From an uncultured delta proteobacterium (GTDB lineage: Bacteria; Myxococcota_A; Polyangia; Fen-1088), in the NCBI GenBank assembly GCA_963796685.1, contig CAWCMR010000012.1:13587-77586 (forward strand): a stretch of DNA of 64,000 nt. The letters run 5' to 3'. Shown here in pieces: positions 1 through 64,000 of this stretch. Below the pieces are notes generated by a model. It ran no database searches. It had not been told where the DNA came from and saw nothing but the letters and a program-made list of their open reading frames with translations. The position numbers were made by a program, and so were the translations under genes. The first letter of the stretch is position 1, and every line of letters begins with the position of its first letter.

Positions 1-1554
1 GGCCAGAAGATCCTGGCTGCGCTGGAAAAAGCCGCCGAGAGCGACATCATGGACGTGGTCTACCTGACCAACTTCTCGTGCGGGCCGGACAGCTTTTTGC
101 TCAGCTACGCCGAGGAGATCATGGGCAACCGGCCCATGCTCATGCTCGAGCTCGACGAGCACGGCGCCGATGCCGGCTACATGACTCGGCTCGAGGCGTT
201 CTTCGACGTGCTCCGCCGCCCGCGCCCGCCGCGCGGTTCGCGCACCGAGGTGCGCCCCGAACCCACCGACATGCGCGACCGCACCATCTGGTTGCCGCCC
301 ATGCACCCCTTCGGCACGCGCCTCTTTGCCGCGGCCTTCCGCTCGCACGGCTACGACGCCCGCCTGTTGCCCGAGGAAAACAAGGAGTCCTTCGAGATCG
401 GCCGCTCCCTCACCCGCGGCTCCGAGTGCCTGCCCTGCGCGCTGACTCTCGGCACCTTCCTCAAGACCCTGCGCGAGCAACCGCGCGGCGGCAAGCACGC
501 CTTCTTCATGCCCAGCTCCAAGGGCCCGTGCCGGTTCGGCCAGTACACGATTCTGCACCGGCAGATCCTCGAGCGCGAGGGCCTCGGCCACGAGGTCGCC
601 ATCCTGGCCCCGGCGTCGAACAACGCCTACCAGGGGCTCGACAGCCCCATGCGCAAGTCGCTGTTCAAGGCCATCGCCTGCGCCGACATCCTGCTCAAAG
701 CCCAGTGCAAGGTGCGGCCCTACGAGGTCAAGATGGGCGAGACCGATCGCGTGGTGAACGAAGGCCTCGAGTTGGTTTGCCGGGCCGTCGAAGAGCACGG
801 CGACATCCCCGCCGCCCTGAAGGTCGCCATCCAGAAGATCGCGGCCATCGAGACCGCGGGTCCGCGCAAGCCGCTGGTCGGCATCGTGGGCGAGATCTAC
901 GTGCGCAACAACGTCTACGCCAACGAGGATGTCATCGGTGCCATCGAGATGTTCGGGGGCGAGGCGTGGATGCTGCCCATCACCGACTGGATCCTCTACA
1001 CCTCGTCACTGGAGAACTACAAAGAAGAGTTCCCGTCGACCATCCTCTCGTGGGACAAGGCCGACACCTTCATCACCTACACCTGGATGAAGCACTGGGA
1101 GAAGAAGCTGATGGAGGCGGCCAGCCCCCTCCTCGACGATCGGCACGAGCCCGCCTTCCAGGAATGCCTGGAGATCGCCACGCCCTACATCCCCTTCTAC
1201 CTGGGCGGCGAGGGCAAGCTGTCGGTGGGGCGGGCCATCAAGTTCGCGCAGCAGGGCGCGGCCATGGTGGTGAACTGCGCGCCCTTCGGCTGCATGCCCG
1301 AAACCGTGGCCACCGCGATCTTCGGACGGCTTTCGGCGGACGTCGACATGCCCATCGTCAGTCTCTTCTACGACGGCAGCGGCGGACAGAATCGCCGGCT
1401 CGAGGTCTTCCTCAACAACGCGGTTCGAGGCCGGCGCGGCCTGGCCGGGATCACCGAAGGCGCGGGCAAGCTTGCCACCGAATTCCCGAATCGCGATCAG
1501 CTCGTGCCCGCGCAGAATCTTACGTCGCGCGTGCGTCCCGGCGGCGAAGCGTAG
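1..1554 (+). CDS. 3' part of an acyl-CoA dehydratase/activase-related protein (DUF2229-type region of BadF/BadG/BcrA/BcrD-family CoA-enzyme activase fusions). The 5' end lies outside the window. Copy 1 of a duplicated segment.
   Basis: Frame 1 is open from base 1 (GQKILAALEKAAESDIMD...), and the ORF track gives 49..1554. Motifs YLTNFSCGPDSF and NCAPFGCMPE match this family as I recall it. A near-identical paralogue lies at 11112..12665. Confidence 0.7.
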   Translation, partial: GQKILAALEKAAESDIMDVVYLTNFSCGPDSFLLSYAEEIMGNRPMLMLELDEHGADAGYMTRLEAFFDVLRRPRPPRGSRTEVRPEPTDMRDRTIWLPPMHPFGTRLFAAAFRSHGYDARLLPEENKESFEIGRSLTRGSECLPCALTLGTFLKTLREQPRGGKHAFFMPSSKGPCRFGQYTILHRQILEREGLGHEVAILAPASNNAYQGLDSPMRKSLFKAIACADILLKAQCKVRPYEVKMGETDRVVNEGLELVCRAVEEHGDIPAALKVAIQKIAAIETAGPRKPLVGIVGEIYVRNNVYANEDVIGAIEMFGGEAWMLPITDWILYTSSLENYKEEFPSTILSWDKADTFITYTWMKHWEKKLMEAASPLLDDRHEPAFQECLEIATPYIPFYLGGEGKLSVGRAIKFAQQGAAMVVNCAPFGCMPETVATAIFGRLSADVDMPIVSLFYDGSGGQNRRLEVFLNNAVRGRRGLAGITEGAGKLATEFPNRDQLVPAQNLTSRVRPGGEA

Positions 1555-1649
1555 AACGGGCCCCGGCCGGCCCGGTCGGCCCGATTGGGCTCCTAGCTCG
1601 CGGGTGCTTGCGGCTCGGGCGGCAACGCCGGCTGACCTTCGTAAACAAG

Positions 1650-1880
1650 CCAAATCCTGCGCATCTTCATCGATACCGTGGCGGCCGACTACCGCAAGCG
1701 ACTGGCGGGACGGGACATCTCAGCCGGCAAGCTCCGCCCGGCGCGGACACCTGACGGCGCCGGGTGACGGTGAGGTCACGTCGTGACCGACGAGACCGTG
1801 GGCGACAAAGATCCGAGCCGTCCGCGGTCGCCGCCGCTACAGGTGCTCTGGCAATGCCCGAAGCCCACATGCGCTGCCGC
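1650..1880 (+). pseudogene. Possible strongly decayed IS91-family transposase remnant downstream of copy 1
   Basis: ILRIFIDTVAADYRKR... parallels VLRIFTDTVAPSYGK... after copy 2. A weak ...SPPLQVL... sits where copy 2 has the HUH motif SPHFHVL. Several frames and stops are involved. Confidence 0.25.
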
Positions 1881-2115
1881 TTCACCGATTCGACTGGCTT
1901 TCCGGCACTTCCTGGCGCCGCTCCGGGCGAACGCAGCCTATCGGGACCTGGCGAACCGTCAAGAAAGTCGGGGCAGGGCGGTTAACATCACGGCGCGCCG
2001 CGTATGACATCAAGAATCGGCCATGCCGGTGAGCGCCCGGCCACGATTCCGCCTAAATTATCGTTAGGAAAGCCGGGAGAGTATCATTTCGCCCAGCCAT
2101 GCTGCCCGATCTTCC

Positions 2116-4794
2116 ATGAGCCCCACCAACCACAGCCCTGCACCGACACAGCCCGAGCCAGCGTTCCCCTACGGAGCAAGCTGGGTCAGGGTGGACTTCC
2201 ACCTGCACACGGTGGCCGACAAGGAGTTTCGTTTCTCCGGCGACTCGAACTACTACCATAGCAACTACGTCGATGCGTTGGAGAAGGCAGGGATCCGGCT
2301 GGGGGTGATCACCAACCACAACAAGTTCGAAATCGAGGAGTTCAAGGCGCTGCGTTCAGCGGCCAAGAAGAAGGGGATCGCCCTGTTGCCCGGCGTTGAG
2401 CTGTCGGTAAGCGAGGGGGCCAACGGGATCCATACCCTCGTCGTGTTCGCGGAGGAATGGCTCGCGGAGGGCCGGGACTACATCAATCCGTTCATGACCG
2501 TCGCATTCGAGGGGAAGGTACCGTCACAGTTCGAAAACGAGAATGGTCGGTCGTCGCTCTCACTTCGAGAGACCATTCAGAAGCTGGAAGGCTACAGTCG
2601 GGACTTCTTTCTAGTTTTCGCTCACGTGGAGGACGGGAACGGCCTGTGGGCTGAGCTCGAAGGTGGGCGTCTCCAAGAATTGGGAAACGAAGAGCTCTTT
2701 CACCGTCGCACCTTGGGATTTCAGAAGGTCCGCACGCACGATGGCGCTGGCAAAGGCGCGCCCTGCCGAACCAAGGTTCAAGAATGGTTGAAGGACGCCT
2801 ATCCTGCCGAGGTCGAGGGCAGTGATCCGAAGAGGCTCGAGGAGATCGGTAAGGGCGAGCCCTGCTATCTCAAGCTGGGCGAGCTGTCCTTCGAGGCGGT
2901 CAAGTTTGCTTTGCGCGCCCATCGCGACCGAGTCGCAAAAGAGATCCCGCGTCGATCCACTTCCTGTCTCCGCAGCGCCCATTTCGAAGGCGGCGTCCTC
3001 GATGGTCAGACGATTCGATTCTCGCCGGAGCTGAACGCGCTGATCGGCATTCGCGGCAGCGGCAAGTCGTCGATTCTGGAAACCATCCGCTACGCCCTCG
3101 ACATCCCTCTTCCACAAGGCAGACGGGCAGCGGACGTAGAGTACAAAGACGGTCTCGTGAAGCACGCCCTCGGCAGCGGTGGAAAAGTCACCCTCACTGC
3201 GGTTGACACCTACGGCCAGGAATTCACCGTGTCGCGCATCTTCCGCGAGATGCCCAACGTGTATCTCGCTGGCAAGTTACAGCCCGGCGTATCCATCCGC
3301 GAAACGGTGCTTCGGGGCCCCATCTACTTCGGCCAGAAAGAGCTCGCGGCCGGCGACGCGCAAGATCTGGTCGAAAAGCTCACCGGCGAAAAGCTGGCGC
3401 CTTTGCGGGCGCAGATCGAGGAACAAAGGCAGAAGGTCAAAGACGCGGTAGAGCGCTTCCGCAGGTTGAAGGACTCGGCACAGCAGAAGGCGGAGTACGA
3501 GAGACAGCTCAGCGACGCGGAGTTCCGGCTCAAGAAGTTCAAGGAACACGGCGTGGAGAGCAAGCTCAACCGTCGCCTTGGCTTCCAGAAGGACCAGGGT
3601 CTCCTTGACCGGGTCGGCTCCCGCGTGGTCGCCTTTCAACACGGGTTGGAGAGCTTCGTTGCAGAACACGAAGACGATCTACGCAATGCCGCGTCCTACC
3701 AGTCCACGGAGAACAAAGCCTTCTTCGAACGGTACTTCGACGAATACCGTGGCGTGCTTGCGCAGTTGGACGCCCTGAAGGAAGCCCAGTCGAAACTGGG
3801 CGCTACTTCTGCGAGGCTCGACCAGATGCGGGCCGAGTTCGACGCCACCGCAAGGGGGCTTCAGGACGAGTTTGCCCAGATCGAGCGTGCGTTGGCGGAA
3901 GAGCTGAGGCAGACCGGCTCGGCGGCGATTCAGCCCGACGACTTCCTGCAACAGCAACAGAGGAAGCTCAAGGCCGAGCAAATGATTGAGGCCTTGACCA
4001 AGCAGGAGGCACAACAAGTCTCCAGTCGCGACGCCCTCCTGAAGGAGCTCGATGCTCTGAACGAATTGTGGCTAAAGGAATTCAAGACCATCAAGACCGA
4101 GCTGGACCGCGTGAACGCCAACCACACTGCCTTGCAGGTTGAGTTGAAATTCAAAGGGGACAAGGACGCGGCCATCGCGTTCATGAAGAGCCTCTACAAG
4201 GGCAGCGCCATCCGCGAGACGACCCTAACGTCCGTGATGGAGGACTACGCCGACTTCGGCGCCCTCTTTCGCGACCTTGGCCAGGCCAAGACCAAGGCGG
4301 GTAGCTCTCCAGACCTCTTCGAAGAGAGATTCTTGGAGAACCTCTCCGAGCTCCTCACCTGGCAGGTGCCAAACCGCTTCCGGATCCTCTACCGCAACAA
4401 GGAGCTGCGACACCATTCTCTTGGACAGCGCGCTTCCGCTCTCATTCTCTTTGTGCTGAGCCAGCGAAAGAATGACGTCATCATCATCGACCAGCCTGAG
4501 GACGATCTCGATAACCAGACGATCTACGACGATGTCATCGCGCTGCTGTGCAAGCTCAAGCCGCAGACCCAGTTCATCTTTGCCACCCACAACCCCAACG
4601 TGCCGGTGCTGGGTGACGCAGAACAGGTCCACGCCTGCAGCTACCAAGACGACAAGATCCAGGTGCAAAGCGGTGGTATTGATGCCCAAACCATCCAGGA
4701 AGACATCATCGGGATCATGGAAGGCGGACGCGAGGCTTTCGCCAAGCGCTCCGACATCTACGGCCAATGGAAACAGCAGAGCTCATCGAAATAG
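2116..4794 (+). CDS. PHP-domain phosphoesterase fused to an SMC/Rad50/OLD-like ABC ATPase with a long coiled coil (Ppl/TrlF-like architecture)
   Basis: 892-aa ORF. PHP-type metal motifs: VDFHLHT (2191-2211), ITNHN, GVELS..GIHTLV, FAHVEDG. Walker A is GIRGSGKSS (~3049-3072). An E/K/Q/L-rich predicted coiled coil of ~300 aa spans ~3350-4200. Signature-like SLGQRA, Walker B VIIIDQPEDDLD (4476-4511), H-loop FATHNP. Confidence 0.85.
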   Translation: MSPTNHSPAPTQPEPAFPYGASWVRVDFHLHTVADKEFRFSGDSNYYHSNYVDALEKAGIRLGVITNHNKFEIEEFKALRSAAKKKGIALLPGVELSVSEGANGIHTLVVFAEEWLAEGRDYINPFMTVAFEGKVPSQFENENGRSSLSLRETIQKLEGYSRDFFLVFAHVEDGNGLWAELEGGRLQELGNEELFHRRTLGFQKVRTHDGAGKGAPCRTKVQEWLKDAYPAEVEGSDPKRLEEIGKGEPCYLKLGELSFEAVKFALRAHRDRVAKEIPRRSTSCLRSAHFEGGVLDGQTIRFSPELNALIGIRGSGKSSILETIRYALDIPLPQGRRAADVEYKDGLVKHALGSGGKVTLTAVDTYGQEFTVSRIFREMPNVYLAGKLQPGVSIRETVLRGPIYFGQKELAAGDAQDLVEKLTGEKLAPLRAQIEEQRQKVKDAVERFRRLKDSAQQKAEYERQLSDAEFRLKKFKEHGVESKLNRRLGFQKDQGLLDRVGSRVVAFQHGLESFVAEHEDDLRNAASYQSTENKAFFERYFDEYRGVLAQLDALKEAQSKLGATSARLDQMRAEFDATARGLQDEFAQIERALAEELRQTGSAAIQPDDFLQQQQRKLKAEQMIEALTKQEAQQVSSRDALLKELDALNELWLKEFKTIKTELDRVNANHTALQVELKFKGDKDAAIAFMKSLYKGSAIRETTLTSVMEDYADFGALFRDLGQAKTKAGSSPDLFEERFLENLSELLTWQVPNRFRILYRNKELRHHSLGQRASALILFVLSQRKNDVIIIDQPEDDLDNQTIYDDVIALLCKLKPQTQFIFATHNPNVPVLGDAEQVHACSYQDDKIQVQSGGIDAQTIQEDIIGIMEGGREAFAKRSDIYGQWKQQSSSK

Positions 4795-5930
4795 TCAGCC
4801 GGGGCGAGGATAGTCGACACCAGTTCAAGGCCAATGTGACCAATGAAGTGCAATTGGCACAGGAGATTGTTGCGTTCAGCAATAGTGGCGGTGGGCAAAT
4901 TGTCATCGGCGTTGCCGAAGGCGACCACGCGATCCGTGGGCTCGATGCCGCAGGCATCGGCCGACTCAACCAGCTCGTCTCCAATGCGGCCTCGCAGCAT
5001 GTACGTCCGGCGGTTAATCCCATCACGGAGAATGTTGCCCACCCCCAGGGCACTGTCATGGTAGTGACGATTATGGATGGGGTGGCGAAACCCTACATGG
5101 ACAAGGATGGCGTGATTTGGGTCAAGACCGGCGCCGATAAGCGAAAAGCTACCTCACGTGAAGAAATCCAGCGCATGTTTCAGCAAAGCAGCCTGGTTCA
5201 CGCCGACGAAGTCCCTGTCACCGGAACTGGCGTAGGCGACGTGGATCTGGCCTACTTCGAGGCGTTCTTCAATCAGCAACCGTTCGATGCGCCTCTTGTC
5301 AACCAGCCGGTCCCCTTGCCACGGCTGCTGACCAACATGAACCTCATGCGCGGCGAATTCCTCAACCTCGCAGCGGTTCTGCTCTTCGCTCGTGCTCCGC
5401 AATACCGATTGCCGGCATTCATCGCGAAGGCCATTGCGTATCCTGGTGTAGAGGCCGATGAGGCAGCGTATCTGGATTCGCGCGACATCGTGGGAAGGCT
5501 GGCCGATGTGTTTCAGCAGGCGTTGGGCTTTCTGAGCGCAAACACAGGAACCCATCAAGGCGACCGGGGTGTCAACTCTACCGGAGAACCCGAGATCCCG
5601 AGGATTGTATGGGAAGAGCTCGTCGCCAATGCGCTCGTTCATCGCGACTATTTCATCACCGCGCCTGTTCGCATCTTCGTATTCGCCGATCGGGTCGAGA
5701 TCATCAGTCCTGGCCATCTTCCGAACAATCTCACCGTGGAAAACATCTTGAAGGGCAACTCGAACATCTGGAATCCGGTCCTGGCGTCCTTCGCCGCGAA
5801 GCTCCTGCCGTACCGAGGATTGGGCAACGGCATCCTGAGAGCAAAGAAGGCCTATGCCGAAATCGAGTTCACCGATGATCGTGAAGCCAACCTGTTCAAG
5901 GTGACCGTGGCGCGACCAGGGCGCGGTTAG
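4767..5930 (+). CDS. AlbA_2 (Schlafen-type) domain protein with a C-terminal HATPase_c_4-like domain (often annotated as a RecG-like putative DNA-binding/ATP-binding protein)
   Basis: 387-aa ORF overlapping the upstream gene by 28 nt. The N-terminus carries SRHQFKANV...IVAFSNSGGGQIVIGV. The C-terminus carries ANALVHRDY...VRIFVFADRVEIISPGHLPN. Confidence 0.85.
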   Translation: METAELIEIVSRGEDSRHQFKANVTNEVQLAQEIVAFSNSGGGQIVIGVAEGDHAIRGLDAAGIGRLNQLVSNAASQHVRPAVNPITENVAHPQGTVMVVTIMDGVAKPYMDKDGVIWVKTGADKRKATSREEIQRMFQQSSLVHADEVPVTGTGVGDVDLAYFEAFFNQQPFDAPLVNQPVPLPRLLTNMNLMRGEFLNLAAVLLFARAPQYRLPAFIAKAIAYPGVEADEAAYLDSRDIVGRLADVFQQALGFLSANTGTHQGDRGVNSTGEPEIPRIVWEELVANALVHRDYFITAPVRIFVFADRVEIISPGHLPNNLTVENILKGNSNIWNPVLASFAAKLLPYRGLGNGILRAKKAYAEIEFTDDREANLFKVTVARPGRG

Positions 5931-6070
5931 GGCGGCCGCACGAGACCTTGCAGCACCGGCGCAGGTTCGATGCGTCACCTCGGCTCGGTCCTGGTTGTTT
6001 CCGTCTTCCTCTCCGCGCCTTCCTGTGGACGAATTGTCACACTGGCGCCGCTGACGCCCACCAAGTCGAT

Positions 6071-6985
6071 ATGACCAACACCACGATTCCACCTTTCACC
6101 CCGAACCCCTTGTGTCCTGACTGCGCAAATTCACCAGGCGATGCGACGTGCGTCTACGCGGCCGTGCGCGGTGACAGGCCTGCCCTGGAGGAGCTGATAC
6201 GCCGCCACCAGGGTTTCGTGCACAGCCTCGCGCGGAGGATGCTCTACTCGCCCGAGGATGCGGCCGACGCCACTCAGGAAATCCTGATCCAGATCGTGAC
6301 CAGCTTGGCGTCGTTTCGTGGCGAGGCCAGTTTCCGCACGTGGGCGTATCGGATCGCCGTGCGACACCTGCTCGCCTGCAAGAAGGGACGTGTGGAAAAC
6401 GTAGTGCGCGGCTTCGGATGTTTCGCGCAAACCCTCGATGCCACCCCAAACCTCGACCCACCTGACGAGGGTACCCTTCCCGTCGATGTCCTCTTGGTCA
6501 TCGAAGAGGCGAAGGTGGGGTGCCTGATGGCGATGCTGCTGTGCCTCGATCGAGAGTATCGCGTGGCTTTCGTTCTGGGCGAGATCTTCGAGGCAAGTGA
6601 CGTCGTGGCTGCGGAGGTACTCGGCATTTCCAGCGACAACTTCCGGCAGCGGCTAGCGCGTGCACGCGAGAAATTGCGCCAGTTCCTCACGGGGCGTTGC
6701 GGGCTCCTCGATGATCACGGAAGCTGCCATTGCGCGCGCAAGACCAAGGGATTCATCAACCAGGGAATCGTCGATCCATTACGCCTTCGCTTTACCCAGG
6801 TACACCTCGATCACACCAAGGAACAAGCCATCGTGGGAGTGCGCGACCTGCAACACCACGTCGAGCAAGCCTACGTCCAACTACTGCGCTCACAGCCCCT
6901 GCCCGAGCCGCCTCCCTTCGCGGAGATCCTGCGCGATGTGCTCGCGCATCCCCAGGTTCGACAAACCCTCAACTTGGAGAACTGA
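6071..6985 (+). CDS. ECF-type RNA polymerase sigma-70 factor with a Cys-containing C-terminal extension
   Basis: Start chosen at ATG 6071 (the ORF track opens at 5948). Region 2 reads DATQEILIQIV...FRTWAYRIAVRH. Region 4 reads AAEVLGISSDNFRQRLARAREKL. A ~110-aa extension carries CGLLDDHGSCHC, and the N-terminus carries CPDCANSPGDATC. Confidence 0.8.
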   Translation: MTNTTIPPFTPNPLCPDCANSPGDATCVYAAVRGDRPALEELIRRHQGFVHSLARRMLYSPEDAADATQEILIQIVTSLASFRGEASFRTWAYRIAVRHLLACKKGRVENVVRGFGCFAQTLDATPNLDPPDEGTLPVDVLLVIEEAKVGCLMAMLLCLDREYRVAFVLGEIFEASDVVAAEVLGISSDNFRQRLARAREKLRQFLTGRCGLLDDHGSCHCARKTKGFINQGIVDPLRLRFTQVHLDHTKEQAIVGVRDLQHHVEQAYVQLLRSQPLPEPPPFAEILRDVLAHPQVRQTLNLEN

Positions 6986-6986
6986 C

Positions 6987-7388
6987 GTGGATCGCTCAAC
7001 CATCGAACGCCAGGTGTGGGCTGTGGTCTCGGAGCTGAACCGGCTGTGGACCGTGGAGGGCAAACCCGAGCGGCTGGTTGACTACTTCGCGCCCGAGATG
7101 ATCGCCATCACGCCCACCGACAACTTTCGTCGCGAAGGCCAGGCATCCTGTGTGGCCGGCTGGACCGACTTCGTGCGTGCGTCGCGCATACGTCGTTGGG
7201 TGGGAAAGAATCCCAAGGTGCTGGTGCTCCATGATGGACGCCGCGCGGTGGTGGCATACGACTTCGAGATAGACTACGAGATGGGCGGCCACCGCGTGGA
7301 GATGCGGGGGCGCGACCTCATGACCTTTGAAAGTCGCGATGGCCGCTGGTGGCTGGTCGCCGACATGTTCGCGCCCGCACCGGGATAG
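6987..7388 (+). CDS. SnoaL/NTF2-like (DUF4440-type) small protein, translationally coupled to the ECF sigma
   Basis: GTG at 6987 lies one nt after the sigma stop (6983-6985). 133 aa. Typical pattern LWTVEGKPERLVDYFAPEM...RGRDLMTFESRDGRWWLVADMF. Confidence 0.7.
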   Translation: MDRSTIERQVWAVVSELNRLWTVEGKPERLVDYFAPEMIAITPTDNFRREGQASCVAGWTDFVRASRIRRWVGKNPKVLVLHDGRRAVVAYDFEIDYEMGGHRVEMRGRDLMTFESRDGRWWLVADMFAPAPG

Positions 7389-7757
7389 GGCCGAAATGTG
7401 ACAGGAGGGACGGCATACCGTGGAAGAAGTCGTCGTCGAGCCTATGGTGATGGTGGCGACCTCCCCACTGTGGAGGCGCGGGCTTGCGTGGCCACGGCGA
7501 CGGAGTTGGACGACGTCGACCTTGCCGAGCGTCTTCCAAACAGCCCGTAGCTTTGGCCACGCCTCCGGCGAGGGATCTACAGGGCCACGGATCGTGGGCG
7601 CGTGGAGACAATTGCGCCAAATGAGCCGGAATCGATCGCGGCTGCCGCGATCGTGCCCGTCTCTGGCGCGCCGTAATTCCGGGGATCTCCAAAGTGAAGC
7701 AGACGGTGCCCTCACATGAGCAGCAACTATCGCCTCGGCGGTGTGTCCAAGTATGCT

Positions 7758-8351
7758 TTAGAGGGGACCACACGAGGAGCCCGGAATTGGCCCGCAGGTT
7801 TGAATGATGTCGCCTCGACATCGCTGCGCGACACAGGGAGGGGCTCCTACGGCGTTGCAGTCGGCATCGCTGCTGCAGCCGATCACGTTCGCCGCTGAGC
7901 AACTAGTGGCGATGCGGCCAGGGCCGACGTTGTGGCAGGCGCTAGCCCAGGTTTGTGGCGGACTGTAAGACACAAACCAGCAGCAGAGCTCGCCAGGGCC
8001 GCAATCGGCAGTCTCGTCGCACGTGCGCGGCCAGGCAATGCATCCCGCGTTGGAGCGCCAATCGCAACCGGTGGAAGCTGGACTGCCTTCACCATTGCGA
8101 AGGCAGCATTCATAGCCCTCGGAGCAAACAGTCGCCCCGCAGCGCACCCGTCCGGGAGTCGGCGGCAAGAGGCCGCCATCCTGGGTCGGCAAGCCGGCGT
8201 CCGACGTCGGCACCAGGCCGGCGTCTTTCGATACGGCTCCACCTGCCATGGTGTTCAACGGCGTGCGCCCGCCACAGGCAGTGCAAAAGATGCCCATGGC
8301 CAGGACAAGAGATCCCTTTGTCGAGAATCCGTGCATCGAGCTGGCTGGCAT
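7758..8351 (-). CDS. Cys-rich secreted lipoprotein, paralogue A
   Basis: 197 aa with lipobox-like LAMGIFCTAC and about 20 Cys. Blocks CDETADCGPGELCCW and VGAPPCVAQRCRGDIIQTCG are shared with 8405..8977. Confidence 0.7.
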   Translation of the reverse strand: MPASSMHGFSTKGSLVLAMGIFCTACGGRTPLNTMAGGAVSKDAGLVPTSDAGLPTQDGGLLPPTPGRVRCGATVCSEGYECCLRNGEGSPASTGCDWRSNAGCIAWPRTCDETADCGPGELCCWFVSYSPPQTWASACHNVGPGRIATSCSAANVIGCSSDADCNAVGAPPCVAQRCRGDIIQTCGPIPGSSCGPL

Positions 8352-8404
8352 TGTACGGCGTTTGAGAATCGCGGTGTTCTACTTTTGCTGCGTTCTTGCC
8401 TGCG

Positions 8405-8977
8405 CTATTCACGAGCTGGCGGACAGGAGCTGCTCGGTATGTACCCGCAGGTTTGAATGATGTCACCTCGGCATTGCTGCGCGACACAGGTGGGAGCGCC
8501 GACCACGTCGCAGTCGGCCTCGCTGCCGCAACCGACCAAGTCCAGCGGTGGGCAACCGGTCGCGCCCAGGTCAGCGCCGGGGCTATAGCAGTAGCTGGCC
8601 AACGTGGCCGGTGGACTGTAAACGACATCCCAGCAGCACAGCTCGTCGAGGCCACAGTCGGCAGTCTCGTCACATTCGCGTCGCCCTGACGAGCCATCGC
8701 AAACTGCGCCCGGACGTCTATCGCAACCGATGGAAGCCGGGTCGCCTCGGCTCTCGCGAACGCAGCATTGGTAGCCCTCGGCGCAGACAATGTCTCCGCA
8801 GCGCACAAGTCCCGGAGTCGGCGGCAGGAGTCCGCCATCCCACGTAGCCAAGAGGCCACCATCGCGGGCCGAATGGCCGTGCATCGGGGTGGACCCGCAG
8901 GCGGCGCACAGCACACCCAGAGCCGCGAGAAGGCCACTCGTCAAAGAAGATCCGTTCACCAAGAGAGTCAAGATCAT
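8405..8977 (-). CDS. Cys-rich secreted lipoprotein, paralogue B
   Basis: Start placed at ATG 8977 (MILTLLVNGSSLTSGLLAALGVLCAACG) inside ORF 8405..9262. The Cys pattern matches 7758..8351 (CDETADCGLDELCCW, VGAPTCVAQQCRGDIIQTCG). Confidence 0.7.
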   Translation of the reverse strand: MILTLLVNGSSLTSGLLAALGVLCAACGSTPMHGHSARDGGLLATWDGGLLPPTPGLVRCGDIVCAEGYQCCVRESRGDPASIGCDRRPGAVCDGSSGRRECDETADCGLDELCCWDVVYSPPATLASYCYSPGADLGATGCPPLDLVGCGSEADCDVVGAPTCVAQQCRGDIIQTCGYIPSSSCPPARE

Positions 8978-9020
8978 TGCATCTTGCCTTCGAAATCGGC
9001 GGTCGTCCTGAGGCGCGGCG

Positions 9021-10397
9021 CTATTCGAGCCACCGCACCACAATTCCACCTGTTCCGGTTCGAGACCAGGCCGCGAGCGCTCGATTGCCCCCCATGGCCA
9101 CCGCTCCTCCGTTGACCGTGCAGGTGCTGGTACTGTCGAGCTGTACTGGACTGGTCCATCCATTCGTCGGATCGAAATGGCTCGCCCAGATCTCCTGGTC
9201 GAAGGCGGTGCAAGGGCCACTCCGCCACAGCGCCCAGGCGTCGCCATTTGGCGCCATGGCAAGGTCGCCGAGCTGATAGTGACTCTCGGCCTGCGACGGA
9301 CTCAGCGGGGTGGTGCTTTGCCACCCGGCGCCCTCGATGTAGTAGCGGGCGGCGACGGTCGTATTGCACGCCGCTCCGGGCTCGTTCGTCCAAGCCGCGA
9401 GGGCGTTGGAAGCGAGATCCGTGACCATGCGCTGGCCGTACCTGTTGGTAACACCATCATTTGCAATAACTGTCTCGCCCGTGCTCCACTCCCCGGTCGA
9501 AAGCAATTCCGCGTGCATCAGGCCACCACTCGCGTTCCACAGTGCGTGCGTGCGCCCACCGATGCAGGCGGCGAGTTCTACATTGCTGGCATCTTGTGAG
9601 ACGGTCACTGGGGGAAGCCGACTGGCGGCCGGATCCCAGGAGTTCGACTCGAGGATCGTGGACAGCGCGTCCCCTGGGGAATTTTGAGTCGAGGTGACCA
9701 CAAAGCCACCAGATGCCGTTACCGACGCGGTCGGGGAACCGCTCGGCATGCCGAAGAGCTGTTCAGGCTGCCAGGAGAGGTCGAAGATGCTGGCCGCCAC
9801 TTGGAGGGAGTCACGATCAATCCACGTCACCATGGCCGCGTTCTGGCCGAGCACTGCAACCGGTGGGGCAAGAGACGGATCTTGCCGCGTGCCCGTCGAG
9901 GTGACACCAATCTGCACTGCGGACCATCCCCCTGGGGTAAAGCGGGCCGCGTAGATTTCTGCCGAGGTGGACGCCCCCGGCAAGCTCGCCAGCGCGACAA
10001 GTGCGGCCCCGCTCCGCAAGGCAACGGAGGTTGCAAACCCGCCTTCCAATAAGAGCTCGGCATCGCTCCAGCCGACGCCTGACGTGTAGCGACGTGCCTG
10101 CGCCCGCCATGTCGTTCCAGTCCCAACGGACCACACGACGATTGCATTCCCCTGCTCGTCCATCGCGACCAGAGGCGACTGGCCTTCGGTTTCGAACCCG
10201 TCTGGCTCGTCGACAACAGCGCCGCCGGCTAGGCCGCCATCCAATGGGTCAATACAACGTGTGGTGGAGCTGTCGACAAGGTCGGTCGCCGTATCTTGCG
10301 GCGCTTGGGCATCCCGCGCTGGTTGTCCCGGAGACCTCGAATGACTGCAGCCGATGACCGCGAGGCAAGCGCAAATCAACTTCCTCGATTCGAACAT
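9021..10397 (-). CDS. Hypothetical secreted lipoprotein (repetitive, beta-rich)
   Basis: Start placed at ATG 10397 (MFESRKLICACLAVIGCS, signal plus lipobox) inside ORF 9021..10535. 458 aa. I recognised no family. Confidence 0.6.
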   Translation of the reverse strand: MFESRKLICACLAVIGCSHSRSPGQPARDAQAPQDTATDLVDSSTTRCIDPLDGGLAGGAVVDEPDGFETEGQSPLVAMDEQGNAIVVWSVGTGTTWRAQARRYTSGVGWSDAELLLEGGFATSVALRSGAALVALASLPGASTSAEIYAARFTPGGWSAVQIGVTSTGTRQDPSLAPPVAVLGQNAAMVTWIDRDSLQVAASIFDLSWQPEQLFGMPSGSPTASVTASGGFVVTSTQNSPGDALSTILESNSWDPAASRLPPVTVSQDASNVELAACIGGRTHALWNASGGLMHAELLSTGEWSTGETVIANDGVTNRYGQRMVTDLASNALAAWTNEPGAACNTTVAARYYIEGAGWQSTTPLSPSQAESHYQLGDLAMAPNGDAWALWRSGPCTAFDQEIWASHFDPTNGWTSPVQLDSTSTCTVNGGAVAMGGNRALAAWSRTGTGGIVVRWLE

Positions 10398-10499
10398 ACG
10401 GTATTCTACGGTCAGTAATCGACCTTTGTCTATCGGAACGATTCGCAAGATCACGGCGCGCGGAAGGAATGGTTTGGCTGTGGTTCGCCACTTGTTCCC

Positions 10500-12665
10500 G
10501 TGGTGTGGATAGGCGGTGGTGGAGGCCGAAGTCATTTCCGTCCTTTGGGGTGTCCGTGCAGCGCGCGAGGGCAGGTTTCCCTGGGTTTGCGGGTCCTTTG
10601 GAGGCTGTCTCCATCACTGCACGTCAAGAACACGCCGGCCAACGAAGAAACCACGGGCACCACGGTGTGTCCCTTCGTGCAGGGGACCGGCTCCGCCGCG
10701 CGCACGGCGCTGATGATGAACCACGTCGACGCCTCTCGCCTGCTGGTTCCGCTGGTCGACATGCGCATGCGCGAGAACGAGATCATCAAGACCCTGTCCG
10801 ACGGGCTGTCGCGAGCCCTCGGCTGCTCGTCGCGAAACATCAAGAAGGCGTGGCGCGCGGGCCTGGAGGCGCAGGCCGATTTCGAGAACCGCTGCTACGA
10901 CGAGGGCGCGAAGTTCATCGCCGAGGCCGAGGCGAAGAAGGAAAACGTCATTCTGCTGGTCGGCCGTCCCTACAACAACTACGACGCCGGCGCGAATCTC
11001 GGCCTGCCGCAGAAGATCGCGGATCTCGGCCGCACCGTCCTGCCCATGGACTTCATCAAGCCCGAGCTCGGCCGCCTGGGCGAGCGCTACCGCAACGCCT
11101 TCTGGAGCTACGGCCAGAAGATCCTGGCCGCGCTGGAAAAGGCCGCCGAGAGCGACATCATGGACGTGGTCTACCTGACCAACTTCTCGTGCGGGCCGGA
11201 CAGCTTCCTACTCAGCTACGCCGAGGAGATCATGGGTAACCGGCCCATGCTCATGCTCGAGCTCGACGAGCACGGCGCCGACGCCGGCTACATGACTCGG
11301 CTCGAGGCGTTCTTCGACGTGCTCCGCCGCCCGCGCCCGCCGCGCGGTTCGCGCACCGAGGTGCGCCCCGAACCGACCGACATGCGCGACCGCACCATCT
11401 GGTTGCCGCCCATGCACCCCTTCGGCACGCGCCTCTTCGCCGCGGCCTTCCGCTCGCACGGTTACGACGCTCGCCTGTTGCCTGAGGAAAACAAGGAGTC
11501 CTTCGAGATCGGCCGCTCCCTCACGCGCGGCTCCGAGTGCCTGCCTTGCGCGCTGACCCTCGGCACCTTCCTCAAGACCCTGCGCGAGCAACCGCGCGGC
11601 GGCAAGCACGCCTTCTTCATGCCCAGCTCCAAGGGCCCGTGTCGGTTCGGCCAGTACACGATCCTGCATCGGCAGATCCTCGAGCGCGAGGGACTCGGCC
11701 ACGAGGTCGCCATTCTCGCCCCGGCGTCGAACAACGCCTACCAGGGGCTCGACAGCCCCATGCGCAAGTCGCTGTTCAAGGCCATCGCCTGCGCCGACAT
11801 CCTGCTCAAAGCGCAGTGCAAGGTGCGGCCCTACGAGGTCAAGATCGGCGAGACCGATCGCGTGGTGAACGAAGGGCTCGAGCTGGTATGCCGGACCGTC
11901 GAGGAACACGGCGATATTGCCGCAGCCTTGAAGGTCGCCATCCAGAAGATCGCGGCCATCGAGACCGCGGGTCCGCGCAGGCCGCTGGTGGGCATCGTCG
12001 GCGAGATCTACGTGCGCAACAACGTCTACGCCAACGAGGACGTCATCGGTGCCATCGAGATGTTCGGCGGCGAGGCCTGGATGCTGCCCATCACCGACTG
12101 GATCCTCTACACCTCGTCGCTCGAGAACTACAAAGAGGAATTCCCGTCGACCATCTTCTCATGGGACAAGGCCGACACCTTCATCACCTACACCTGGATG
12201 AAGCACTGGGAAAAGAAGCTGATGGAGGCCGCCAGCCCCTTCCTCGACGATCGGCACGAGCCCGCCTTCCAGGAATGCCTGGAGATCGCCACGCCGTACA
12301 TCCCGTTCTACCTGGGCGGCGAGGGCAAGCTGTCGGTGGGCCGTGCCATCAAGTTCGCGCAGCAGGGCGCGGCCATGGTGGTGAACTGCGCGCCCTTCGG
12401 CTGCATGCCCGAGACCGTGGCCACCGCGATCTTCGGTCGGCTCTCGGCGGACGTCGACATGCCCATCGTCAGTCTCTTCTACGACGGCAGCGGCGGACAG
12501 AATCGCCGGCTCGAGGTCTTCCTCAACAACGCGGTTCGCGGCCGCCGGGGTCTGGCCGGGATCACCGAAGGCGCGGGCAAGCTCGCCCCCGGATTCCCGA
12601 GTCGCGATCAGCTCGTGCCCGCGCAGAACCTCACCTCGCGCGTGAGGCCGGGCGGCGAAGCGTAG
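10500..12665 (+). CDS. 5'-truncated paralogue of the CoA-dehydratase/activase-related gene (copy 2). It lacks the N-terminal ATPase modules, and its start is uncertain.
   Basis: 721-aa ORF. Recognisable homology begins around CPFVQGTGSAARTAL (~10660). The gene abuts the divergent gene starting at 10397, so no room exists for the usual N-terminal half. ATG candidates are 10500 and 10713. Confidence 0.6.
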   Translation: MVWIGGGGGRSHFRPLGCPCSARGQVSLGLRVLWRLSPSLHVKNTPANEETTGTTVCPFVQGTGSAARTALMMNHVDASRLLVPLVDMRMRENEIIKTLSDGLSRALGCSSRNIKKAWRAGLEAQADFENRCYDEGAKFIAEAEAKKENVILLVGRPYNNYDAGANLGLPQKIADLGRTVLPMDFIKPELGRLGERYRNAFWSYGQKILAALEKAAESDIMDVVYLTNFSCGPDSFLLSYAEEIMGNRPMLMLELDEHGADAGYMTRLEAFFDVLRRPRPPRGSRTEVRPEPTDMRDRTIWLPPMHPFGTRLFAAAFRSHGYDARLLPEENKESFEIGRSLTRGSECLPCALTLGTFLKTLREQPRGGKHAFFMPSSKGPCRFGQYTILHRQILEREGLGHEVAILAPASNNAYQGLDSPMRKSLFKAIACADILLKAQCKVRPYEVKIGETDRVVNEGLELVCRTVEEHGDIAAALKVAIQKIAAIETAGPRRPLVGIVGEIYVRNNVYANEDVIGAIEMFGGEAWMLPITDWILYTSSLENYKEEFPSTIFSWDKADTFITYTWMKHWEKKLMEAASPFLDDRHEPAFQECLEIATPYIPFYLGGEGKLSVGRAIKFAQQGAAMVVNCAPFGCMPETVATAIFGRLSADVDMPIVSLFYDGSGGQNRRLEVFLNNAVRGRRGLAGITEGAGKLAPGFPSRDQLVPAQNLTSRVRPGGEA
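11112..12665 (+). repeat. Dispersed direct repeat: second copy of bases 1..1554 (offset exactly 11,111 nt, no indels)
   Basis: Both stop codons align (1552-1554 against 12663-12665). In the first 360 aligned nt I count 11 mismatches, all synonymous. The translated tracks differ at 9 of 501 residues. Confidence 0.95.
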
Positions 12666-12668
12666 AGC

Positions 12669-12844
12669 TTGGGAAACTGCTGGGCCAAGTCCTGCGCATC
12701 TTCACCGATACCGTCGCGCCCAGCTATGGCAAGGCCTGGCAGATCGGGGCATTGCCGACGGCACGTGCGGCGCTGTCACGTCATCCAGCGTGCCAACAGC
12801 GACCTGCGTCTCTCCCCGCATTTCCACGTTCTCCACCTCGATGG
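12669..12844 (+). pseudogene. IS91-family (HUH/Y2 rolling-circle) transposase fragment, 5'-truncated, internally frameshifted and cut by an insertion
   Basis: VLRIFTDTVAPSYGK..., then in other frames GIADGTCGAVT and VIQRANSDLRLSPHFHVLHLDG. The HUH motif is HFH. This matches the QR..SDL.LNPH.H.L.LDG.Y block I recall for IS91-like transposases. Confidence 0.55.
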
Positions 12845-12866
12845 CCTATGCTGAACTCAGCATAGG
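12845..12866. repeat. Palindrome cctatgctga-ac-tcagcatagg built from the outer RIT terminal motif. It extends to 14-bp arms (atggcctatgctga / tcagcataggccat) if the intron is removed at 14942.
   Basis: Read directly: 10-bp perfect arms with a 2-nt spacer. The intron 5' GTGCG follows immediately. Confidence 0.85.
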
Positions 12867-13250
12867 GTGCGTCCGGCATGGACGCAGAACAAGAGGTGAA
12901 GCCATGAAATAGCCAAGTCCTCTGGGGACCCTGACGGAGGGAACCTCCCACCTACGAGACAAGGGCGCCGGTCTGGAGCACCAGGCCAGACGGGCCGCAA
13001 GGCCCGTCTCCCGCGAGGAGGTGTCTGGTGGAAGTCTATGGTGCAGCGCCGAACCGAACGAAAGTGAAGCGCCGTAAGGCGTGGGTACCGCTGGGCAAGC
13101 TGGCCTTCGGCGGCAAAGCCCAATATTCGTCGGGCGGCCCGCGTAGTGGCGACGGAGTCGGTGCGAAGTTCTGCGTTCTTACCCGGAGAGACCTCTTGGC
13201 CTCCGCGGCGAGGAATCGCAAGCGGAATTCATCGAGAACGAAAGGACGAG

Positions 13251-14811
13251 ATGAAGAAGGGACAAGAGGAGTCGGATGGTCGCGTAATACCGGAAGGCCG
13301 GCGAAAGCCGGTTCCAACCGCCAGAAGGCGGGGAGGGAAGGCGACCACGGCCAGCAAAGAGGCAAGGCAGCTCGGACTGTTTCCCGAGACAGCCGACAAC
13401 CCGAAAGGGACCACCGCCCAAGCGGATCCGGGCCAACCCGTGCCTGCGCGGAGCGAGGTGCCGAAGTCGGGGAACGAGGAAGAGAGGACCTTGCCGCCCA
13501 TGACGATGGAGGAGGTAGCGAGCGAAGGAAACCTGAAAAGAGCGTTCGAGCAAGTGAAGGCCAACAAAGGCGCACCTGGACCGGACCGGCAAAGCGTGGG
13601 GGAAGTGGCGAAGGGGTTGGGGACGCTGATACCGGCGCTGTCGCGGTCGCTGCTCGACGGGACATACCGAGTCGGAGACATCCGGCGGGTATGGATACCG
13701 AAGAGCGGTGGCGGGCGGCGGGGCCTTGGCATACCGAACGTGGTGGACCGCGTGGTTCAGCAGGCCGTGCACCAAGTGCTCGGTCCGCATTATGAGCCGA
13801 CGTTTCACCCGTCGAGCCACGGTTTCCGACCTGGGCGCAGCCTGTCACACGGCCATCGCCGAGGCCAAGCAGTATCTGGAGGAAGGGTACGAATGGGTGG
13901 TCGACCTCGACCTGGAAAAGTTCTTTGACTGGGTCCACTGGCAACGGCTGGTGGCGCGGCTAGAACAGAGGGTTAAGGACCGGCGGCTCATCGAGCTCAT
14001 CTGGCAGATGCTGAAAGCCAAGGTGGTGATGCCCGACGGAGTGGTGGTGGCGACGGAAGAAGGAGTGCCACAAGGTGGTCCGCTTTCGCCGTTACTGAGC
14101 AATATCGTGCTGGACGAGCTCGACCGCGAGCTTGCCCAACGCGGTCACCGCTTCGTGCGCTATGCGGACGACTGCAACATCTACGTCGGAAGCGAGCGCT
14201 CGGGTCAGCGTGTGATGGCCAGCGTGGTCAAGTTCATCGAAGGCCGGATGCGGTTGAAGGTGAACTTGGCCAAGAGCGCGGTGGCCCGACCGGAAGAGCG
14301 GCACTTTCTGGGATTCCGGCTGCGGCGCGAGCCGCTGACGGGGGAAGCGGAGGTGCTGCTGTCGGCGCGGAGCAAAAGCCGCATTGACGAGAAGGTCCGA
14401 GAGCTGACGCCGCGAAACCTTGGGCAGTCCCTCAAGGGCTGCATCAAACAGGTCAACGCGTATTTGCTCGGATGGATCGGCTTCTTCTGTATCTGCACGG
14501 CCGCGGAAGAGCGGACGCTGCAGGCACTCGACGCACACATCAGGCGGCGGCTGCGAGCGATAGTGCTACGGCACTGGAAACGCAGACGCTTCATCGCACG
14601 ACACCTCATCAGCCTGGGGGTGAGACCGAAAACCGCGTGGCAAGGGGTCTACAAGGGGCATCGCTCCTGGTGGGCGCTGAGCCACACATCGGTAGTTGAA
14701 CGAGGACTGCGCAACGCATATTTTGCCGAACGCGGGCTTGTCAGCCTGGCCGAGCGGTGGAAGGACCATCACGCCTTGGACTTCATGGACCCGGCCCTGG
14801 AGCCAGGATAG
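13251..14811 (+). pseudogene. Group II intron-encoded reverse transcriptase/maturase, frameshifted at ~13842, with no C-terminal HNH endonuclease domain visible
   Basis: ORFs 13146..13928 and 13708..14811 join as ...HGFRPGRS|CHTAIAEAKQYL... with one extra c at 13842. RT motifs: LKRAFEQVKANKGAPGPD, RRVWIPKSGGGRRGLGIP, RYADDCNIYV. The protein ends soon after the maturase (X) region. Confidence 0.8.
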
Positions 14812-14870
14812 CTGCGGGCAGCAATGCCGGCGCTGGACTACGGGTCGCTCCCGAACGCCAGCGTCCCGAA

Positions 14871-14942
14871 GAGCCGGATGTGAGGCCCACAAGTCCGGTT
14901 CTGTGAGAGCTGGGGGAGGGTAACCTCCCCTGGCTACTCGAC
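14871..14942 (+). ncRNA. Group II intron domains V and VI (catalytic hairpin and branch-site helix)
   Basis: Domain V is gagccggatgtgaggcccacaagtccggttc, with an AGC triad at its 5' base. Domain VI pairs gagagc-tgggggagg with cctcccctg-gct(A)ctc around a GTAA loop, leaving A14936 bulged. Confidence 0.6.
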
Positions 14943-14946
14943 CCAT

Positions 14947-14976
14947 CCTATGCTGAGTTTCGGATTATGCTGAGTT
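14947..14976. repeat. Outer RIT left terminal inverted repeat (two tandem tatgctgag motifs)
   Basis: Perfect 30/30 reverse-complement match to 21790-21819. A third, inverted motif copy (tcagcatag) lies at 15045-15053. Confidence 0.9.
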
Positions 14977-15096
14977 GCTCGTGACCCGCACGCGATCTGT
15001 GCTGGATTTCCCGGTGGGTCGCTCGAATTGGTGGGTTCTGTTTGTCAGCATAGTCTTGGGCGCTCTTGATGGCCTGTTGGCCAGGAAGGAGCACTC

Positions 15097-16197
15097 ATGC
15101 TGGAGCAGTTTTTCACCTATGACTATGTGCTGGCTCGCCTTCGCGGCGGAGCGCTGGGCGGGATCCTTGACGATGTCGCTGCGCATTTGGAGAAGCGCGG
15201 TCATACACCGAGAGTCGGGCAATCGTACCTGTGCGCAGCCGGCCACTTCTCCCATTGGTTAGATCTCAAAAGGATCAGCCCGAACGCGGTGGGGGAAGTT
15301 ACCCTAGCGTCGTTCCTGGAAGGGCACCTCCCGCGATGCAAGTGTCGGGTGCCACACGGGTTGCGTTGTCACATGCGGGCGGCACTGGACCACGTGTTGG
15401 CCGTGCTGCGCGCACAGGGCGTAGCCACCCCCCCACAGCGGCCAGTGCAGACGCCTGTGGACCGTATGCTTGAGTCCTTCAGGACCTACCGACAAAACAC
15501 GTGCGGAGTGACCGATGCCACCAGCCAGGGCAACGTCTTGCACGTTCGTCGGTTTCTGGTTTCCCTCTACGGGACTGGCGAGATCGATCTGCGCCGGCTT
15601 GGGCCCAAGGAATTGATTGGCTTCGTGTCGGAGCAGACCAGAAAGTACTCGCCGGGCGCGGCGGGGCTTGTCCGAACGGCGTTGCGTAGCTTCCTTCGAT
15701 TTGCGCAAGTCGCTGGCCTGTGCGAAGGGACACTGGCAGCCGCTGTTCCCAAGGTGGCGCATTGGCGCCGAGCGAATCTTCCCCGAGGTCTGTCCGACGA
15801 GCAACTCGCCGCCTTGCTTGCGTCGTTCGACTTGACCGCGGCGACTGGACGGCGGGACTACGCGATGGTTTCGTGCATGGCTGGGCTTGGCTTGCGGGCC
15901 GGCGAAGTCGCTGCGCTGTTGCTCGATGACGTGGATTGGCGGGCGGGCACCTTGCGAGTCGGTCGCGGAAAGGAGCGGCGGGCCAGTGTCCTGCCGCTGC
16001 CCGCACCGGTGGGGCGCGCACTGGTTGACTACCTACGCCGCGGCCGGCCGCACACCGACGATCGTCACATGTTCGTCCGGCACCAGCTGCCGGTGGGCCA
16101 GCCGCTCAGCTCCTCGGCTGTGACAGCCGCTGTCCGACTGGCCTTCACGCGTGCGCGGCTGACCTTTCCATTCAAAGGCGCCCACGTCTTGCGCCAT
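15097..16197 (+). pseudogene. ritA: Outer RIT tyrosine recombinase A, 5' portion (interrupted after the H-x-L-R-H box)
   Basis: ORF 15097..16290 reads normally up to ...FKGAHVLRH. It then runs into the inner element IR (YAESPVMPSE...). The remainder resumes at 19625. Confidence 0.8.
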
Positions 16198-16224
16198 TAT
16201 GCCGAGTCCCCGGTTATGCCGAGT
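16196..16224. repeat. Inner RIT left terminal inverted repeat (two tandem tatgccgag motifs)
   Basis: Perfect 29/29 reverse-complement match to 19564-19592. A third, inverted copy (ctcggcataa) lies at 16281-16290. Confidence 0.9.
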
Positions 16225-16337
16225 GAGCCTCTCGATCTGGCGCGATCAACGGCGATTTCCTCGGCAGGTGGGCTTGCGGACTCGGCATAACCAGGGCGTC
16301 GTCGTCTCCTTCTGGCCACCGGGCCGAAGGAGGACAC

Positions 16338-17571
16338 ATGCCCCGGATGCACGACGATTTTCTGAAATGGCAACGACTGCGCGCTGGCCCCTTGGGTCCG
16401 CACCTCGACACGTTTGCAAAAACGCTCACTGAGAGGGGATATCCGCCTGCGACCGTGGCGTGCAAGGTGCGCCTGGCAGCGAAGTTCGGAGACTGGCTTG
16501 GACGGCGAGGACTGACTGTCGAGGAGGTCGACGAGCAGGCCGTAGCCCGCTTTGTCCGGCGCCATCCCTGCGTACCCCGGCGTGGAGACGCAGCGACATT
16601 GCGTGATGTCCTTGAACGGGTCCGTTCCGCCGGTCTTGCGCCGCCAGCGCCCGTCAAGGTCGATGACACTGCGATCGGGCGGATCGTGAGTGAGTTCGGC
16701 CGGTATCTGTTGGTGGACCGCGGCTTGTCCGTCTTGACTCAGATCAACTACCTGCCCATTGTCCGCTCGTTCCTCCTGGAGCGGTTCGACGGCAGGAGGG
16801 TGCAGCCTCAATGCGCTCGGGCCCCAGGATGCGGGTGAATTTCTGGTCCGGCATGTTCACGTGGTCCATCCAAAGAGAGCCGCTCTGATGGTTACCGCCC
16901 TACGCGGTTTTCTGCGGTGGGTGCACGTGAAAAGAGCCCTGGCTGCAGACCTCGCGGCCACGGTTCCCGCGGTCGCCTGCTGGCGTTTCTCAACGGTGCC
17001 GAAATCGATCCCCGCGCGCGACGTCGAGCATCTGTTGCGCCGCTGTCGACGAAGAAACTCCGAAGCCGGCCTGCGCGACCACGCGGTCATTATGCTGATG
17101 GCACGACTCGGCCTCCGCGGTGGAGAAGTCGTGAGCCTGGATCTGGCAGACTTCGACTGGGCCGCAGGCACGTTGCGGGTCCACGGCAAGGGTGGGCGGC
17201 AAGACGTCCTCCCGTTGCCGTCCGATGTCGGCAAGGCCGTCGCCCGGTACTTGCGCCATGGCCGCCCAGCATGCTCGTGCCGGAGAGTCTTCGTCCGCGC
17301 GAGAGCGCCGCGGCGTGGCTTCGCAACCACGGGCGCGGTCTGTACGATCGTGAAGCGAGCGCTGGAACGCGCCGAACTGGACCCACCACGCAAAGGCGGG
17401 CACATCCTCCGCCATGCGCTCGCCTGCTCGATGCTGCGCCGAGGAGCGACCCTTACCGAGATCGGGCAGGTCCTGCGACACCGTCGAGCCGATACGACGA
17501 CGATTTACGCGAAGGTAGACTTCCATGCGCTACGTGCGCTCGCTCCTGCATGGCCAGGAGGCAGGCGATGA
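16338..17571 (+). pseudogene. ritA: Inner RIT tyrosine recombinase A with a single-nt frameshift near 16800
   Basis: ORFs 16338..16838 and 16759..17571 join as ...FLLERFDGRRV|SLNALGPQDAGEFLV... if one nt is removed in gtgcagcctc. The C-terminal catalytic boxes are intact (GGHILRHALA...LRHRRADTTTIYAKV). Confidence 0.75.
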
Positions 17572-18503
17572 ATACGCTCCGCGAGGGCGCCGAGGAGTAC
17601 CTGTCGCTGCGACGCCGTCTGGGCTACAAGCTCGACCGCTCGGGGCGGTTACTGCTGCAATTTGTGTCCTTCATGGAGCAGCGGAAGGCTCCGTTCATTA
17701 CCAACGATCTGGTCGTCGAATGGGCCGTGCGGCCGACCAAGACCCAGCCCGTGTATTGGGCCAGCCGGCTATCGGCGGTCCGGCTCTTTGCACAGTATTG
17801 GCGCGCCACCGATTCTCGCACCGAGGTCCCTGCCCTCGGGCTCCTCCGGGCTCGGTATCAACGCAAGCGCCCCTACATATACAGCGAGGACGAGATCATG
17901 CGGCTGATGGATGCGGCGGCACGGCTCCCATCGCAGACGGGGCTTCGTGCTCAGACCTACGTCACGCTGCTTGGCCTGCTCACCGTGGCCGGTCTGAGGA
18001 TCAGCGAGGCGATCGCTCTCGACCGCGAGGATGTTGACCTCGAAGGCGGGATCCTGACAATCCGCCGGACCAAATTCGGGAAGACCCGGCTGGTGCCCAT
18101 TCATCGATCGACGAAACTGGCACTTTGCCGGTACGCACGCTTCCGTGATCGCGTTCATCCAACACCACGGACGAGAAGCTTCTTCGTCGGCGAGACAGGT
18201 GCCCGGGTGGTGAAGAACACTGCAGAAGACACCTTCGTCCATCTGTCTCGCCGGATTGGGCTTCGTGGTCCTGAAGGTCGTCACGGTCATGGGCCGCGTC
18301 TGCATGACCTTCGGCATCGGTGGGCCGTGGACACCATGCTGCGCTGGTACCGGGCAGGAGTCGATGTGGAGCGGCACCTGCCGCAGCCGTCGACCTACCT
18401 CGGGCACACCCACGTCAGTGATACCTACTGGTACCTGACCGCAGTGCCCGAGTTGATGAGCCTCGCCATGTCGCTCCTGGAGCGAGATAGGACGTCGCCG
18501 TGA
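17568..18503 (+). CDS. ritB: Inner RIT tyrosine recombinase B
   Basis: ATG 17568 overlaps the ritA stop (ATGA). MNTLREGAEEYLSLRRRLGYKL...GLRISEAIAL...LHDLRHRWAV...YLGHTHVSDTYWYL. Confidence 0.8.
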   Translation: MNTLREGAEEYLSLRRRLGYKLDRSGRLLLQFVSFMEQRKAPFITNDLVVEWAVRPTKTQPVYWASRLSAVRLFAQYWRATDSRTEVPALGLLRARYQRKRPYIYSEDEIMRLMDAAARLPSQTGLRAQTYVTLLGLLTVAGLRISEAIALDREDVDLEGGILTIRRTKFGKTRLVPIHRSTKLALCRYARFRDRVHPTPRTRSFFVGETGARVVKNTAEDTFVHLSRRIGLRGPEGRHGHGPRLHDLRHRWAVDTMLRWYRAGVDVERHLPQPSTYLGHTHVSDTYWYLTAVPELMSLAMSLLERDRTSP

Positions 18504-19498
18504 AGCCCTCCCACGGATTCCCTGCGCTGCTTGAGTCCTTCTTCGTGGACCATCTCCTGCGCCAGCGTCAAGCAAGTCCACATACAGTGCAGAGCTATCG
18601 CGATACCTTCCGCCTACTGCTGGCCTTCACGAAGCAGCACCTGAAGAAGACTCCCTCGGCGCTCGCACTGGACGACCTCGACACACCAACGATTGGCGCG
18701 TTCCTGGATCACATCGAGAAGGACCGCGGCAACTCTCCGCGCACCCGCAACGCCAGGCTCGCGGCGATCCACTCCTTCTTCCAGTACGCCGCCCTCCAGG
18801 CGCCCGACTACAGCGCCGTCATCCAGAGGGTTCTGGCCATGCAGGGCAAGAAATACGATCGCGAGCTCGTCCACTTCCTGTCCCGGCCCGAGATCGACGC
18901 ACTCCTCGAAGCTCCCGACAAGGCCACATGGTCCGGCCGGCGCGATCGCGCCATGCTCCTTGTGGCCGTTCAGACCGGGCTGCGCGTATCCGAGCTGGCC
19001 GCGCTCAACGTGCAGGACGTGGTCCTCGGACCCGGCGCGTACGTTCACTGCCTCGGCAAGGGCCGCAAGGAACGTTGCACGCCCCTGCGCAAAGAGGCCG
19101 TCTCGGTCCTCCGGGCGTGGCTGCGCGAACGTGCCGCCACCGGGACCGAGCCCCTCTTCCCCAACGCGCGGGGCGGTTTCCTCAGTCGCGACGGCGTCGA
19201 GTACCTGCTCGCGAAACACGTGCAGGTCGCTCGGATCCGCTGCCCCTCGCTGAGGGAGAAGCATGTGTCTCCGCACGTGCTGCGCCACTCGACGGCAATG
19301 GATCTCCTTCAAGCCGGTGTCGACAGCTCGGTGATCGCGCTCTGGCTTGGTCACGAGTCGGTCGAGACCACGCAGATCTACTTCGCTGCCAGTCTCCAGC
19401 TCAAAGAGCGAGCGCTGGCCAAGACAGCACCCTCGGCAGCGCGACCTGCTCGCTTCCACCCCGACGACAAGCTCCTCGCCTTCCTACAGAGCCTTTGA
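18500..19498 (+). CDS. ritC: Inner RIT tyrosine recombinase C
   Basis: GTG 18500 overlaps the ritB stop (GTGA). ...SPHTVQSYRDTFRLLL...GLRVSELAAL...HVLRHSTAMDLL...LGHESVETTQIYFAA. Confidence 0.8.
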   Translation: MKPSHGFPALLESFFVDHLLRQRQASPHTVQSYRDTFRLLLAFTKQHLKKTPSALALDDLDTPTIGAFLDHIEKDRGNSPRTRNARLAAIHSFFQYAALQAPDYSAVIQRVLAMQGKKYDRELVHFLSRPEIDALLEAPDKATWSGRRDRAMLLVAVQTGLRVSELAALNVQDVVLGPGAYVHCLGKGRKERCTPLRKEAVSVLRAWLRERAATGTEPLFPNARGGFLSRDGVEYLLAKHVQVARIRCPSLREKHVSPHVLRHSTAMDLLQAGVDSSVIALWLGHESVETTQIYFAASLQLKERALAKTAPSAARPARFHPDDKLLAFLQSL

Positions 19499-19563
19499 TT
19501 ATGCCGAGTCGCGCACGTAAGCGAACCCGAAGTCCCCGTGATTCCTGCATGCAATGGCGGGCA

Positions 19564-19592
19564 ACTCGGCATAACCGGGGACTCGGCATAAT
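19564..19592. repeat. Inner RIT right terminal inverted repeat
   Basis: Exact reverse complement of 16196-16224. A third motif copy (ttatgccgag) at 19499-19508 follows the ritC stop directly. Confidence 0.9.
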
Positions 19593-19622
19593 GCCGCTTA
19601 TGCCGAGCACGGCATAAGCGGC
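19593..19622. repeat. Perfect 13-bp-stem palindrome (gccgcttatgccg-agca-cggcataagcggc) abutting the inner RIT right IR
   Basis: Read directly. It contains the element motif tatgccg and its complement. Together with the IR tip it also forms ctcggcataa-tgccgc-ttatgccgag. Confidence 0.85.
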
Positions 19623-19624
19623 AC

Positions 19625-19783
19625 ACGGCTGCGACGCGCATGGTTCGCGCGGGAGCCAGTCTCAAGCAGGTAGCGGATGTCCTTCGCCACCGCAGTCTCG
19701 AAACGACTCAGATCTACGCCAAGCTCGACCTGGCCACGCTGGCTGAGGTCGCGCTGCCTTGGCCCGAGGTGGATCATGAGTAG
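19625..19783 (+). pseudogene. ritA: Outer RIT tyrosine recombinase A, 3' portion (catalytic Tyr region)
   Basis: TAATRMVRAGASLKQVADVLRHRSLETTQIYAKLDLATLAEVALPWPEVDHE* continues ...HVLRH from 16197. Confidence 0.75.
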
Positions 19784-20732
19784 CTCACCAACGATGGTGA
19801 ATCTGGCGCAGGAGTATCTCACGCTTCGTCGCCAACTTGGTTACGCCCTTGCTACCCCCGGTCAGTCGCTACTGGCATTCGCTCGTTACGCCGACAGCAT
19901 CAGACACCAAGGTCCAGTCACCATCGACCTCGCCGTGCGATGGGCAAAACTACCTCAAAAAGCCAAGCCGTGCTGGTGGGCCCGACGGCTACAAATCGTC
20001 CGCGGGTTTGCTCAACACCGAAGCCTATTCGAGCCAGGCACGGAGATCCCTCCTGCGGATCTACTCGGTCCCTATTTCCGTCGTAGCACGCCGCACATCT
20101 ACTCGAATGCGGAGATCTGCGCTCTGCTTCGTGCGGCCAAGGACCTCGGACCTGCCGGTGGGCTGCGCTGCCACAGCTACGTGACACTGTTTGGTTTGCT
20201 CATCAGCAGCGGCCTGCGGATCTCGGAGGCGTTGCACCTGCAACGCGACGAGGTGGATTTGCGAAGCGGCGTGCTCACCGTGGCGCGCAGCAAGTTCCGC
20301 AAATCGCGGCTGGTCCCGCTACACCCGTCGACGACGCACGCCCTCGCGAAGTACGCCGAACGCCGGAATCGCTACCATCCAGAAGCAACAGCTCGCACCT
20401 TCTTCATCAACGAGCGTGGCGCGCCCATGGGCTATAGCGGTGTGATCGGCACCTTCACGGACCTGCGTTGCCAGCTCGGTTGGACGAAGAACCGGGAAGG
20501 GCGACGACCCCGGCTGCACGACATGCGGCACACGATGGCCGTGCGCACCCTTTTGCGCTGGTGCCAGCAAGGTGCAGACGTGGACCAAAAGATCCTCGCC
20601 CTATGCACCTACCTGGGCCACGTTGAAGTCACCGATACCTACTGGTACTTGACAGCAGTCCCCGAGCTCATGGCGCTCACGGCTGCACGTTTCCAAGCCT
20701 ACTCGCGCCATCGTTCGAGGAGGGGCCGATGA
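19776..20732 (+). CDS. ritB: Outer RIT tyrosine recombinase B
   Basis: ATG 19776 overlaps the ritA 3' end. MSSSPTMVNLAQEYLTLRRQLGYAL...GLRISEALHL...LHDMRHTMAV...YLGHVEVTDTYWYL. Confidence 0.8.
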   Translation: MSSSPTMVNLAQEYLTLRRQLGYALATPGQSLLAFARYADSIRHQGPVTIDLAVRWAKLPQKAKPCWWARRLQIVRGFAQHRSLFEPGTEIPPADLLGPYFRRSTPHIYSNAEICALLRAAKDLGPAGGLRCHSYVTLFGLLISSGLRISEALHLQRDEVDLRSGVLTVARSKFRKSRLVPLHPSTTHALAKYAERRNRYHPEATARTFFINERGAPMGYSGVIGTFTDLRCQLGWTKNREGRRPRLHDMRHTMAVRTLLRWCQQGADVDQKILALCTYLGHVEVTDTYWYLTAVPELMALTAARFQAYSRHRSRRGR

Positions 20733-21736
20733 AGGCCAACCCTCTGCCCCCAAGCTTCGCGGCGCTGCTGCAGGACTTCTTCTGCAAGCGCATGATCGCC
20801 GAACGCAATTTGAGCGACCAAACCGTGGCGAGCTATCGCGACACATTTCGGCTTCTATTGAAGTATGCCGAACAGCGGATGAGGAAGCCTCCGGAGGCTC
20901 TGACCCTGGCCGATCTGGACGCGCCGGTCATCCTCGGCTTTCCCGACCAGCTTCAGAAGGAGCGTGGTAACTCCGCGCGCACGCGCAACCTCCGCCTGGT
21001 GGCCGTGCGCTCCTTTCTTCGTTACGCCTCCTACCGTGCCCCAGCGGCACTCCCGACGATCCAGCGGGTCCTGGCCATTCCGATGAAACGCTTCGACCGA
21101 CCCCTACTCGGATTCTTGTCGCACGAACAGATGCAGGCCGTCCTCGATGCACCGGATCGAACAACGTGGAGCGGTCAGCGCGATTACGTCATGTTCTCCA
21201 CCTTCTACAACACCGGCGCTCGCGTCTCCGAGATCATTGGCCTGCGCGTGAATGATGTCGAGTTCGACCGCACTGCTGCAGTCCACATTCGGGGCAAGGG
21301 CCGCAAGCAGAGAGTGACCCCGCTCTGGCGGGGCACGGCTCGGCTGCTGCGCGACTGGCTGGTCCGAGCGCATCGAGATGGCGATGCGCCGGTCTTCTCC
21401 AATCGTGCCGGTCGTGCTCTGTCGCGATCAGGTGTTGAGCAACGACTGCGTGTAGCTGTCGCCGTCGCCCAGAAACGCTGCCCTTCGCTGCGGGAACTAT
21501 CGGTATCTCCTCACACACTCAGACACACCACGGCCATGCATCTGCTCCAATCCGGGGTGGATCTGACCGTCATAGCCTTGTGGCTGGGCCACGAGAGCCC
21601 AGAGACAACCCACCATTACATCGAAGCCGATCTCACCATGAAGGAGCGTGCCCTTGCTTCACTTCAGGAGCCTCGTGGTCGATCCCTTCGCTATCGCGCC
21701 AGCGATCGACTCCTGGCCTTCCTTGATGGCCTCTAA
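20729..21736 (+). CDS. ritC: Outer RIT tyrosine recombinase C
   Basis: ATGA overlap with ritB. ...SDQTVASYRDTFRLLL...GARVSEIIGL...HTLRHTTAMHLL...LGHESPETTHHYIEA. A motif copy ctatgctgag at 21737-21746 follows the stop directly. Confidence 0.8.
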   Translation: MKANPLPPSFAALLQDFFCKRMIAERNLSDQTVASYRDTFRLLLKYAEQRMRKPPEALTLADLDAPVILGFPDQLQKERGNSARTRNLRLVAVRSFLRYASYRAPAALPTIQRVLAIPMKRFDRPLLGFLSHEQMQAVLDAPDRTTWSGQRDYVMFSTFYNTGARVSEIIGLRVNDVEFDRTAAVHIRGKGRKQRVTPLWRGTARLLRDWLVRAHRDGDAPVFSNRAGRALSRSGVEQRLRVAVAVAQKRCPSLRELSVSPHTLRHTTAMHLLQSGVDLTVIALWLGHESPETTHHYIEADLTMKERALASLQEPRGRSLRYRASDRLLAFLDGL

Positions 21737-21789
21737 CTATGCTGAGTGTTTTCGCTGTACCAGCTGCGTTTGCAGGGGCATTGATGGCG

Positions 21790-21819
21790 AACTCAGCATA
21801 ATCCGAAACTCAGCATAGG
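21790..21819. repeat. Outer RIT right terminal inverted repeat
   Basis: Exact reverse complement of 14947-14976. Confidence 0.9.
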
Positions 21820-21964
21820 ATGGAGCTTACGCCCCTGGGCGCGACGGCGGTTCGCCCAGGACCAGCCCAAGTCGGCTTGTACCCACGAGGTGGCGAACAT
21901 CAAGGAGATGGTGTTGGCGCCCGAATACCGCCACGTGAACCGTTCTGAGTCTTCTGGCATATAG
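21820..21964 (+). pseudogene. Continuation of the interrupted IS91-family transposase remnant (decayed)
   Basis: Joining 12836-12844 (ctcgatgg) to 21824 onward gives the in-frame reading ...HFHVLHLDG|AYAPGRDGGSP.... Downstream frames decay (RFAQDQPKSACTHEVANIKEMV...). Confidence 0.4.
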
Positions 21965-21990
21965 TCCATTTTACTCATGAGTAAAATGGA
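21965..21990. promoter_or_regulatory. Perfect 26-bp AT-rich palindrome (tccattttactcatgagtaaaatgga) 15 nt upstream of the AAA ATPase start. Candidate operator or element end.
   Basis: Read directly. The 26-mer equals its own reverse complement and is ~31% GC in a ~68% GC context. Confidence 0.5.
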
Positions 21991-22004
21991 GTACTCTCCA
22001 AGCC

Positions 22005-23144
22005 ATGCGGAAACCAAGATCCCTCAAGCCGGCGGTGGAGAAAGCCCTGGCCGGCGGCAAGATGGTCTTCATCGGTGGCCCCAGGCAAGTGGGCAAGACA
22101 ACCCTCGCGCTCTCGCTGCTCGGGCCCCGGGCCACGGAGAGACACCCGGCCTACATGAACTGGGACGATCCGCGTGCGGCGGAACGCCTGCGCCGGGCCG
22201 AGTTGCCGCCCGATCAGCCGCTGCTCGTCTGCGACGAGGTGCACAAGTACGCACGCTGGCGCAACTTGCTCAAGGGCATCTACGACACCGAGAAGTCCTT
22301 CCGTCACATCGTGGTCACCGGCTCCGCGCGGCTCGACTACTACCGCAAGGGCGGCGACTCGCTCGCCAACCGCTACCGCTATTTCCGCCTGCATCCGTTC
22401 TCCCTGCGCGAGCTCCACCCCGAGCCGACGGCCGCACACCTCGACGACCTGCTGCGCTTCGGCGGCTTCCCCGAGCCACTCTTCGGCCGCGACGCGGACG
22501 AGCATCGCATCTGGCAGCGCGACCGACTGGCGCGTGTCGTGCGCGAGGATCTGCGCGATCTGGAACGGGTGCGCGAGGTGAGCTTGGTCGAGCACCTGGT
22601 CGACCTTCTACCTGAGCGCGTGGGCTCGCCGCTCTCGGTGGCCAACCTGCGGCAGGATCTGGAGGTCGATCACAAAACCGCGGAACGCTGGCTGACGATC
22701 CTCGAGCATATGTACGTCTGCTTCCGCCTTGCTCCGTTCGGGCCGCCCCGCGTCCGTGCAGTGAAGAAGGAGAAGAAGCTCTACCTCTGGGACTGGTCGG
22801 CCGTGGCCGATGCCGGCGCGCGTTTCCAGAACCTGGTGGCGTGCCAGCTGCTCAAGTACTGCCACGGGCTGGAGGACACCAAGGGCGTACGCATGGAGCT
22901 GCGCTTCCTGCGTGACACGGATCGGCGCGAGGTCGACTTCGTGGTCCTGCGCGACGGTCGACCGGAATTCGCGGTGGAGTGCAAGAGCGGCGAACGCGCC
23001 ATCGGCCCCTCGCTGGGCTACTTCGCCGAACGTGCCCCCATCCCGCGCTTCTTCCAGGTCCATCGCGGCGACCGCCACTACCAGCGTGGCAGGATCACCG
23101 TGCTGCCCTTCACTCGCTTCTGCACCGATCTCGACATGCCCTGA
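22005..23144 (+). CDS. AAA-family ATPase of the AAA_14/DUF4143 type
   Basis: 379 aa. Walker A is FIGGPRQVGKTTL and Walker B is PLLVCDEVHKY. The C-terminal half resembles a DUF4143/restriction-endonuclease-like fold (EVDFVVLRDGRPEFAVECKSGE). Confidence 0.8.
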   Translation: MRKPRSLKPAVEKALAGGKMVFIGGPRQVGKTTLALSLLGPRATERHPAYMNWDDPRAAERLRRAELPPDQPLLVCDEVHKYARWRNLLKGIYDTEKSFRHIVVTGSARLDYYRKGGDSLANRYRYFRLHPFSLRELHPEPTAAHLDDLLRFGGFPEPLFGRDADEHRIWQRDRLARVVREDLRDLERVREVSLVEHLVDLLPERVGSPLSVANLRQDLEVDHKTAERWLTILEHMYVCFRLAPFGPPRVRAVKKEKKLYLWDWSAVADAGARFQNLVACQLLKYCHGLEDTKGVRMELRFLRDTDRREVDFVVLRDGRPEFAVECKSGERAIGPSLGYFAERAPIPRFFQVHRGDRHYQRGRITVLPFTRFCTDLDMP

Positions 23145-23602
23145 GCAGCGCGGTCGCCAGCAATCGCTCCGCGGGAGGCCGTGGCGGAGGGCGATGCGTG
23201 TCGATTGCGCGATCAGCTTACCCAACAGGACATCGAGGCCATGGTCGAGCGCGCGAGTAAACGCATCCTTGGCTTCCTCCAACAGCGCGGGGTCATCAAT
23301 CTCGCACCGTGACCGCCATCGCACGGCACCGAGGAGGACTTACTTGCCGTTCAATCCTACTGGAGACAGGTGCTCGTCGCGCCAGCGTCAATCACGTCCT
23401 GCGTGCATAGGTACTCCTCCACAGGCGGGGGCGCGAACGAAGAGGCCCACGCCTGGGAAGTGCCCCGGTATTCGGTCACGCCCAGATTCTGGAGGGACTC
23501 GATGTAGTGCCCCATTTTCACCACCCAGTTGCCCGTCGGCATGTTGGCCAATCGCCTCGATGTCGCCGTTCGAGGCGCTCGGCTCCAGACTGGACGACAC
23601 CC

Positions 23603-24400
23603 CTACGGCCGTCGCAACCCGGTGGCGCCATGGAGAAGCAGGTCGCGAACCGCGCCTCTGCGATCGCGGGCCACCGGAACGCGAAGCTCGCGCGGAGGCT
23701 CGTCGCCCACGACCACGACGGTATCTCCGTCCTCGTTCTCGATGGCGCGAACGTGCGCGGTGTGCACCAGCCATTGGCGATGGACGCGCAGGAACTCGCC
23801 GCCCAGCGACGCTTCGATGGCCGCCAGCGACAGGTCGATGTCGAAGCGCCCGCGCGCGGTGTGGACAAACATGAGGCGTTCCGCCGCCTCGAAGGCCCAC
23901 ACCTCTTCCCGCGCAAACAAGACCAGGCCCTTCTTGCTGCGCGCAACGACGCGCTCCGAAACCGCTCGCGGGGCAGTCCGTGCAAGCCGCTGCTGGAGTC
24001 GCACCAGGCAGTCCCTTACCCGATCCTCGTGAATCGGCTTGAGTAGATAGTCCGTCACACCGAGCGCATAGGCCTCGACGGCGTGCTGGGAGAGCGCCGT
24101 GGCCAGTACGAAAAGCGGCGCCCCGGGCGTGCCCGCGAGCGTCCGCACCAGGTGCATACCGGCCTCGTCGGCGTTGTCGCCTTTGGCGTTGCCGAGGTGA
24201 ATGTCCACGAAGGCGACGTCGACGGCGATACCGCCGGGAGCCAGGGCCTGCTGCGCCTCCGCGAGCGTGGCCACCGCCGCCACGACCACGGCCTGCCCCG
24301 ACGCGTGGAGCATCTCGATCAGGTAGTTGCGCGCGGCCCATTCGTCCTCGACCACGAACGCGCGCAACACGCGCGATGTCAGCTCCATCGGCGCGGCCAT
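23603..24400 (-). CDS. LytTR/AlgR-family response regulator
   Basis: 265 aa. Receiver domain (RAFVVEDEWAARNYL...VAFVDIHL). C-terminal LytTR-like domain (FEAAERLMFVHTARGRFDIDLSLAAIE...FLRVHRQWLV). Confidence 0.85.
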   Translation of the reverse strand: MAAPMELTSRVLRAFVVEDEWAARNYLIEMLHASGQAVVVAAVATLAEAQQALAPGGIAVDVAFVDIHLGNAKGDNADEAGMHLVRTLAGTPGAPLFVLATALSQHAVEAYALGVTDYLLKPIHEDRVRDCLVRLQQRLARTAPRAVSERVVARSKKGLVLFAREEVWAFEAAERLMFVHTARGRFDIDLSLAAIEASLGGEFLRVHRQWLVHTAHVRAIENEDGDTVVVVGDEPPRELRVPVARDRRGAVRDLLLHGATGLRRP

Positions 24401-25428
24401 CAGCCTGCCTCCTGCGAACGGGGGATCTCGATGGTGGCACGCGTGCCTTCGGACGAGGAGACTAGGGCCAGGGTGGCGCCCGGGTGGGCGACGCGGATGC
24501 GTTCGCGAACCATGCGCAAGCCAAGTCCTTCCTTGGTCCCAGGGGGTATTCCGGGGCCATTGTCCTCGACCACGAGTTGCAGGGCCTTGTCGACGAAACG
24601 CGCGCGAACAACCACCACGCCTCCCTCATCCCGACATCGCGCGCCGTGCTTGACGGCGTTCTCGATCAAAGGCTGGAGCAGGAGCTTCGGCAGCGCAACG
24701 GCGGTAGTCTCCGGGGCGATATCCCATTCGAAACGGAGAGAGCCGCTGTGCCGCACCTCGAGGATCTCGGCGTAGCGCCGAAGCCATTGGATGTCGGCCT
24801 CGAGCGGACGAATTTCGGGGGACGACTCGAGCGCGTCGCGCAGGAGATCGCCAAGCGCCGCGAGCAGCCGGCGGGCCACGATCGGCTCGTCCACGACGAG
24901 GGCGGCGACGGCGTGGAGGGTATTGAGCAGAAAGTGAGGCTCCAGGCTGGAACGCAGCTGCGCGAGCTCCGCTTCCCGGCGCATGCTTTCGGCGGCGAGG
25001 GTGCGGAGCTTTGCGTCGCGGATGACCGCGGGGAGACGGAAGACGAGCGCCCACAGTCCTCCGACGCCGAGACCGATGGAGATGGCGAGGAGCAACGCAC
25101 GAAGGTGGTTCAGCTCGACGTCGTCGTGTAACCGCACCGCGAGCGCGCCAAAGAGCATGGAGACGAGAGCGCCGGCCACGAGCATCACGGTGCGTCCCGC
25201 ATTCCGATTGCGAAGCCACCCATACCCAAGCGTCAGAACGGCGGCTTGCAGGACCATGACGGCAGACGGAGTCACGGTGTGGCGCCACGACGTACCTTCG
25301 AGGGCGTCACGAAGGGAGTGGGCGGCGGCGGCGCAGGTCACGGCCCCGAACGCAAGAGCAAGATGCCAGGGACGCTCGGCACTCCTGCCCGACGGACAGT
25401 CGGCATCGCTAGCTCTGTTTCGCGGCAT
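24400..25428 (-). CDS. LytS-type sensor histidine kinase
   Basis: Start placed at ATG 25428. Several TM helices are followed by a His_kinase box (LEPHFLLNTLHAVAALV) and an HATPase_c domain (LLLQPLIENAVKHG...VEDNGPGIP). The stop overlaps the regulator start (ATGA). Confidence 0.8.
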   Translation of the reverse strand: MPRNRASDADCPSGRSAERPWHLALAFGAVTCAAAAHSLRDALEGTSWRHTVTPSAVMVLQAAVLTLGYGWLRNRNAGRTVMLVAGALVSMLFGALAVRLHDDVELNHLRALLLAISIGLGVGGLWALVFRLPAVIRDAKLRTLAAESMRREAELAQLRSSLEPHFLLNTLHAVAALVVDEPIVARRLLAALGDLLRDALESSPEIRPLEADIQWLRRYAEILEVRHSGSLRFEWDIAPETTAVALPKLLLQPLIENAVKHGARCRDEGGVVVVRARFVDKALQLVVEDNGPGIPPGTKEGLGLRMVRERIRVAHPGATLALVSSSEGTRATIEIPRSQEAG

Positions 25429-25957
25429 CGTCGCAGTGTACCCATGATTCGAGTCCGCGCGCCATTCGGTGCCAGCGGTGCCCCACATGGTGCACGGCCA
25501 ACACCAGCGCCACCAGCGCCACGATATGGTGGACCTCGACCACGTGGTGCCGCGCGGGGTACAGCCATCCGAACGGGACCGGGCCCTCGATCGGCGCCGA
25601 GCCACTGACGAAGAACCAAGCGACGATTCCGGTCAGCGCGGCCGTCCAGAAGGTCCCATACAGAACCAGCTCCGGAACCGCGCGGGCTTGGCTCTTTCGA
25701 GCAAAGCCATTGCGAAGCCGTGACCTGAATGCTCGCCCGTTGAGGATGAGGTGAAGACCGAGAACGGCCACCAGCAGCAGTGCCGGCAGCCGGTGTAGGT
25801 TCAGCCAGGCGAGGCGAGTGAGGCCGAGCGCGGACGTGCGAAAGGCGCCCCCGCCCATGTGGAAGCGGAGGAACAGAACCAGCCCGCTCGCGAATGTCAG
25901 GAATGCCGTGGCAAGGAGGACGACATCGACGAGGAGTCTGAAATGATTGCGGTGCAT
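25409..25957 (-). CDS. Small polytopic membrane protein (DUF4405/cytochrome b-like, His-rich)
   Basis: Start placed at ATG 25957 (MHRNHFRLLVDVVLLATAFL...). Four hydrophobic helices. HHVVEVHHIVALVALVLAVHHVGH. It overlaps the kinase start by 20 nt. Confidence 0.6.
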   Translation of the reverse strand: MHRNHFRLLVDVVLLATAFLTFASGLVLFLRFHMGGGAFRTSALGLTRLAWLNLHRLPALLLVAVLGLHLILNGRAFRSRLRNGFARKSQARAVPELVLYGTFWTAALTGIVAWFFVSGSAPIEGPVPFGWLYPARHHVVEVHHIVALVALVLAVHHVGHRWHRMARGLESWVHCDDAAKQS

Positions 25958-26079
25958 TCCCAGATGGTAGGAGGCTTTGCCGGGAGCTGGGGCGCCTAGC
26001 CGACGAGCCGTGCATTCCTTCGGACGAACCGGGTGGAATAGGCCCGCAAGGAGGTGACCTGCAGAAGCCTCCGTCGCTC

Positions 26080-26358
26080 TCAGAACTGTCCGCGCAACCA
26101 TAGGCTGGCGCCGTCGGGACCGGCCGAGAGCACCGGGACCAGCGAACCGGCCAAGCTATCGTCGCGCTCGTCGCTCCGGGAATCGGCTGGAGCCGCGAGA
26201 AGAAGGGTGACCCCGACGCCCGCCAAGGCTGTTCCGGCGGCGGCGCCGATGATGCCACCCAAACGCAGGTTCTTGTACTTGTCGACCCGATGCGATTCAA
26301 GACATTTGGCTTGGGGAGCGCTCGCCGGCCCGGCCGAACCGGCCCCGAGCCTCGGCAC
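26080..26358 (-). CDS. Hypothetical protein C-terminus (TM segment, terminal ...LWLRGQF). Probably part of a longer gene with unresolved frame and start.
   Basis: 92-aa ORF. Coding-like sequence continues upstream in other frames up to ~26620. Confidence 0.3.
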   Translation of the reverse strand: MPRLGAGSAGPASAPQAKCLESHRVDKYKNLRLGGIIGAAAGTALAGVGVTLLLAAPADSRSDERDDSLAGSLVPVLSAGPDGASLWLRGQF

Positions 26359-26623
26359 GGATGGGAAGCTGTACTGCGGAACCAGTCCTGGCGGCTCGAC
26401 GCAAGATCCGTTCCTCCAGCACCGAGGTCGGGCGAGGCATCCAGCTTCTCCAGTCTTGATTCGCCACCCGACGCGAGCAGCACCTTTCCACTCGGCAACA
26501 GCGCGGACCGGATCCGCGCAACGACGAGCGCATCCTCAAAGCCCTGACCGAGACGGGCAAGCTGGTGCCCTGATGGGGCTTGTCCCTCGCCACGGCCTTT
26601 CGCTTGCGCGGCTGCGCCGCAAA

Positions 26624-27379
26624 TCAGTACCCCGTCGGGCAAGCCACCGTCGTGAGGGCTGTGACACAGTCTGTGACCCGGCTGCTGCCGCCAACCAGAT
26701 TCAAGCAGCGGGTGAAGTCCGACTCGGTGCTCGGTGGCACCAGGCAATCGAGCATCCCGGTACACTTGGTGGCCAGCGAGTTGCCGTTGCCGTCGTTGCA
26801 AGCGCTGCACGGCGCGGCGGTTCCCGCGGCATAGCCGTCGCTGATGATTTGTGTGATGCAATTGCCGGCATCCGGCGAGCCGCCGTCGCGACCGGGCTCT
26901 GGCGCGGGCTCGGGGCCCGGCTCGGGACCTGGCTCGCGACCGGGCTCGGGTCCCGATTCGGCGCCTGCTTCTGTGCCCGGCTCCGCGCCAGCCTCGGGAG
27001 CAAGGTCCGCCGACGCGTTCGGCGCGTCACCTACGCCTTGATCGCGGCCGCCGACTTCGACGGCAGGTGCGATGTCATTGCCTCCGGAATCGCTCCGGGT
27101 GTCCGGTGCGCTGGTCGTATCGCTGCGCACGTCGGTCACGATGGGGCTGTCCGATGTCGTCGAGGGTGGATCGCCCGCCGCATCCGCCGCATCGGCCACG
27201 GAGAGGTCGGGCGTGGAAGGTCCGTCCCGTAAAACCGCGCCATCGCGACCGGGCTCGGGCGCCGGAGCTCGGCCGGGCTCGTCCGAGCAAGTCGACGTCT
27301 TCGCGCATGCCTCTACGTCGGCGGGCTTGGAAAGATTCACACAACCGAAGGAAGTCAGCGCCGACAGGAAGAGCACCAT
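26624..27379 (-). CDS. Secreted lipoprotein with a Pro/Glu/Gly-rich linker and a Cys-rich C-terminal module
   Basis: Start at ATG 27379 (MVLFLSALTSFGC), alternatively 27430. Low-complexity EPGPEPGPEPAPEPG. The C-terminus has 8 Cys. Confidence 0.6.
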   Translation of the reverse strand: MVLFLSALTSFGCVNLSKPADVEACAKTSTCSDEPGRAPAPEPGRDGAVLRDGPSTPDLSVADAADAAGDPPSTTSDSPIVTDVRSDTTSAPDTRSDSGGNDIAPAVEVGGRDQGVGDAPNASADLAPEAGAEPGTEAGAESGPEPGREPGPEPGPEPAPEPGRDGGSPDAGNCITQIISDGYAAGTAAPCSACNDGNGNSLATKCTGMLDCLVPPSTESDFTRCLNLVGGSSRVTDCVTALTTVACPTGY

Positions 27380-27750
27380 GTTCGTCGAGTGCACACATGC
27401 TGAAGGCAATCTCGAGTCATCGAAGGTCATGCGTTACTCTCCATTCGATATAGAGTTATGATCAAGCGCAGGCAATTTGTGAAGACCCAATCGCGGGCAA
27501 ACCGCGCCACGCCCTTTCAGTACCGCCGCCGGGCCGATGGCCCGGACCCTTCGGTCATGAAACGTGACAGCCCCTCACCCGCCTCGCTGCGCTCGGCGAC
27601 CTCTCCCCGCTTCGCTTCGCTACGCGGGGCGAGGTGTTTCAGGTCAGGGAGCTGGGCAACGGCAGAAGCAGACACCAAGTCGGCGAGATGGAAACAGGGC
27701 GCTGGTGCCACTGCATTTAGCCGGAATCGAATGAAGGAGAAGTCAGAACG

Positions 27751-30082
27751 ATGAAGTATCAGACGGCGCTCGCAGGCATCTTGTGGTTGTCAACCATCGC
27801 TGCATGTGCTCAGAACGGTGGAGGCAATGGCACGGCGGGCTCGGGCGGGACAAGCGGGGGCGCGCCGGGCGGGACGAGTGGGGGCGCGTCGGGCGGCGCG
27901 ACGACGTTTGGTGGCGCGACCGGAAGTGGGGGTAAGGCCACCGGCGGCACCTCGGCGAGCGGTGGGAACGCTTCCGGCGGCACGACCGCATCGGGCGGTG
28001 CCACCGGCGGTACCTCGGCGAGCGGTGGGAACGCTTCCGGCGGCACGACTGCATCGGGCGGCGCCACCGGCGGCAGCGGATCCGGCGGCAGCACGCGGAC
28101 CGGCGGCACGGTTGGCAGCGGCGGCACGACCGCCGGTGGCACGACGGGGACGTCGACCTCGATTCCTCCCTCCGTCGACAAGCCCAGCGTCGACACCACC
28201 TGGGACCAGGGTTTGAAGACGAGCGCGAACGGCGCCATCCCGTGGATCGTCGTCGACCAGTTCGGCTACCGCACCCAGGCCCAGAAGGTGGCCGTCATCC
28301 GCTCGCCGCAGACCGGCTACGACAGCACCGCGACCTTCACGCCGGGAACCAAGTACTCGGTGGTGGACAAGTCCACCGGCAAGTCGGTCAAGGACGGCGA
28401 GCCGGTCGCCTGGAACGGTGGCGCCACCGACGCGTCGTCCGGCGACAAGGCGTGGCGGTTCGACTTCTCCGACGTCACCGCACCCGGTACATACACCGTC
28501 CGGGACAACGACAAGAACGTCCGCTCGGTGGAGTTCGACATCGACGACAACGTGTACCGCAGCGTGCTCAAGCACGCCGTGCGCATGTTCTATTACCAGC
28601 GCGCCGGGATCGCGAAGACCGCGGCCTACGCCGGCGCCGACTGGACCGACAGCGCCTGCCTGATGGGCGCAGGACAGGATTCGCAAGCCCACGCGTGGCT
28701 GGCCAAGACCGACGAGACCCAGGTCCGCGATCTGCACGGCGGTTGGTTCGACGCCGGGGACACCAACCGCTACACCGCGTGGGCCGCCGGCACCGTCATC
28801 ACGCTCCTGCACGCGTTCGCCGAGAACCCATCGGCCTTCGCCGACGACTACAACATCCCCGAGTCCGGCAACGGGATTCCCGATCTGCTCGACGAGATCA
28901 AGTACGCCATCGACTGGGTCGTGCGCATGCAGAACCCCGACGGTTCCATGCTGTGCATTCTCGGGTCGGACGCGGCCAGTCCGGTATCCGCCGCCACCAA
29001 GCCGAGCTATTACGGCCCGGCGACCACCAACGCCAGCCTGATGAGCGCGGCCATGTTCGCCTATGCCAGCACGATCTACGGGGCACGGTCCGAGGCGAGC
29101 CTCGAGACCTTCGCCGCCGACCTCAAGTCGCGCGCCACCAAGGCGTGGACCTGGGCGGACGCGAATCCCAGCGTCATCTACTACAACAACGACGAGAGCA
29201 AGCAGGTCGGATTCGAGCGGGCTCGGCGCCGGCGATCAGGAAGTCGACGACGCCGGCCGCTTGTTCTCGAAGCTCCAGGCGGCCGTCTACCTGTACGAAC
29301 TGACGGGCGATGCCACCTACAAGAGCTTTGCGGAGTCGAACTGGAACAAGGTCCTCGACTCCAGCGGCCCGAGCGAGTGGGACATGGAGAAGGCGGACAC
29401 CGTGATGCACCTGGCGCAGCTCCCGGGCGTCACGGCGAGCGTCGCCTCCGCCATCACCAGCCAGGTGACCACCAACGTCGGCAACCAGCTAGCCGCCGTC
29501 ACCGGCAGCAAAGATCCGTACCGCGCCTACCTGAAGGACTACACGTGGGGAAGCAACCAGATCAAGATGGCCCAGGGACGGCTCTACCAGCACCTGGCCA
29601 AGGCCGGGGCGGGCGACAACGCGGCCAAGGCGACCGCGGCTGCCGAGGACTACGTCCACTACCTCCACGGGGTGAACCCGCTCGGCATGGTGTACCTGAC
29701 CAACATGCAGAGGGCCGGGGCCGAGCATTTCGCCACGAGCATCTTCCATTCGTGGTTCGCGGACAAGTCGCCGAAGTGGGACACGACCACGGCCACCACC
29801 CCGGGCCCTGCGCCAGGATTCGTGCCTGGGGGGCCCAACAACAACGGCTTCGCCCCTGATAGCTGCTGTACGGCCCCGCAAGGCGATCCCGCGTACCAGT
29901 GCTACGGATCGAGCGACTTCGCCCTGTGCAGCCAGAACTGGGATCCGCCCATGAACCAGCCGCAACAGAAGTCGTACCTCGACTACAACGGCGGCTGGCC
30001 GGTGGGCTCCTGGCCGATCACGGAGCCCAGCACCGGCTACCAGGCGAAGTACGTTCTCGTGTTGTCGGCGTACGCGCGCTAG
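27751..30082 (+). pseudogene. Glycoside hydrolase family 9 endoglucanase (lipoprotein with G/S/T linker and N-terminal Ig-like module) with a frameshift at ~29215-29232
   Basis: ORFs 27751..29859 and 29063..30082 join around ...YYNNDESKQVGFE|GLGAGDQEVDD.... GH9-like blocks: HGGWFDAGDTNRY, IPDLLDEIKYAIDWVVRMQ, YTWGSNQ, YLHGVNPLGMVYLT. Confidence 0.8.
27937..28079 (+). repeat. Tandem 63-bp repeat (about 2.3 copies) encoding the linker unit ATGGTSASGGNASGGTTASGG
   Basis: Units 27937-27999 and 28000-28062 differ at 3-4 positions. A partial third copy follows. Confidence 0.85.
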
Positions 30083-31434
30083 AACTGCGTGATGAACTTC
30101 CAGGCCTCGGTCGGAATCCAGTTGGTGCCGGATTCCGTGGAGACGTCCGTGTGCGGCCCGTTGAAGGTGCAGATCTTGGTGGGATAGCCCGCCTTGCACC
30201 CTGTGAAATCCACGCACAGGTGGTTGCCTGAGGTCCAGGTCGGGATGGTGCTCGGCACAGTGCAGCCGTTGTCGGTGCCGTGCTCGATGGCGATGTACTT
30301 CGAGCCTTGGGTCGTGCTGCTCCCGTTGACCCATGGGCACGTGGTGTCGCTCATGCCGGTGGTTTGCATCCAGGCGATGGGCGCGTGGGTCTTGGTTGGT
30401 ACGTAGATGTTGTAGTTGGCAGGGGCGATGCCCACGGCCGCGCGAAGATCCTTCTGGTGGTCCACCGAGAGGCTATAGGTTTCCATCCCTCCGAAGCTGA
30501 ATCCGATCGAGAAGACACGCGATTCATCGATGCACAGCTCCGATTTGAATAGCTTGAGCATATCGTCGAAGAAGGTATGGTCCTTGTCGTCGCTCCTCCA
30601 TGGCATTGAATCCGTGTAACCTTGGGGCGCAACGAAGATGCTGGTGTTTTCTTTGTCCTGCGCCTTGAGCCAGTAATACCCGTCGTTGTTGGCGCATTGG
30701 GTGTCGCTCGAGCCCATGCAATGAAAGTTGAAGATCAATCGGTACGGCTTGTTCGCGTCGTAACTGCTCGGGATGTACATGATGTATTCCCGACTCAGGC
30801 TGGCACTGGTCATCTTGTAGGTGGTGTTGGCGCCGCTCTTGAATGTCGAAAGAGCATTGCCACAACCGGCGCTGGGAACGGCGGGATTTCCAAGAGGATA
30901 CTCGCCCGCGGTACCGGTTGTGCCGCCCGCGGTACCGGTTGTGCCGCCCGTGGTACCGGTTGTGCCGCCGGGTACGTTGCCGCCGGTCGTGCCGCCCGAG
31001 CCGCTTCCGGTCGTGCCGCCCGCGGGTCTTCCAGTCGTGCCGCCCGAGCTGCTTCCGCCCGAGCCGCTTCCGGTCGTGCCGCCCGCGGGTCTTCCAGTCG
31101 TGCCGCCCGAGCTGCTTCCGCCCGAGCCGCTTCCGGTCGTGCCGCCCGAGCCGCTTCCGGTCGCGCCGCCAGTACCGCTTTCGGTGGTGCCGCCGGAGCC
31201 TTTTACAATCGAACCGCCGACTCCACCTTCGGTCGCACCACCGGTCCCGGATTTGGTTCCACCGGTACCGACAGATCCACCAGTACCGGCACCCCCTGTG
31301 CCACTGGATTTACCCCCTGTGCTGCTGGCGCCGCCGGTCCCCGAAGCAACGGGTGAGGCAGTGCCGCTGCAGGCCGAGAAAAGGCCGAGGGTCGCCACTA
31401 GAAGGAGCCTGCTTGCAAAGTTCAGTGCTCGCAT
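30079..31434 (-). CDS. Secreted lipoprotein esterase (PHB depolymerase/feruloyl- or acetylxylan-esterase-like, CE1-type alpha/beta hydrolase)
   Basis: 451 aa. Lipobox LGLFSAC and a long G/S/T linker. Catalytic-type GFSFGG nucleophile elbow, with YRLIFNFHCMG preceding it. The stop codon overlaps the GH9 stop (convergent, 30079-30082). Confidence 0.7.
   Translation of the reverse strand: MRALNFASRLLLVATLGLFSACSGTASPVASGTGGASSTGGKSSGTGGAGTGGSVGTGGTKSGTGGATEGGVGGSIVKGSGGTTESGTGGATGSGSGGTTGSGSGGSSSGGTTGRPAGGTTGSGSGGSSSGGTTGRPAGGTTGSGSGGTTGGNVPGGTTGTTGGTTGTAGGTTGTAGEYPLGNPAVPSAGCGNALSTFKSGANTTYKMTSASLSREYIMYIPSSYDANKPYRLIFNFHCMGSSDTQCANNDGYYWLKAQDKENTSIFVAPQGYTDSMPWRSDDKDHTFFDDMLKLFKSELCIDESRVFSIGFSFGGMETYSLSVDHQKDLRAAVGIAPANYNIYVPTKTHAPIAWMQTTGMSDTTCPWVNGSSTTQGSKYIAIEHGTDNGCTVPSTIPTWTSGNHLCVDFTGCKAGYPTKICTFNGPHTDVSTESGTNWIPTEAWKFITQF
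30998..31145 (-). repeat. Tandem 63-bp repeat (2 identical units plus a partial copy) encoding the linker unit GGTTGSGSGGSSSGGTTGRPA
   Basis: Units 30998-31060 and 31061-31123 are identical on reading. Confidence 0.85.
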
Positions 31435-31710
31435 ATCAATCTTCCTCCATGGATTTGGGGATCGGCGATGCCTCTCAGCCCAGAGCCGACATCGGGTCCA
31501 TTCGTGTTCAGTGCCACGAGGTTGCTAGATCGGCTCACAGAAAGCAAGCGATGCGCGGATGCCCTGATCCTGCGACAAGAAGAGCGACAGCGCGGAAGGT
31601 ACGTCGTCGACGGCAGTGACAACGGCCACGATCACGCCCTTCTGTCGCTATCGCGGGACCATGGTCTGGTGCTACACTCCTCGGTAGTATCGTCAGCGAG
31701 GGACGGCGAC

Positions 31711-32958
31711 ATGCTAATCAGTAAAGTTGTTCTCCTGGCCGAGCTTGCGGCGATCCTTGCGGGCTGCAGCGGAACGAACAAGCCGGGAAGCGCGCCAGGC
31801 AGCGGAGGCGCTTTCGCCCACGGAGGTTCTCCCGGCCTCGACGGCGGGGGCAATCCGCAGGGCGGCGCAGGAAGCCTCGGGACGGGGGGAGCGAGCGGAA
31901 GTGCGGGAGGCGATGCCGAAGGAGCAGACGCGTCATCTGCGGTAGACGCGCCGATAGGCGGGGGAGGCGCCACGGGCGGTTCCGCAGGTGCGCGCACCGG
32001 AAGCGGTGGTGGCATCTCGGCGGGTGGCGGGGCGTTCGGAACCGGTGGCAGCGACGGCGGCGGTGGTATGGCAGTCGGCGGCTTTGCCACTGGCGGTCTG
32101 TCCGGTGGTGGGGGCGGCGGCGCGGCCGGAGCCGGCGGGGCCAGCGCAAGCGGTGGTCGGGTCGGCACTGGCGGGGCCAGCACGACCGGAGGCGCCGACG
32201 GTACAGGGGGAAGCTCCGGCACTGGCGGGGCCAGCGCGACCGGAGGCGCCGGCGGTACAGGGGGAAGCTCCGGCACTGGCGGGGCCAGCGCGACCGGAGG
32301 CGCCAGCGGCACAGGCGGAGCCGCTGGCAACGGAGCCGCGAGCGCATCCTGGGACTTCGCCACCGATAGCGAAGGTTGGCTGGGCGGCTTCAGCGACTAT
32401 CCCCCGGACATCGGGACCGGCTACAATCTGCAGTTCGAGTGGTCGGCGTTGCCCGCCGAGGTCGGCCCTGGCGGGGGCCTCCTGATGAGTGGCAACAACC
32501 ACAGCGACGACCTCTTCATGTTCATCAAGCGCCAAATCACCGGCCTTGCGCAAAGCACTCAGTACTTGCTCGACGTGACGGTCATCCTGGACAGCAACGC
32601 TCCAGCGACCTGCGGCGGGGCCGGCGGGGCCCCGGGCGAAAGTGTATTCGTCAAGATCGGCGCCGTGCCCTTCGAACCCCTGAGCTCGGTCAATTCGGCG
32701 GGCATGCTGACCATGAATCTGGACAAGGGCAACCAGTCGGTCGGAGGTGCCGACATGAAGGTGGTGGGAAACATCTCCAATACCCTGCCCTGTCCGAGCG
32801 CGACCTACCAAGCCAAGACGCTCTCCCTCACCGGGTTCAGCGTGCGCAGCGCCAGTGACGGAACCCTGTGGCTCGTCATCGGCACCGATTCGGGATTCGA
32901 GGGCATCACGACCCTCTACTACGCTCACATCTCGGCCAGCCTGACCCCGAGTCCGTAA
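31711..32958 (+). CDS. Hypothetical lipoprotein with a Gly-rich linker and an unrecognised ~210-aa C-terminal domain
   Basis: Start placed at ATG 31711 (MLISKVVLLAELAAILAGCSG) inside ORF 31468..32958. Confidence 0.6.
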   Translation: MLISKVVLLAELAAILAGCSGTNKPGSAPGSGGAFAHGGSPGLDGGGNPQGGAGSLGTGGASGSAGGDAEGADASSAVDAPIGGGGATGGSAGARTGSGGGISAGGGAFGTGGSDGGGGMAVGGFATGGLSGGGGGGAAGAGGASASGGRVGTGGASTTGGADGTGGSSGTGGASATGGAGGTGGSSGTGGASATGGASGTGGAAGNGAASASWDFATDSEGWLGGFSDYPPDIGTGYNLQFEWSALPAEVGPGGGLLMSGNNHSDDLFMFIKRQITGLAQSTQYLLDVTVILDSNAPATCGGAGGAPGESVFVKIGAVPFEPLSSVNSAGMLTMNLDKGNQSVGGADMKVVGNISNTLPCPSATYQAKTLSLTGFSVRSASDGTLWLVIGTDSGFEGITTLYYAHISASLTPSP

Positions 32959-33085
32959 TCGCGCGCCTTTGATTCCGCGGTGGGCACGATACCGGTTGTG
33001 ATCGCCGCTACTCGCCAGACCAGAGCACGATGAGGGCTTCTACCGCTATAGAAGCCCGGATGTTGAGGGGGCACCGATTGCCATC

Positions 33086-34433
33086 TTGGTCGCGCTCGCA
33101 CCTGCAAACATACCAAGATCCAGACGCCTCTCTCGCTGGATGGGCTGGATGGCGGCTCTGTGTGCATTTCTCGTGGTTGCGGGTGCGATGAATGGATGCT
33201 CGAAGCACTCGGGCCTGACCATCGGGGGTACCGGGGGAGAATACGGCGACGGCGGCAAGATCGGCGTCGACAGCGACGTGGCGGACCATGGAGACGGGGG
33301 GGCAGGAGGGAACGGAGGCGCCACAAATACGGGAGGGGGAAATGCGAGCTTTGGCGGCAGCGTGGCTATGGGCGGCTTCGGCGTGGCCGGAACGACAGGA
33401 GGAGCAGGAAACACAGGTGGGGCACCCTCCACGGACGTCACCACCTCTGGCACGACGATCGTCAATTGCTCTGGACCTTACAGTACCAATAATGGCTCTA
33501 TCAACGCGTTGCCAGTGAGCGCGGATGCATCCTGCGCTGGAGGCTGTTCGGCAATTTCGCCGTCCTCGGCCGTCTGCACAGATCGCGGGTGTTTGGTCAC
33601 TCTCGCCTTTTGCCAAAGTGGTCCGTCGGGCATTGCGGCAGACGCCAACAATGTATATTGGACAGGAGCCGATAGCGATGGAGGAGCCGATAACGGAGTC
33701 TTATACAAGGTCTCTCGTATGGGTGGACCTCCGGTTGTCCTCGCTAAAGATTCAACGATGAGCAATATTCTCGCTGTTGACTCTGCGAACATTTACTGGA
33801 ACGGCTCCTTGAAAATACTCAAGGTTTCTTTGGACGGGAGCGCTTCATCGGCTCTGGTAGAGGCCGGTGCCGGTGGAATCGCGGTTGACGGCTCTTTCCT
33901 ATATTGGACTCTGGACTAACTCAACTGACGGAGTTGTACTCAAGGTTCCTCTAGGTGGCGGCGCCCCGGTAATGGTAGCCTCCGGACAGAACCGGCCAAC
34001 GGCGATCGCCGCGGACGCCGCGAACGTCTACTGGACCAACTACAATGCCGTGATGAAAATGCCAGTGGCTGGCGGCAAGGTGAGCAAGCTCGCTGACGCA
34101 GATTCCAGCGGCAGGCCTTTCATGGTCGCCATCGATGCGACGAACCTGTACTATGCTGCCGAGTCCACCGGCGCCGTGGTCAAGGTGCCGTTCGATGGCA
34201 GCGCACCCACGACTATCGCAAGTGGCCAGCAGACGCCGAGTGGCATCGTGGTGGCTGGAGCCAACGTATATTGGCCCGCCAGTAACGGGATCATCACGGT
34301 GCCAATTGAGGGCGGTGCGCCTGTCGTCTTCGCACTGCCGCTCTCTCCCAAAGGTGGCTTCCAGTCCCCGCGAGGTATTGCCGCGTACGGGTCAACGGTG
34401 TTTTGGATCGATCAACCCAGCCCAATCCTGTGA
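33086..34433 (+). pseudogene. Secreted YWTD/NHL-like beta-propeller lipoprotein, split by a 7-bp tandem duplication at 33905-33918
   Basis: ORFs 33086..33919 and 33867..34433. Repeated blades carry NVYWT / NIYW / FLYWT / NLYY / NVYW / TVFW. A likely lipoprotein signal MGWMAALCAFLVVAGAMNGC begins near 33140. Confidence 0.7.
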
Positions 34434-34550
34434 CGCCAGCGTGCCGTAACCATCCGGTCCTGACCCTCTCGCGGGCGAGCTCCACGGAAGGCAGAATGGC
34501 GGAGACACGATCCGACACCGCTCGCCCCTCGCGTCGGCAGCGTGCGCTGC

Positions 34551-34946
34551 TCAGGGGTGAATCACATGCAGGCTGAGCACGGCCTCGAACGGGTCAAAGT
34601 CGCGATCGTTGTGCAGCAGCTCGTGTCCCTCGCGCAAGCACAGCGTGGCGATCAGGCAGTCGATGGTCTTCCTGACCGTGTGGCCCCGCGCCCGCAAGCG
34701 GCGATAGTTGCGCGCCGATTCGACGGCCAAGTCCCTACCGCCTGTGTCGAACAGGTCGAAGGATGACATCTCCGCCAGCACATCGGTTGCATCCGCATCG
34801 CTGGACATCCCCTGCAAAATTTCGCACAAGATGAGGTCGCACGACCCCACGCGGGTCACGCCGAGAGCATGGTCCAGCCAGCGGGTTTGCGCCGTCCGTC
34901 GACCACGGAAGTAGTCAATCCAGACCGTGGTGTCGACGATGACCAC
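34551..34946 (-). CDS. vapC: PIN-domain toxin VapC
   Basis: 131 aa. MVIVDTTVWIDYFRG...CEILQG...IDCLIATLCL...LLHNDRDFD (PIN acidic residues). Confidence 0.85.
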   Translation of the reverse strand: MVIVDTTVWIDYFRGRRTAQTRWLDHALGVTRVGSCDLILCEILQGMSSDADATDVLAEMSSFDLFDTGGRDLAVESARNYRRLRARGHTVRKTIDCLIATLCLREGHELLHNDRDFDPFEAVLSLHVIHP

Positions 34947-34949
34947 GCG

Positions 34950-35156
34950 TTACCTGTGTGAGGTTCGCCCCATTCGCGTCCTGGCCAGATCGCCCGTCCA
35001 CTTGACCCGGCCGTGTAGACGACGCGCACCTGCCTGTCGATGCAGCGACACCAGGCTGCGCAGCCCAGCTTCGACCACCGCCCGCTTGGTGGGGAGCCCG
35101 CTGGCAGCAAGGGCATCCCGCATCAGGGTGTCGTCGATGACGATGTTGGTGCGCAT
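34950..35156 (-). CDS. vapB: VapB-type antitoxin (DUF2191-like)
   Basis: 68 aa from ATG 35156. MRTNIVIDDTLMRDALAASGLPTKRAVVEAGLRSLV. It forms the last part of the otherwise spurious ORF 34950..37091. Confidence 0.75.
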   Translation of the reverse strand: MRTNIVIDDTLMRDALAASGLPTKRAVVEAGLRSLVSLHRQAGARRLHGRVKWTGDLARTRMGRTSHR

Positions 35157-35385
35157 GTGTATAGATTGACACTGCGATGTGTATCTGTCAAAGGCTGGCC
35201 TCCGGAGCAGCGCTTCGATCGACGATGACGGAATCGATCTTGGCGGAACACGGGTCGGCCTGCGCGTGGCCCTTCGGGAACTTTCGTGTCGGGAAGTTTT
35301 GTGATATTTTAGCTCCTGTTTTCCCCTAGCTGCGATTCGATGCGCGTCGTGCGCCAGAGTCCGAACCGGACACGAAGAGGTCGAC

Positions 35386-37139
35386 ATGGTCAAAAGGAGA
35401 CTTGGCGGGCTGCTGTTGAGCAGCGTGATTTTCGCGTGGGGCTGCAGTTCGAGCACCGTTCCTGCTGCTGGCGCTGGGGGGGAGGATCCCCGGGCGCTGG
35501 CGGGTCGAGCCAGCAGGGTAGGGGAGGTGGCGGTGGCGGCGGCACCACCGGATCGGGCGGGACCAGCTCCGGGAACGGTGGCTCGGCCACTACCTCGAGC
35601 TCGGCCACGGGCGGCAGCATGGGTGCAGGCACCACCGGCTCCGCCGGTATCGGCGGCTCGGGCGGGGCCGCCAGCTCGGGCGGAAGCACCAGCTCGGGCG
35701 GGGCCACGGGCTCGGGCGGAGCCACCAGCTCGGGCGGAACCACTGGCGCGGGCGGGATCGCCGGCCCGGGCGGCACGACCAGCGCGGGCGGTACAGCCAC
35801 CGGTACGGGGAAGCCCGACGGCGCGGCAGGGGCCGACGGCGATGCGAGCATGACCGGCGGCGAGAGCGGCTCGCCCGACGCTGGCGCAGCAGACGCCGCT
35901 CCGGGCGTCCAGTATGCGCCGTCGTGCACGGGCTCGGGCAAGACCTACTATGCCAGCCCATCCGGAGCCGGTACGGATTGCAGCGCGAGCTCTCCCTGTT
36001 CCCTGAGCACGGCCGCATCCAAGCCGAAGCCAGGGGACATCGTGTGCTTGCGCGGCGGCACCTACACGACCGCGCTGACCATCGACACGAAGGTGTCGGG
36101 CACCGCCACCAGCTGGATCACGTTTTCCGCCTACCCGGGAGAGCTGCCCATCATCAATGGTGGCGTGAGCATCCCTGGGCAGGCTTCGACCCACCTGCGC
36201 TTCAACGGGATCGCCACGCAGGGAGGGGGCAGCGGATTTGCCAATCCATTGACTCCGTCTGGCGCCAACGGTGCCTTGGAGTTCCTCAATTGCATTGCCG
36301 ATATGAGCACGGAGAATGGCATCGGCTTCCATGGGGCCAGCGGCCTGCACGTGGCACAATGCATCGTCGCGCACACGGGAAGCAGTACGACGCACTCGTG
36401 GTCGAGCGGGGTCGACCTCTGGTCGGTGCAAGGGACGCCCAAGGACAACATCATCGAGCGTACCATCTCGTTCGAGAACGTCGACATGCAATGCCACAGC
36501 GATGGCAATGGTTTCACCGTCGACGTGAACACCACGGGTGCCACGTTCGTCAACAACATCGGCTTTCGCAACGGTGGCTCGTGCATTCGCATCTGCGGCT
36601 CGTCCAACACAGTGATGATCAACAACACGTGCTTCGGTAACGGGCTCGACCCGAAAGCCGGCAGTATCGTGACGAGCACGAGCTGCCCGATGGACATCCC
36701 GCCCCCGACCAAGCCTGGCGAGATATGGTTCGTCGACAGCACCACGACGCTCTCCGGTGCGCAGCTCTTCAACAACCTGACGGTCGCGGCGTCCGAGCAG
36801 ATCGCCATCAACCGGACCCCGAGCGCAACGGGCAGCAACGTCGTCATCGACAAAGGAGGCGCAACGCCCTTCTTCAACGGCCCGCCCACCGACCTCACGT
36901 TGACCTCGGACGCGGTGAGCACTATCGTCGGCAAAGGCTCGGCGGAGCATGCGCCGGCCCTCGATATCGGGTTCGATCCGAAGTGCATCACCAACACGGT
37001 GCCCAGCGGAGCCGGCGTGCAATCCTGGTGGAAGTACTCGATCGATTACAACTACATCCGGACCATCGGCGGCACCGTCAACTGTTTCCATCCCAAGACC
37101 CGCACGGGCAACCCCGATATCGGCGCATACGGTTATTGA
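35386..37139 (+). pseudogene. Secreted right-handed parallel beta-helix (pectate-lyase-fold) lipoprotein. The signal peptide is out of frame with the mature part at a G7 tract.
   Basis: The signal/lipobox MVKRRLGGLLLSSVIFAWGC lies in frame 1 (35386). The G-rich linker and beta-helix body (NGIGFHGASGLHVAQCIV...NVDMQCHSDGNGFTV...NIGFRNGGSCIRICGSSN) lie in the frame of ORF 35340..37139. One extra G in 35476-35482 would join them. Confidence 0.7.
35476..35482 (+). repeat. Homopolymeric G7 tract at the frame junction of the beta-helix lipoprotein gene
   Basis: gctgggggggagg read directly. G8 would give ...AAGAGGGGSPGAGGSS... in frame. Confidence 0.9.
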
Positions 37140-37199
37140 TGGTCGCCGCCTCGACCTCCTGGCGACATGCCGGGGATCCGAGAAATTTCGTCGACCATT

Positions 37200-37820
37200 T
37201 TAGCCAGCGTGCAGGCGGAAGCAGTGCGAGCTGGAGCCGGGACGCCCGTGCATGGCGTAGGCCGTGGCCGTGCAGCCGCCTCGGCAACGACGAGCCTCTT
37301 CGCAACCGGCACACGCGCCGGACAACTGTTCGGGCGTGTAGTGGTGGTTGTAGCGGAAGCGCTGCGGGTCGTTCCAGATGGTCGCCAGCGACTCCTGCCG
37401 TACCTGACCCTCGGTGCAGACGTCGGGAAGGGCCAGACAGCCTTTCACGCGCCCGTCGCTGGTGATGCCAAGGGCATCAAGCCCGGCACGGCATCCGAGC
37501 CATGGGCGAGGAAAGCCCCCCTGGACGGTGCGCAACAGCAGATCGTCCGGCGTGCAGTAGCCGAGGTTGTCGGTGATGTGCGGGCGCAGACCGCGCCGAC
37601 ACGCCAGTCTGCGCAGGACGCGCAACAACTCGGGCATGAGGGTTGGCGAGGCTACCAGATGCCGGTTCTTCTCGGCGCGACCGACGGGCAAGGTCAATTG
37701 CAACTGCCAGCCCAGCACGCCAGCGTCTTCGAGCAAGGGCGCGAGGGCCTCGAGCTCCCCCAAGTTGCCCTGGTTCACCTGACTGGTCACGCCCACCTTG
37801 AGTCGGGAGCCGTTTGACAC
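37200..37820 (-). pseudogene. 5'-truncated radical SAM protein remnant retaining the SPASM/twitch C-terminal domain
   Basis: 206-aa ORF with no CxxxCxxC radical SAM cluster. The SPASM motif is present (GCRAGLDALGITSDGRVKGC...CAGCEEARRCRGGC, i.e. C-x2-C-x5-C-x3-C). The ORF starts 8 nt from the cphA stop. Confidence 0.65.
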
Positions 37821-37827
37821 CAGCCTG

Positions 37828-40497
37828 CTAGCTCGCGGTCGCGGGGAGCGCGGCGGTGGCAGGCGCCTTCGGTTTCACCGGATGACCGGTGGCGACATGG
37901 GCTTCGCCCTGTTTGCAGAGTCCCATGACGTAGTCCAGGGCGAGATCGATCTGGTCGACTTGGCAGAGCAGGAGGTCGCCTGGTCTCAGGCGGGAGATGG
38001 CGGCGCCAATGGCGGCCAGCTCGCCGGACTCTTGCAGGATGATCCGATCGCGCCGAGCGCTGCCAGGGCCTTGCTTGAAGCCCTCGCGCATGAGGGCCAT
38101 GACCTCCCCGTCGGGGCGGCCGCGCGTGCACTGGTCCTCGTAGATGTAGATCTCGTGGAAGAAGTCGCCGATGATCCGGGCCTGGCGGATGATGTCGGCA
38201 TCGCGACGGTCGCCAGCGGCGGTGTAGACGATCTTGCGCCGCCGGTGGGGCATCTTTTCGATGGCCTTGTTCAGGGCGAGCAGCGCCGACGCGTTGTGGC
38301 CGTAGTCGAGGATCACGGTGCTGCCGCGGTGGCTGATGACGTTGAAGCGCCCGGGGGTGGTCTTGAGATCGCTGGTGAAGGTCTCGATACCGGTGCGAAT
38401 ACCATCGAGAGAGAGACCAAGGGCGTGGCCCGCGGCGACCGCGGCGAGCAGGTTCTCGACCTGGAAGGCGATGCGTCCGCCGTGGGTCAGGGGCAGGTCG
38501 GCGAGGCGAGCCACGCGACGCTCGTCGCGGCCGCTGGCGAGGACGATGGCGCCTTCGCGCACGGTGACGGCCTTGCCTCCCTTGGCGCGATGGCTGACGA
38601 GGACCGGCGATTCGGGATTGCGGCCGAAGAAGATCACGCTGCCTCGGCAGAGCTTGGCCATGTCAGCCACCAGGGGATCGTCGGCATTGAGAACCGCGGC
38701 CCCTTGCGCGGTTACGCGGCGAACCGGGATGGCCTTGACCCGCGCCAGCTCCTCGACGGTGGCGATGCCGCCGAGACCCAGGTGATCGCCCTCGCCCACG
38801 TTGGTGACGATGGCGACGTCGCACCAGTCGAAACCCAGGCCCTCGCGCAAGATGCCGCCGCGGGCGGTCTCCAGCACGGCGGCGTCCACGCGCGGATTGC
38901 CGAGGATGGAGCGCGCGCTCTTGGGGCCGCTGCAGTCGCCGGTGTCGATGCGTCGGTTCTCGACGTAGATTCCGTCGGTGCAGGTCATGCCCACGCGTCG
39001 GCCCGAGCGCTGGAGCAAGTGGGCCACGCAGCGGGTGGTCGTGGTCTTGCCGTTGGTACCGGTGATGGCGACGATGGGGATGCGCCCGTTGTCGCCGTGG
39101 GGGAAGATGGAATTGACCATGGCCTCGCCCACCGGGCGCGGGGTGCCGTGCGATGGTTCGAGGTGCATGCGCAGGCCGGGGGCCGCGTTGACCTCGACGA
39201 TGGCGCCGCGGGTGACGTCGAGCGGCTGATCGATACGTGTGGCCACGACGTCGATGCCGGCCACGTCCAAGCCCACCATGGCGGCGGCGTCGATGGCCCG
39301 TTCGGCGACGAGTGGGTGAACCTCGTCGGTGACGTCGATGGCGCTGCCGCCCGTGCTGAGATTGGCATTGCGGCGCAGGACGACGACCTGTCCTTCCGCC
39401 GCAATGGTGTCGACCGTCATGCCCTGCTCGGCCAGCATTTCGCGGCCGATGGCATCCAGGCGCAACTTGCTAAGCGCCGTGGCGTGGTCCTCGCCACGCA
39501 GTGGATCCTGGTTGGCGACCTCGACCAACTCGGCGATGGTATGCCGTCCATCGCCGACCACGGTGGGACATTCGCGTCGCGCCGCCGCGATCAGGCGGCC
39601 GCCGATGACCAGGAGACGGAAGTCGTGGCCTTCCACGTGGCGCTCGACCAGGATTTCGTCCTCCTGAGCAGCGGCAAACGTGTAGGCGGCCATGACCGCC
39701 TCGCGCGTGCGCAGGCCCACCGAGACGCCGCGCCCTTGGTTGCCCTTGCGCGGTTTGACCACCACGGGCACGCCGATTTCCTGCGCCGCAGTCCAGGCTT
39801 GCTCCGCATTCGAGACCGACCGTCCCTCGGGCACGGGCACACCGATGGCGGACAACAGCGACTTGGTCAATTCCTTGTCCTGAGCGATGGACTCGGCGAT
39901 GGCGCTGGTGCGATCGGTCTCCGACGCCCAGATGCGACGCTGGCGCGAACCATGGCCCAGCATGACCAGGCTGCCGTCGGTCAGCCGGCGCGACGCGATG
40001 CCGCGCGCCTCGGCCGCACGCACGATGGCTCCCGTGCTCGGTCCCAGCCTGACGGACTGGTTGAGGCTGCGCAGGTCCTTGATGGCGGTTCCCAGGTCCA
40101 CGCACCTGTCCTCGCGCACCGCTGCGAGCAAGTCGACCGCGAGGGCAAAGGCCCTGCGCCCGACCTCTTCTTCCTGGTACTGCACGAGGATGCGGAACGC
40201 ACTGCCGTCATCCAATTCGTGAACCACCGGCGCGGCGACTTCGCAGCCGGCCAGTCGTTCCACAGCAGCCGCGAGCTCGGCGATGAGGCAGGCTTCCCCG
40301 TGATGCGTTTCGCACGCTTCGCTGCGATCCCACACCTCCTGGGTCATCTTGGCCAGCTCCTCGGGCAGCCAGCTGCGCAACCGGCCGAGCATCGCTGGAG
40401 TCACCAGCTCGGCATCGACCACCATGATGGCCTCGAGGAGGGTTTCGTCCGACCACAGATTGGGACCGCGTAGGGTGCGAAGGTTGTCTGATCTCAT
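37828..40497 (-). CDS. cphA: Cyanophycin synthetase, full length (N domain, ATP-grasp G domain, complete Mur-ligase-like M domain)
   Basis: 889 aa. MRSDNLRTLRGPNLWS.... ATP-grasp: QDKELTKSLLSAIGVPVP, VVVKPRKGNQGRGV, IVEVNAAPGLRMH. M domain: ITGTNGKTTT, TPGRFNV, DYGHN. Confidence 0.9.
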   Translation of the reverse strand: MRSDNLRTLRGPNLWSDETLLEAIMVVDAELVTPAMLGRLRSWLPEELAKMTQEVWDRSEACETHHGEACLIAELAAAVERLAGCEVAAPVVHELDDGSAFRILVQYQEEEVGRRAFALAVDLLAAVREDRCVDLGTAIKDLRSLNQSVRLGPSTGAIVRAAEARGIASRRLTDGSLVMLGHGSRQRRIWASETDRTSAIAESIAQDKELTKSLLSAIGVPVPEGRSVSNAEQAWTAAQEIGVPVVVKPRKGNQGRGVSVGLRTREAVMAAYTFAAAQEDEILVERHVEGHDFRLLVIGGRLIAAARRECPTVVGDGRHTIAELVEVANQDPLRGEDHATALSKLRLDAIGREMLAEQGMTVDTIAAEGQVVVLRRNANLSTGGSAIDVTDEVHPLVAERAIDAAAMVGLDVAGIDVVATRIDQPLDVTRGAIVEVNAAPGLRMHLEPSHGTPRPVGEAMVNSIFPHGDNGRIPIVAITGTNGKTTTTRCVAHLLQRSGRRVGMTCTDGIYVENRRIDTGDCSGPKSARSILGNPRVDAAVLETARGGILREGLGFDWCDVAIVTNVGEGDHLGLGGIATVEELARVKAIPVRRVTAQGAAVLNADDPLVADMAKLCRGSVIFFGRNPESPVLVSHRAKGGKAVTVREGAIVLASGRDERRVARLADLPLTHGGRIAFQVENLLAAVAAGHALGLSLDGIRTGIETFTSDLKTTPGRFNVISHRGSTVILDYGHNASALLALNKAIEKMPHRRRKIVYTAAGDRRDADIIRQARIIGDFFHEIYIYEDQCTRGRPDGEVMALMREGFKQGPGSARRDRIILQESGELAAIGAAISRLRPGDLLLCQVDQIDLALDYVMGLCKQGEAHVATGHPVKPKAPATAALPATAS

Positions 40498-40707
40498 TGG
40501 CTGCTTTCCACGGCCGCCGAGGGTTGGCTCCGGCAGACCATGTTCCTTGGGGGACTGTGCTCATCCACCAGGGAATCTCCAGAGCGCATAGAGGTCCTGA
40601 CGGATATGAAGTCAGACGGGCGGGCCGCGCCGATTATTCAGTCCGCGCTCGGGGGGAATCGATCTTTTCCATCGCAGCGCGATGTTGACCATGATTCCCT
40701 ATTCATT

Positions 40708-42870
40708 CTAGCTGGTTGGACGACGACCCAGGTCGTCTCTCAGGGCTCGTTCGAGTCCCTCCCGGATGGTGCGGGGCGCTATGCCGAGGGCGGTGCCCGC
40801 GCCTACCCCTGCCAGCAGGTCCTCGATCGGCGTGGACGGAGCGCCAGGGGAGGCCGAGCCTGGGCGGTCGAGCGCGAACACCGGCAGGATCTGATTCATG
40901 TGATTGACCACGATGGCACCGTCCGCCACGAACACTGCCTGGCCGCCCTTGCCAAGGTGCTCGCGCACCAGCGGCGACTGACCGTCGCGGCTGAAGTACA
41001 AGATTCGCCCACGACACTTCCCCGCCATCGCTGCCACCTCGGGATCGTCGGCATTGAGAACCGCGCAGCCATCGGGCAGGACCACGTCCACGGGCGCGCG
41101 AATGGCCTTGGCAACCAGGACCGCGTCATCCACGTCCGCCTCGCCCCGATAGTCGCCGGAATGCAGGTTGGTGACCACGGTCACGTTGCAACGATCGAAG
41201 GCCAGACCTTCTTGGATCACCCGGAGCTCGCTCGTCTCGAGCACCACGGCGTCGACGAACGGGTTGACCAACACGCGGCGGGCATCGGCCGCGTTCGTGC
41301 AATCCCTGTCCGACAGGACGCGTCCTCCGACGCGCAGACCGCGCGCGCTTGCCTCACCGACCGTGTGCGACGCTTCCGCCAACACGGACGCGATCAAGGA
41401 CGCGACCCGTGTCTTGCCACGGGTTCCCGAGACCGCGACCAAGGGAACGCGGCCGGATTCACCCGGCGGGAAGAGATGGCTCACGATGGCCTCGCCCACC
41501 GGGCGAGGCGTTCCGACCAGCGGTTTGAGGTGCATGACCAGACCGGGGCTGGCGTTCACCTCGATGACGGCTCCGTCCTGCTCGTCGAGAGGCCGGGCGA
41601 TGTCCTCGGCGATGAGATCGATCCCGGCCACGTCGAGCCCCACGGTTTGCGCCGCGATCACGCAGTTGGCGGCGATATCCGGGTGCATGCGATCGGTTTC
41701 GTCGACCGTGAGATCGCCGTTGTGGTGGATGAGAACCGGGCGGCCGGTGGGCGGCACCGAAGCCTTCTCCAGTCCTTGACGGCGCAGAAGCTCGAGGGAG
41801 ATCTCGTCGAGCACGAGGGGCGTGAGGGGAAGGGCGGAATCCTCCCCGCGTTTGGGATCTTGGTTGGCCTGGGCCACCAGCTCCTCGACGGTGTGGATGC
41901 CGTCGGCCACGACCTGCTCGGCCTCGCCGCCGCTGGCCGCGACGGCGCGGTCGCCGACCACCAGCACGCGGTACTGCGAGCCCGCGACGAATTGCTCGAC
42001 CACCACGCCGCTGCCCTCGCGCGAGGCGATGTCGAACGCGGTCTCGACGGCCTCGCGATCCTCCAGACGAATGGAGACGCCGCGGCCGTGGTTGGCATCC
42101 TGCGGTTTGACCACCACGGGCAGTCCGAGCTCTTCCGCGGCAGCCCAGGCATCGGCGCGATCTTGCGCCAGACGGCCCGCCGGCATGGGCACCCCGACGG
42201 AGTAGAGCAACTGCCGCGTCAGCTCCTTGTCCTGGGCGATGGATTCGGCCAGGGCACAGGTCTTGGCTGTCTCGGCGGCCCAGATACGGCGCTGGGCCTT
42301 GCCGTAGCCGAGCTGCACGAGGTTGCCGTGGCTGATGCGCACGTAGGGAATTCCGCGCGCCTTGGCGGCCGTGACGATGGCCTGCGTGCTCGGCCCCAGG
42401 CACACCCTGTCGGCGAGCTCGCGCAACCCGCGCAGGCGTTCCTTCATGTCGAAGGGGCGGTCGTCGACCGCCGCCAAGATCAGGTCGCGCCCGGTGCGTA
42501 GGCAGGCCTCGCCCAAGGCCGCGTCGAGGACCTCGACCACCACGCGGTAGACGCCGCGCTCGCTGGTCTCGCGCGTGCGCCCGTATCCTACTGGCAGGTG
42601 GGCCAGGGTTTGCAGCTCCAGGGTCACGTGCTCGAGCACGTGGCCAAGCCACGTCCCGTCGCGCAGGCGCGAGAAGAACCCGCCGCGCACGCCTTCGCTG
42701 CAGCGATGCTCGATCATCGAAGGCAGCCAGGCGGTCAGGCGATCCACGAAGCCGGGCAGGGTGTTCGAGGGTTGGGTGTCGAAGGGGCCGAGGTCGACCC
42801 AGGCTTCGAGGACCGGGTAGTTGGCCCAAATGTTCGGCCCGACCAGGGACAGGATCTTGCGGATGTGCAT
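40708..42870 (-). CDS. Cyanophycin synthetase paralogue with a truncated M domain (ends where the Mur-ligase C-terminal subdomain would begin)
   Basis: Start placed at ATG 42870 (MHIRKILSLVGPNIWANYPVLEAWV). 720 aa. The ATP-grasp is intact (VVVKPQDANHGRGV, VIEVNASPGLVMH). The P-loop reads VSGTRGKT. The protein stops after ...GIAPRTIREGLERAL, whereas cphA continues with TPGRFNV...DYGHN. Confidence 0.85.
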   Translation of the reverse strand: MHIRKILSLVGPNIWANYPVLEAWVDLGPFDTQPSNTLPGFVDRLTAWLPSMIEHRCSEGVRGGFFSRLRDGTWLGHVLEHVTLELQTLAHLPVGYGRTRETSERGVYRVVVEVLDAALGEACLRTGRDLILAAVDDRPFDMKERLRGLRELADRVCLGPSTQAIVTAAKARGIPYVRISHGNLVQLGYGKAQRRIWAAETAKTCALAESIAQDKELTRQLLYSVGVPMPAGRLAQDRADAWAAAEELGLPVVVKPQDANHGRGVSIRLEDREAVETAFDIASREGSGVVVEQFVAGSQYRVLVVGDRAVAASGGEAEQVVADGIHTVEELVAQANQDPKRGEDSALPLTPLVLDEISLELLRRQGLEKASVPPTGRPVLIHHNGDLTVDETDRMHPDIAANCVIAAQTVGLDVAGIDLIAEDIARPLDEQDGAVIEVNASPGLVMHLKPLVGTPRPVGEAIVSHLFPPGESGRVPLVAVSGTRGKTRVASLIASVLAEASHTVGEASARGLRVGGRVLSDRDCTNAADARRVLVNPFVDAVVLETSELRVIQEGLAFDRCNVTVVTNLHSGDYRGEADVDDAVLVAKAIRAPVDVVLPDGCAVLNADDPEVAAMAGKCRGRILYFSRDGQSPLVREHLGKGGQAVFVADGAIVVNHMNQILPVFALDRPGSASPGAPSTPIEDLLAGVGAGTALGIAPRTIREGLERALRDDLGRRPTS

Positions 42871-42976
42871 GGTTTGTAGCCACCGCGCGAAACGCGGCGG
42901 CGCCATCCTGCTCTTCTCCGTGCACGAGCGCCAGTCTCTGCGCACCAGAGCCCGCTTGGATTCGCGCAAGCCGGTG

Positions 42977-44167
42977 CTAGAACGCGGGCTGATAGAAGGC
43001 CGACGCGGGGCGGGCGAAGAGGAAACCCTGAAAGAGATCGCAGCCGAGGTCGGCAAGGACATCGCGCTCGGCGGTCGTTTCCACGCCCTCGGCCACGAGC
43101 AGCATTTCCATCTCGCGGCACAGGCCGGCGACCGAGCCGACCAGCTTGCGTTTGATCGCGCTGCCCTCGATGCCGCGGACCAGGTTCATATCGATCTTCA
43201 CGATGTCGGGATCGAGCGTGGCGAAGCTGGTCAGACCAGCGTAGCCCGCGCCGAGATCGTCCACCGCGATTCGGAAGCCGAATCGTCGCAGCTCCCGAAC
43301 CCGCTCGCGCACCTCCTCGAGGCCCGAGAGCGGCGCGCGCTCGGTGATCTCGAGCACCACGTGGTCGGCAGCGGCCAGGAGCGGCGACTGCGGATCGGTC
43401 AGCTCGGGGTCGAGCAGGTCGCTCGGGTGCAGATTGACGAAGAGCAACCAGTCCTGATTCATCTGACTGCGACAGTGGGCGGCGAAGGCGCGCAAAGCGC
43501 GACCCAGCTTGCGGGTGGAGCCCAGGCGCTCGGCAGCATCCAGCATGTCCCCGGGCGTAGGAAGCGTCGGCTCGGTGCTGCGGAGCAAGGCCTCGTAGCC
43601 GAAGATAGACTTCGTGGATAGCGACACGATGGGCTGGAAGGCCATGCCGAAGGAGGCCAGCGCGCGGGAAAAGCTCGCCTCGAGCCCTGCCCGATCCGAG
43701 GGTCCTGCGATGCCGCCGATGCTCAGTGCCTCGCGCTTGAGGCGCGCGAGACGGTAGAGCTGGGTGGCTTGCAGGACCGTCTCGCGTAGCCCATCGAGGT
43801 CGAAGGGTTTGGGCAGATAGCGAAACACGCCGTATTCGATGGCCTCGGCCGCGCCCTCCCACGACGGCTGTCCTGTCATCAGCAACACGGGCAAATCCGC
43901 GTCGTGCTCGCGAATCGCGCGCAGGAGCTCGATCCCGGTCATGCCCGGCATCTTGACATCGCTGATGACCGCGGCGAATCCGCCTTGGGGAACCAGCGCC
44001 ACGGCCTCCGCGCCGCGGGAACAGGTCACGACATCGAACGAGCCCTCGAGCGCGCGTTCGAGCAGTCCGAGCAGTGTGGGATCGTCGTCCACCGCGAGGA
44101 TAGCCATCCGCCGGCCTGCCTGTCCAAGAGGCAACAACACGACACCTTCAACGCCAGTCTGATCCAT
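42977..44167 (-). CDS. Response-regulator receiver domain fused to an EAL c-di-GMP phosphodiesterase domain
   Basis: Start at ATG 44167, alternatively ~44107. REC: ILAVDDDPTLL...VISDVKMPGMTG...YLPKPF. EAL: FGYEALLRS, VLEITER, IAVDDLGAGY, VAEGVET. Confidence 0.85.
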   Translation of the reverse strand: MDQTGVEGVVLLPLGQAGRRMAILAVDDDPTLLGLLERALEGSFDVVTCSRGAEAVALVPQGGFAAVISDVKMPGMTGIELLRAIREHDADLPVLLMTGQPSWEGAAEAIEYGVFRYLPKPFDLDGLRETVLQATQLYRLARLKREALSIGGIAGPSDRAGLEASFSRALASFGMAFQPIVSLSTKSIFGYEALLRSTEPTLPTPGDMLDAAERLGSTRKLGRALRAFAAHCRSQMNQDWLLFVNLHPSDLLDPELTDPQSPLLAAADHVVLEITERAPLSGLEEVRERVRELRRFGFRIAVDDLGAGYAGLTSFATLDPDIVKIDMNLVRGIEGSAIKRKLVGSVAGLCREMEMLLVAEGVETTAERDVLADLGCDLFQGFLFARPASAFYQPAF

Positions 44168-44299
44168 GGGACCACCTCGTTGCTGAACAACCCGAATACC
44201 AGATCCCAGCCGCATGCGCCCGGACTAAGTGTGGAGGCCCGTGACGCCAGCCGACAGAAGGAGCTCTGTGCTCTCCTCCGCCTCAGCGCTCTCCATGTC

Positions 44300-45232
44300 T
44301 CACACCTGGAACAGCTCGGTGCTGAGATACTTCTCGCCGCGATCGGGGAAGATGGTCACGATGGTTCCCGACGCGATTTCGGTGGCCACCTGGCGGGCGG
44401 CGAAGAGGGCGGCGCCGCTGCTCATGCCGACGAAGATGCCTTCTTGGCGGGCGATCTGGCGCGTGAGCTCGAAGGCGTCCTCGCTCTCGATCATGATATG
44501 CCGGTCGATCTTGGCCGGGTCGTAGATGGCGGGGACGATGGCCTCTTCCAGATTCTTGAGCCCCTGGATGTAGTGGCCGCGCACGGGGTGGGCGCTGACG
44601 ATCTTCACCGCGGGCAGCTTCTCCTTGAGCGCCAGTCCGACGCCCATCAGGGTTCCGCTGGTACCGAGCGACGACACGAAGTAGTCGAGGTGGCCCCCCG
44701 TCTGGCGCAGGATCTCCTGGGCCGTGCCGTGGTAGTGGGCGAGCTGGTTGTAGTGGTTCGAGAACTGGTCGGGCATGAAGTACTTGGCGGGAAAATCGCG
44801 CACCAGCTCGCGCGCCTTGAAGATGGCGCCGTCGGTGCCCAGCTTGGCCGCGGTCAGGGTCACCCTGGCCCCGAACGCGGCGATCATCTTGCGCCGCTCG
44901 ACCGAGACCGCCTCGCTCATCACGATCTCGACCGCATAGCCTTTCACGGCGCCGATCATGGCCAGGGCGATGCCGGTGTTGCCGCTGGTGGGCTCGAGGA
45001 TGATCTTGTCGCGGGTGAGCGTGCCCTCGTGCTCGGCCTGCTCGATCATCTTGAGCGCGATGCGATCCTTGATGCTGCCGGTGGGATTGAACCCCTCCAG
45101 CTTGGCCAGCAGCGTGACCTTCGGGTTGGGGCACATGTGCTGGATGCGCACCACGGGCGTGTTGCCGATGAGGCCGAGGATGGAGCTGGCCGGAAGGTCG
45201 CAGGCAGGTGGCGTGGTCGATGGTGTTGGCAT
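44300..45232 (-). CDS. Cysteine synthase family PLP enzyme (CysK/CysM-like)
   Basis: 310 aa. LEGFNPTGSIKDRIALKMI, EPTSGNTGIALAMIG, GTSGTLMG. Confidence 0.85.
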   Translation of the reverse strand: MPTPSTTPPACDLPASSILGLIGNTPVVRIQHMCPNPKVTLLAKLEGFNPTGSIKDRIALKMIEQAEHEGTLTRDKIILEPTSGNTGIALAMIGAVKGYAVEIVMSEAVSVERRKMIAAFGARVTLTAAKLGTDGAIFKARELVRDFPAKYFMPDQFSNHYNQLAHYHGTAQEILRQTGGHLDYFVSSLGTSGTLMGVGLALKEKLPAVKIVSAHPVRGHYIQGLKNLEEAIVPAIYDPAKIDRHIMIESEDAFELTRQIARQEGIFVGMSSGAALFAARQVATEIASGTIVTIFPDRGEKYLSTELFQV

Positions 45233-45248
45233 GGTCGAGGCGGCGGGA

Positions 45249-46475
45249 TTACGCCACCACGGCGAATTCGTCGAGCAGCTCCTCCATGCGCCCGAACACG
45301 TCGGCCATAGTCTTCTCGTCGGGCAAGAGGGTGATGCGGAAGTGGTTGCGGTAGGGCACGTTGAAGCTCGACCCCGGCGCGACGAGCACGTGCTTGCGCT
45401 CGAGCAGCTCGATGGCGAACTTTTCGTCGTCGAAGCTCGGCAACTTGGTCAGATCCACGCCCGGGAACGCGTAGATGGCCCCGCGCGGGGGCAGGACGGT
45501 GAGGTAGCGGCTGCGCTTCACGCTTTCGAGCACGGTAGCGCGGGTCTGGAACAGCCGGCCGCCGGGCTTGGTCAGATCGTAGATGGATTGGTAGCCGCCA
45601 AGCGCGGTTTGCACCGCCCATTGCCCGACCACGTTCGAGCACAGCCGCAGCGACATGATGGTGTCGAGGCCGAGAAGGTACTCGCGCGCCTGTTCCTTCT
45701 CGCCCGAAAAGCTGAGCCAGCCCACGCGGAAGCCGCACGAGCGATAGACCTTGGACAGCCCGGAAAAGGTGCCGCACAGGGTGTGCTTGACCAAGGTCGC
45801 CACGGGCGTGTACTCGGCGCCTTCGTAGGTGATCCGGTCGTAGATCTCGTCGGTGAAGACCACCAGCTCGTGTTTCTCGGCGAGATCCACCATCGTCTGC
45901 AGGACCTCGCGCGGATAGACCGCGCCGGTCGGGTTGTTGGGCGAGATGATGACCATGGCGCGCGTGCGCGGCGTGATGAGCTTAGCCAGGGCGTCGAGGT
46001 CGGGCAGCCAGCTCAGCTCTTGCCGGCAAGGGTAGTGGACGGCCTTGCCATCGTTGAGATGGGTCGCCGCGGTCCACAGCGGGTAGTCCGGGCTCGGCAC
46101 CAGCACCTCGTCGCCCACGTTGAGCAGGGCGCGCAGGGAAAACAGGATCAGCTCGCTGACCCCGTTGCCCATGAAGACATCCTCGGCGGTGGTGTTCATC
46201 ACGCCGCGGTTCTGCTGCTGCATGACCACGGCCTCGCGCGCTGGGAAGATACCCTTCTGGTGGCAGTACGCGTCGGATTCGCGCAGGTTCTCGATCATTG
46301 CCTGACGCATCGTTTCTGGGGCGCGAAACCCGAAGGCGCCGGGGTTGCCGATGTTCAGCTTGATGATCTCGTGACCGGCTTTTTCCAGCTCCGCAGCCCG
46401 ACGGGCCAGCGGTCCCCGGATTTCGTAGCGGACGTTGGCGAGTTGGTTGCTGGCTTTGATGCGGGTCGTTGACAT
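45249..46475 (-). CDS. Class I/II PLP-dependent aminotransferase (AlaA-like)
   Basis: Start placed at ATG 46475 (MSTTRIKASNQLANVRYEIRGP). 408 aa. IISPNNPTGAVY, FSGLSKVYRSCGFRVGW. Confidence 0.85.
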   Translation of the reverse strand: MSTTRIKASNQLANVRYEIRGPLARRAAELEKAGHEIIKLNIGNPGAFGFRAPETMRQAMIENLRESDAYCHQKGIFPAREAVVMQQQNRGVMNTTAEDVFMGNGVSELILFSLRALLNVGDEVLVPSPDYPLWTAATHLNDGKAVHYPCRQELSWLPDLDALAKLITPRTRAMVIISPNNPTGAVYPREVLQTMVDLAEKHELVVFTDEIYDRITYEGAEYTPVATLVKHTLCGTFSGLSKVYRSCGFRVGWLSFSGEKEQAREYLLGLDTIMSLRLCSNVVGQWAVQTALGGYQSIYDLTKPGGRLFQTRATVLESVKRSRYLTVLPPRGAIYAFPGVDLTKLPSFDDEKFAIELLERKHVLVAPGSSFNVPYRNHFRITLLPDEKTMADVFGRMEELLDEFAVVA

Positions 46476-46670
46476 GGCGAAGTGTTGAAGATAGTCCACC
46501 TTTCCGCCTCGCGAAAGGCCGCAAAGCGGCACGGGTCGCCGGATGCGGAATCGGCATGGGAACGGCGTCCGGCGTGCGCTCGCGCACGAGCCGCCCCGAT
46601 GGCGAAAGCCACTGCGTGATATCCTATCCATGGGACTTCCCTTCCACTCGAACAAGGTTGTTGATCAGTC

Positions 46671-47828
46671 GTGAAATCGCAGAGATCGCGTGGTCCGCTC
46701 GTCATCGGTCCTTTTGCCGCATCGCTCCTCTTGGCCTGCGCAGGGGCCAAGGTCGGGGTCGAGCCCGGCGCTGGCGGCTCGCAAGGCGGCGGAGCCACCG
46801 GTGGCGACGGTGGGGCAGGTGGCGGTGTGAAGATCGACCTCGATGCCGCGCCCGGCTTCACCCCACCTGACACTCGCCCACCGGCGATGGACCTGCCGCC
46901 GTGCCCGACTGCCTACCGGCAGGACGATGCCGGAAATTTTTTCTGCTGCCCCAAACCCCTGAGCATCGTGTCGTTGGGCCAACCGGCAAGTGCAAACTAC
47001 GGGGCGGGCAGTGGCAAGGACAGTACCGACGCCTTTACGGCCTTCATGAACGGCAATACCAACGGCACTGCAACCATGCAGATGATCAAGTCCTTCACGC
47101 ATATCACCGCTCTCGACCTCAGCCAGTACGACGTCATCATCTTGCAAGCGCTGGAGGACAGCGAGTACACCAACCTTTGGAGCTACGACACCGCCGATGC
47201 GGCGGCACTGCGCGACTGGATTCACGACAAGGGTGGTGGACTCATCATCATGTCGGGATACGGCGGCAACACCACCGAGGTTCAGCCCATCAATCAGTTG
47301 CTGCAAGGCAGCGACAATTGGAGTGGCATTACCTACAATACGGATGACACCTTCAATTCGTGTCCCGACAATATGTGCTACTGCGCCGATTCGTCAGTCG
47401 CGTTTAGTGGTTGGACGACGAACTATGCGGACTTCGATCAAATCACGCACGATTTGAAGAAAGTCGGTGTCTTTCACGGCCGTTCCATCAATTGTTCGGG
47501 CTCCGACTGTCAGGTCTTCGCAAAGGATACAACCTGGGGAAACGTCGGCGTGGCGAAGAAATATGGAAACGGCAGGGTCTTTGCCTGGGGTGACGAGTGG
47601 GTCACCTACACCAGCCAGTGGGGCTTGGCGCCGGTGCCTGTGGGGACCGATCCGCTCGGCTACGACGATCCAGTCACGTACGCACAATGCGTTGGCCATA
47701 CGCCCATGACCTCCTACAACGTGCCGCAGTTCTGGTACAACACCTTCAGGTGGCTGGTTCCCGGCAACACCTGCTTCACCATTATCGTGCCCCCGACCGC
47801 TCCCCCGACCCAGATCATCATTCCCTGA
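46671..47828 (+). CDS. Hypothetical secreted lipoprotein
   Basis: 385 aa with a GTG start. Signal/lipobox AASLLLACAG and a short Gly-rich linker. I recognised no family. Confidence 0.6.
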   Translation: MKSQRSRGPLVIGPFAASLLLACAGAKVGVEPGAGGSQGGGATGGDGGAGGGVKIDLDAAPGFTPPDTRPPAMDLPPCPTAYRQDDAGNFFCCPKPLSIVSLGQPASANYGAGSGKDSTDAFTAFMNGNTNGTATMQMIKSFTHITALDLSQYDVIILQALEDSEYTNLWSYDTADAAALRDWIHDKGGGLIIMSGYGGNTTEVQPINQLLQGSDNWSGITYNTDDTFNSCPDNMCYCADSSVAFSGWTTNYADFDQITHDLKKVGVFHGRSINCSGSDCQVFAKDTTWGNVGVAKKYGNGRVFAWGDEWVTYTSQWGLAPVPVGTDPLGYDDPVTYAQCVGHTPMTSYNVPQFWYNTFRWLVPGNTCFTIIVPPTAPPTQIIIP

Positions 47829-47926
47829 TCGATTCATGCGAGGGCGTGGACAAGGGATTATCTACTAACCGCGTGCCAACCTGCTGCTTCCATCGCGGCC
47901 AGGCGAACCGGCTCGCGGCCGCGTGG

Positions 47927-49039
47927 CTATTCCGGGCTGCCGCGTAGGCGCCAGATTACCTGAACCAGCGCAATCACGCACAGTGGGCCGGCGATGAGTA
48001 GGGCGTGGACGAGCGCCAGCTTGGTCAGGCCCAGAAGCGCGTAGACCAAGAAGGCAAGCACGTAGAAGTCGCGGCGGCCCATGCTGAAGACCAGAATAAA
48101 GGGGCTGACGCGCTTTTGGTTCAGACGCGTCTTCATGCTGTCCTTGCCGGCGATGCGCCAACGGACCTTGATGATCTCGCCGCCATCGCCCTGACGCCGG
48201 ATCTCGGTCAAGGCGACGGCATCGTAAATCAGGTGCATGAGCGAGGCGCCAAGACCGCAGAAAAGCAGCAGCGTGGAGCCACCGTTGCGATAGAGGCCGA
48301 TGCCAACTGCGGCGAAGATGACGATGTTCAGGCCGTCGTCGACCATGGTGTCCAGCCACTCGCCGATGGCGCTTTGTTGAAAGCGGACGCGGGCCAGCTC
48401 GCCGTCACAGCCGTCCAGGATGGACTGGACATGGGCCAGGAAGAATCCCCAAATCATGAACGCGTAGTTGCCGCTGGCGATGAGCGCGGCGCCCACCAGA
48501 CCGACCATTGCGGCGCCCAGGGTGACATGGTTGGGTGTGAAGGGCAGGTGGCAAAGGACGTGGCGGGTGATGAAGAAGGACACCGGCTTGTTGAGGTAGC
48601 GCGCGACGAATCCCAGATCCCCGCGCATCAGCTCGGCGAAGACGGCGCGCTCAGCCTTGCGACGCGAGGTCTCGTCCACCACCTTCATGCCGCCTTCCAG
48701 CGAGCGATTCGACGGTCGAACCTCGTTTGCGCCGATTTCGACCGCGTTCCTGAGCTCGCTGCGCAGGGCCGCCAGATCGTCGGGTCGGGGGACCCTGCGC
48801 AAGAGTACGGACGGCGGCAGGTACTTGGGTAGGGTGCAGCTACCATCGGAGGCGACGATGATGGACAGCCCCATGCCATCCAACTGTTTGATGGACCGCT
48901 CGACCACGGAGAGTCCGGCGACGTGCATGCTGGCGCCCACGACCTCGGCCGTGGTGGCGCGAAGGAGCGCGGGACGTTTGCTCGGCGGCGGGTTGGAAGA
49001 CGGCGTGGATGTGTCGTTCGTGGATGCTGGTTCTGTCAC
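47927..49039 (-). CDS. CDP-alcohol phosphatidyltransferase family membrane protein with an N-terminal soluble extension. The start is uncertain.
   Basis: Complete family motif DGCDGELARVRFQQSAIGEWLDTMVDD (D-G-x2-A-R-x8-G-x3-D-x3-D). Start candidates are GTG 49039 and ATG 48926. The ORF-track start 49237 would overlap the upstream gene. Confidence 0.7.
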   Translation of the reverse strand: MTEPASTNDTSTPSSNPPPSKRPALLRATTAEVVGASMHVAGLSVVERSIKQLDGMGLSIIVASDGSCTLPKYLPPSVLLRRVPRPDDLAALRSELRNAVEIGANEVRPSNRSLEGGMKVVDETSRRKAERAVFAELMRGDLGFVARYLNKPVSFFITRHVLCHLPFTPNHVTLGAAMVGLVGAALIASGNYAFMIWGFFLAHVQSILDGCDGELARVRFQQSAIGEWLDTMVDDGLNIVIFAAVGIGLYRNGGSTLLLFCGLGASLMHLIYDAVALTEIRRQGDGGEIIKVRWRIAGKDSMKTRLNQKRVSPFILVFSMGRRDFYVLAFLVYALLGLTKLALVHALLIAGPLCVIALVQVIWRLRGSPE

Positions 49040-49121
49040 GTTGGCCTTCTCGCGCAGGGCCGGAGTCTGCCCGAGAAGGAGCGAAAGTGCACGAACCAAG
49101 CGGCGGCAGGACGCTGCGGAC

Positions 49122-49793
49122 CTACTCCTCGGGTAGGAGCAGCATGTTGTCGGGAAGACCCGACCAGCGAACGATCTGCACGCCGGCCAAAAGGGTGTAC
49201 ATGTGAATGTTGCCATCAGGCATGACCCGGAAGTCAACCGTCGGGGTGATGGCCCAGCCGCCGGTCAGGCGCTTGCGCCAGGGGAAGAAGTCGTACATTA
49301 GGCCGAGGGTCATGTACGAGCCCGCGCCACCGCGCAGGGAGGTGTCGAGCGCCGTGTTGTCGCGGGTGTAGACGTAGCCGATCCCGAATCCGCCGTGGAC
49401 CGAGAGGTTGCGCCAGACCGTCGCATCACCCTCCAAGATGAGGCCGCCCAAGCCGCCTTTGTCGTTGCCCTTCTTCATCATTCCGAGGAGGCTGCCCGCG
49501 CTTTCGTAGAGCAGGCCCAGGCCCAGCCGTTCGGTGATGAGCTGACCGATACGGAGGGTGTAGCCGTAGCCCGAGTAGATGCCGTGGTCGTGGCCCTCCT
49601 CGATGTAGTTCGAGGCAATGCCGTAGAGGCCAAAGCCGATCCAGTAGCCTTGGCGCGCGCGCGGCGGCTCGAGCAGCGAGCTCGAATCGCTCCCGTTCCC
49701 TTCTTGGGCGAGCGCGGGACGGGCATGGCCCGCGGCGAGCCCCAGCGAGGCGAGCACCACGGCCACGACGGTTTGGCATGCCAAGCGCCGCAT
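49122..49793 (-). CDS. Small outer-membrane beta-barrel protein
   Basis: 223 aa. Signal peptide ...AAGHARPALAQE and alternating aromatic/Gly beta-strand pattern. The start overlaps the receptor stop (ATGA). Confidence 0.6.
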   Translation of the reverse strand: MRRLACQTVVAVVLASLGLAAGHARPALAQEGNGSDSSSLLEPPRARQGYWIGFGLYGIASNYIEEGHDHGIYSGYGYTLRIGQLITERLGLGLLYESAGSLLGMMKKGNDKGGLGGLILEGDATVWRNLSVHGGFGIGYVYTRDNTALDTSLRGGAGSYMTLGLMYDFFPWRKRLTGGWAITPTVDFRVMPDGNIHMYTLLAGVQIVRWSGLPDNMLLLPEE

Positions 49794-52529
49794 CAGAATT
49801 CTCCCTTCAGGCCGAGGATCGGGTAAATGGGCAATCCCTGACTGTACTGCATCTTCTTGAAGTCGAAGTTGTACTGGGGTTGCTCGGGGTTGGCGTGGTC
49901 GGTGACATTCTGCAGATCCAGATAGGCCGTCAGCATCCAGGTGTTGTAGATCCAGCGCTTGTCCACGCGGATGTCGAGTTGGTAGAAGGCGGGCACGCGG
50001 CTGGAGTAGGTGTTGGGACTGTAGATCGCGGTGTAGCCGCCGACGTTGGTCGAGGAATCGAAGATCGAGCCGGTGACGGGCGTGGCGGGATCACCCGTGA
50101 CGTAGCGGAAGCGCGAGCCGATTTGCCAGTTGCGCGGCAGGGAATACGAGCCGAAGAGGGTCAGGATGTGCGTCTGGTCGTACTGGAACAATCGGTAGGA
50201 GGTCGCGCCCGAGTCGCGGCGCTCGGCGCGCATGAGGGTGTAGGCGAGCCAGCCCACGAACTTGCGCGTGAGCTCGTGCTTGGCGACGAGCTCGAGGCCG
50301 TAGACGCGGCCGAGCCCGTTGTTGTCGTAGCGCGGAGCGGAGGTGTCGCCGTTCAAAGAGGCCGGGGTGATGCTCACCATGTTGCTCAGATCCTTGTAGA
50401 ACCCGGTCGCATCCAGCACGAGGTATTTGCGCGGCTTCCATTCTGCGCCGGCCGAGTAGTGAATCGCGCGCTCAGGCTTCAGGCTGGGCGTGCCGAACAC
50501 CGGGTCGGTCTGGTCGAAGCTCGGCTGTTGGTAGAAGAGCCCGACGCCGCCCTTGAGCGTGACCTGAGAGGTGAGCTCGTAGCGGGTGGTAAAGCGCGGC
50601 GCGATCGTGGACTGGGAAACCGAAGCGAAGTAGTCGGCGCGAATCCCGGGCAAGAGCAGGAGTTGCTTGATGGGGCGCCACTCCAGCTCGACGAAGGCGC
50701 CGGCCGGCCAGAAGTAGCCTTTGTTGTTGATCTCCTGGTGGAGGGTTTGCCCCAGTGAGCCGATGCCGGTGACGGTCTGTCCCTCCTGGGGCGGATGGGG
50801 CAGATTGAACACGCCGCTGATGCTGCCATACTGGATGTCGAGGCCGCCGGTGAGCGCCAAGCCCTTGGACCACTCGTAGCGGGCGGTGTCGCGAAAGTGC
50901 GTGAAGGCCAGGTCGTAGTTGAGGATGAAATTGAAGAACTGGATGTCGAGATTGTCCTTGCCGTACGAGAACCGCATGGTGTTCTCGAAGTGGTCGTTGG
51001 GCACGAACTTGTAGGTCAGAAGGCCCCGGTAGAAACCCGTGTGGTCCGAGATTTGATTGCCCGAAATCTGAGTCCCCAGGCGGGCGGCGTTGCGGAGGAT
51101 GACGTGGAAGCTGTCGTCCGAGCCGAAGATGAAGAGGCGCAGGTCGTGGGCCGGCGCGGGACGGTAATTGGCCAGGAACTGATAATCGTAGTAGCGCGGC
51201 AGCTGCAGCCCGGAGACGGGAGCGTCCGAGGGGATGGCCTGCTCGACCAAGTAGTCGACGTAGCTGCGCCGGGCTGCGACCGCGATGGAGAATTTCTTGC
51301 TGATGGGGGCTTCGAGGTAGACGCCGGCGTCGAACAGGTTGATGTCGGCGTAGCCGCCCACCTTCTTGGGTTTGAGTTTCTTGATGCCGACGTCCACGAT
51401 GCCGCCGGTGGCGTCGCTGTAGTAGGGCGAGAAATTGCCCGGGTAGAACTCCAGGTTGTCGATCATGCCGACCGGCAAGACGCTGCGCAGCCCGCCGAAG
51501 TGGTACACGATGGGCACCTGCGTGCCATCGAAGAAGAACTTGGTGTCATAGGGGGCGGAGCCGCGCACGATGATCTCGCCCGAGAAGGCCTGCGCTCGCG
51601 CCACGCCGGCGAAGTTCTGGATCACGGTCAGGGGGTCGCCAGCGGCGCCGGGCATTTTCTCGATGACCGCGCTCTCGATGACCACGCGGCTGACCTCCTT
51701 GCGTTCGCGCTTGGCCTCGACGACCACGTCGAAGGGGTTGTACGAGCCCTTCTCGATGTAGTACTTGGCCTGGGTGCGCTCGCCGGGATGGATCTCCTCG
51801 GTGGTGCGGAACGGGTAGTAGTTGGGCGGCTCGATGCGCACCTTCCACTCGCCCGGCGCGAGAATCGAAGAAATGGAAGGCGCCGCTGGCGTCGGTGATG
51901 TTTTCGAAGCCGATCGGGGTATCGCCCTCGCTGCGAAATACGGTGACCAGGATGCCGGCCATCGGCAGGCGCGTACCACGCTCGACCAACGTTCCCGTGA
52001 AGTTCTCGACCGGCGCCGGCGCGGGCTTCGCCGCGACCGGGGCAGTCGGCGGCGGAGGCTCGGGCGCCGGGGGCTTCGGCACCGGGAAGGTGAAGGTGTA
52101 GTTGATTTGCACCTCGGTGGGTTTGCCGGCCAGCTCGGCCGGCTCGAATTCCAGGTCGTAGGCCGCCGTCAGCGCTGCCTCTTCGAAGCCGAGCCCGGTG
52201 GGGGTCTTGGGCTCGAGGACCGCGGCCCCCTTGACCTGCCCCTTGTCGTCCAGATCGATGAGCAGCACCACCCGGACGTCCTGGGTGACCTTGCCGATGG
52301 CCTCCTTGGGGTAGGTGACCTTGGCCTGGCGGATGAGCTTGGGCGGCTTGCTCAGCTGATCGGCGTCGATGGTGCCGCCGCTCTCCTTGCCCGAGATGCC
52401 GGCCTCGCCGGTGCGAGCCGCCGCGGCCTTGCTGTCCTCGTCGCCGCTCTCTTCCGCGGCCCGGGCGGCGCTGATGGGAAAGAATGATGCGACAAGCCCC
52501 AGTGCGAGCGCGCGTTGGTACGCGTTCAT
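49793..52529 (-). pseudogene. TonB-dependent receptor-like outer membrane protein with an N-terminal TonB_C-like domain and a CarboxypepD_reg-like domain. Single-nt frameshift near 51863.
   Basis: ORFs 51546..52652 and 49793..51979 join as ...DASGAFHFFD|LAPGEWKVRIEPP... if one t is removed. The N-terminal module reads PPKLIRQAKVTYPKEA...INYTFTF. Plug/barrel blocks follow, ending in a terminal ...GLKGEF. Confidence 0.75.
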
Positions 52530-53902
52530 GGCTTGGGCTCCAGGCTGGCCGAGCCGGTCGTCCAGGTCACGCCACCGCGATTGTCCGTCACCACCACGAT
52601 GAGCCGTGCCATGTTGTTCCCGTAGTAGTCCTCGGACTTGGGCAAGGTCCACTGGTTGTCGGTCGCGCCGGAGAAGGGCGAATCGACGTCATCCGGAAAA
52701 CCCAGGAAGCCGGTCCGGTAGCCGCCTTCGCCGTCGCTGCCGAAATCGCCCGCCTCGGTATACCAGCGCAGGTTCAGTCGCTCGGAGATCCGCCTGGCGA
52801 GCGTCCGACCCGTGCCATCGGGCTTCATGTTCGGGTTGCTGGCGCTGTCGAAGGCATCGGCTTGCGCCGTCGGCAAGGTCTCCGCGGACGCTTGCGGAAC
52901 CTGGGCGTGCAATTTGATGCGCTCTTGCCGGGGCAGCGTGGTCGAGAAAGCGTCGTCGAGAAGCACGCCGAATGTCGGCGCGATGGTCTCCGCGGGCAGC
53001 TCGGCGGCGTCCACGGTCGGCGAGGCTTCTGCGAGGTCGATAGCGCCTTCCGCGTCGAGCGAGCTCTCCGCGTCGATGCCGGGCCCGCCCGTATCGACGC
53101 CGGGCCCGCCCGCATCGATCGCGGCAGGCGAGACCGCATCGGTCTGCGTGTCCACTGCGGCGGCACCGCCGTCGGGGGCTCCGCCCCAGGTGGCCTGGAT
53201 GCCGCCGACCACCGGGTTCTGGTTGCCTGGCGTGCTGTCGTCCCGGGGCAGCAGTACGGTGAACACGGTGGTCAGGGTCGGGCCGAAGTTGTCCTGCGGG
53301 GGTGAGCCACAGGGCGGCGTGTAGCGCAAGGTGATGGTCACGGGATACCCGAACCTGGGCTGGCCGCTCTGATCCAGGTCACAGTCGAACATGGTAGGTC
53401 CGCCGCCGCCGTCTGGCGTGGCCGAGCCGGCTCCCGCATCTGGCTTCGGGAACACATTGATGGCACCGGTACAAAGACCATCGAGGATCTGGGCCGGGAA
53501 GGGATTGGTCAGGGTCGCGGTCTCGCCGGTCCCGAGGTCAATCTCGCCCGTCGCGGGGTCGACTTGCAGCGCTTGGCCCAGACCCAACTGCCGGGCGAGA
53601 GCATCCACATCGGCCTGCTGGACGTGGCACTTGTAGCCATCGCTGCTGCTCGTGGGCACCGGGCACCAAGACCAATGGTACTGGGCCGCGGGATCGACGC
53701 CGGCGCAGATCGCGGCGTCGCTGTGCACGGGCGGCAGGTAGATCAAGGCCCGCAAGGTCGTCGAGGTGCCGACGCTCGGCTGGGGCGGCTCGGCTTGGAT
53801 GGCGAGCACGCGCGGGGCCTTGAGCAATTGCGGGGTGTTGAAGCTGTTGTTGTTACAGCCGAGGAGTGCCAGTGCACCAACGAGGAAGATGGATTTGCGC
53901 AT
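52526..53902 (-). CDS. Hypothetical lipoprotein, translationally coupled to the receptor gene
   Basis: 458 aa. Lipobox LALLGCNN. The stop overlaps the receptor start (ATGA). Confidence 0.65.
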   Translation of the reverse strand: MRKSIFLVGALALLGCNNNSFNTPQLLKAPRVLAIQAEPPQPSVGTSTTLRALIYLPPVHSDAAICAGVDPAAQYHWSWCPVPTSSSDGYKCHVQQADVDALARQLGLGQALQVDPATGEIDLGTGETATLTNPFPAQILDGLCTGAINVFPKPDAGAGSATPDGGGGPTMFDCDLDQSGQPRFGYPVTITLRYTPPCGSPPQDNFGPTLTTVFTVLLPRDDSTPGNQNPVVGGIQATWGGAPDGGAAAVDTQTDAVSPAAIDAGGPGVDTGGPGIDAESSLDAEGAIDLAEASPTVDAAELPAETIAPTFGVLLDDAFSTTLPRQERIKLHAQVPQASAETLPTAQADAFDSASNPNMKPDGTGRTLARRISERLNLRWYTEAGDFGSDGEGGYRTGFLGFPDDVDSPFSGATDNQWTLPKSEDYYGNNMARLIVVVTDNRGGVTWTTGSASLEPKP

Positions 53903-53904
53903 GG

Positions 53905-54876
53905 TTAGTCATCCGTGAGGCGAAAACGGTAGGAGTACTTCTTGGTCGAGGCCATGGGCTCGCCGTTGCGGGTGGCCGGTTCCCATGTCTGGGCCAGGGC
54001 GGCCTTCTTGGCGGCCTCGTTGAATTCAGGGTAGGGGGATTCGTGCAGGATCTTGACGTTGGTTACCTTGCCGGTGGCATCGATGAAGACCAGGACCTCG
54101 ACGTCGCTTTCGACCCCCTGGGCCTTCAGCGTGGGCGGATAGGCGGGCTTGATCTGCTGGCCCCGGTACTTCGCCTCACCGAAGACCACGCCCTTGCTCG
54201 GGATGCGCGTGGCGACCTGGTTCACCGTGGTCGGCTTTTCCGTGCCGTGCACCGGGGCCGGACGCTCCTTGGGGACGTCTTCTTTCTTGACCGCGATCTT
54301 GTCGGTTTCGCCGAGGCGCGTGTTGCCCACGGCAAAGGCTGGCCCCTCGCCGCTGCCCTCGCCGACCGTCGACTCGAAGCTCAGGCCCACGATGCGCGGC
54401 GGGGGCTTCTTCTCGGGCTCCTTGGGCGGCTCCTCGATCTTGGGCGCTGGCGGAGCCTTCACCACGGCGACCCTCTCGACCTCTTTCTTGGGCTCGGGCG
54501 TCTTCTCCGGCTCGGCCGGCTTGGGCTTCTCCGCCTCGTGCTCGCGCATTTCGATGGCCAGGCGCTCGCGTGCCTTGTCGCGCTGGGCGCCAAGGCTGCC
54601 CACGCCAAAGGCCATGATCACGAAGCCCACGTGCAGGCCCACCGACACCAGCAGCACGACAATGCCGATGGCCGCGCGCACCCAGCCGGGCATGCGGCGC
54701 TGGTCGCGGGGGGAGCGGAATTCGGCGTGGATGGGCACTCGCACGTGCGCCATCGTGCGCGTGCGCGAAGCCTGACGCCGCCGCGCGCGCTTCTCGACGA
54801 ACGGGTTGGTCCGGGCCGGCCGCGGCTTTCGTCCGGGCTCGCCGTTCGGTTGTTGCGACGTGGGCGTGGCAGTCAT
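53905..54876 (-). CDS. tonB: TonB-family energy transducer
   Basis: 323 aa. One N-terminal TM helix, a Lys/Pro/Glu-rich spacer, and a C-terminal TonB_C domain (PAYPPTLKAQGVESDVEVLVFIDATGKV...RNGEP). Confidence 0.8.
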   Translation of the reverse strand: MTATPTSQQPNGEPGRKPRPARTNPFVEKRARRRQASRTRTMAHVRVPIHAEFRSPRDQRRMPGWVRAAIGIVVLLVSVGLHVGFVIMAFGVGSLGAQRDKARERLAIEMREHEAEKPKPAEPEKTPEPKKEVERVAVVKAPPAPKIEEPPKEPEKKPPPRIVGLSFESTVGEGSGEGPAFAVGNTRLGETDKIAVKKEDVPKERPAPVHGTEKPTTVNQVATRIPSKGVVFGEAKYRGQQIKPAYPPTLKAQGVESDVEVLVFIDATGKVTNVKILHESPYPEFNEAAKKAALAQTWEPATRNGEPMASTKKYSYRFRLTDD

Positions 54877-54891
54877 CGGGAATGAAATCGG

Positions 54892-55320
54892 CTAGGGTGA
54901 GGGTGGCGCCGTATGACGCTCAACGTCGAGGGCGAAGGCGGAGACGCCGTTGCGTTTGACGAGGTCGATGAGATCCACGACGTGGCCGTACTCGACCCCC
55001 TTGTCGGCGGCGATGACCGCCTGCAACTTGGGATTGGCCGCGCTCTCGCGTTTCACGAAGCCGCCGATCTCGGCGATGGTCGAGGGCGCGCCGTTGAGCA
55101 TCAGACTGCCGTCCTTGTCGCACACGATGTTGACCGTGGACTCGACGCGCGCGCCGCCGGTGGCGGCCTTGGGCAGGTTGACCACCATGCTGGCGCGCAC
55201 GATGGCGATGGAGGTCAGCATGAAGATGATGAGGAGCACGAGCACGATGTCGACGAAGGGGATGATGTTGATGCTGGCGAGCAGCCCTTCGTCCTCGCCA
55301 TTGCTGGGTTGGGCGGCCAT
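54892..55320 (-). CDS. exbD: ExbD/TolR biopolymer transport protein
   Basis: 142 aa. INIIPFVDIVLVLLIIFM.... Confidence 0.85.
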   Translation of the reverse strand: MAAQPSNGEDEGLLASINIIPFVDIVLVLLIIFMLTSIAIVRASMVVNLPKAATGGARVESTVNIVCDKDGSLMLNGAPSTIAEIGGFVKRESAANPKLQAVIAADKGVEYGHVVDLIDLVKRNGVSAFALDVERHTAPPSP

Positions 55321-55322
55321 GG

Positions 55323-55982
55323 CTACTCCTTGGCGGTCTTGCCGGCCGACTTGAGCTCGGCCATGAGCACGCGGGTAAGCCCGTCGGTGTTGGTTACCGC
55401 GTCCTTGACCATGCCCTTGAACACGTTGTAGGCCACGACCGCCGGGATGGCGACCAGGAGGCCGACCGCGGTGGCAACCAGGGCCTCGGCGATGCCGGCC
55501 ATGACGCCGGTGCTGGCGTTGGCGATATCCTTCGACATCTCCTTGAATGAACGGATGATCCCGAGCACCGTGCCGAACAGGCCGATGAAGGGCGCGTTCG
55601 AGGCCAGCGTCGCCAAGATCGACAGGCGGCGTTCGTACTCGGACTTGCCACGGCTCAGGGCACCGGCGATCAGCTCCTCGACCGACTCCGGGCCCTTTTC
55701 ATAGCCGCGCAGCCCAGCCAGGGCGACGTTGGTCTCCAGGCTGTCGTGCTTGGCGAGCAGCTTGGCCGCGGCGTCGAAATCGCCCTTGTCGAGAGCCTTG
55801 GCGAATTCGGCCTTGATGGCTTCGAAGTCGATCTTCCGCCGCCGGTAGAAGAACCAGCGCTCGACCATGACCGCGACGGAGAGCAGCGAGAGGCCAAGCA
55901 GGAGCCAGAGCACCCACTCGGAACGAAAGACAGGCAAGGATAACAGGCGTTGGACGATTCCTTCGGCAGCGTTCGTGTTCAT
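55323..55982 (-). CDS. exbB: MotA/TolQ/ExbB proton channel protein
   Basis: 219 aa. ...LATLASNAPFIGLFGTVLGIIRSF...ALVATAVGLLVAIPAVVAYN. Confidence 0.85.
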   Translation of the reverse strand: MNTNAAEGIVQRLLSLPVFRSEWVLWLLLGLSLLSVAVMVERWFFYRRRKIDFEAIKAEFAKALDKGDFDAAAKLLAKHDSLETNVALAGLRGYEKGPESVEELIAGALSRGKSEYERRLSILATLASNAPFIGLFGTVLGIIRSFKEMSKDIANASTGVMAGIAEALVATAVGLLVAIPAVVAYNVFKGMVKDAVTNTDGLTRVLMAELKSAGKTAKE

Positions 55983-56110
55983 GACTTCTTCCTGGGTAAT
56001 ACCGGAGCGGCGAACCTAAGTAACACCGTAGCGGAAGTTTTTTGTCACCACCGCTACACAATTGCAACCATGCGTTGTCCGGCTGCGGTTTCGGCAGCAG
56101 CGCGGACGGT

Positions 56111-56809
56111 CTACTTGTCGCCGGCGCCACCCACGAGGCCGTTCATCTTCCTCGGGTCGAAGGGCTTGGGCTTCTTGGTGATGGCGGCTTTGGCTCCCGT
56201 CCCCGTCGCGGACAGCTCCATGGTCGCGGCCGGGATTTGCATGGCCGAGGGAGCGTTCTTGTCGACGTCGGGCGTGGTGATGACCTTGACCAAGCCCAAG
56301 GGCGACACGGTTTCGTTTACCCAAACGTCCACCGTGCCCATGGCGTTCTTGTCGCGGTAGTGGCTGGTCTTGAACGTCCCGCCTGCCACCTTGAGATCTT
56401 CCTTGGCCACCAGGTTCTTGGGATCCGGATGCTCGAAGCTCTGCACCGGGGTGTCGGGTGGGACGAACATGGGGGCGTCGTTGCCGAACTGCATGACCAT
56501 GGGTTTGGGGGCCTTCTCGCCGCTGGTCGGATCCGCGGGCAGCACCATGCGCAGCACGACCGGCTTGGCGACCGGGCCGCCCTTGGTCGTCATCTCCAGG
56601 GTGTTCGACTTGCCGTCGCGGGCCACCAGTGCCCAGCGCGACGACAAGGTGATGGTCCCCATGGTCATGGTGTATTCGGCCCAGGAGCCGATCGCGACCT
56701 TTCTCATGTCCACGACCAGGGGCATGCCGCCCGGTACACCAGGGCCTTGGGCGCTGGCGGAGATGGGGAGCAGCAAGGTGGCGAGGGCGAGGGCTTGGAA
56801 AATACGCAT
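56111..56809 (-). CDS. Hypothetical periplasmic/secreted protein
   Basis: 232 aa with signal peptide MRIFQALALATLLLPISASAQ. Confidence 0.6.
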   Translation of the reverse strand: MRIFQALALATLLLPISASAQGPGVPGGMPLVVDMRKVAIGSWAEYTMTMGTITLSSRWALVARDGKSNTLEMTTKGGPVAKPVVLRMVLPADPTSGEKAPKPMVMQFGNDAPMFVPPDTPVQSFEHPDPKNLVAKEDLKVAGGTFKTSHYRDKNAMGTVDVWVNETVSPLGLVKVITTPDVDKNAPSAMQIPAATMELSATGTGAKAAITKKPKPFDPRKMNGLVGGAGDK

Positions 56810-56926
56810 GAGAGATCCTTTCGCGCTTGTCTACCCCATGACGACGATCTTTGCTTCGGTCTTTCGCAGTGACACGGCCCGCGCGCGTTCCTGCCCCGCG
56901 GTGCTACGGTGAGTCAACGGAGAGCC

Positions 56927-59257
56927 TTACGGGACGTCGGACCTTCGCGTCCACAGCCCGACGTCGCCCGCGGTGGCGTGGAGGTCGAACTGGCGTTCGA
57001 TGGCGGGCTTGGCCTTGCTGGCATAGTCGCACGATGGCCGCAAGACCAGCGCATCGACCCCGCGCAAGGCAGCCTGGGTGTCGTTCTCGACCTGGCTCTC
57101 GGTGAGCGTCTTCTCGGGATCGCGCTTGACCAGGCCGGCGGGTCGGTAGATGCCGAGGGGTGGATCGCCTCCACAGCCGAGCCAGGCGATGCGCAGCAGG
57201 GGCGTTGTCTCCGGCAATGCTGGGGAATTCGCGCGCAGCTTGGTGATGCGCCAGTCCCCCGATGCCCGCGGCGGACCGTCACCGAGGACGTGGAGGGCGC
57301 TGGCGAAGACCGCCTCGCGGGCGAGATCCGCGGGGGACGAGTCGCCCATCTGAATCCGCCACAGGACGTGGGTGATGCCGAAGCTGCGCCAGAGTTGGTC
57401 GACGGCGCGAGGCCCGCCCAGCTCGAGGTATTCGATGGCCCCTTGCCAGCCGGTTTCGTCCACGACGGTGGGCACGCCAATCCCCAGGCGGTCGCGGCTT
57501 CTGTGCAAGAGGACCTTCGCGTCAGGGGGAAAGCTCTTGCCGATCTCCCGCATCTCATTGTGCACGAGGAACCGAGACTGGTACTCCTTGCGATGCCCAG
57601 CGCTGATGAACTCGATCGTCGCCTTGAGTGGGGCGTCGCCGACCATGGCGTGGGTGCGGAAGAAATAGATGTCCCCGCTCCAAACGACCTGCGCGGCGAC
57701 CAGGACCGCCACGCCGGTACGGACCCAGACACCTTCGCGCCAGGCGAGGGCGAGCGCAGCCGCCGTGCAGGCCGCCATCCACGGCACCAGCGCTTGCAGG
57801 AACCGATCTTGGTGGCTGGTCACGAACCACACGACGATTCCCAGGTGAACCGCGATGACCAGGAGCCATATCTTGAGGGTTCGTCTGAAGCAAAGGAGCA
57901 TCGGCACGGTCAGCGTGAAGAGCGACCCGAAGACCGGCGTCTCGCCATGAAAGGTGCCCCAGTCGTGGGGCACGAAGGAGAAGGTCACCAAGGTCTTGAG
58001 CGTCTCGACGGTTTTCTCGAGCAGCGTCCCGTGCAGCACGAAGGCGTCGGGCCAAAAGGCCTTTTCGAATTCCGTGGCCGCTCCGGCGAAGAAGGGGTGG
58101 TCATGCAGGATTCCGTTCAGCAGGGGGTAGAAAGGATCGCCATAGAAGATCCAGTTCTTGAGCCAGTGCGCGCTGGACAAAAGCAGCGTGGTGATCGCCC
58201 AGGCCGCGGCGGGGACTGGGCGTCGCCAGCGCACGGCCAGAACCAGCACGAACAAGGCGGATGGCAGGGCGAAGTAGCAGGCCTGGTATTTGGTCAGGAC
58301 CGCGGCTGCGAGCAGAGCGCCGCCCAGCACGGCTTCACGGAGGGTGAACGAGCGTCCCATTCTGATGAGGGCGATGCCGAGGGCGGGCGCCCAGAAGGCC
58401 AGGATGTGATCGGCACCGGTGCTGAGGTTCGAATCGTAGAGAAAAATGCCCGGAAAGAGAAACAGGGCCGCCGCCGCGAAGGGCGTGCGCGCGGGGAACA
58501 GCAGCTTGCGCACCAGGACCGAGAGCGCGGGCAGGGTGGCCAGAAAGAGCACCCACTCGAGGTGCGAGGCGAGGGCTTGATGATCGAAGAGATCACCCGG
58601 CGATTGGAAGGCCCAGGTGTAGAGCAGGGAGGCAAGTTGCGGGTAGGCGCCGAGGTACCAACCCTCGGCGAAGGGTCGGATGGCCCCGGCCGCGGCGTAC
58701 TGCTCGGCGATGGGCAGATGGTACCAGCTGGCGTCGTAGCTGACGTTCTGCGGAGTCAACACTTGCAGGTAGATGGCCAGTGTCGAAATCACGATGAGCA
58801 CGGCGGCGAGCAGCTCGACTGCGTTCTTGGGAAGGAGCAGACGCATACCGAAGCGGCGCAGGTGCGCGCGAGCGCGACGGAAATCGCGCCACAGTTGCGC
58901 TCCGCCGAAGGCAAGCAGGCCGGCGGGCCAGGCGAAGAAGAAGACTTTGCCGAACTGTCCCGCCAAGCCGAAGAGGAAGACCCCGAGGGCGAACGCAAGC
59001 ACGCCGAGTGCGAACCCGAGCGTCAGACGTTCGCCGACCCGTGGGGGATAGGGCAGCACGAGATCCAGCAGGCGTAGCCCCGCAGCAAGGCTGGCGGTCG
59101 AGAACAGGGCCGCATAGGCCCAGTACTTCACGAAGCGAAAGAACAGCCAATCGTCCACCGGGTACTGGGCGTGGACGGCGCGTAGAAAAATGGCGATCAG
59201 CACGATCAGCAGGACTAGGAGTCCGTTGCTGCTAAGTCGCGCGCGCAGGGAAGACAT
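56927..59257 (-). CDS. Large polytopic membrane protein, possibly a GT-C-fold glycosyltransferase
   Basis: 776 aa with more than 12 hydrophobic helices followed by a ~250-aa soluble C-terminal part. The functional call is by architecture only. Confidence 0.55.
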   Translation of the reverse strand: MSSLRARLSSNGLLVLLIVLIAIFLRAVHAQYPVDDWLFFRFVKYWAYAALFSTASLAAGLRLLDLVLPYPPRVGERLTLGFALGVLAFALGVFLFGLAGQFGKVFFFAWPAGLLAFGGAQLWRDFRRARAHLRRFGMRLLLPKNAVELLAAVLIVISTLAIYLQVLTPQNVSYDASWYHLPIAEQYAAAGAIRPFAEGWYLGAYPQLASLLYTWAFQSPGDLFDHQALASHLEWVLFLATLPALSVLVRKLLFPARTPFAAAALFLFPGIFLYDSNLSTGADHILAFWAPALGIALIRMGRSFTLREAVLGGALLAAAVLTKYQACYFALPSALFVLVLAVRWRRPVPAAAWAITTLLLSSAHWLKNWIFYGDPFYPLLNGILHDHPFFAGAATEFEKAFWPDAFVLHGTLLEKTVETLKTLVTFSFVPHDWGTFHGETPVFGSLFTLTVPMLLCFRRTLKIWLLVIAVHLGIVVWFVTSHQDRFLQALVPWMAACTAAALALAWREGVWVRTGVAVLVAAQVVWSGDIYFFRTHAMVGDAPLKATIEFISAGHRKEYQSRFLVHNEMREIGKSFPPDAKVLLHRSRDRLGIGVPTVVDETGWQGAIEYLELGGPRAVDQLWRSFGITHVLWRIQMGDSSPADLAREAVFASALHVLGDGPPRASGDWRITKLRANSPALPETTPLLRIAWLGCGGDPPLGIYRPAGLVKRDPEKTLTESQVENDTQAALRGVDALVLRPSCDYASKAKPAIERQFDLHATAGDVGLWTRRSDVP

Positions 59258-59369
59258 GCGGTTCTCTTTGGGGCACGTAACACGTATGCAGCCATCATGC
59301 CACCTTCAAGTGCGCGCGAAACGGCGCGCACGCACGACCGGATCCCGACAAAGGTGTCGCGGATTTGGC

Positions 59370-60833
59370 TCAGACAATGACGTCGAAACCGGTGGTGCGT
59401 GGACGGGGCTGATATTCTGCGACGGCACGAGCAAGGCGGATGACGCCTTCCTTCATGGTGAGGGCATCGGCCACGATGGGCAGACGCACGTGATCGGCGA
59501 AGCGGTGGTCGGGCGAGTTGGCCGAACCTGGGACCATGGTCACACCATGGCGAGCGGCGATCTGGGCAAGCTCGTCGGCATCGCCCTCCGGCATGCGTGC
59601 CCACAGCAACAAACCGCCCTCGGGCCTTTGCCAGGTCCACGTTGGCAGGTGCTTGGCGAGCAACTTGGTGAGCACGTCCAGCTTGGTGGCGACCTCATGG
59701 CGGCGGGCCTTGGCCGCGGCCTGGGCTTGCTCGACGAGCAAGGCCGCAGCGGCCTGCGACACCAGCGGACCGCCGAGATCGGACAGCGCCTTGAAGCGGC
59801 CGAGACGCACGATCCAGGCCTCGGGCCCGCGAATGAAGCCCACGCGCAGGCCGGCCCAGAAGAGCTTGCTCAGCGATCCGAGAGTCAGGATGGGCGCGTT
59901 CTTGGCGAAGGTCGCGATGGGCGATGGCGGCGCGCCGGCAAGCCCCAGGTCGGCGAGGGTGTTGTCCTCGACCACCGGAACTTGCAGCTCCTCGGCGAGG
60001 CGCGCAATCTCGCGCCGGGTGCGCTCGGGCATGAGCCCGCCCGTGGGATTGTGGTACGTCGGCACCAGGTAAAGAAGGCGAGGACGCATGGCCATCAAGG
60101 CGTGCAGGCGGTCGAGGTCCAGGTTATCCGCGGCGCCGGGCACGGCCAGCACGCGCGCGCCCGCGGATACCAGCACGTCGATGGCGCCGATGTACGTGGG
60201 GTCCTCGGTGACCACGGTCTCGCCGCGCGCCACCAGGAGGCCCGCGACCAGGCTGATGGCCTGCTGGGCGCCGTTCGTAATCAAGACCTGCTCTTCGCGG
60301 GTGGGCAGGCCGGTGCGCGAAAGGTGCTCGGCCACGGCCTTGCGCAGGGCCGGCAAGCCCATGGGAAAATAGCCTTCGCCCGCGCTCAGGTTGGCGCAGC
60401 CCTTGCGCGCCACGGCCCTGAGGGCAGTGTCGACCTCGGGCAAGGGAGGCAGCTGGGCGCTCACGAAGCCGATGGCATCGCTGGCGCGTTCGATCAGGCT
60501 GCGAAACACGATGTTGCGACGGAAGGCCGAGGAGACCTCGTGCTCCTGCGGGCTGGGCCAGCCGGTCTTGCCCGCCCGCCGTACCCACGTCCCGCTGCCG
60601 TGTCGGCTCTCGATGGTGCCCGCCTCGCGCAAACGCGCGTAGGCCTGCACGACCGTGGTGCGGCTGAGCTCGAGGGCCTCGGCCAGGGCGCGCTCGGGCG
60701 GCAGGCGCGTGCCGGGCAGAAGGTCGCCGCGCTCCACGGCCAGGGTGATGGTTTGCGCCAGCTGCTGGTAGAGCGGTCCGTCGCCGCGGGGAAAGGCGGC
60801 GAGCACTTTGGCCAGGTTGTCGGTGGCTGCCAT
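59370..60833 (-). CDS. MocR/PdxR-family transcription regulator (GntR wHTH fused to an aminotransferase-like domain)
   Basis: Start placed at ATG 60833 (MAATDNLAKV...). LPPERALAEALELSRTTVVQAYARL. Aminotransferase fold with YHNPTG and GSLSKLFWAGLRVG. The longer ORF 59370..61958 is antisense read-through. Confidence 0.85.
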   Translation of the reverse strand: MAATDNLAKVLAAFPRGDGPLYQQLAQTITLAVERGDLLPGTRLPPERALAEALELSRTTVVQAYARLREAGTIESRHGSGTWVRRAGKTGWPSPQEHEVSSAFRRNIVFRSLIERASDAIGFVSAQLPPLPEVDTALRAVARKGCANLSAGEGYFPMGLPALRKAVAEHLSRTGLPTREEQVLITNGAQQAISLVAGLLVARGETVVTEDPTYIGAIDVLVSAGARVLAVPGAADNLDLDRLHALMAMRPRLLYLVPTYHNPTGGLMPERTRREIARLAEELQVPVVEDNTLADLGLAGAPPSPIATFAKNAPILTLGSLSKLFWAGLRVGFIRGPEAWIVRLGRFKALSDLGGPLVSQAAAALLVEQAQAAAKARRHEVATKLDVLTKLLAKHLPTWTWQRPEGGLLLWARMPEGDADELAQIAARHGVTMVPGSANSPDHRFADHVRLPIVADALTMKEGVIRLARAVAEYQPRPRTTGFDVIV

Positions 60834-60856
60834 GGGGTCGGCTGTCCTGGAGTAAG

Positions 60857-60876
60857 ACCACTTGTGCGCAAGTGGT
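60857..60876. promoter_or_regulatory. Inverted repeat ACCACTTG-tgcg-CAAGTGGT in the MocR/ilvE divergent intergenic region. Candidate MocR operator.
   Basis: Read directly. A further half-site CAAGTGGA lies at 60944-60951. Confidence 0.4.
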
Positions 60877-60968
60877 TCTTGAATGTCGCGCATCCATGGC
60901 GCACTTTCAAGCCTGTTCGCGCAGTGGATTGAAATTGGACTTACAAGTGGACTGATGGAGGTCTCGTC

Positions 60969-61895
60969 GTGGCAAGCAAGCTTCCCCGCATGGCATTTTT
61001 CAACGATCGCATCGTGCCCTACGCCGAGGCCAAGGTGGGCTTGCTTACCCACGCGCTCAACTACGGCACGGGCGTGTTCGCCGGTATCCGCGGCTACTGG
61101 AACGGCGACGAAGGCAAGCTGCTGGTCTTTCGCCTGACCGACCACGTGCGCCGTCTGCACGAGTCGTCGCGCCTGCTGCGCATGACTCTGGCGCTCTCGG
61201 AAGAGGCCACGGCGCGCGCCGTGCTCGATCTGCTGCGCGCCGAGGGGTTGAAGGAGGATTGCTACATCCGTCCCATGGCCTTCTACGGCGACGAGGTGAT
61301 CGGCGTGCGTTTGCACGGCCTTGCCCCCAACCTCAGCATCGTGGCGGTTCCTTTCGGCCTCTACATCGACAAGGCCGATGGCGCCCATTGCACGGTGTCG
61401 TCGTGGCGCCGGCCCGAGGACAACGTGATTCCGGCGCGCGGCAAGATCACCGGCAGCTACGCCAACAGCGCCTTTGCCAAGAGCGACGCCGAGCTGGCGG
61501 GCTTCGACGAGGCCCTGCTGCTCAACCAGCACGGCTACGTCAGCGAAGGCTCGGGCGAGAACGTCTTCCTCGTCCGCCGTGGCGTGGTGGTCACGCCGTC
61601 GCTCAACCAGAGCGTGCTCGAAGGCATCACGCGCCGCTCGCTCATCACCCTGGTGCGCGACGAGCTGGGCCTGCCCGTCGAGGAACGGCCGGTCGAGCGC
61701 GGCGAGCTGTTCGTGGCCGATGAGGTCTTTCTCACCGGCACCGCGGCCCAGATCACGGCAGTGTCGCGCATCGACCACCGCCCGGTGGGCAGTGGCCAGC
61801 TCGGCCCCATCACGGAGAGGTTGCGCAGGCTGTTCTTCGACGTGGTCCGCGGCCGCGTGGCCAAGTACCGCGAATGGTGCACGGTCGTCGAGTAG
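60969..61895 (+). CDS. ilvE: Branched-chain amino acid aminotransferase
   Basis: 308 aa with a GTG 60969 or ATG 60990 start. FFNDRIVPYAEAKV...ALNYGTGVFAGIRGY...EGSGENVFLV...LEGITR...EVFLTGTAA. Confidence 0.85.
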   Translation: MASKLPRMAFFNDRIVPYAEAKVGLLTHALNYGTGVFAGIRGYWNGDEGKLLVFRLTDHVRRLHESSRLLRMTLALSEEATARAVLDLLRAEGLKEDCYIRPMAFYGDEVIGVRLHGLAPNLSIVAVPFGLYIDKADGAHCTVSSWRRPEDNVIPARGKITGSYANSAFAKSDAELAGFDEALLLNQHGYVSEGSGENVFLVRRGVVVTPSLNQSVLEGITRRSLITLVRDELGLPVEERPVERGELFVADEVFLTGTAAQITAVSRIDHRPVGSGQLGPITERLRRLFFDVVRGRVAKYREWCTVVE

Positions 61896-61969
61896 GGAGA
61901 CCCGCCGCGGCAGTCTCGCCAGCGGGCAGGAGCCTCCAGGCTCGCTCCCGCTGGACAAGACAGCGTGGT

Positions 61970-62416
61970 TTACCAGGTTGCGAAAGAGGCGTAGTCAGGC
62001 GTGCCCGCTGTCACCTGAATGCAATAACCGCCGTTCACTTTGGCCGGAAGGGCCCAGCCGTTGCAGTTCATCGCGGTACCATTGACCTTCAGGGTCCGGC
62101 CGCTCATGTTGCTGCAGTTGCCGCCGGAGAGACTGGCCTTGATCTCGCGACAGGCTGCACCAAGGCCAAGATTGCCGGACTGGTAGCCTGGTCCGGTAAA
62201 CACGATGGGGTTCGAACAAACTCCCGTGCAGGGAGTACTGCTTGAGCTGGACACGGTGACGTTGACGGCGGTCGATGTCGTGGTGGCGCCCGAGACCGTC
62301 ACGTTCACCGCGGTCGACGTCGCGGACATGGTCGACAGGCACGTCGACGAACGCTGCGGGCGCGTTGCCTTTGCCGTCGACACGGGCAACGAACTTTGCC
62401 AATCTGTGGGCTGCAT
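61970..62416 (-). CDS. Hypothetical ORF: Ser/Thr-rich repeat followed by a Cys-containing ~85-aa module (possible carbohydrate-binding-type remnant). No signal peptide.
   Basis: 148-aa ORF. It ends ...NGGYCIQVTAGTPDYASFATW and carries an internal direct repeat STAVNVTVS x2. Confidence 0.3.
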   Translation of the reverse strand: MQPTDWQSSLPVSTAKATRPQRSSTCLSTMSATSTAVNVTVSGATTTSTAVNVTVSSSSSTPCTGVCSNPIVFTGPGYQSGNLGLGAACREIKASLSGGNCSNMSGRTLKVNGTAMNCNGWALPAKVNGGYCIQVTAGTPDYASFATW

Positions 62417-64000
62417 GGAAGGAGGATTCGCGACCAGCGAAAGGACCGAGGCAACCTGCGAGCCGGCCCCGGGGACGGCCCCGCGATGCAGCGAAGCAGA
62501 AACGTGGACGCCGCTGCCGAGCCTGCGCCGGTGGCATTACCTGGTCTTTGCCGCAATCTACCTCTATGCCTTTCCGTACTTCGATGCGATGCGAAGCGCC
62601 CAGGAGATGCCGCGTTTGCTCCTGACCGAGCAAATCGTCGATCATGGCGTGCTGAATTTGGATGCCCGGCTGGGAGAGCTGGGGTCGGGCAATGATCTGT
62701 CGAGAGGCCCCGACGGACGCAACTACGCCAACAAATCGCCGGGACCGTCGTTCGTCGCCGTCCCGGCGTACTTGCTGGCCAAGCTCTTCGGGTGTACGAC
62801 CATCCGCGGTGCGATGTGGGCCGTACGCGTCGGCGCCGTCACCCTGCCGTCGCTGCTGTTGCTGCCGTTCCTCTACGGATTGTCCCGACGCTTCACCCCG
62901 GACGAGAACGCCCGGCGGGCCATCCTGGCCGCCTATGCATTGGCTTCGCCGGTGTTGCCTTACTCGATGCTCCTCTATTCGCACACTTTGGCTGCGGCAT
63001 GCTTGGTCGGTGGTTTTGCAGCTGCGGTTCACCTCGTGCGTGAACGTCCGCGGCGGCCTCTACTGGTCGCGTCGCTGGCGGGGTTGCTTGTGGGGATGGC
63101 CCCGTCCATGGACTACCAGGCGACGCTGGCAGCTCCCATCATCGGTCTCTATGTCCTGCTGTGCACCCGCCAGCGGTGGAGAAGCGTGGCGCTGTTCGCG
63201 GCCGGTGCCCTCCCGCCGATAGCCGGCCTACTCGCCTACCACAAGATATGCTTCGGCTCTCCGTTTCGCATCAGCTACAGCCTAGGCGTGGACACCGCTC
63301 CGCAAGAGGGTTTGCTGGGCTTCATCGGACCCAACTGGGCGTCCCTGAGCAACATTTTGTTCGTGCCGAGCAACGGGTTGCTCGTATTCTCGCCATGGAT
63401 CGTGTTGACCTTGGTTGGTGCCGCGGCGATTGTCTGGCAACGCCGGCTGCGTCTGCGCGTGGGCCCTGAAGCCTTGGTCTGTGCCGGGATCGTGACGGTC
63501 TACGTGGTCTTCGTGGGATCGATGCTGCCGTATATGGCGCGCGGCGGATGGTCGGCGGGTGCTCGGCAGTTGGTCGGCATGCTCCCTTTCGCGTCTTTGC
63601 TGGCGGGTGTGGGTTTCGAGCTCGCAGGGCGTCACTTCGCTACACGCGTGCTCGCAACCGCGGCGGTGCTGGTCGGTGCGGTTATCTTCATCACTGCTGC
63701 GACCACCTATCCGCACTGGCCGGACGCGCTTCTAAATCCCCTCTATGAGCTGAGCTTTCCGCTCCTCGCCCACGGTTATGCCGTGCACTCGGTCGGTACC
63801 TGGCTCGGCCTCCACGGTTTGTGGTCGCTGGCTCCGATCTACCTATTGGCCATGATATGGTGCGCTTTTCTCCTTGTCCGAGGGGTGCGGCGCGCGGCGC
63901 TCGTGATCGGCTTGGGCGGTTTGCTCGCAACCGCCGTGGTGGCTTCCTACAGTCGCTTCCCCCGGACTGGACCCTACGCAAACCACGTATGGAGCTGGGT
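62415..64000 (+). CDS. Polytopic membrane protein (GT-C-like candidate). The 3' end lies outside the window.
   Basis: I translated frame 3 from ATG 62415 by hand, and it stays open to base 64000. It is not in the ORF track because it has no stop. Many hydrophobic helices (LVFAAIYLYAFPYF..., LPSLLLLPFLYGL..., LLVFSPWIVLTLVGAAAIV...). Confidence 0.65.
   Translation, partial: MEGGFATSERTEATCEPAPGTAPRCSEAETWTPLPSLRRWHYLVFAAIYLYAFPYFDAMRSAQEMPRLLLTEQIVDHGVLNLDARLGELGSGNDLSRGPDGRNYANKSPGPSFVAVPAYLLAKLFGCTTIRGAMWAVRVGAVTLPSLLLLPFLYGLSRRFTPDENARRAILAAYALASPVLPYSMLLYSHTLAAACLVGGFAAAVHLVRERPRRPLLVASLAGLLVGMAPSMDYQATLAAPIIGLYVLLCTRQRWRSVALFAAGALPPIAGLLAYHKICFGSPFRISYSLGVDTAPQEGLLGFIGPNWASLSNILFVPSNGLLVFSPWIVLTLVGAAAIVWQRRLRLRVGPEALVCAGIVTVYVVFVGSMLPYMARGGWSAGARQLVGMLPFASLLAGVGFELAGRHFATRVLATAAVLVGAVIFITAATTYPHWPDALLNPLYELSFPLLAHGYAVHSVGTWLGLHGLWSLAPIYLLAMIWCAFLLVRGVRRAALVIGLGGLLATAVVASYSRFPRTGPYANHVWSW

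Follow-up and report, generated by a model that had tools for sequence, protein, structure and literature searches.

A further copy of the TrlF–TrlG gene pair and its probable place among candidate anti-phage modules

Within the stretch of DNA analysed here, 64,000 nucleotides in all and referred to below as the window, two open reading frames of 892 aa and 387 aa are present at 2116-4794 and 4767-5930 of the forward strand, with the 28-nt overlap that the first-pass annotation had reported. The two genes, here called trlF and trlG, and the domains assigned to their products are as follows.

2116..4794, + strand: trlF, encoding an 892-aa PHP phosphoesterase and SMC-like ABC ATPase, a Ppl paralogue (ORF, NCBIfam)
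2182..2880, + strand: PHP domain of TrlF (about residues 23-255), with motifs DFHLHT, ITNHN, GVELS...GIH, FAHVE and GSDPK
2965..3360, + strand: N-terminal half of the ABC head, with Walker A GIRGSGKSS and Q-loop Q407 (SMC_N and AAA_29 matches)
3364..4119, + strand: predicted antiparallel coiled-coil insert without a zinc hook (residues 417-668; AF2 secondary structure, Foldseek)
4120..4794, + strand: C-terminal half of the ABC head, with signature SLGQRA, Walker B IIIDQPE, D-loop and H-loop ATHNP (AAA_21 at residues 762-829)
4767..4794, + strand: overlap of the trlF stop region and the trlG start, 28 nt
4767..5930, + strand: trlG, encoding a 387-aa Schlafen/AlbA_2 and GHKL ATPase protein of 'Schlatpase' architecture (ORF, Pfam)
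4806..5150, + strand: AlbA_2/Schlafen domain of TrlG, with variant motif E14-D15-x3-Q19-x-K21 and Schlafen box VAFSN
5601..5861, + strand: GHKL (HATPase_c_4) ATP-binding domain of TrlG, with N288, H292-R293-D294, S314-P-G316, G330-N-S-N and G353-x-G355

The G+C content of trlF (59.4%) and trlG (57.5%) is 5-7 points under that of the window (64.7%). A GC3 lower than that of the neighbours had also been claimed, which holds against the flanking duplicated gene (0.77 for trlF and 0.68 for trlG vs 0.90-0.92) but not against several other neighbours, whose values are close to those of the pair. By Pfam, the neighbours in the window comprise an ECF sigma factor, whose gene adjoins the pair, a SnoaL-like protein and secreted Cys-rich proteins, and no restriction or known defence gene was found next to trlFG. 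The IS91 remnant that had been proposed upstream of trlF could not be recovered by Pfam searches of the ORFs and of the six frames of 1541-2130, or by blastn against plasmids. An 87%-identical relative occupies an unrelated context.

The large protein scores 558.8 bits against the NCBIfam model TrlF_fam_ATP (NF045780), whose curated cut-off is 350 bits, with residues 20-883 covering model positions 2-944, and it is 51% identical to TrlF of Photorhabdus caribbeanensis (locus L076); RefSeq annotation already uses the name TrlF. The Pfam PHP match is sub-threshold (20.8 bits vs a gathering score of 26.4), and the PHP fold is backed by collinear homology to bona fide Ppl and by Foldseek matches to the PHP domains of RNase AM and Pol III alpha. 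The metal site had been described as complete-looking. Eight of the nine ligands of the set HxH, D/H, H, E, H, H, DxH are conserved, seven of them invariant (H29, H31, D35, H68, E95 and H170 among them, in 81 orthologues) together with H106, kept in 80/81, but the last is not, the final DxH being D237-x-K239 with the Lys invariant in the same 81 sequences.

The remainder of TrlF is an ABC head, with Pfam matches to AAA_21, SMC_N and AAA_29, and Walker A K317, Q-loop Q407, signature residues S768, G770 and Q771, Walker B D792, Q793, E795, D799 and H-loop H825 are all invariant in the 81 orthologues; the residue after the Walker B Asp is Gln (DQPE) and not Glu. This conservation indicates that the PHP and ATPase catalytic centres are under strict purifying selection. 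The predicted coiled coil (residues 417-668) measures about 250 aa, with arms of about 125 aa each, and not the 300 aa given before; its AF2 helices lie at 417-477, 481-527, 534-600 and 608-668. Confidence in the AF2 models is low (pLDDT 56 and 64). The head had been typed as Rad50/SbcC/OLD-like, and indeed TrlF resembles Rad50/SbcC-SbcD in that an antiparallel coiled coil interrupts its ABC head, which is combined with a metal-dependent phosphoesterase. However, its nuclease-type domain is a fused PHP and not a separate Mre11-type subunit, its coiled coil is short, and the CxxC zinc hook is missing, since the coiled coil holds no Cys (none occurs between residues 285 and 811). In Foldseek, MukB, Smc and JetC heads rank above Rad50. 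TrlF is set apart from Rad50/SbcC by the absent hook, by the scores on NCBIfam Rad50 models (17-27 bits vs cut-offs of 700-1087) and by the lack of an SbcD-like or Mre11 partner among the ORFs and Pfam matches neighbouring trlF in the window.

Ppl is said to have been described by Gao et al. in 2020 as a single-gene anti-phage protein that joins PHP and NTPase domains. It has the same length as TrlF and the same order of PHP, ABC head, coiled coil and ABC head on one chain, and the two align collinearly over residues 14-878 at 23% identity (BLASTP) with all motifs in register and an identical Walker B/D-loop string, IIIDQPEDDLD, so that the proposed relationship to Ppl is borne out as full-length homology. 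The last PHP motif differs, being GSDSH in Ppl and GSDPK in TrlF. Ppl has been reported to be an NTP-inhibited ssDNA 3'-5' exonuclease that requires 3'-OH ends (review PMC12904381). It acts alone, without a Schlafen partner, and no TrlG-like gene was found at the Ppl loci L170 and L188, whereas the TrlF clade occurs nearly always with trlG. The NCBIfam TrlF model also accepts bona fide Ppl proteins, but on the Ppl model (NF042955, cut-off 1000) the true Ppl proteins of those two loci score 1153 and 1137 bits and TrlF 136.9; this score, the 23% identity and the overlapping trlG set the window protein apart from Ppl.

TrlG was confirmed as an AlbA_2 plus HATPase_c_4 protein, with SLFN_AlbA_2 at residues 14-128 and HATPase_c_4 at 299-365, both above gathering scores, and it is 57% identical to TrlG of P. 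caribbeanensis. The succession of PF04326 and PF13749, in which the ATP-binding motifs are conserved, marks it as having the Schlatpase supradomain, and a Schlafen box (VAFSN in TrlG) is likewise shared with Cash and SLFN-pAgo proteins; a PADLOC pAgo model matches residues 29-319. Foldseek matches are to 3LMM, SLFN5/11/13/14, the SAMD9 tRNase domain and histidine-kinase CA domains. The N-terminus METxELIE is conserved. Among 154 orthologues, the GHKL residues given in the list above are invariant or nearly so: N288, G316, G353 and G355 never vary, D294, S314, S332 and N333 are kept in 153 and N331 in 146. In the Schlafen domain no orthologue departs from E14, Q19 or N39, and K21 is found in 153/154. 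Schlafen domains of prokaryotes act as tRNase effectors in Cash (PMC13462974) and in SLFN-pAgo, and in the latter the same SLFN+GHKL supradomain tetramerises upon ATP binding (bioRxiv 10.64898/2026.05.29.728809). Their catalytic motif is E-x4-(D/E)-x-K (PMC13462974; bioRxiv 10.64898/2026.05.29.728809), whereas that of TrlG is E-x4-Q-x-K in every orthologue; in neighbours with a canonical AlbA_2 domain, Glu occupies the position of Q19. In Cash, D22N abolishes activity (PMC13462974), and because TrlG has Gln at the D22 position, tRNA cleavage may not occur. TrlG resembles the prokaryotic Schlafen effectors also in its association with RM loci and in a growth-arrest outcome, but its partner is a separate Ppl-like gene, whereas in Cash/SLFN-pAgo-type effectors the sensor (Csx15, Ago or NACHT) is part of the same chain.

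The suggestion that the pair may be an uncharacterised variant does not stand: it was described in Photorhabdus laumondii as part of the TRL ('temperature restriction locus') operon trlR-trlF-trlG (Hapeshi et al. 2020, PMC7554251). Judged by sequence, the window genes are a new copy of this already named pair, orthologous to Photorhabdus trlF and trlG, with the same gene order, overlap and Pfam domain coordinates (published for TrlG as 14-128 and 298-365; PMC7554251). Photorhabdus differs in having trlR upstream and in the site, polA-dsbA. In Photorhabdus, genetics shows that growth arrest requires TrlG: at 36 °C, cells grow once trlG is mutated or the operon deleted, and some 16 distinct suppressor events fell in trlG and none in the 2.3-fold larger trlF; a temperature up-shift induces the TRL promoter, as does stationary phase, and loss of the entire operon is harmless (PMC7554251). 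This temperature-dependent arrest is an experimental phenotype of Photorhabdus. All residues substituted in the suppressors except A193 are conserved in the window TrlG, where P319, S332, N336 and G355 correspond to sites of loss-of-function substitutions, and the substituted residues map to the Schlafen motif or box or to the GHKL ATP-lid motifs. An SbcCD-like nuclease acting with a passive Schlafen binder, as had been suggested, fits poorly because the suppressors are all in trlG and none in the larger trlF. In a published survey trlR occurred in few genera only (PMC7554251), and a search with the 82-aa ORF of L076 did not find it in window positions 1300-2146 or at the other 79 loci. In the window, trlFG stands alone, without the trlR regulator.

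The fixed overlapping pairing that had been proposed was upheld. trlG lies directly 3' of trlF in 72 of the 74 TrlF loci having enough sequence, trlF lies upstream of trlG in 69/77 trlG loci, and the genes overlap by 13-28 nt in 72/72 orthologous loci. The identities of TrlF and TrlG to the window copies co-vary (r = 0.88, 122 pairs; lowest pair 39%/38%). Exceptions run both ways: trlF occurs without trlG at L022, L024 and in solo clades, including IncF, Listeria and Sulfitobacter plasmids, and trlF is missing from about 10% of trlG loci (L142, L147 and L159 among them). Since each gene also occurs alone, a physical or regulatory coupling of TrlF and TrlG is not proven, and the solo trlG of L142, which sits within an hsd operon, means that TrlG can persist without TrlF.

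By raw counts, genes of restriction-modification, of other defence systems and of mobile elements abound around trlFG, as had been expected. RM-type clusters (type I or other restriction genes) lie within 10 kb in 23/80 loci (raw counts), type I RM in 16 and an MTase-helicase-GIY-YIG set in seven, and 11 of 61 downstream neighbours are type I REase or specificity subunits; most loci, the window included, are not adjacent to hsd genes. Immediate neighbours include HsdR, HsdS, DNA methylases, AIPR, PglZ and MmeI-type enzymes, as well as resolvases, Mob proteins and transposases. Nesting of the pair among hsd genes is seen in E. coli and at five further genome loci, and the E. coli arrangement hsdR-trlF-trlG-hsdS-AAA-hsdM is cargo of a Tn7-like tnsABCD transposon and is also carried on the IncC plasmid pNDM-1_Dok01. 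TrlF relatives were found in 240 plasmid records, 170 of them conjugative, and ccdAB, vapB and pemK neighbour TrlF-type genes on plasmids. The distribution is patchy across phyla, with 65-70% identity between distant taxa, and the pair is present in 38 E. coli genomes; among the isolates listed, those for which a host is given come from humans.

In light of these data, we lean towards trlFG being a horizontally moving, translationally overlapping unit of defence type, abortive-infection-like, with TrlG as the arrest effector and TrlF as a Ppl-like nuclease or NTP sensor. The two genes would be inherited and expressed as one such unit; TrlF, with its PHP domain of 3'-5' exonuclease type fused to a coiled-coil ABC NTPase, may sense or attack foreign DNA ends, the nucleotide pool, or both, by analogy with Ppl, and TrlG would halt growth once the module is triggered. 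As to how, we infer that TrlG either uses a re-wired site (E14/D15) or works by binding tRNA or nucleic acid in an ATP-driven manner, without cleavage, because an invariant Gln stands where active Schlafen tRNases need Asp/Glu. Against a defence role speak the window's own neighbours, which include no adjacent restriction or known defence gene, and the thermal arrest as the one phenotype on record; the occurrence of each gene alone and the Gln of TrlG weigh against parts of the model. That same Q19, together with the invariant PHP and ATPase motifs of TrlF, the solo TrlF clades and the autonomous exonuclease effector Ppl, would also suit an inverted division of labour, in which a nuclease-dead TrlG responds to a nucleic-acid signal by licensing the TrlF exonuclease and ATPase to degrade DNA. 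We regard this as unlikely: no Photorhabdus suppressor fell in trlF despite its 2.3 times larger size, 16/16 events in trlG having, were TrlF needed for the arrest, a chance probability of ~0.3^16, roughly 6e-9 by our own calculation, and trlG occurs solo within hsd operons (L142).

The TRL authors read the thermal growth arrest physiologically (PMC7554251), and trlFG could be a growth governor, a temperature or stress checkpoint, and not immunity. Growth arrest is the sole experimental phenotype of TrlFG, no phage or plasmid challenge being reported in the literature searched, and the 36 °C growth after deletion or trlG mutation, the promoter induction (PMC7554251) and the adjoining ECF sigma factor in the window agree with such a role, which nevertheless seems improbable given the patchy occurrence across phyla at 65-70% identity, the conjugative plasmids, the Tn7-like cargo, the nesting in restriction operons and the lack of trlR at nearly all loci, window included. 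The E. coli isolates of human origin among the 38 genomes, moreover, presumably grow at 37 °C. More doubtful still is an addiction (toxin-antitoxin-like) module that stabilises mobile elements, with TrlG as toxin and TrlF as restraint. Carriage on plasmids and transposons, the ccdAB, vapB and pemK neighbours, and a TrlG-dependent toxicity without loss-of-function suppressors in trlF would fit, but an 892-aa nuclease/ATPase is an unusual antitoxin, the whole Photorhabdus operon is deletable without harm, and neither protein can be an obligate antidote because each occurs without the other (trlG in about 10% of its loci; trlF at L022, L024 and in solo clades).

Returning to the defence-type unit, trlFG is probably a candidate anti-phage module, since it lies on mobile DNA and often inside restriction systems, and probably not a new kind of system. 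PrrC and RloC are anticodon nucleases that reside within type I restriction loci. Like trlFG in E. coli and at five other loci they are nested between hsd genes, and they offer an analogy for an ABC ATPase (coiled-coil in RloC) coupled to RNA-directed growth arrest, although their effector sequence is unrelated and each is one gene and not two; both have been listed as RM-embedded ABC-ATPase defences (bioRxiv 10.1101/2024.01.29.577857). The TrlF–TrlG pair and its growth-arrest phenotype were known already, and what is new is an additional copy in the window; the nesting of the family inside type I and other restriction operons, in about a quarter of loci, suggests that trlFG may serve as a back-up layer in the manner of PrrC and RloC.

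ORF calling confirmed the overlapping gene pair that the first-pass annotation had proposed, with the two ORFs sharing 28 nt in the window, and all the motifs that it had listed are present.

2116-4794, plus strand, trlF ORF, 892 aa (ORF calling)
4767-5930, plus strand, trlG ORF, 387 aa (ORF calling)

The first protein, TrlF, gives AAA_21 and SMC_N matches in Pfam, together with a PHP match below threshold, and is assigned by NCBIfam to the "TrlF family AAA-like ATPase" (558.8 bits, cut-off 350); the second, TrlG, contains SLFN_AlbA_2 at residues 14-128 and HATPase_c_4 at 299-365. In Photorhabdus laumondii the trlR-trlF-trlG "temperature restriction locus" leads to growth arrest at 36 °C (Hapeshi et al. 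2020, PMC7554251); its TrlG has the domains AlbA_2 (14-128) and HATPase_c_4 (298-365), and its TrlF was annotated as "histidinol phosphatase". In the same study trlG was needed for the arrest, the whole operon could be deleted and zero suppressors were recovered in trlF. The window proteins are 51% (TrlF) and 57% (TrlG) identical to the Photorhabdus caribbeanensis copies (locus L076), and the cassette is therefore a new copy of an already named gene pair. Neither the window nor any of the other loci has a counterpart of trlR (82 aa in L076). Published work already covers the pair with its name, domain make-up and a phenotype, and RefSeq annotates TrlF, so the earlier description of the pair as not characterised is true only for an anti-phage role and for the biochemistry; on TrlF/TrlG as phage defence, the searchable literature yields nothing beyond the 2020 paper.

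Conservation of the TrlF motifs was assessed in 81 orthologues. The PHP residues H29, H31, D35, H68, E95, H170 and D237 are invariant and H106 is found in 80/81, in keeping with the PHP metal-site set that had been read from the sequence, but the final motif is D237-x-K239, with an invariant Lys, and not DxH. The Walker A K317, Q-loop Q407, signature S768/G770/Q771, Walker B D792, D-loop D799 and H-loop H825 are likewise invariant. The Walker B, described differently in the first-pass annotation, keeps its Asp but has Gln in place of the usual catalytic Glu (D-Q-P-E at 4489-4500, TrlF residues 792-795); this Gln is invariant in the 81 orthologues, while the distant loci come from a search with the IIDQPED pattern itself, so the spread of DQPE cannot be read from them. 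Two bona fide Ppl proteins (L170 and L188), members of the single-gene anti-phage PHP and NTPase family, share the Gln, and DQPE was dropped as a TrlF-specific trait since Ppl carries it too. The proposed ABC ATPase head with a coiled coil stands as regards the coiled coil (helices 417-668), but this contains no cysteine and hence no zinc hook, and together with tiny Rad50/SbcC scores this rules out membership of the Rad50/SbcC type. The AlphaFold2 models are of low confidence (pLDDT 56 for TrlF, 64 for TrlG) and were used for fold class only. With the TrlF model, Foldseek returned the heads of MukB, Smc, JetC and Rad50 and the PHP domains of RNase AM and Pol III alpha, with no Ppl structure among the matches; the sole match of a PDB sequence search with TrlF was a marginal Smc head.

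Filing TrlF as Ppl was rejected, as it scores 136.9 bits against a curated Ppl cut-off of 1000, a model on which the L170 protein scores 1153 bits. The two proteins are nonetheless alike: BLASTP of TrlF with the L170 Ppl is collinear over residues 14-878 (23% identity) and keeps all motifs aligned, and they differ in GSDSH in Ppl, GSDPK in TrlF. Ppl is reported to be a 3'-5' exonuclease on ssDNA that is inhibited by NTPs (PMC12904381).

L170:7995-10664, bona fide Ppl gene, protein score on the TrlF model ~495 bits
L188:7952-10603, bona fide Ppl gene, protein score on the TrlF model ~495 bits

Both Ppl proteins exceed the NCBIfam TrlF "equivalog" cut-off of 350, and because they pass the TrlF model the two curated families are not mutually exclusive; Ppl is nested inside the TrlF family as NCBI defines it. 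A TrlF profile search gave 1,245 clusters at 50% identity with E ≤ 1e-30, a count that includes Ppl and other relatives.

The TrlG model matches 3LMM over its full length, with further matches to mammalian SLFN5/11/13/14, the SAMD9 tRNase domain and histidine-kinase CA domains. In prokaryotes, Schlafen domains act as tRNA endonucleases and carry the motif E-x4-(D/E)-x-K (PMC13462974; bioRxiv 10.64898/2026.05.29.728809), and the SLFN and GHKL "Schlatpase" supradomain tetramerises upon ATP binding and is swapped among pAgo, NACHT and type I RM contexts (bioRxiv 10.64898/2026.05.29.728809). In TrlG the motif reads E14-D15-S-R-H-Q19-F-K21, and Q19 is found in 154/154 orthologues as well as in the 38%-identical protein of viral contig L163, whereas the non-TrlG AlbA_2 proteins of the same loci have Glu at this position. 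In the Schlafen effector Cash, D22N at the position equivalent to Q19 abolishes cleavage (PMC13462974). The Photorhabdus suppressors carry substitutions at 11 positions; each has an equivalent in window TrlG, and all are conserved bar A193 (M194 in the window). They fall in the Schlafen part (S16 of the motif, V35 and A36 of the Schlafen box, A75, R80 and R126 of the AlbA_2 core) and in the GHKL lid motifs (P319, S332, N336 and G355).

Pairing was investigated in 80 species-level genome loci with a TrlF relative of 48-68% identity. Wherever sufficient downstream sequence was available, trlG lies directly downstream of trlF, bar L022 and L024, and in L012 it has decayed to fragments. By ORF calls, the overlap is 13, 19, 22 or 28 nt in 72/72 pairs. 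Conversely, trlF is directly upstream in 69/77 informative metagenomic trlG loci; these results bear out the expectation that homologues of the two genes adjoin and overlap. The exceptions include L142, with the order hsdR-trlG-hsdS, L147, with trlG alone, and L159 (2635-8469), where trlG lacks trlF and comes after genes for GmrSD_N and an AAA_15/AAA_21/DUF3696 ATPase plus an unknown 325-aa ORF. In L159, a second AlbA_2/HATPase_c_4 gene, with a canonical E-x4-E-x-K motif, follows trlG. The identities of TrlF and TrlG to the window proteins co-vary (r = 0.88, 122 pairs), down to 39%/38% in L163. Solo TrlF of 46-49% and 37-39% identity occurs on IncF, Sulfitobacter, Listeria and Staphylococcus plasmids, and trlG is absent at the IncF, Sulfitobacter and Listeria loci inspected; some solo TrlF nest in the trlG-linked clade of a rough neighbour-joining tree, so trlG was lost repeatedly. 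A split trlF in E. coli genome H39 was treated as an assembly error rather than natural loss, since hsdS and AAA next to it are also split. On the conjugative Sulfitobacter plasmid p2SUD7 (L198, 2476-7622), a DUF4433 and macro-domain gene pair that looks like a DarT/DarG-type system is followed, 0.8 kb further downstream, by a solo TrlF-family gene.

The neighbourhoods are rich in restriction and mobile genes, as had been anticipated for a defence module. Clustering of neighbour ORFs placed type I HsdR, HsdS or HsdM within 10 kb in 16/80 loci and a methyltransferase, DEAD helicase and GIY-YIG set in 7/80, giving 23/80 combined, or 14/40 among loci of ≥15 kb; by PADLOC, type I REase or specificity subunits make up 11/61 downstream neighbours. 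The closest neighbours include HsdR, HsdS, N6/N4 methylases, AIPR, PglZ, MmeI-type enzymes and UvrD, and also resolvases, Mob proteins, transposases and T4SS proteins. The E. coli order is hsdR-trlF-trlG-hsdS-AAA-hsdM, on a tnsABCD Tn7-like element that lies between yhiN and yhiM and is also found on the IncC plasmid pNDM-1_Dok01; this arrangement is present in 38/5,426 complete E. coli genomes. Of the 240 plasmid records with a TrlF relative, 170 are conjugative. That the pair is mobile follows from an 87%-identical relative next to serpin and PGA_cap genes. In seven loci (L002, L004, L007, L014, L025, L034 and L037; e.g. L034:6701-9959) a recurrent set upstream of the pair has the order large Eco57I/MmeI-like methyltransferase, DEAD helicase (686 aa), GIY-YIG/T5orf172 (435 aa), trlF-trlG, with frequent 4-nt overlaps; here a second restriction-like system may host the pair.

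In the window itself trlFG has no restriction neighbour. Two copies of a DUF2229/HGD-D gene, 95.5% identical to each other, flank the 9.5-kb segment in which the pair sits, and an apparently intact group II intron and five tyrosine-recombinase genes follow 7-16 kb downstream of that segment.

1-1555 and 11112-12666, direct repeat, 95.5% identity, weaker similarity on to 1729 and 12763
49-1554, DUF2229/HGD-D CoA-enzyme-activase-like copy 1, truncated by the window edge
10500-12665, DUF2229/HGD-D CoA-enzyme-activase-like copy 2, full 721 aa
7758-8351 and 8405-9262, minus strand, two paralogous Cys-rich, secreted-looking ORFs, 73% DNA identity over 263 nt
13007-14942, plus strand, apparently intact group II intron (Rfam D1-D4 at 13007-13177, 79.7 bits; Intron_gpII D5-D6 at 14869-14942)
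13708-14811, intron maturase ORF (RVT_1 and GIIM)
15097-21736 (plus strand) and 22005-23144, five consecutive tyrosine-recombinase (Phage_integrase) ORFs, then an AAA_14/DUF4143 ATPase

The recombinase array resembles one or two mobile elements of the recombinase-trio type, and the Cys-rich ORFs have no Pfam match. An IS91 remnant suggested upstream of the cassette was not recovered by Pfam on ORFs of 1472-2007, by Pfam on six frames of 1541-2130 or by blastn against plasmids. The G+C content is 57-61% over 2000-6000 against 64.7% in the window; GC3 is 0.77 (trlF) and 0.68 (trlG), low as claimed relative to the flanking duplicated gene (0.90-0.92), but other neighbours are similar to the cassette. 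Scans of 1500-6300 for sigma-70 promoters and terminators gave no match.

With ~16 distinct suppressor events and a target ratio of 0.3, an equal requirement for trlF is very unlikely (~6e-9), and TrlG would therefore be the growth-arresting component. Judging from its motif, TrlG may either cleave tRNA through a re-wired site or act without cleavage. By analogy with Ppl, TrlF could act on DNA ends and/or as an NTP sensor, the conserved overlap would co-express it with TrlG, and the module is probably a layer of defence that often stands behind type I restriction, in the fashion of PrrC/RloC. We tentatively propose, at a low probability, that TrlG is a large conserved Schlafen clade with the catalytic acid permanently Gln, which arrests growth by ATP-driven tRNA/nucleic-acid sequestration or a re-wired E14/D15 site and not by canonical cleavage, and is coupled to a Ppl-family exonuclease/NTP sensor. 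The two would make up an immune module with two effectors, a back-up to restriction systems that heat happens to trigger in Photorhabdus. The reverse division of labour, TrlF as effector and TrlG as sensor, has to be set against the suppressor spectrum and appears equally doubtful. A physiological temperature checkpoint, for which the Photorhabdus arrest could be taken, is less probable still, and an addiction module for mobile elements such as those carrying the pair is the most improbable of these readings.

What is new here is the pairing quantified both ways, the embedding in restriction operons with Tn7/IncC carriage, the placement of TrlF as a Ppl paralogue and the invariant Gln in the Schlafen motif, a concrete and testable oddity of TrlG. 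These results link three fields that are unjoined in the searchable literature, namely the 2020 Photorhabdus TRL, the Ppl anti-phage exonuclease and the 2026 Schlafen tRNase immune effectors, and the pair is present on clinically relevant IncC NDM-1 plasmids. If TrlFG is a defence system, a widespread two-gene system would be added, and the thermal arrest of Photorhabdus would be explained as accidental activation of an abortive-infection module.

What the first reader, a model, noticed from the sequence alone, without database searches (positions are those of the whole stretch)
14947..21819. RIT-in-RIT: a recombinase-in-trio element inserted inside the ritA gene of another RIT element
Seen in sequence:
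- Six tyrosine recombinase genes lie in one orientation.
- The outer set (15097-16197 + 19625-19783, 19776-20732, 20729-21736) is bounded by perfect 30-bp IRs.
- The inner set (16338-17571, 17568-18503, 18500-19498) is bounded by perfect 29-bp IRs.
- The inner set splits outer ritA immediately after its H-x-L-R-H box. The reading frame resumes (TAATRMVRAG...RHRSLETTQIYAKL) after the inner element.
- The two trios are homologous gene for gene but clearly diverged, so they are different RIT lineages and not a tandem duplication.
- Inner ritA itself carries a 1-nt frameshift.

Established knowledge: RIT elements (ritA-ritB-ritC flanked by IRs) are described, but their transposition mechanism and target choice are poorly understood.

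Inference: a nested pair gives a natural before/after target junction. It also raises the question of whether one trio can mobilise the other, because the two end motifs differ by a single base.
Basis: partly seen in the sequence, partly recalled or inferred. Interest (0 to 1): 0.7.

Follow-up and report, generated by a model that had tools for sequence, protein, structure and literature searches.

The report
One RIT transposon inside another
A three-recombinase mobile element (RIT) has inserted into the first recombinase gene of a second, different RIT; comparison with over 100 related copies shows these elements repeatedly land in the DNA encoding the catalytic Arg-His box of other recombinase genes, which gives a first concrete target site for a transposon family whose movement has never been reproduced.

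Summary
Confirmed. Six tyrosine-recombinase genes form two RIT elements, one inside the other.

- **Inner element:** 3,427 bp (16198-19624). It splits outer ritA exactly after the Arg-His codons of its H-x-L-R-H box.
- **Empty and filled sites:** seven uninterrupted relatives of the outer element (82-97% identical) are colinear across the breakpoint. Relatives of the inner element (87-88%) occur elsewhere as the same discrete unit.
- **Family:** all six proteins fall in the RitA, RitB and RitC clades (500/500 bootstraps each).
- **The nesting is not chance:** about 34 different flanks from many phyla show RITs with this end motif at the same codon of tyrosine-recombinase genes. These include other RITs, also on the classic pHG1 and EbN1 plasmids.
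- **Outer element redefined:** it starts at 12845 and carries an extra terminal hairpin. A group II intron (12867-14942) sits inside its left end. The element itself lies in the HUH-Asp-Gly codons of an IS91-family transposase relic, its lineage's usual target.
- **Mechanism (inferred, not shown):** joined ends would form an 84-88/88-nt palindrome with a 5-6-bp crossover region matching the target.
- **State:** both trios look dead here (split outer ritA, frameshifted inner ritA).

The parts
12671..12844 (+). Relic of an IS91-family (Y2/HUH) transposase gene, 5' part ending ...VIQRANSDLRLSPHFHVLHLDG. This is the target of the outer RIT. GATGG at 12840-12844 is the left copy of the crossover sequence.
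   Evidence: On its own the match is weak (Pfam Y2_Tnp E=0.012; top tblastn hits are IS91-like). It is 84% identical to the L147 flank. L147 N-flank plus L145 C-flank gives Y2_Tnp E=1.4e-21 across the junction.
12845..12866 (+). Terminal hairpin of the outer RIT (CCTATGCTGA-AC-TCAGCATAGG), built from two inverted copies of the end motif.
   Evidence: The same hairpin precedes the left IR in L002, L005, L144, L145, L147 and L148, with different flanks. DNA fold -9.9 kcal/mol, z -4.4.
12867..14942 (+). Group II intron (5' GTGCG) inserted inside the outer RIT, between its hairpin and its left IR. The reverse-transcriptase/maturase ORF 13146-14811 is frameshifted.
   Evidence: Rfam RF02001 at 13007-13177 (79.7 bits) and RF00029 at 14869-14942 (46.6 bits). 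RVT_1 and GIIM domains. The intron-free state ...CAGCATAGG|CCGTCCTATGCTGA is seen in L147.
14943..14976 (+). Outer RIT left IR: CCATCC + TATGCTGAGT + 7 nt + TATGCTGAGT. A third, inverted, degenerate motif copy lies at 15043-15052.
15097..16197 (+). Outer ritA, 5' part, ending ...GAHVLRH.
16198..19624 (+). Inner RIT, the whole inserted unit (3,427 bp). Equivalent boundaries lie a few nt to the left, because 5-6 nt (CGSCA) are shared with the target.
   Evidence: Absent from seven outer-type homologues. Aligns 1-3427 with L011, L016, L021 and L023 at 86.6-88.4%.
16191..16224 (+). Inner left IR: GCGCCAT + TATGCCGAGT + 7 nt + TATGCCGAGT. An inverted third motif copy lies at 16280-16289.
16338..17571 (+). 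Inner ritA, disrupted by a 1-nt insertion near 16805.
17568..18503 (+). Inner ritB (4-nt overlap with ritA).
18500..19498 (+). Inner ritC (4-nt overlap with ritB).
19564..19597 (+). Inner right IR. An inverted third motif copy lies at 19500-19509.
19592..19623 (+). Inner RIT terminal hairpin (14-bp stem, TGCCGCTTATGCCG-AGCA-CGGCATAAGCGGCA). It is followed by the second copy of the Arg-His codons (CGGCAC, 19619-19624).
   Evidence: I23. Fold -19.6 kcal/mol, z -6.7. The same structure is present in L009-L023.
19625..19783 (+). Outer ritA, 3' part (TAATRMVRAG...IYAKL...).
19776..20732 (+). Outer ritB (8-nt overlap with ritA).
20729..21736 (+). Outer ritC (4-nt overlap with ritB).
21790..21823 (+). 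Outer right IR. Its last 5 nt (GATGG, 21819-21823) are the right copy of the crossover sequence. An inverted third motif copy lies at 21738-21747.
21824..21858 (+). IS91-family transposase relic, continuation (DG|AYAPGRDGGSP).
   Evidence: Homologous to the right flanks of L145 and L150, which read on as a Y2_Tnp ORF.

Best explanation
**What it is (shown).** This is a stack of nested selfish elements.
1. An IS91-family transposase gene was hit by an 'outer-type' RIT at the Asp-Gly codons that follow its HUH motif.
2. That RIT was later hit twice. A group II intron went in between its terminal hairpin and its left IR. An 'inner-type' RIT went into ritA, exactly after the Arg-His codons of catalytic box II (H-x-L-R-H).

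**Why the nesting happened (shown by comparison).** RITs with the YTATGCYGAGT end motif and a CGNCA terminal spacer are found at that same codon position in many unrelated tyrosine-recombinase genes. RitA, RitB and RitC carry the same box, so RITs are targets for one another.

**How it most likely works (inferred).**
- The Rit recombinases bind the 10-11-bp motif copies: two direct terminal copies and one inverted subterminal copy at each end, plus two in the hairpin.
- They join the ends into a junction that is a near-perfect 88-nt palindrome. This junction holds two mirror-image core sites, each with about 10-bp inverted arms around a 6-8-bp spacer.
- They then carry out conservative strand exchange with a target that shares 5-6 bp with that spacer: CGNCA for the inner lineage, GAYGG for the outer.
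- Which of the two mirror cores pairs with the polar target decides which end of the integrated element keeps the hairpin.

**Present state.** Both trios look inactive here: outer ritA is split, inner ritA is frameshifted, and the intron ORF is frameshifted.
For: **Nesting**
- The split outer ritA is validated by intact homologues of 90-93% identity.
- Both halves match L005 equally well: 1040/1101 and 151/159 nt.
- Seven uninterrupted outer-type RITs are colinear across 16196|19618. Their intact site reads GTCTTACGCCAC|ACGGCT.
- The inner unit recurs end to end elsewhere.
- The RitA, RitB and RitC clades each have 500/500 bootstrap support. RitA shows a duplicated core-binding domain (hhalign 90.9%, E 1e-6).

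**Target rule**
- An IR-only pattern scan of one genome per species gave 147 ends.
- 36 flank clusters end ...[LMIFV]-[RK]-H directly at the IR (nearly all H-x-L-R-H). About 34 remain after removing two hairpin artefacts.
- 21 distinct flanks read RH[ST]FATH... on the other side.
- The window insertion and those in IS91-associated integrases sit at the identical codon.

**Further RIT-in-RIT cases**
- L034, L136 and L095 lie in ritB-like genes; L112 and L119 lie in ritA-like genes.
- EbN1 plasmid 2 and pHG1 show the same.

**Junction model**
- Predicted joined ends are palindromic: 84/88 (inner), 88/88 (L011) and 86/88 (outer).
- L011 has a perfect GCGCCAT duplication.
- In the window, the target CGCCAC and the element spacer CGGCAT give left CGCCA|T and right CGGCA|C, a reciprocal exchange.
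- Base -1 co-varies with the element's own motif in 36 of 39 distinct ends.
- In the inner-type lineage the hairpin is always next to the target's 3' part, whichever way the rit genes point.

**Outer lineage**
- The flanks H[FL]HV..DG|hairpin and DG|[AV]YAPGRDGG occur in WIN/L147, L005, L144, L148, L145 and L150.
- The reconstructed target matches Y2_Tnp at E 1.4e-21.
Against: - No excised form was observed here.
- The one mobilome study that saw RIT DNA enriched after exonuclease treatment could not find circular junction reads (PMC5737581).
- A 5-6-bp match cannot by itself explain hitting recombinase genes so consistently. Extra recognition or post-insertion survival bias must contribute, and coding constraint hides any DNA-level signal.
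- Some copies lack the hairpin (L054, L077, L129). Others have recombinase N-terminal parts on both sides (L012, L063, L073), which needs secondary rearrangement.
- L016-type junctions carry target-type sequence on both sides.
- The flank clusters are not proven to be independent events.
- The window is a single assembly, so the frameshifts could be sequencing errors.
- I could not read Ricker et al. 2013, so prior description of the target rule cannot be excluded.
Confidence: 0.8

Rival explanations
1. Same nesting and same target rule, but a different chemistry. The RIT moves as a linear molecule with covalently closed hairpin ends, or through a hairpin or cruciform intermediate (telomere-resolvase-like tyrosine chemistry). 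The terminal palindrome would then be the footprint of hairpin opening or replication, not part of a circle junction.
For: - RIT DNA is exonuclease-protected, yet no circular junctions were detected. Those authors proposed hairpin intermediates on the basis of 47-51-bp palindromic ends (PMC5737581).
- The extra end segment is an exact inverted copy of 'terminal arm + spacer' (34-nt perfect palindrome in L011).
- The stems are strong.
Against: - The reciprocal mosaic of target and element bases at the two junctions fits ordinary conservative exchange.
- Hairpin-less copies with simple 5-6-bp repeats exist (L054).
- The Rit proteins look like Xer-type recombinases, not resolvases.
Confidence: 0.2
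2. The association with recombinase and transposase genes is survivorship, not targeting. RITs insert wherever 5-6 bp match, and only insertions in dispensable mobile-element genes persist.
For: - Off-target copies exist with only the short match: the L002 flank reads as part of an HATPase_c/response-regulator (histidine-kinase-like) gene, and L006 and L058 are further cases.
- Roughly half of all ends are not in recombinase genes.
Against: - About 34 different recombinase genes are hit at exactly the same codon, and none elsewhere within those genes.
- Dispensable DNA offers far more CGNCA sites than box II does.
- Several other lineages lie at or next to recognisable conserved motifs of a mobile-element gene family.
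Confidence: 0.12
3. Not an insertion. The arrangement arose by recombination between two separate RITs, homologous or site-specific at box II, producing a chimeric array.
For: Rearranged arrays do exist. EbN1 has a ritB N-part on the left and a ritC C-part on the right of one RIT. L012, L063 and L073 are flanked by two N-parts.
Against: In the window both flanks belong to the same ritA, with 94-95% identity to L005 on each side and the frame restored. The inserted unit has both complete ends.
Confidence: 0.03
4. Assembly chimera. Two RITs from one or two genomes were mis-joined at their similar repeats.
For: The source may be a metagenome bin. RITs often assemble as separate ~3.4-kb contigs.
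Against: - The joins are not inside shared repeats. They lie at unique ritA sequence abutting the inner IRs, at both ends, and they restore one ORF.
- The two elements share only ~65-69% identity over short stretches.
- The same junction anatomy is seen in dozens of independent assemblies.
Confidence: 0.02

Closest known systems
RIT (recombinase in trio) elements of Cupriavidus metallidurans CH34, C. necator pHG1 and Aromatoleum EbN1 (Van Houdt 2009/2012; Ricker 2013)
   Same: - ritA-ritB-ritC order, with 4-8-bp gene overlaps.
- ~3.4 kb length and 34-bp terminal IRs with an overlapping palindrome at one end.
- Found inside other mobile-element genes (PMC3414803, PMC2864759, PMC10214605).
- The pHG1 and EbN1 copies obey the same Arg-His rule.
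   Different: - Different phyla and a different end motif (YTATGCYGAGT against TATRTGCCCTTCC..CTATRTC).
- The papers I could read describe 'complex combinations' or a 'maze' and list target specificity as not tested. None states that RITs insert at box II of recombinase genes or nest in one another.
[quoted passage not shown]
   Same: - Multi-recombinase tyrosine transposons with site-selective integration.
- A short (6-7 bp) junction sequence is carried between donor and target (PMC10214605).
   Different: - Those elements carry cargo and a fourth small protein (TnpC/Srap/GinD), and they lack terminal IRs of this kind.
- RITs carry three Xer-like recombinases and nothing else.
- Their targets are not recombinase catalytic boxes.
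Tn916/CTnDOT-type conjugative transposons (own knowledge)
   Same: Tyrosine-recombinase exchange that tolerates mismatches in the overlap ('coupling sequences') and needs only a few matching bases.
   Different: They have a single integrase plus Xis and are large conjugative elements. They do not have palindromic double core sites.
Inteins, homing endonuclease genes and group II introns (own knowledge)
   Same: Selfish elements that home into DNA encoding highly conserved catalytic motifs, which guarantees a target in many hosts.
   Different: Those splice out and leave the host gene functional. A RIT insertion destroys the target gene, and the targets are themselves mobile-element genes (hyperparasitism).
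Telomere resolvases (ResT/TelK) and Xer/dif-exploiting IMEXs (own knowledge)
   Same: Tyrosine-recombinase chemistry acting on palindromic sites. The Rit proteins are Xer-like.
   Different: There is no evidence here for hairpin telomeres or for use of dif. This is listed only as a mechanistic analogy for the rival model.

Membership tests
RIT element | Three adjacent, same-strand tyrosine-recombinase genes with short (4-8 bp) overlaps. | tested here: met
   Outer overlaps are A/B 8 nt and B/C 4 nt. Inner overlaps are 4 nt and 4 nt. All six genes match PF00589.
RIT element | The genes belong to the RitA, RitB and RitC subfamilies, in that order. | tested here: met
   NJ tree with EbN1 and five other trios: each clade 500/500 bootstraps. 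Same-letter identity to EbN1 is 42-61% and cross-letter identity 18-29%. NCBIfam has no Rit-specific model.
RIT element | RitA has two sequential core-binding domains (Smyshlyaev 2021, PMC8138268). | tested here: met
   hhalign of RitA residues 17-110 against 118-209 (111-sequence alignment): probability 90.9%, E 1.1e-6.
RIT element | RitC has an extra conserved C-terminal helix (PMC8138268). | tested here: inconclusive
   Both RitC proteins extend ~35 aa past the catalytic Tyr and end in D-x-LL-x-FL-x-x-L, as does EbN1 RitC. No structure was predicted.
RIT element | Catalytic residues (box I Arg, box II H-x-x-R-H, Tyr) are present in all three proteins. | tested here: met
   Read directly from the translations. 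Box II is HVLRH, HDMRH, HTLRH (outer) and HILRH, HDLRH, HVLRH (inner). A (I/H/W)Y motif follows in all six.
RIT element | ~34-bp terminal inverted repeats and unit length ~3.4-3.5 kb. | tested here: met
   IRs are 34/34 and 33/34 nt. IR to IR, the inner element is 3,393 bp; the outer is 3,443 bp in the intact L002/L003 copies.
RIT element | Occurs as a discrete unit in different contexts (mobility). | tested here: met
RIT element | Experimentally demonstrated transposition. | not testable with these tools
   Never reproduced for any RIT, according to PMC10214605.
Group II intron (12867-14942) | Ribozyme domains, a reverse-transcriptase/maturase ORF and precise boundaries. | tested here: met
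   RF02001 and RF00029 are above their gathering scores. RVT_1 3e-29 and GIIM 1e-15. 5' GTGCG. The intron-free homologous site is seen in L147. The ORF is frameshifted.
IS91-family (Y2/HUH) transposase gene as target of the outer RIT | The flanks encode a Y2_Tnp protein that is continuous across the insertion. | tested here: met
   The window fragments alone are weak (E 0.012). The homologous flanks L147 + L145 give Y2_Tnp 1.4e-21 covering profile positions 1-179 of 183. The L005 flank has Zn_Tnp_IS91 at 9e-8. In the window the gene is only a relic.

The most novel reading that the evidence does not exclude
RITs as a family are homing hyperparasites of other mobile elements.

- **Lineage-specific spacers.** In the two lineages analysed, a 5-7-bp terminal spacer matches the target codons, and other lineages sit in other mobile-element genes. 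Cases seen here:
  - Arg-His of tyrosine-recombinase box II
  - Asp-Gly after the HUH motif of IS91 transposases
  - an IS91 RYYG-type motif
  - the DWG motif of an IS21-type transposase (motif identity from my own knowledge)
  - YADD and N-terminal motifs of group II intron reverse transcriptases
  - the N-terminal part of the TrwC relaxase domain
  - the C-terminus of TrbI
- **Integration.** They integrate through an ~88-nt palindromic double core site.
- **Self-targeting.** RIT-in-RIT nesting, including the long-puzzling recombinase 'mazes' of pHG1 and EbN1, is then simple self-targeting.

As far as I could check, this rule is unpublished.
Probability: 0.55. Interest if true: 0.85.

Novelty: new member of a known kind. 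Interest (0 to 1): 0.72.

Why it matters
RITs are widespread across bacterial phyla, yet their transposition has never been reproduced. A 2023 review table still lists their target specificity and mode of movement as 'not tested'.

This nested pair, with its empty-site homologues, supplies several things that were missing:
- Exact element boundaries, including a terminal hairpin that IR-based definitions miss.
- A reciprocal donor/target junction.
- A 5-6-bp crossover.
- A predicted 88-nt attachment site.

It also indicates a defined natural target, the Arg-His codons of recombinase box II. A 40-bp synthetic target and an intact trio should therefore be enough to set up the first RIT integration assay.

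If the broader pattern holds, RITs are a class of elements that specialise in disabling the recombinases, transposases, relaxases and reverse transcriptases of competing mobile DNA. That would explain the unexplained recombinase-gene 'mazes' on classic plasmids.

Tried and rejected
- **NCBIfam and Pfam:** they give only generic XerC/XerD/Phage_integrase matches, with no Rit-specific model. Subfamily membership was therefore tested by phylogeny.
- **Phylogeny attempts:** the first tree script timed out. The second used a distance formula that fails at >85% divergence and gave nonsense. It was redone with a Poisson distance.
- **Whole region against plasmids:** only ~65% matches, with no close copy.
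- **tblastn of IS91 transposases from L016/L009 against the window flanks:** no match. They belong to a different IS91 subgroup. The relic was identified through L147, L145 and L150 instead.
- **Tandem duplication and divergence:** rejected (plus discrete copies elsewhere).
- **IR continuing across the intron:** I first suspected this. It does not; the sequence upstream of the intron is the hairpin.
- **L085 as another RIT-in-RIT:** its inner-type RIT is split by 3.5 kb, but the insert carries 493-aa and 272-aa (P-loop) ORFs, not a trio.
- **Literature:** Ricker et al. 2013 is not in the held library. Searches for RIT target-site descriptions found none.
- **Not used:** structure prediction and the third large protein search. 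The questions they would answer were settled more cheaply.

Full report
**1. Observation**

Between 15097 and 21736 there are six same-strand ORFs, and each matches the tyrosine-recombinase catalytic domain PF00589 (E 1e-17 to 1e-33).
- The outer pair of inverted repeats is 14943-14976 and 21790-21823, 34 nt and perfect.
- The inner pair is 16191-16224 and 19564-19597, 34 nt with one mismatch.
- Joining 15097-16197 to 19625-19783 gives an open 419-codon frame reading ...GAHVLRH|TAATRMVRAG....
- The 10-nt end motif differs by one base between the elements, TATGCTGAGT (outer) and TATGCCGAGT (inner). It occurs 16 times in the window against 3.4 expected, and almost all copies lie at the four ends.
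- Each end carries two direct terminal copies 7 nt apart and one inverted copy 50-80 nt further in.

**2. Family membership**

- The two trios correspond gene for gene: A/A 37.5%, B/B 48% and C/C 52% identity, against 25-34% between letters.
- I built a neighbour-joining tree with the trio of Aromatoleum EbN1 plasmid 2, five other trios and two unrelated integrases. EbN1 is named as a RIT host in PMC3414803. The RitA, RitB and RitC groups are each recovered in 500/500 bootstraps, and the window genes fall A-B-C, A-B-C.
- Same-letter identity to EbN1 is 42-61%; cross-letter identity is 18-29%.
- RitA's N-terminal ~110 residues are a second copy of its core-binding domain (hhalign 90.9%, E 1e-6). 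PMC8138268 gives this as a RitA hallmark.
- Gene overlaps (8, 4, 4 and 4 nt), 34-bp IRs and ~3.4-kb length match the published description.

**3. Filled and empty sites**

- The reconstructed outer RitA has intact homologues of 418-419 aa at 90-93% identity.
- Seven uninterrupted outer-type elements (L002, L005, L006, L144, L145, L147, L148; 82-97% nt identity) align to window 14943-16196 and then without a break to 19618 onward.
- Their intact site reads GTCTTACGCCAC|ACGGCTGCG, or GTGCTGCGCCAC|ACGGCGGCG in L002-L004.
- Both halves of the split gene match L005 equally well, 94.5% and 95%.
- Conversely, the inserted 3,427 bp (16198-19624) aligns from first to last base with copies in other contexts at 86.6-88.4%.
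- Inner ritA carries one extra base near 16805 relative to three intact homologues.
It is not a duplication and not a rearrangement.

**4. The outer element is bigger than reported**

- Rfam finds a group II intron: RF02001 at 13007-13177 and RF00029 at 14869-14942. It has a frameshifted RT/maturase ORF.
- The intron runs from 12867 (GTGCG) to 14942 and abuts the outer left IR.
- Just upstream lies a 22-nt hairpin built from two inverted motif copies (12845-12866), preceded by GATGG.
- In L002, L005, L144, L145, L147 and L148 the same hairpin is directly joined to the IR (...CAGCATAGG|CCRTCCTATGCTGA) and has different outside flanks.
- L147 is homologous to the window on both sides of the intron.
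- The hairpin is therefore part of the RIT, and the intron is a later insertion inside the RIT.
- GATGG recurs at the right boundary (21819-21823). The flanks read ...SPHFHVLHLDG | AYAPGRDGG....
- The same reading frame is hit at the same place in L005, L144, L148, L145 and L150.
- The reconstructed target (L147 + L145 flanks) matches the IS91-family Y2_Tnp profile at E 1.4e-21 across the junction.
- In the window that gene is only a relic.

**5. Target rule of the inner lineage**

- Close relatives of the inner RIT (L009-L023) sit in a small integrase gene upstream of an IS91-family transposase.
- Their left junctions read ...H-M-L-R-H|TATGCCGAGT or ...H-T-M-R-H|. This is the same codon as in the window's ritA.
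- Together with the earlier loci there are 184 ends. Of these, 40 plus 6 hairpin-less ends are directly preceded by (H-x-L-)R-H codons, and 33 hairpin ends are followed by the reverse complement of RH[ST]FATH....
- Clustering the adjacent 45 nt at 80% identity leaves about 34 distinct 5' flanks and 21 distinct 3' flanks.
- In every one the junction is at the same position.
- Base -1 (the third base of the His codon) co-varies with the base that precedes the element's inner motif copy in 36 of 39 distinct ends. It therefore belongs to the element, and the shared segment is CGNCA.

**6. Junction anatomy and the model**

- On the target's 3' side the structure is: IR motif, 8 nt, palindrome TATGCCGAG|CTCGGCATA, A, and a second copy of the Arg-His codons.
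- L011 has a perfect GCGCCAT duplication. In the window the intact target is CGCCAC and the element's internal spacer is CGGCAT.
- The two junctions are CGCCA|T and CGGCA|C. This is what conservative exchange gives with a 5-6-bp overlap carrying one mismatch, after replication of one strand.
- Joining the ends in silico gives an 88-nt palindrome: 84/88 for the window inner element, 88/88 for L011 and 86/88 for the outer element. It contains two mirror-image core sites.
- As the model predicts, the hairpin is not tied to the ritA or the ritC side. It is on the A side in L031, L049 and L080, and on the C side in the window, L011, L016-L023, L095 and L130. In the inner-type lineage it is always next to the 3' part of the target gene.
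- In the outer lineage it is always next to the 5' part.
- Both hairpins fold far better than shuffled controls (z -4.4 and -6.7).
- This mechanism is inferred. No excised form was seen, and PMC5737581 found RIT DNA exonuclease-protected without circular junction reads. That keeps a hairpin-intermediate model alive.

**7. RIT-in-RIT elsewhere**

- The interrupted gene is ritB-like, with a ritA-like gene just upstream or a ritC-like gene downstream, in L034, L136 and L095. It is ritA-like in L112 and L119.
- In EbN1 plasmid 2, a full RIT with a different end motif follows ...LHDLRH| of a ritB-like gene and is followed by RH|TTAMHLLQAGVD of a ritC-like gene.
- In pHG1, one RIT lies between HSLRH| and a hairpin plus RH|TCALSVLQ.... 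A second has a hairpin plus RH|TAAMELLQAGVD. A ritC-like gene also ends ...VTPHVLRH| at a third IR.
- These are the 'complex combinations' and the 'maze' noted in PMC3414803 and PMC2864759.

**8. Other lineages (preliminary)**

Ends with other spacers lie in other mobile-element genes:
- group II intron reverse transcriptases, at NLYRIW| and at YADD (L076, L121, L094);
- an IS21-type transposase, at ...Q[IV]DWG| (L079, L120);
- TrwC relaxases (L059, L072, L086);
- TrbI (L098, L122);
- a second IS91 motif, RYYG (L028, L042, L107, L133).

Some ends are in ordinary genes or intergenic DNA.

**9. Cross-mobilisation**

- Both motif variants (C or T at position 6) occur within single elements (L027, L032, L060, L090, L106).
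- TATGCTGAGT elements can sit in box II (L146, L149).
- The one-base difference is therefore unlikely to separate the two systems. The terminal spacer is the better candidate for specificity.
- In this window neither trio looks able to act: outer ritA is split and inner ritA is frameshifted.

**10. Caveats**

- This is one assembly, and reads were not available.
- Independence of the flank clusters is assumed from sequence divergence.
- Coding constraint and DNA recognition cannot be separated in the target consensus.
- The key 2013 RIT paper could not be read.

**11. Verdict**

- The finding is correct, and the two elements are ordinary members of the RIT family.
- Its value lies in what the nested pair reveals when compared with relatives: exact ends, a reciprocal junction, and a recurring target in the catalytic box of recombinase genes.
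- The papers available to me list the target of this family as untested.

Noticed in passing
window 12867-14942: A group II intron sits inside the outer RIT, immediately after its terminal hairpin and before the IR. Insertion right after a stem-loop is typical of class C introns (own knowledge; the class was not determined). The intron-free homologous site is in L147. The intron ORF is frameshifted.
   Followed up: yes
window 21859-23216: A 1.36-kb segment carries an AAA_14/DUF4143 ATPase gene (22005-23144) and a 16-nt palindrome at 21962-21993. It interrupts the IS91-family transposase relic. L145 and L150 run from the 21858-equivalent to the 23217-equivalent with only ~22 nt between. This may be yet another insertion.
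   Followed up: partly
window 1752-1815 and 23217-23304: Further pieces of the same IS91-family transposase reading frame (matching L150 positions 258-322 and 170-257) lie 21 kb apart and out of order. This suggests a larger rearrangement, or two relic copies.
   Followed up: no
L039 1282-1608, L056 54-380, L107 5693-6019 (each 327 bp); L141 2572-3015 (444 bp): Miniature elements with complete RIT ends (two terminal and one subterminal motif at each end). An outside hairpin is visible for L039, L056 and L107, and a short flank repeat for L039 and L056, but there are no genes. They look like MITE-like non-autonomous RIT derivatives.
   Followed up: partly
L079, L120; L059, L072, L086; L076, L094, L121; L098, L122; L028, L042, L107, L133: RIT lineages with other terminal spacers lie in other mobile-element genes:
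- IS21-type transposase (...DWG|)
- TrwC relaxase
- group II intron RT (YADD, NLYRIW)
- TrbI
- IS91 RYYG motif
   Followed up: partly
L012, L015, L063, L073: These RITs are flanked by the 5' part of a recombinase gene reading inward. This is seen on both sides in L012, L063 and L073, and at the one hairpin-less end available in L015. In L073 the two flanks are near-identical inverted copies. They are probably inversion products between oppositely oriented copies.
   Followed up: no
L151 (pHG1 23056-44367) and L001 (EbN1 plasmid 2 98844-115312): The published 'maze' or 'complex combinations' of RIT genes resolve into RITs inserted at the Arg-His codons of other recombinase and RIT genes. One is further cut by ISAe1.
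   Followed up: partly
protein hit tables: Dozens of homologues come from contigs of 3.38-3.52 kb, about one RIT length. L003, for example, begins and ends inside the IRs. This is expected for a multi-copy repeat in assembly graphs, but is also what an extrachromosomal form would give.
   Followed up: no
L085 2282-5767: An inner-type RIT is itself interrupted near the start of ritB by a 3.5-kb insertion. The insert encodes a 493-aa protein and a 272-aa P-loop protein (transposase plus ATPase pair?). An 8-nt overlap of the flanking alignments suggests a target duplication.
   Followed up: no
window 12711-12723 and 21836-21848: A perfect 13-nt inverted repeat (CCGTCGCGCCCAG / CTGGGCGCGACGG) lies in the two parts of the IS91 relic. 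The copies would be ~130 nt apart before the RIT insertion. Significance unknown; it may be chance.
   Followed up: no
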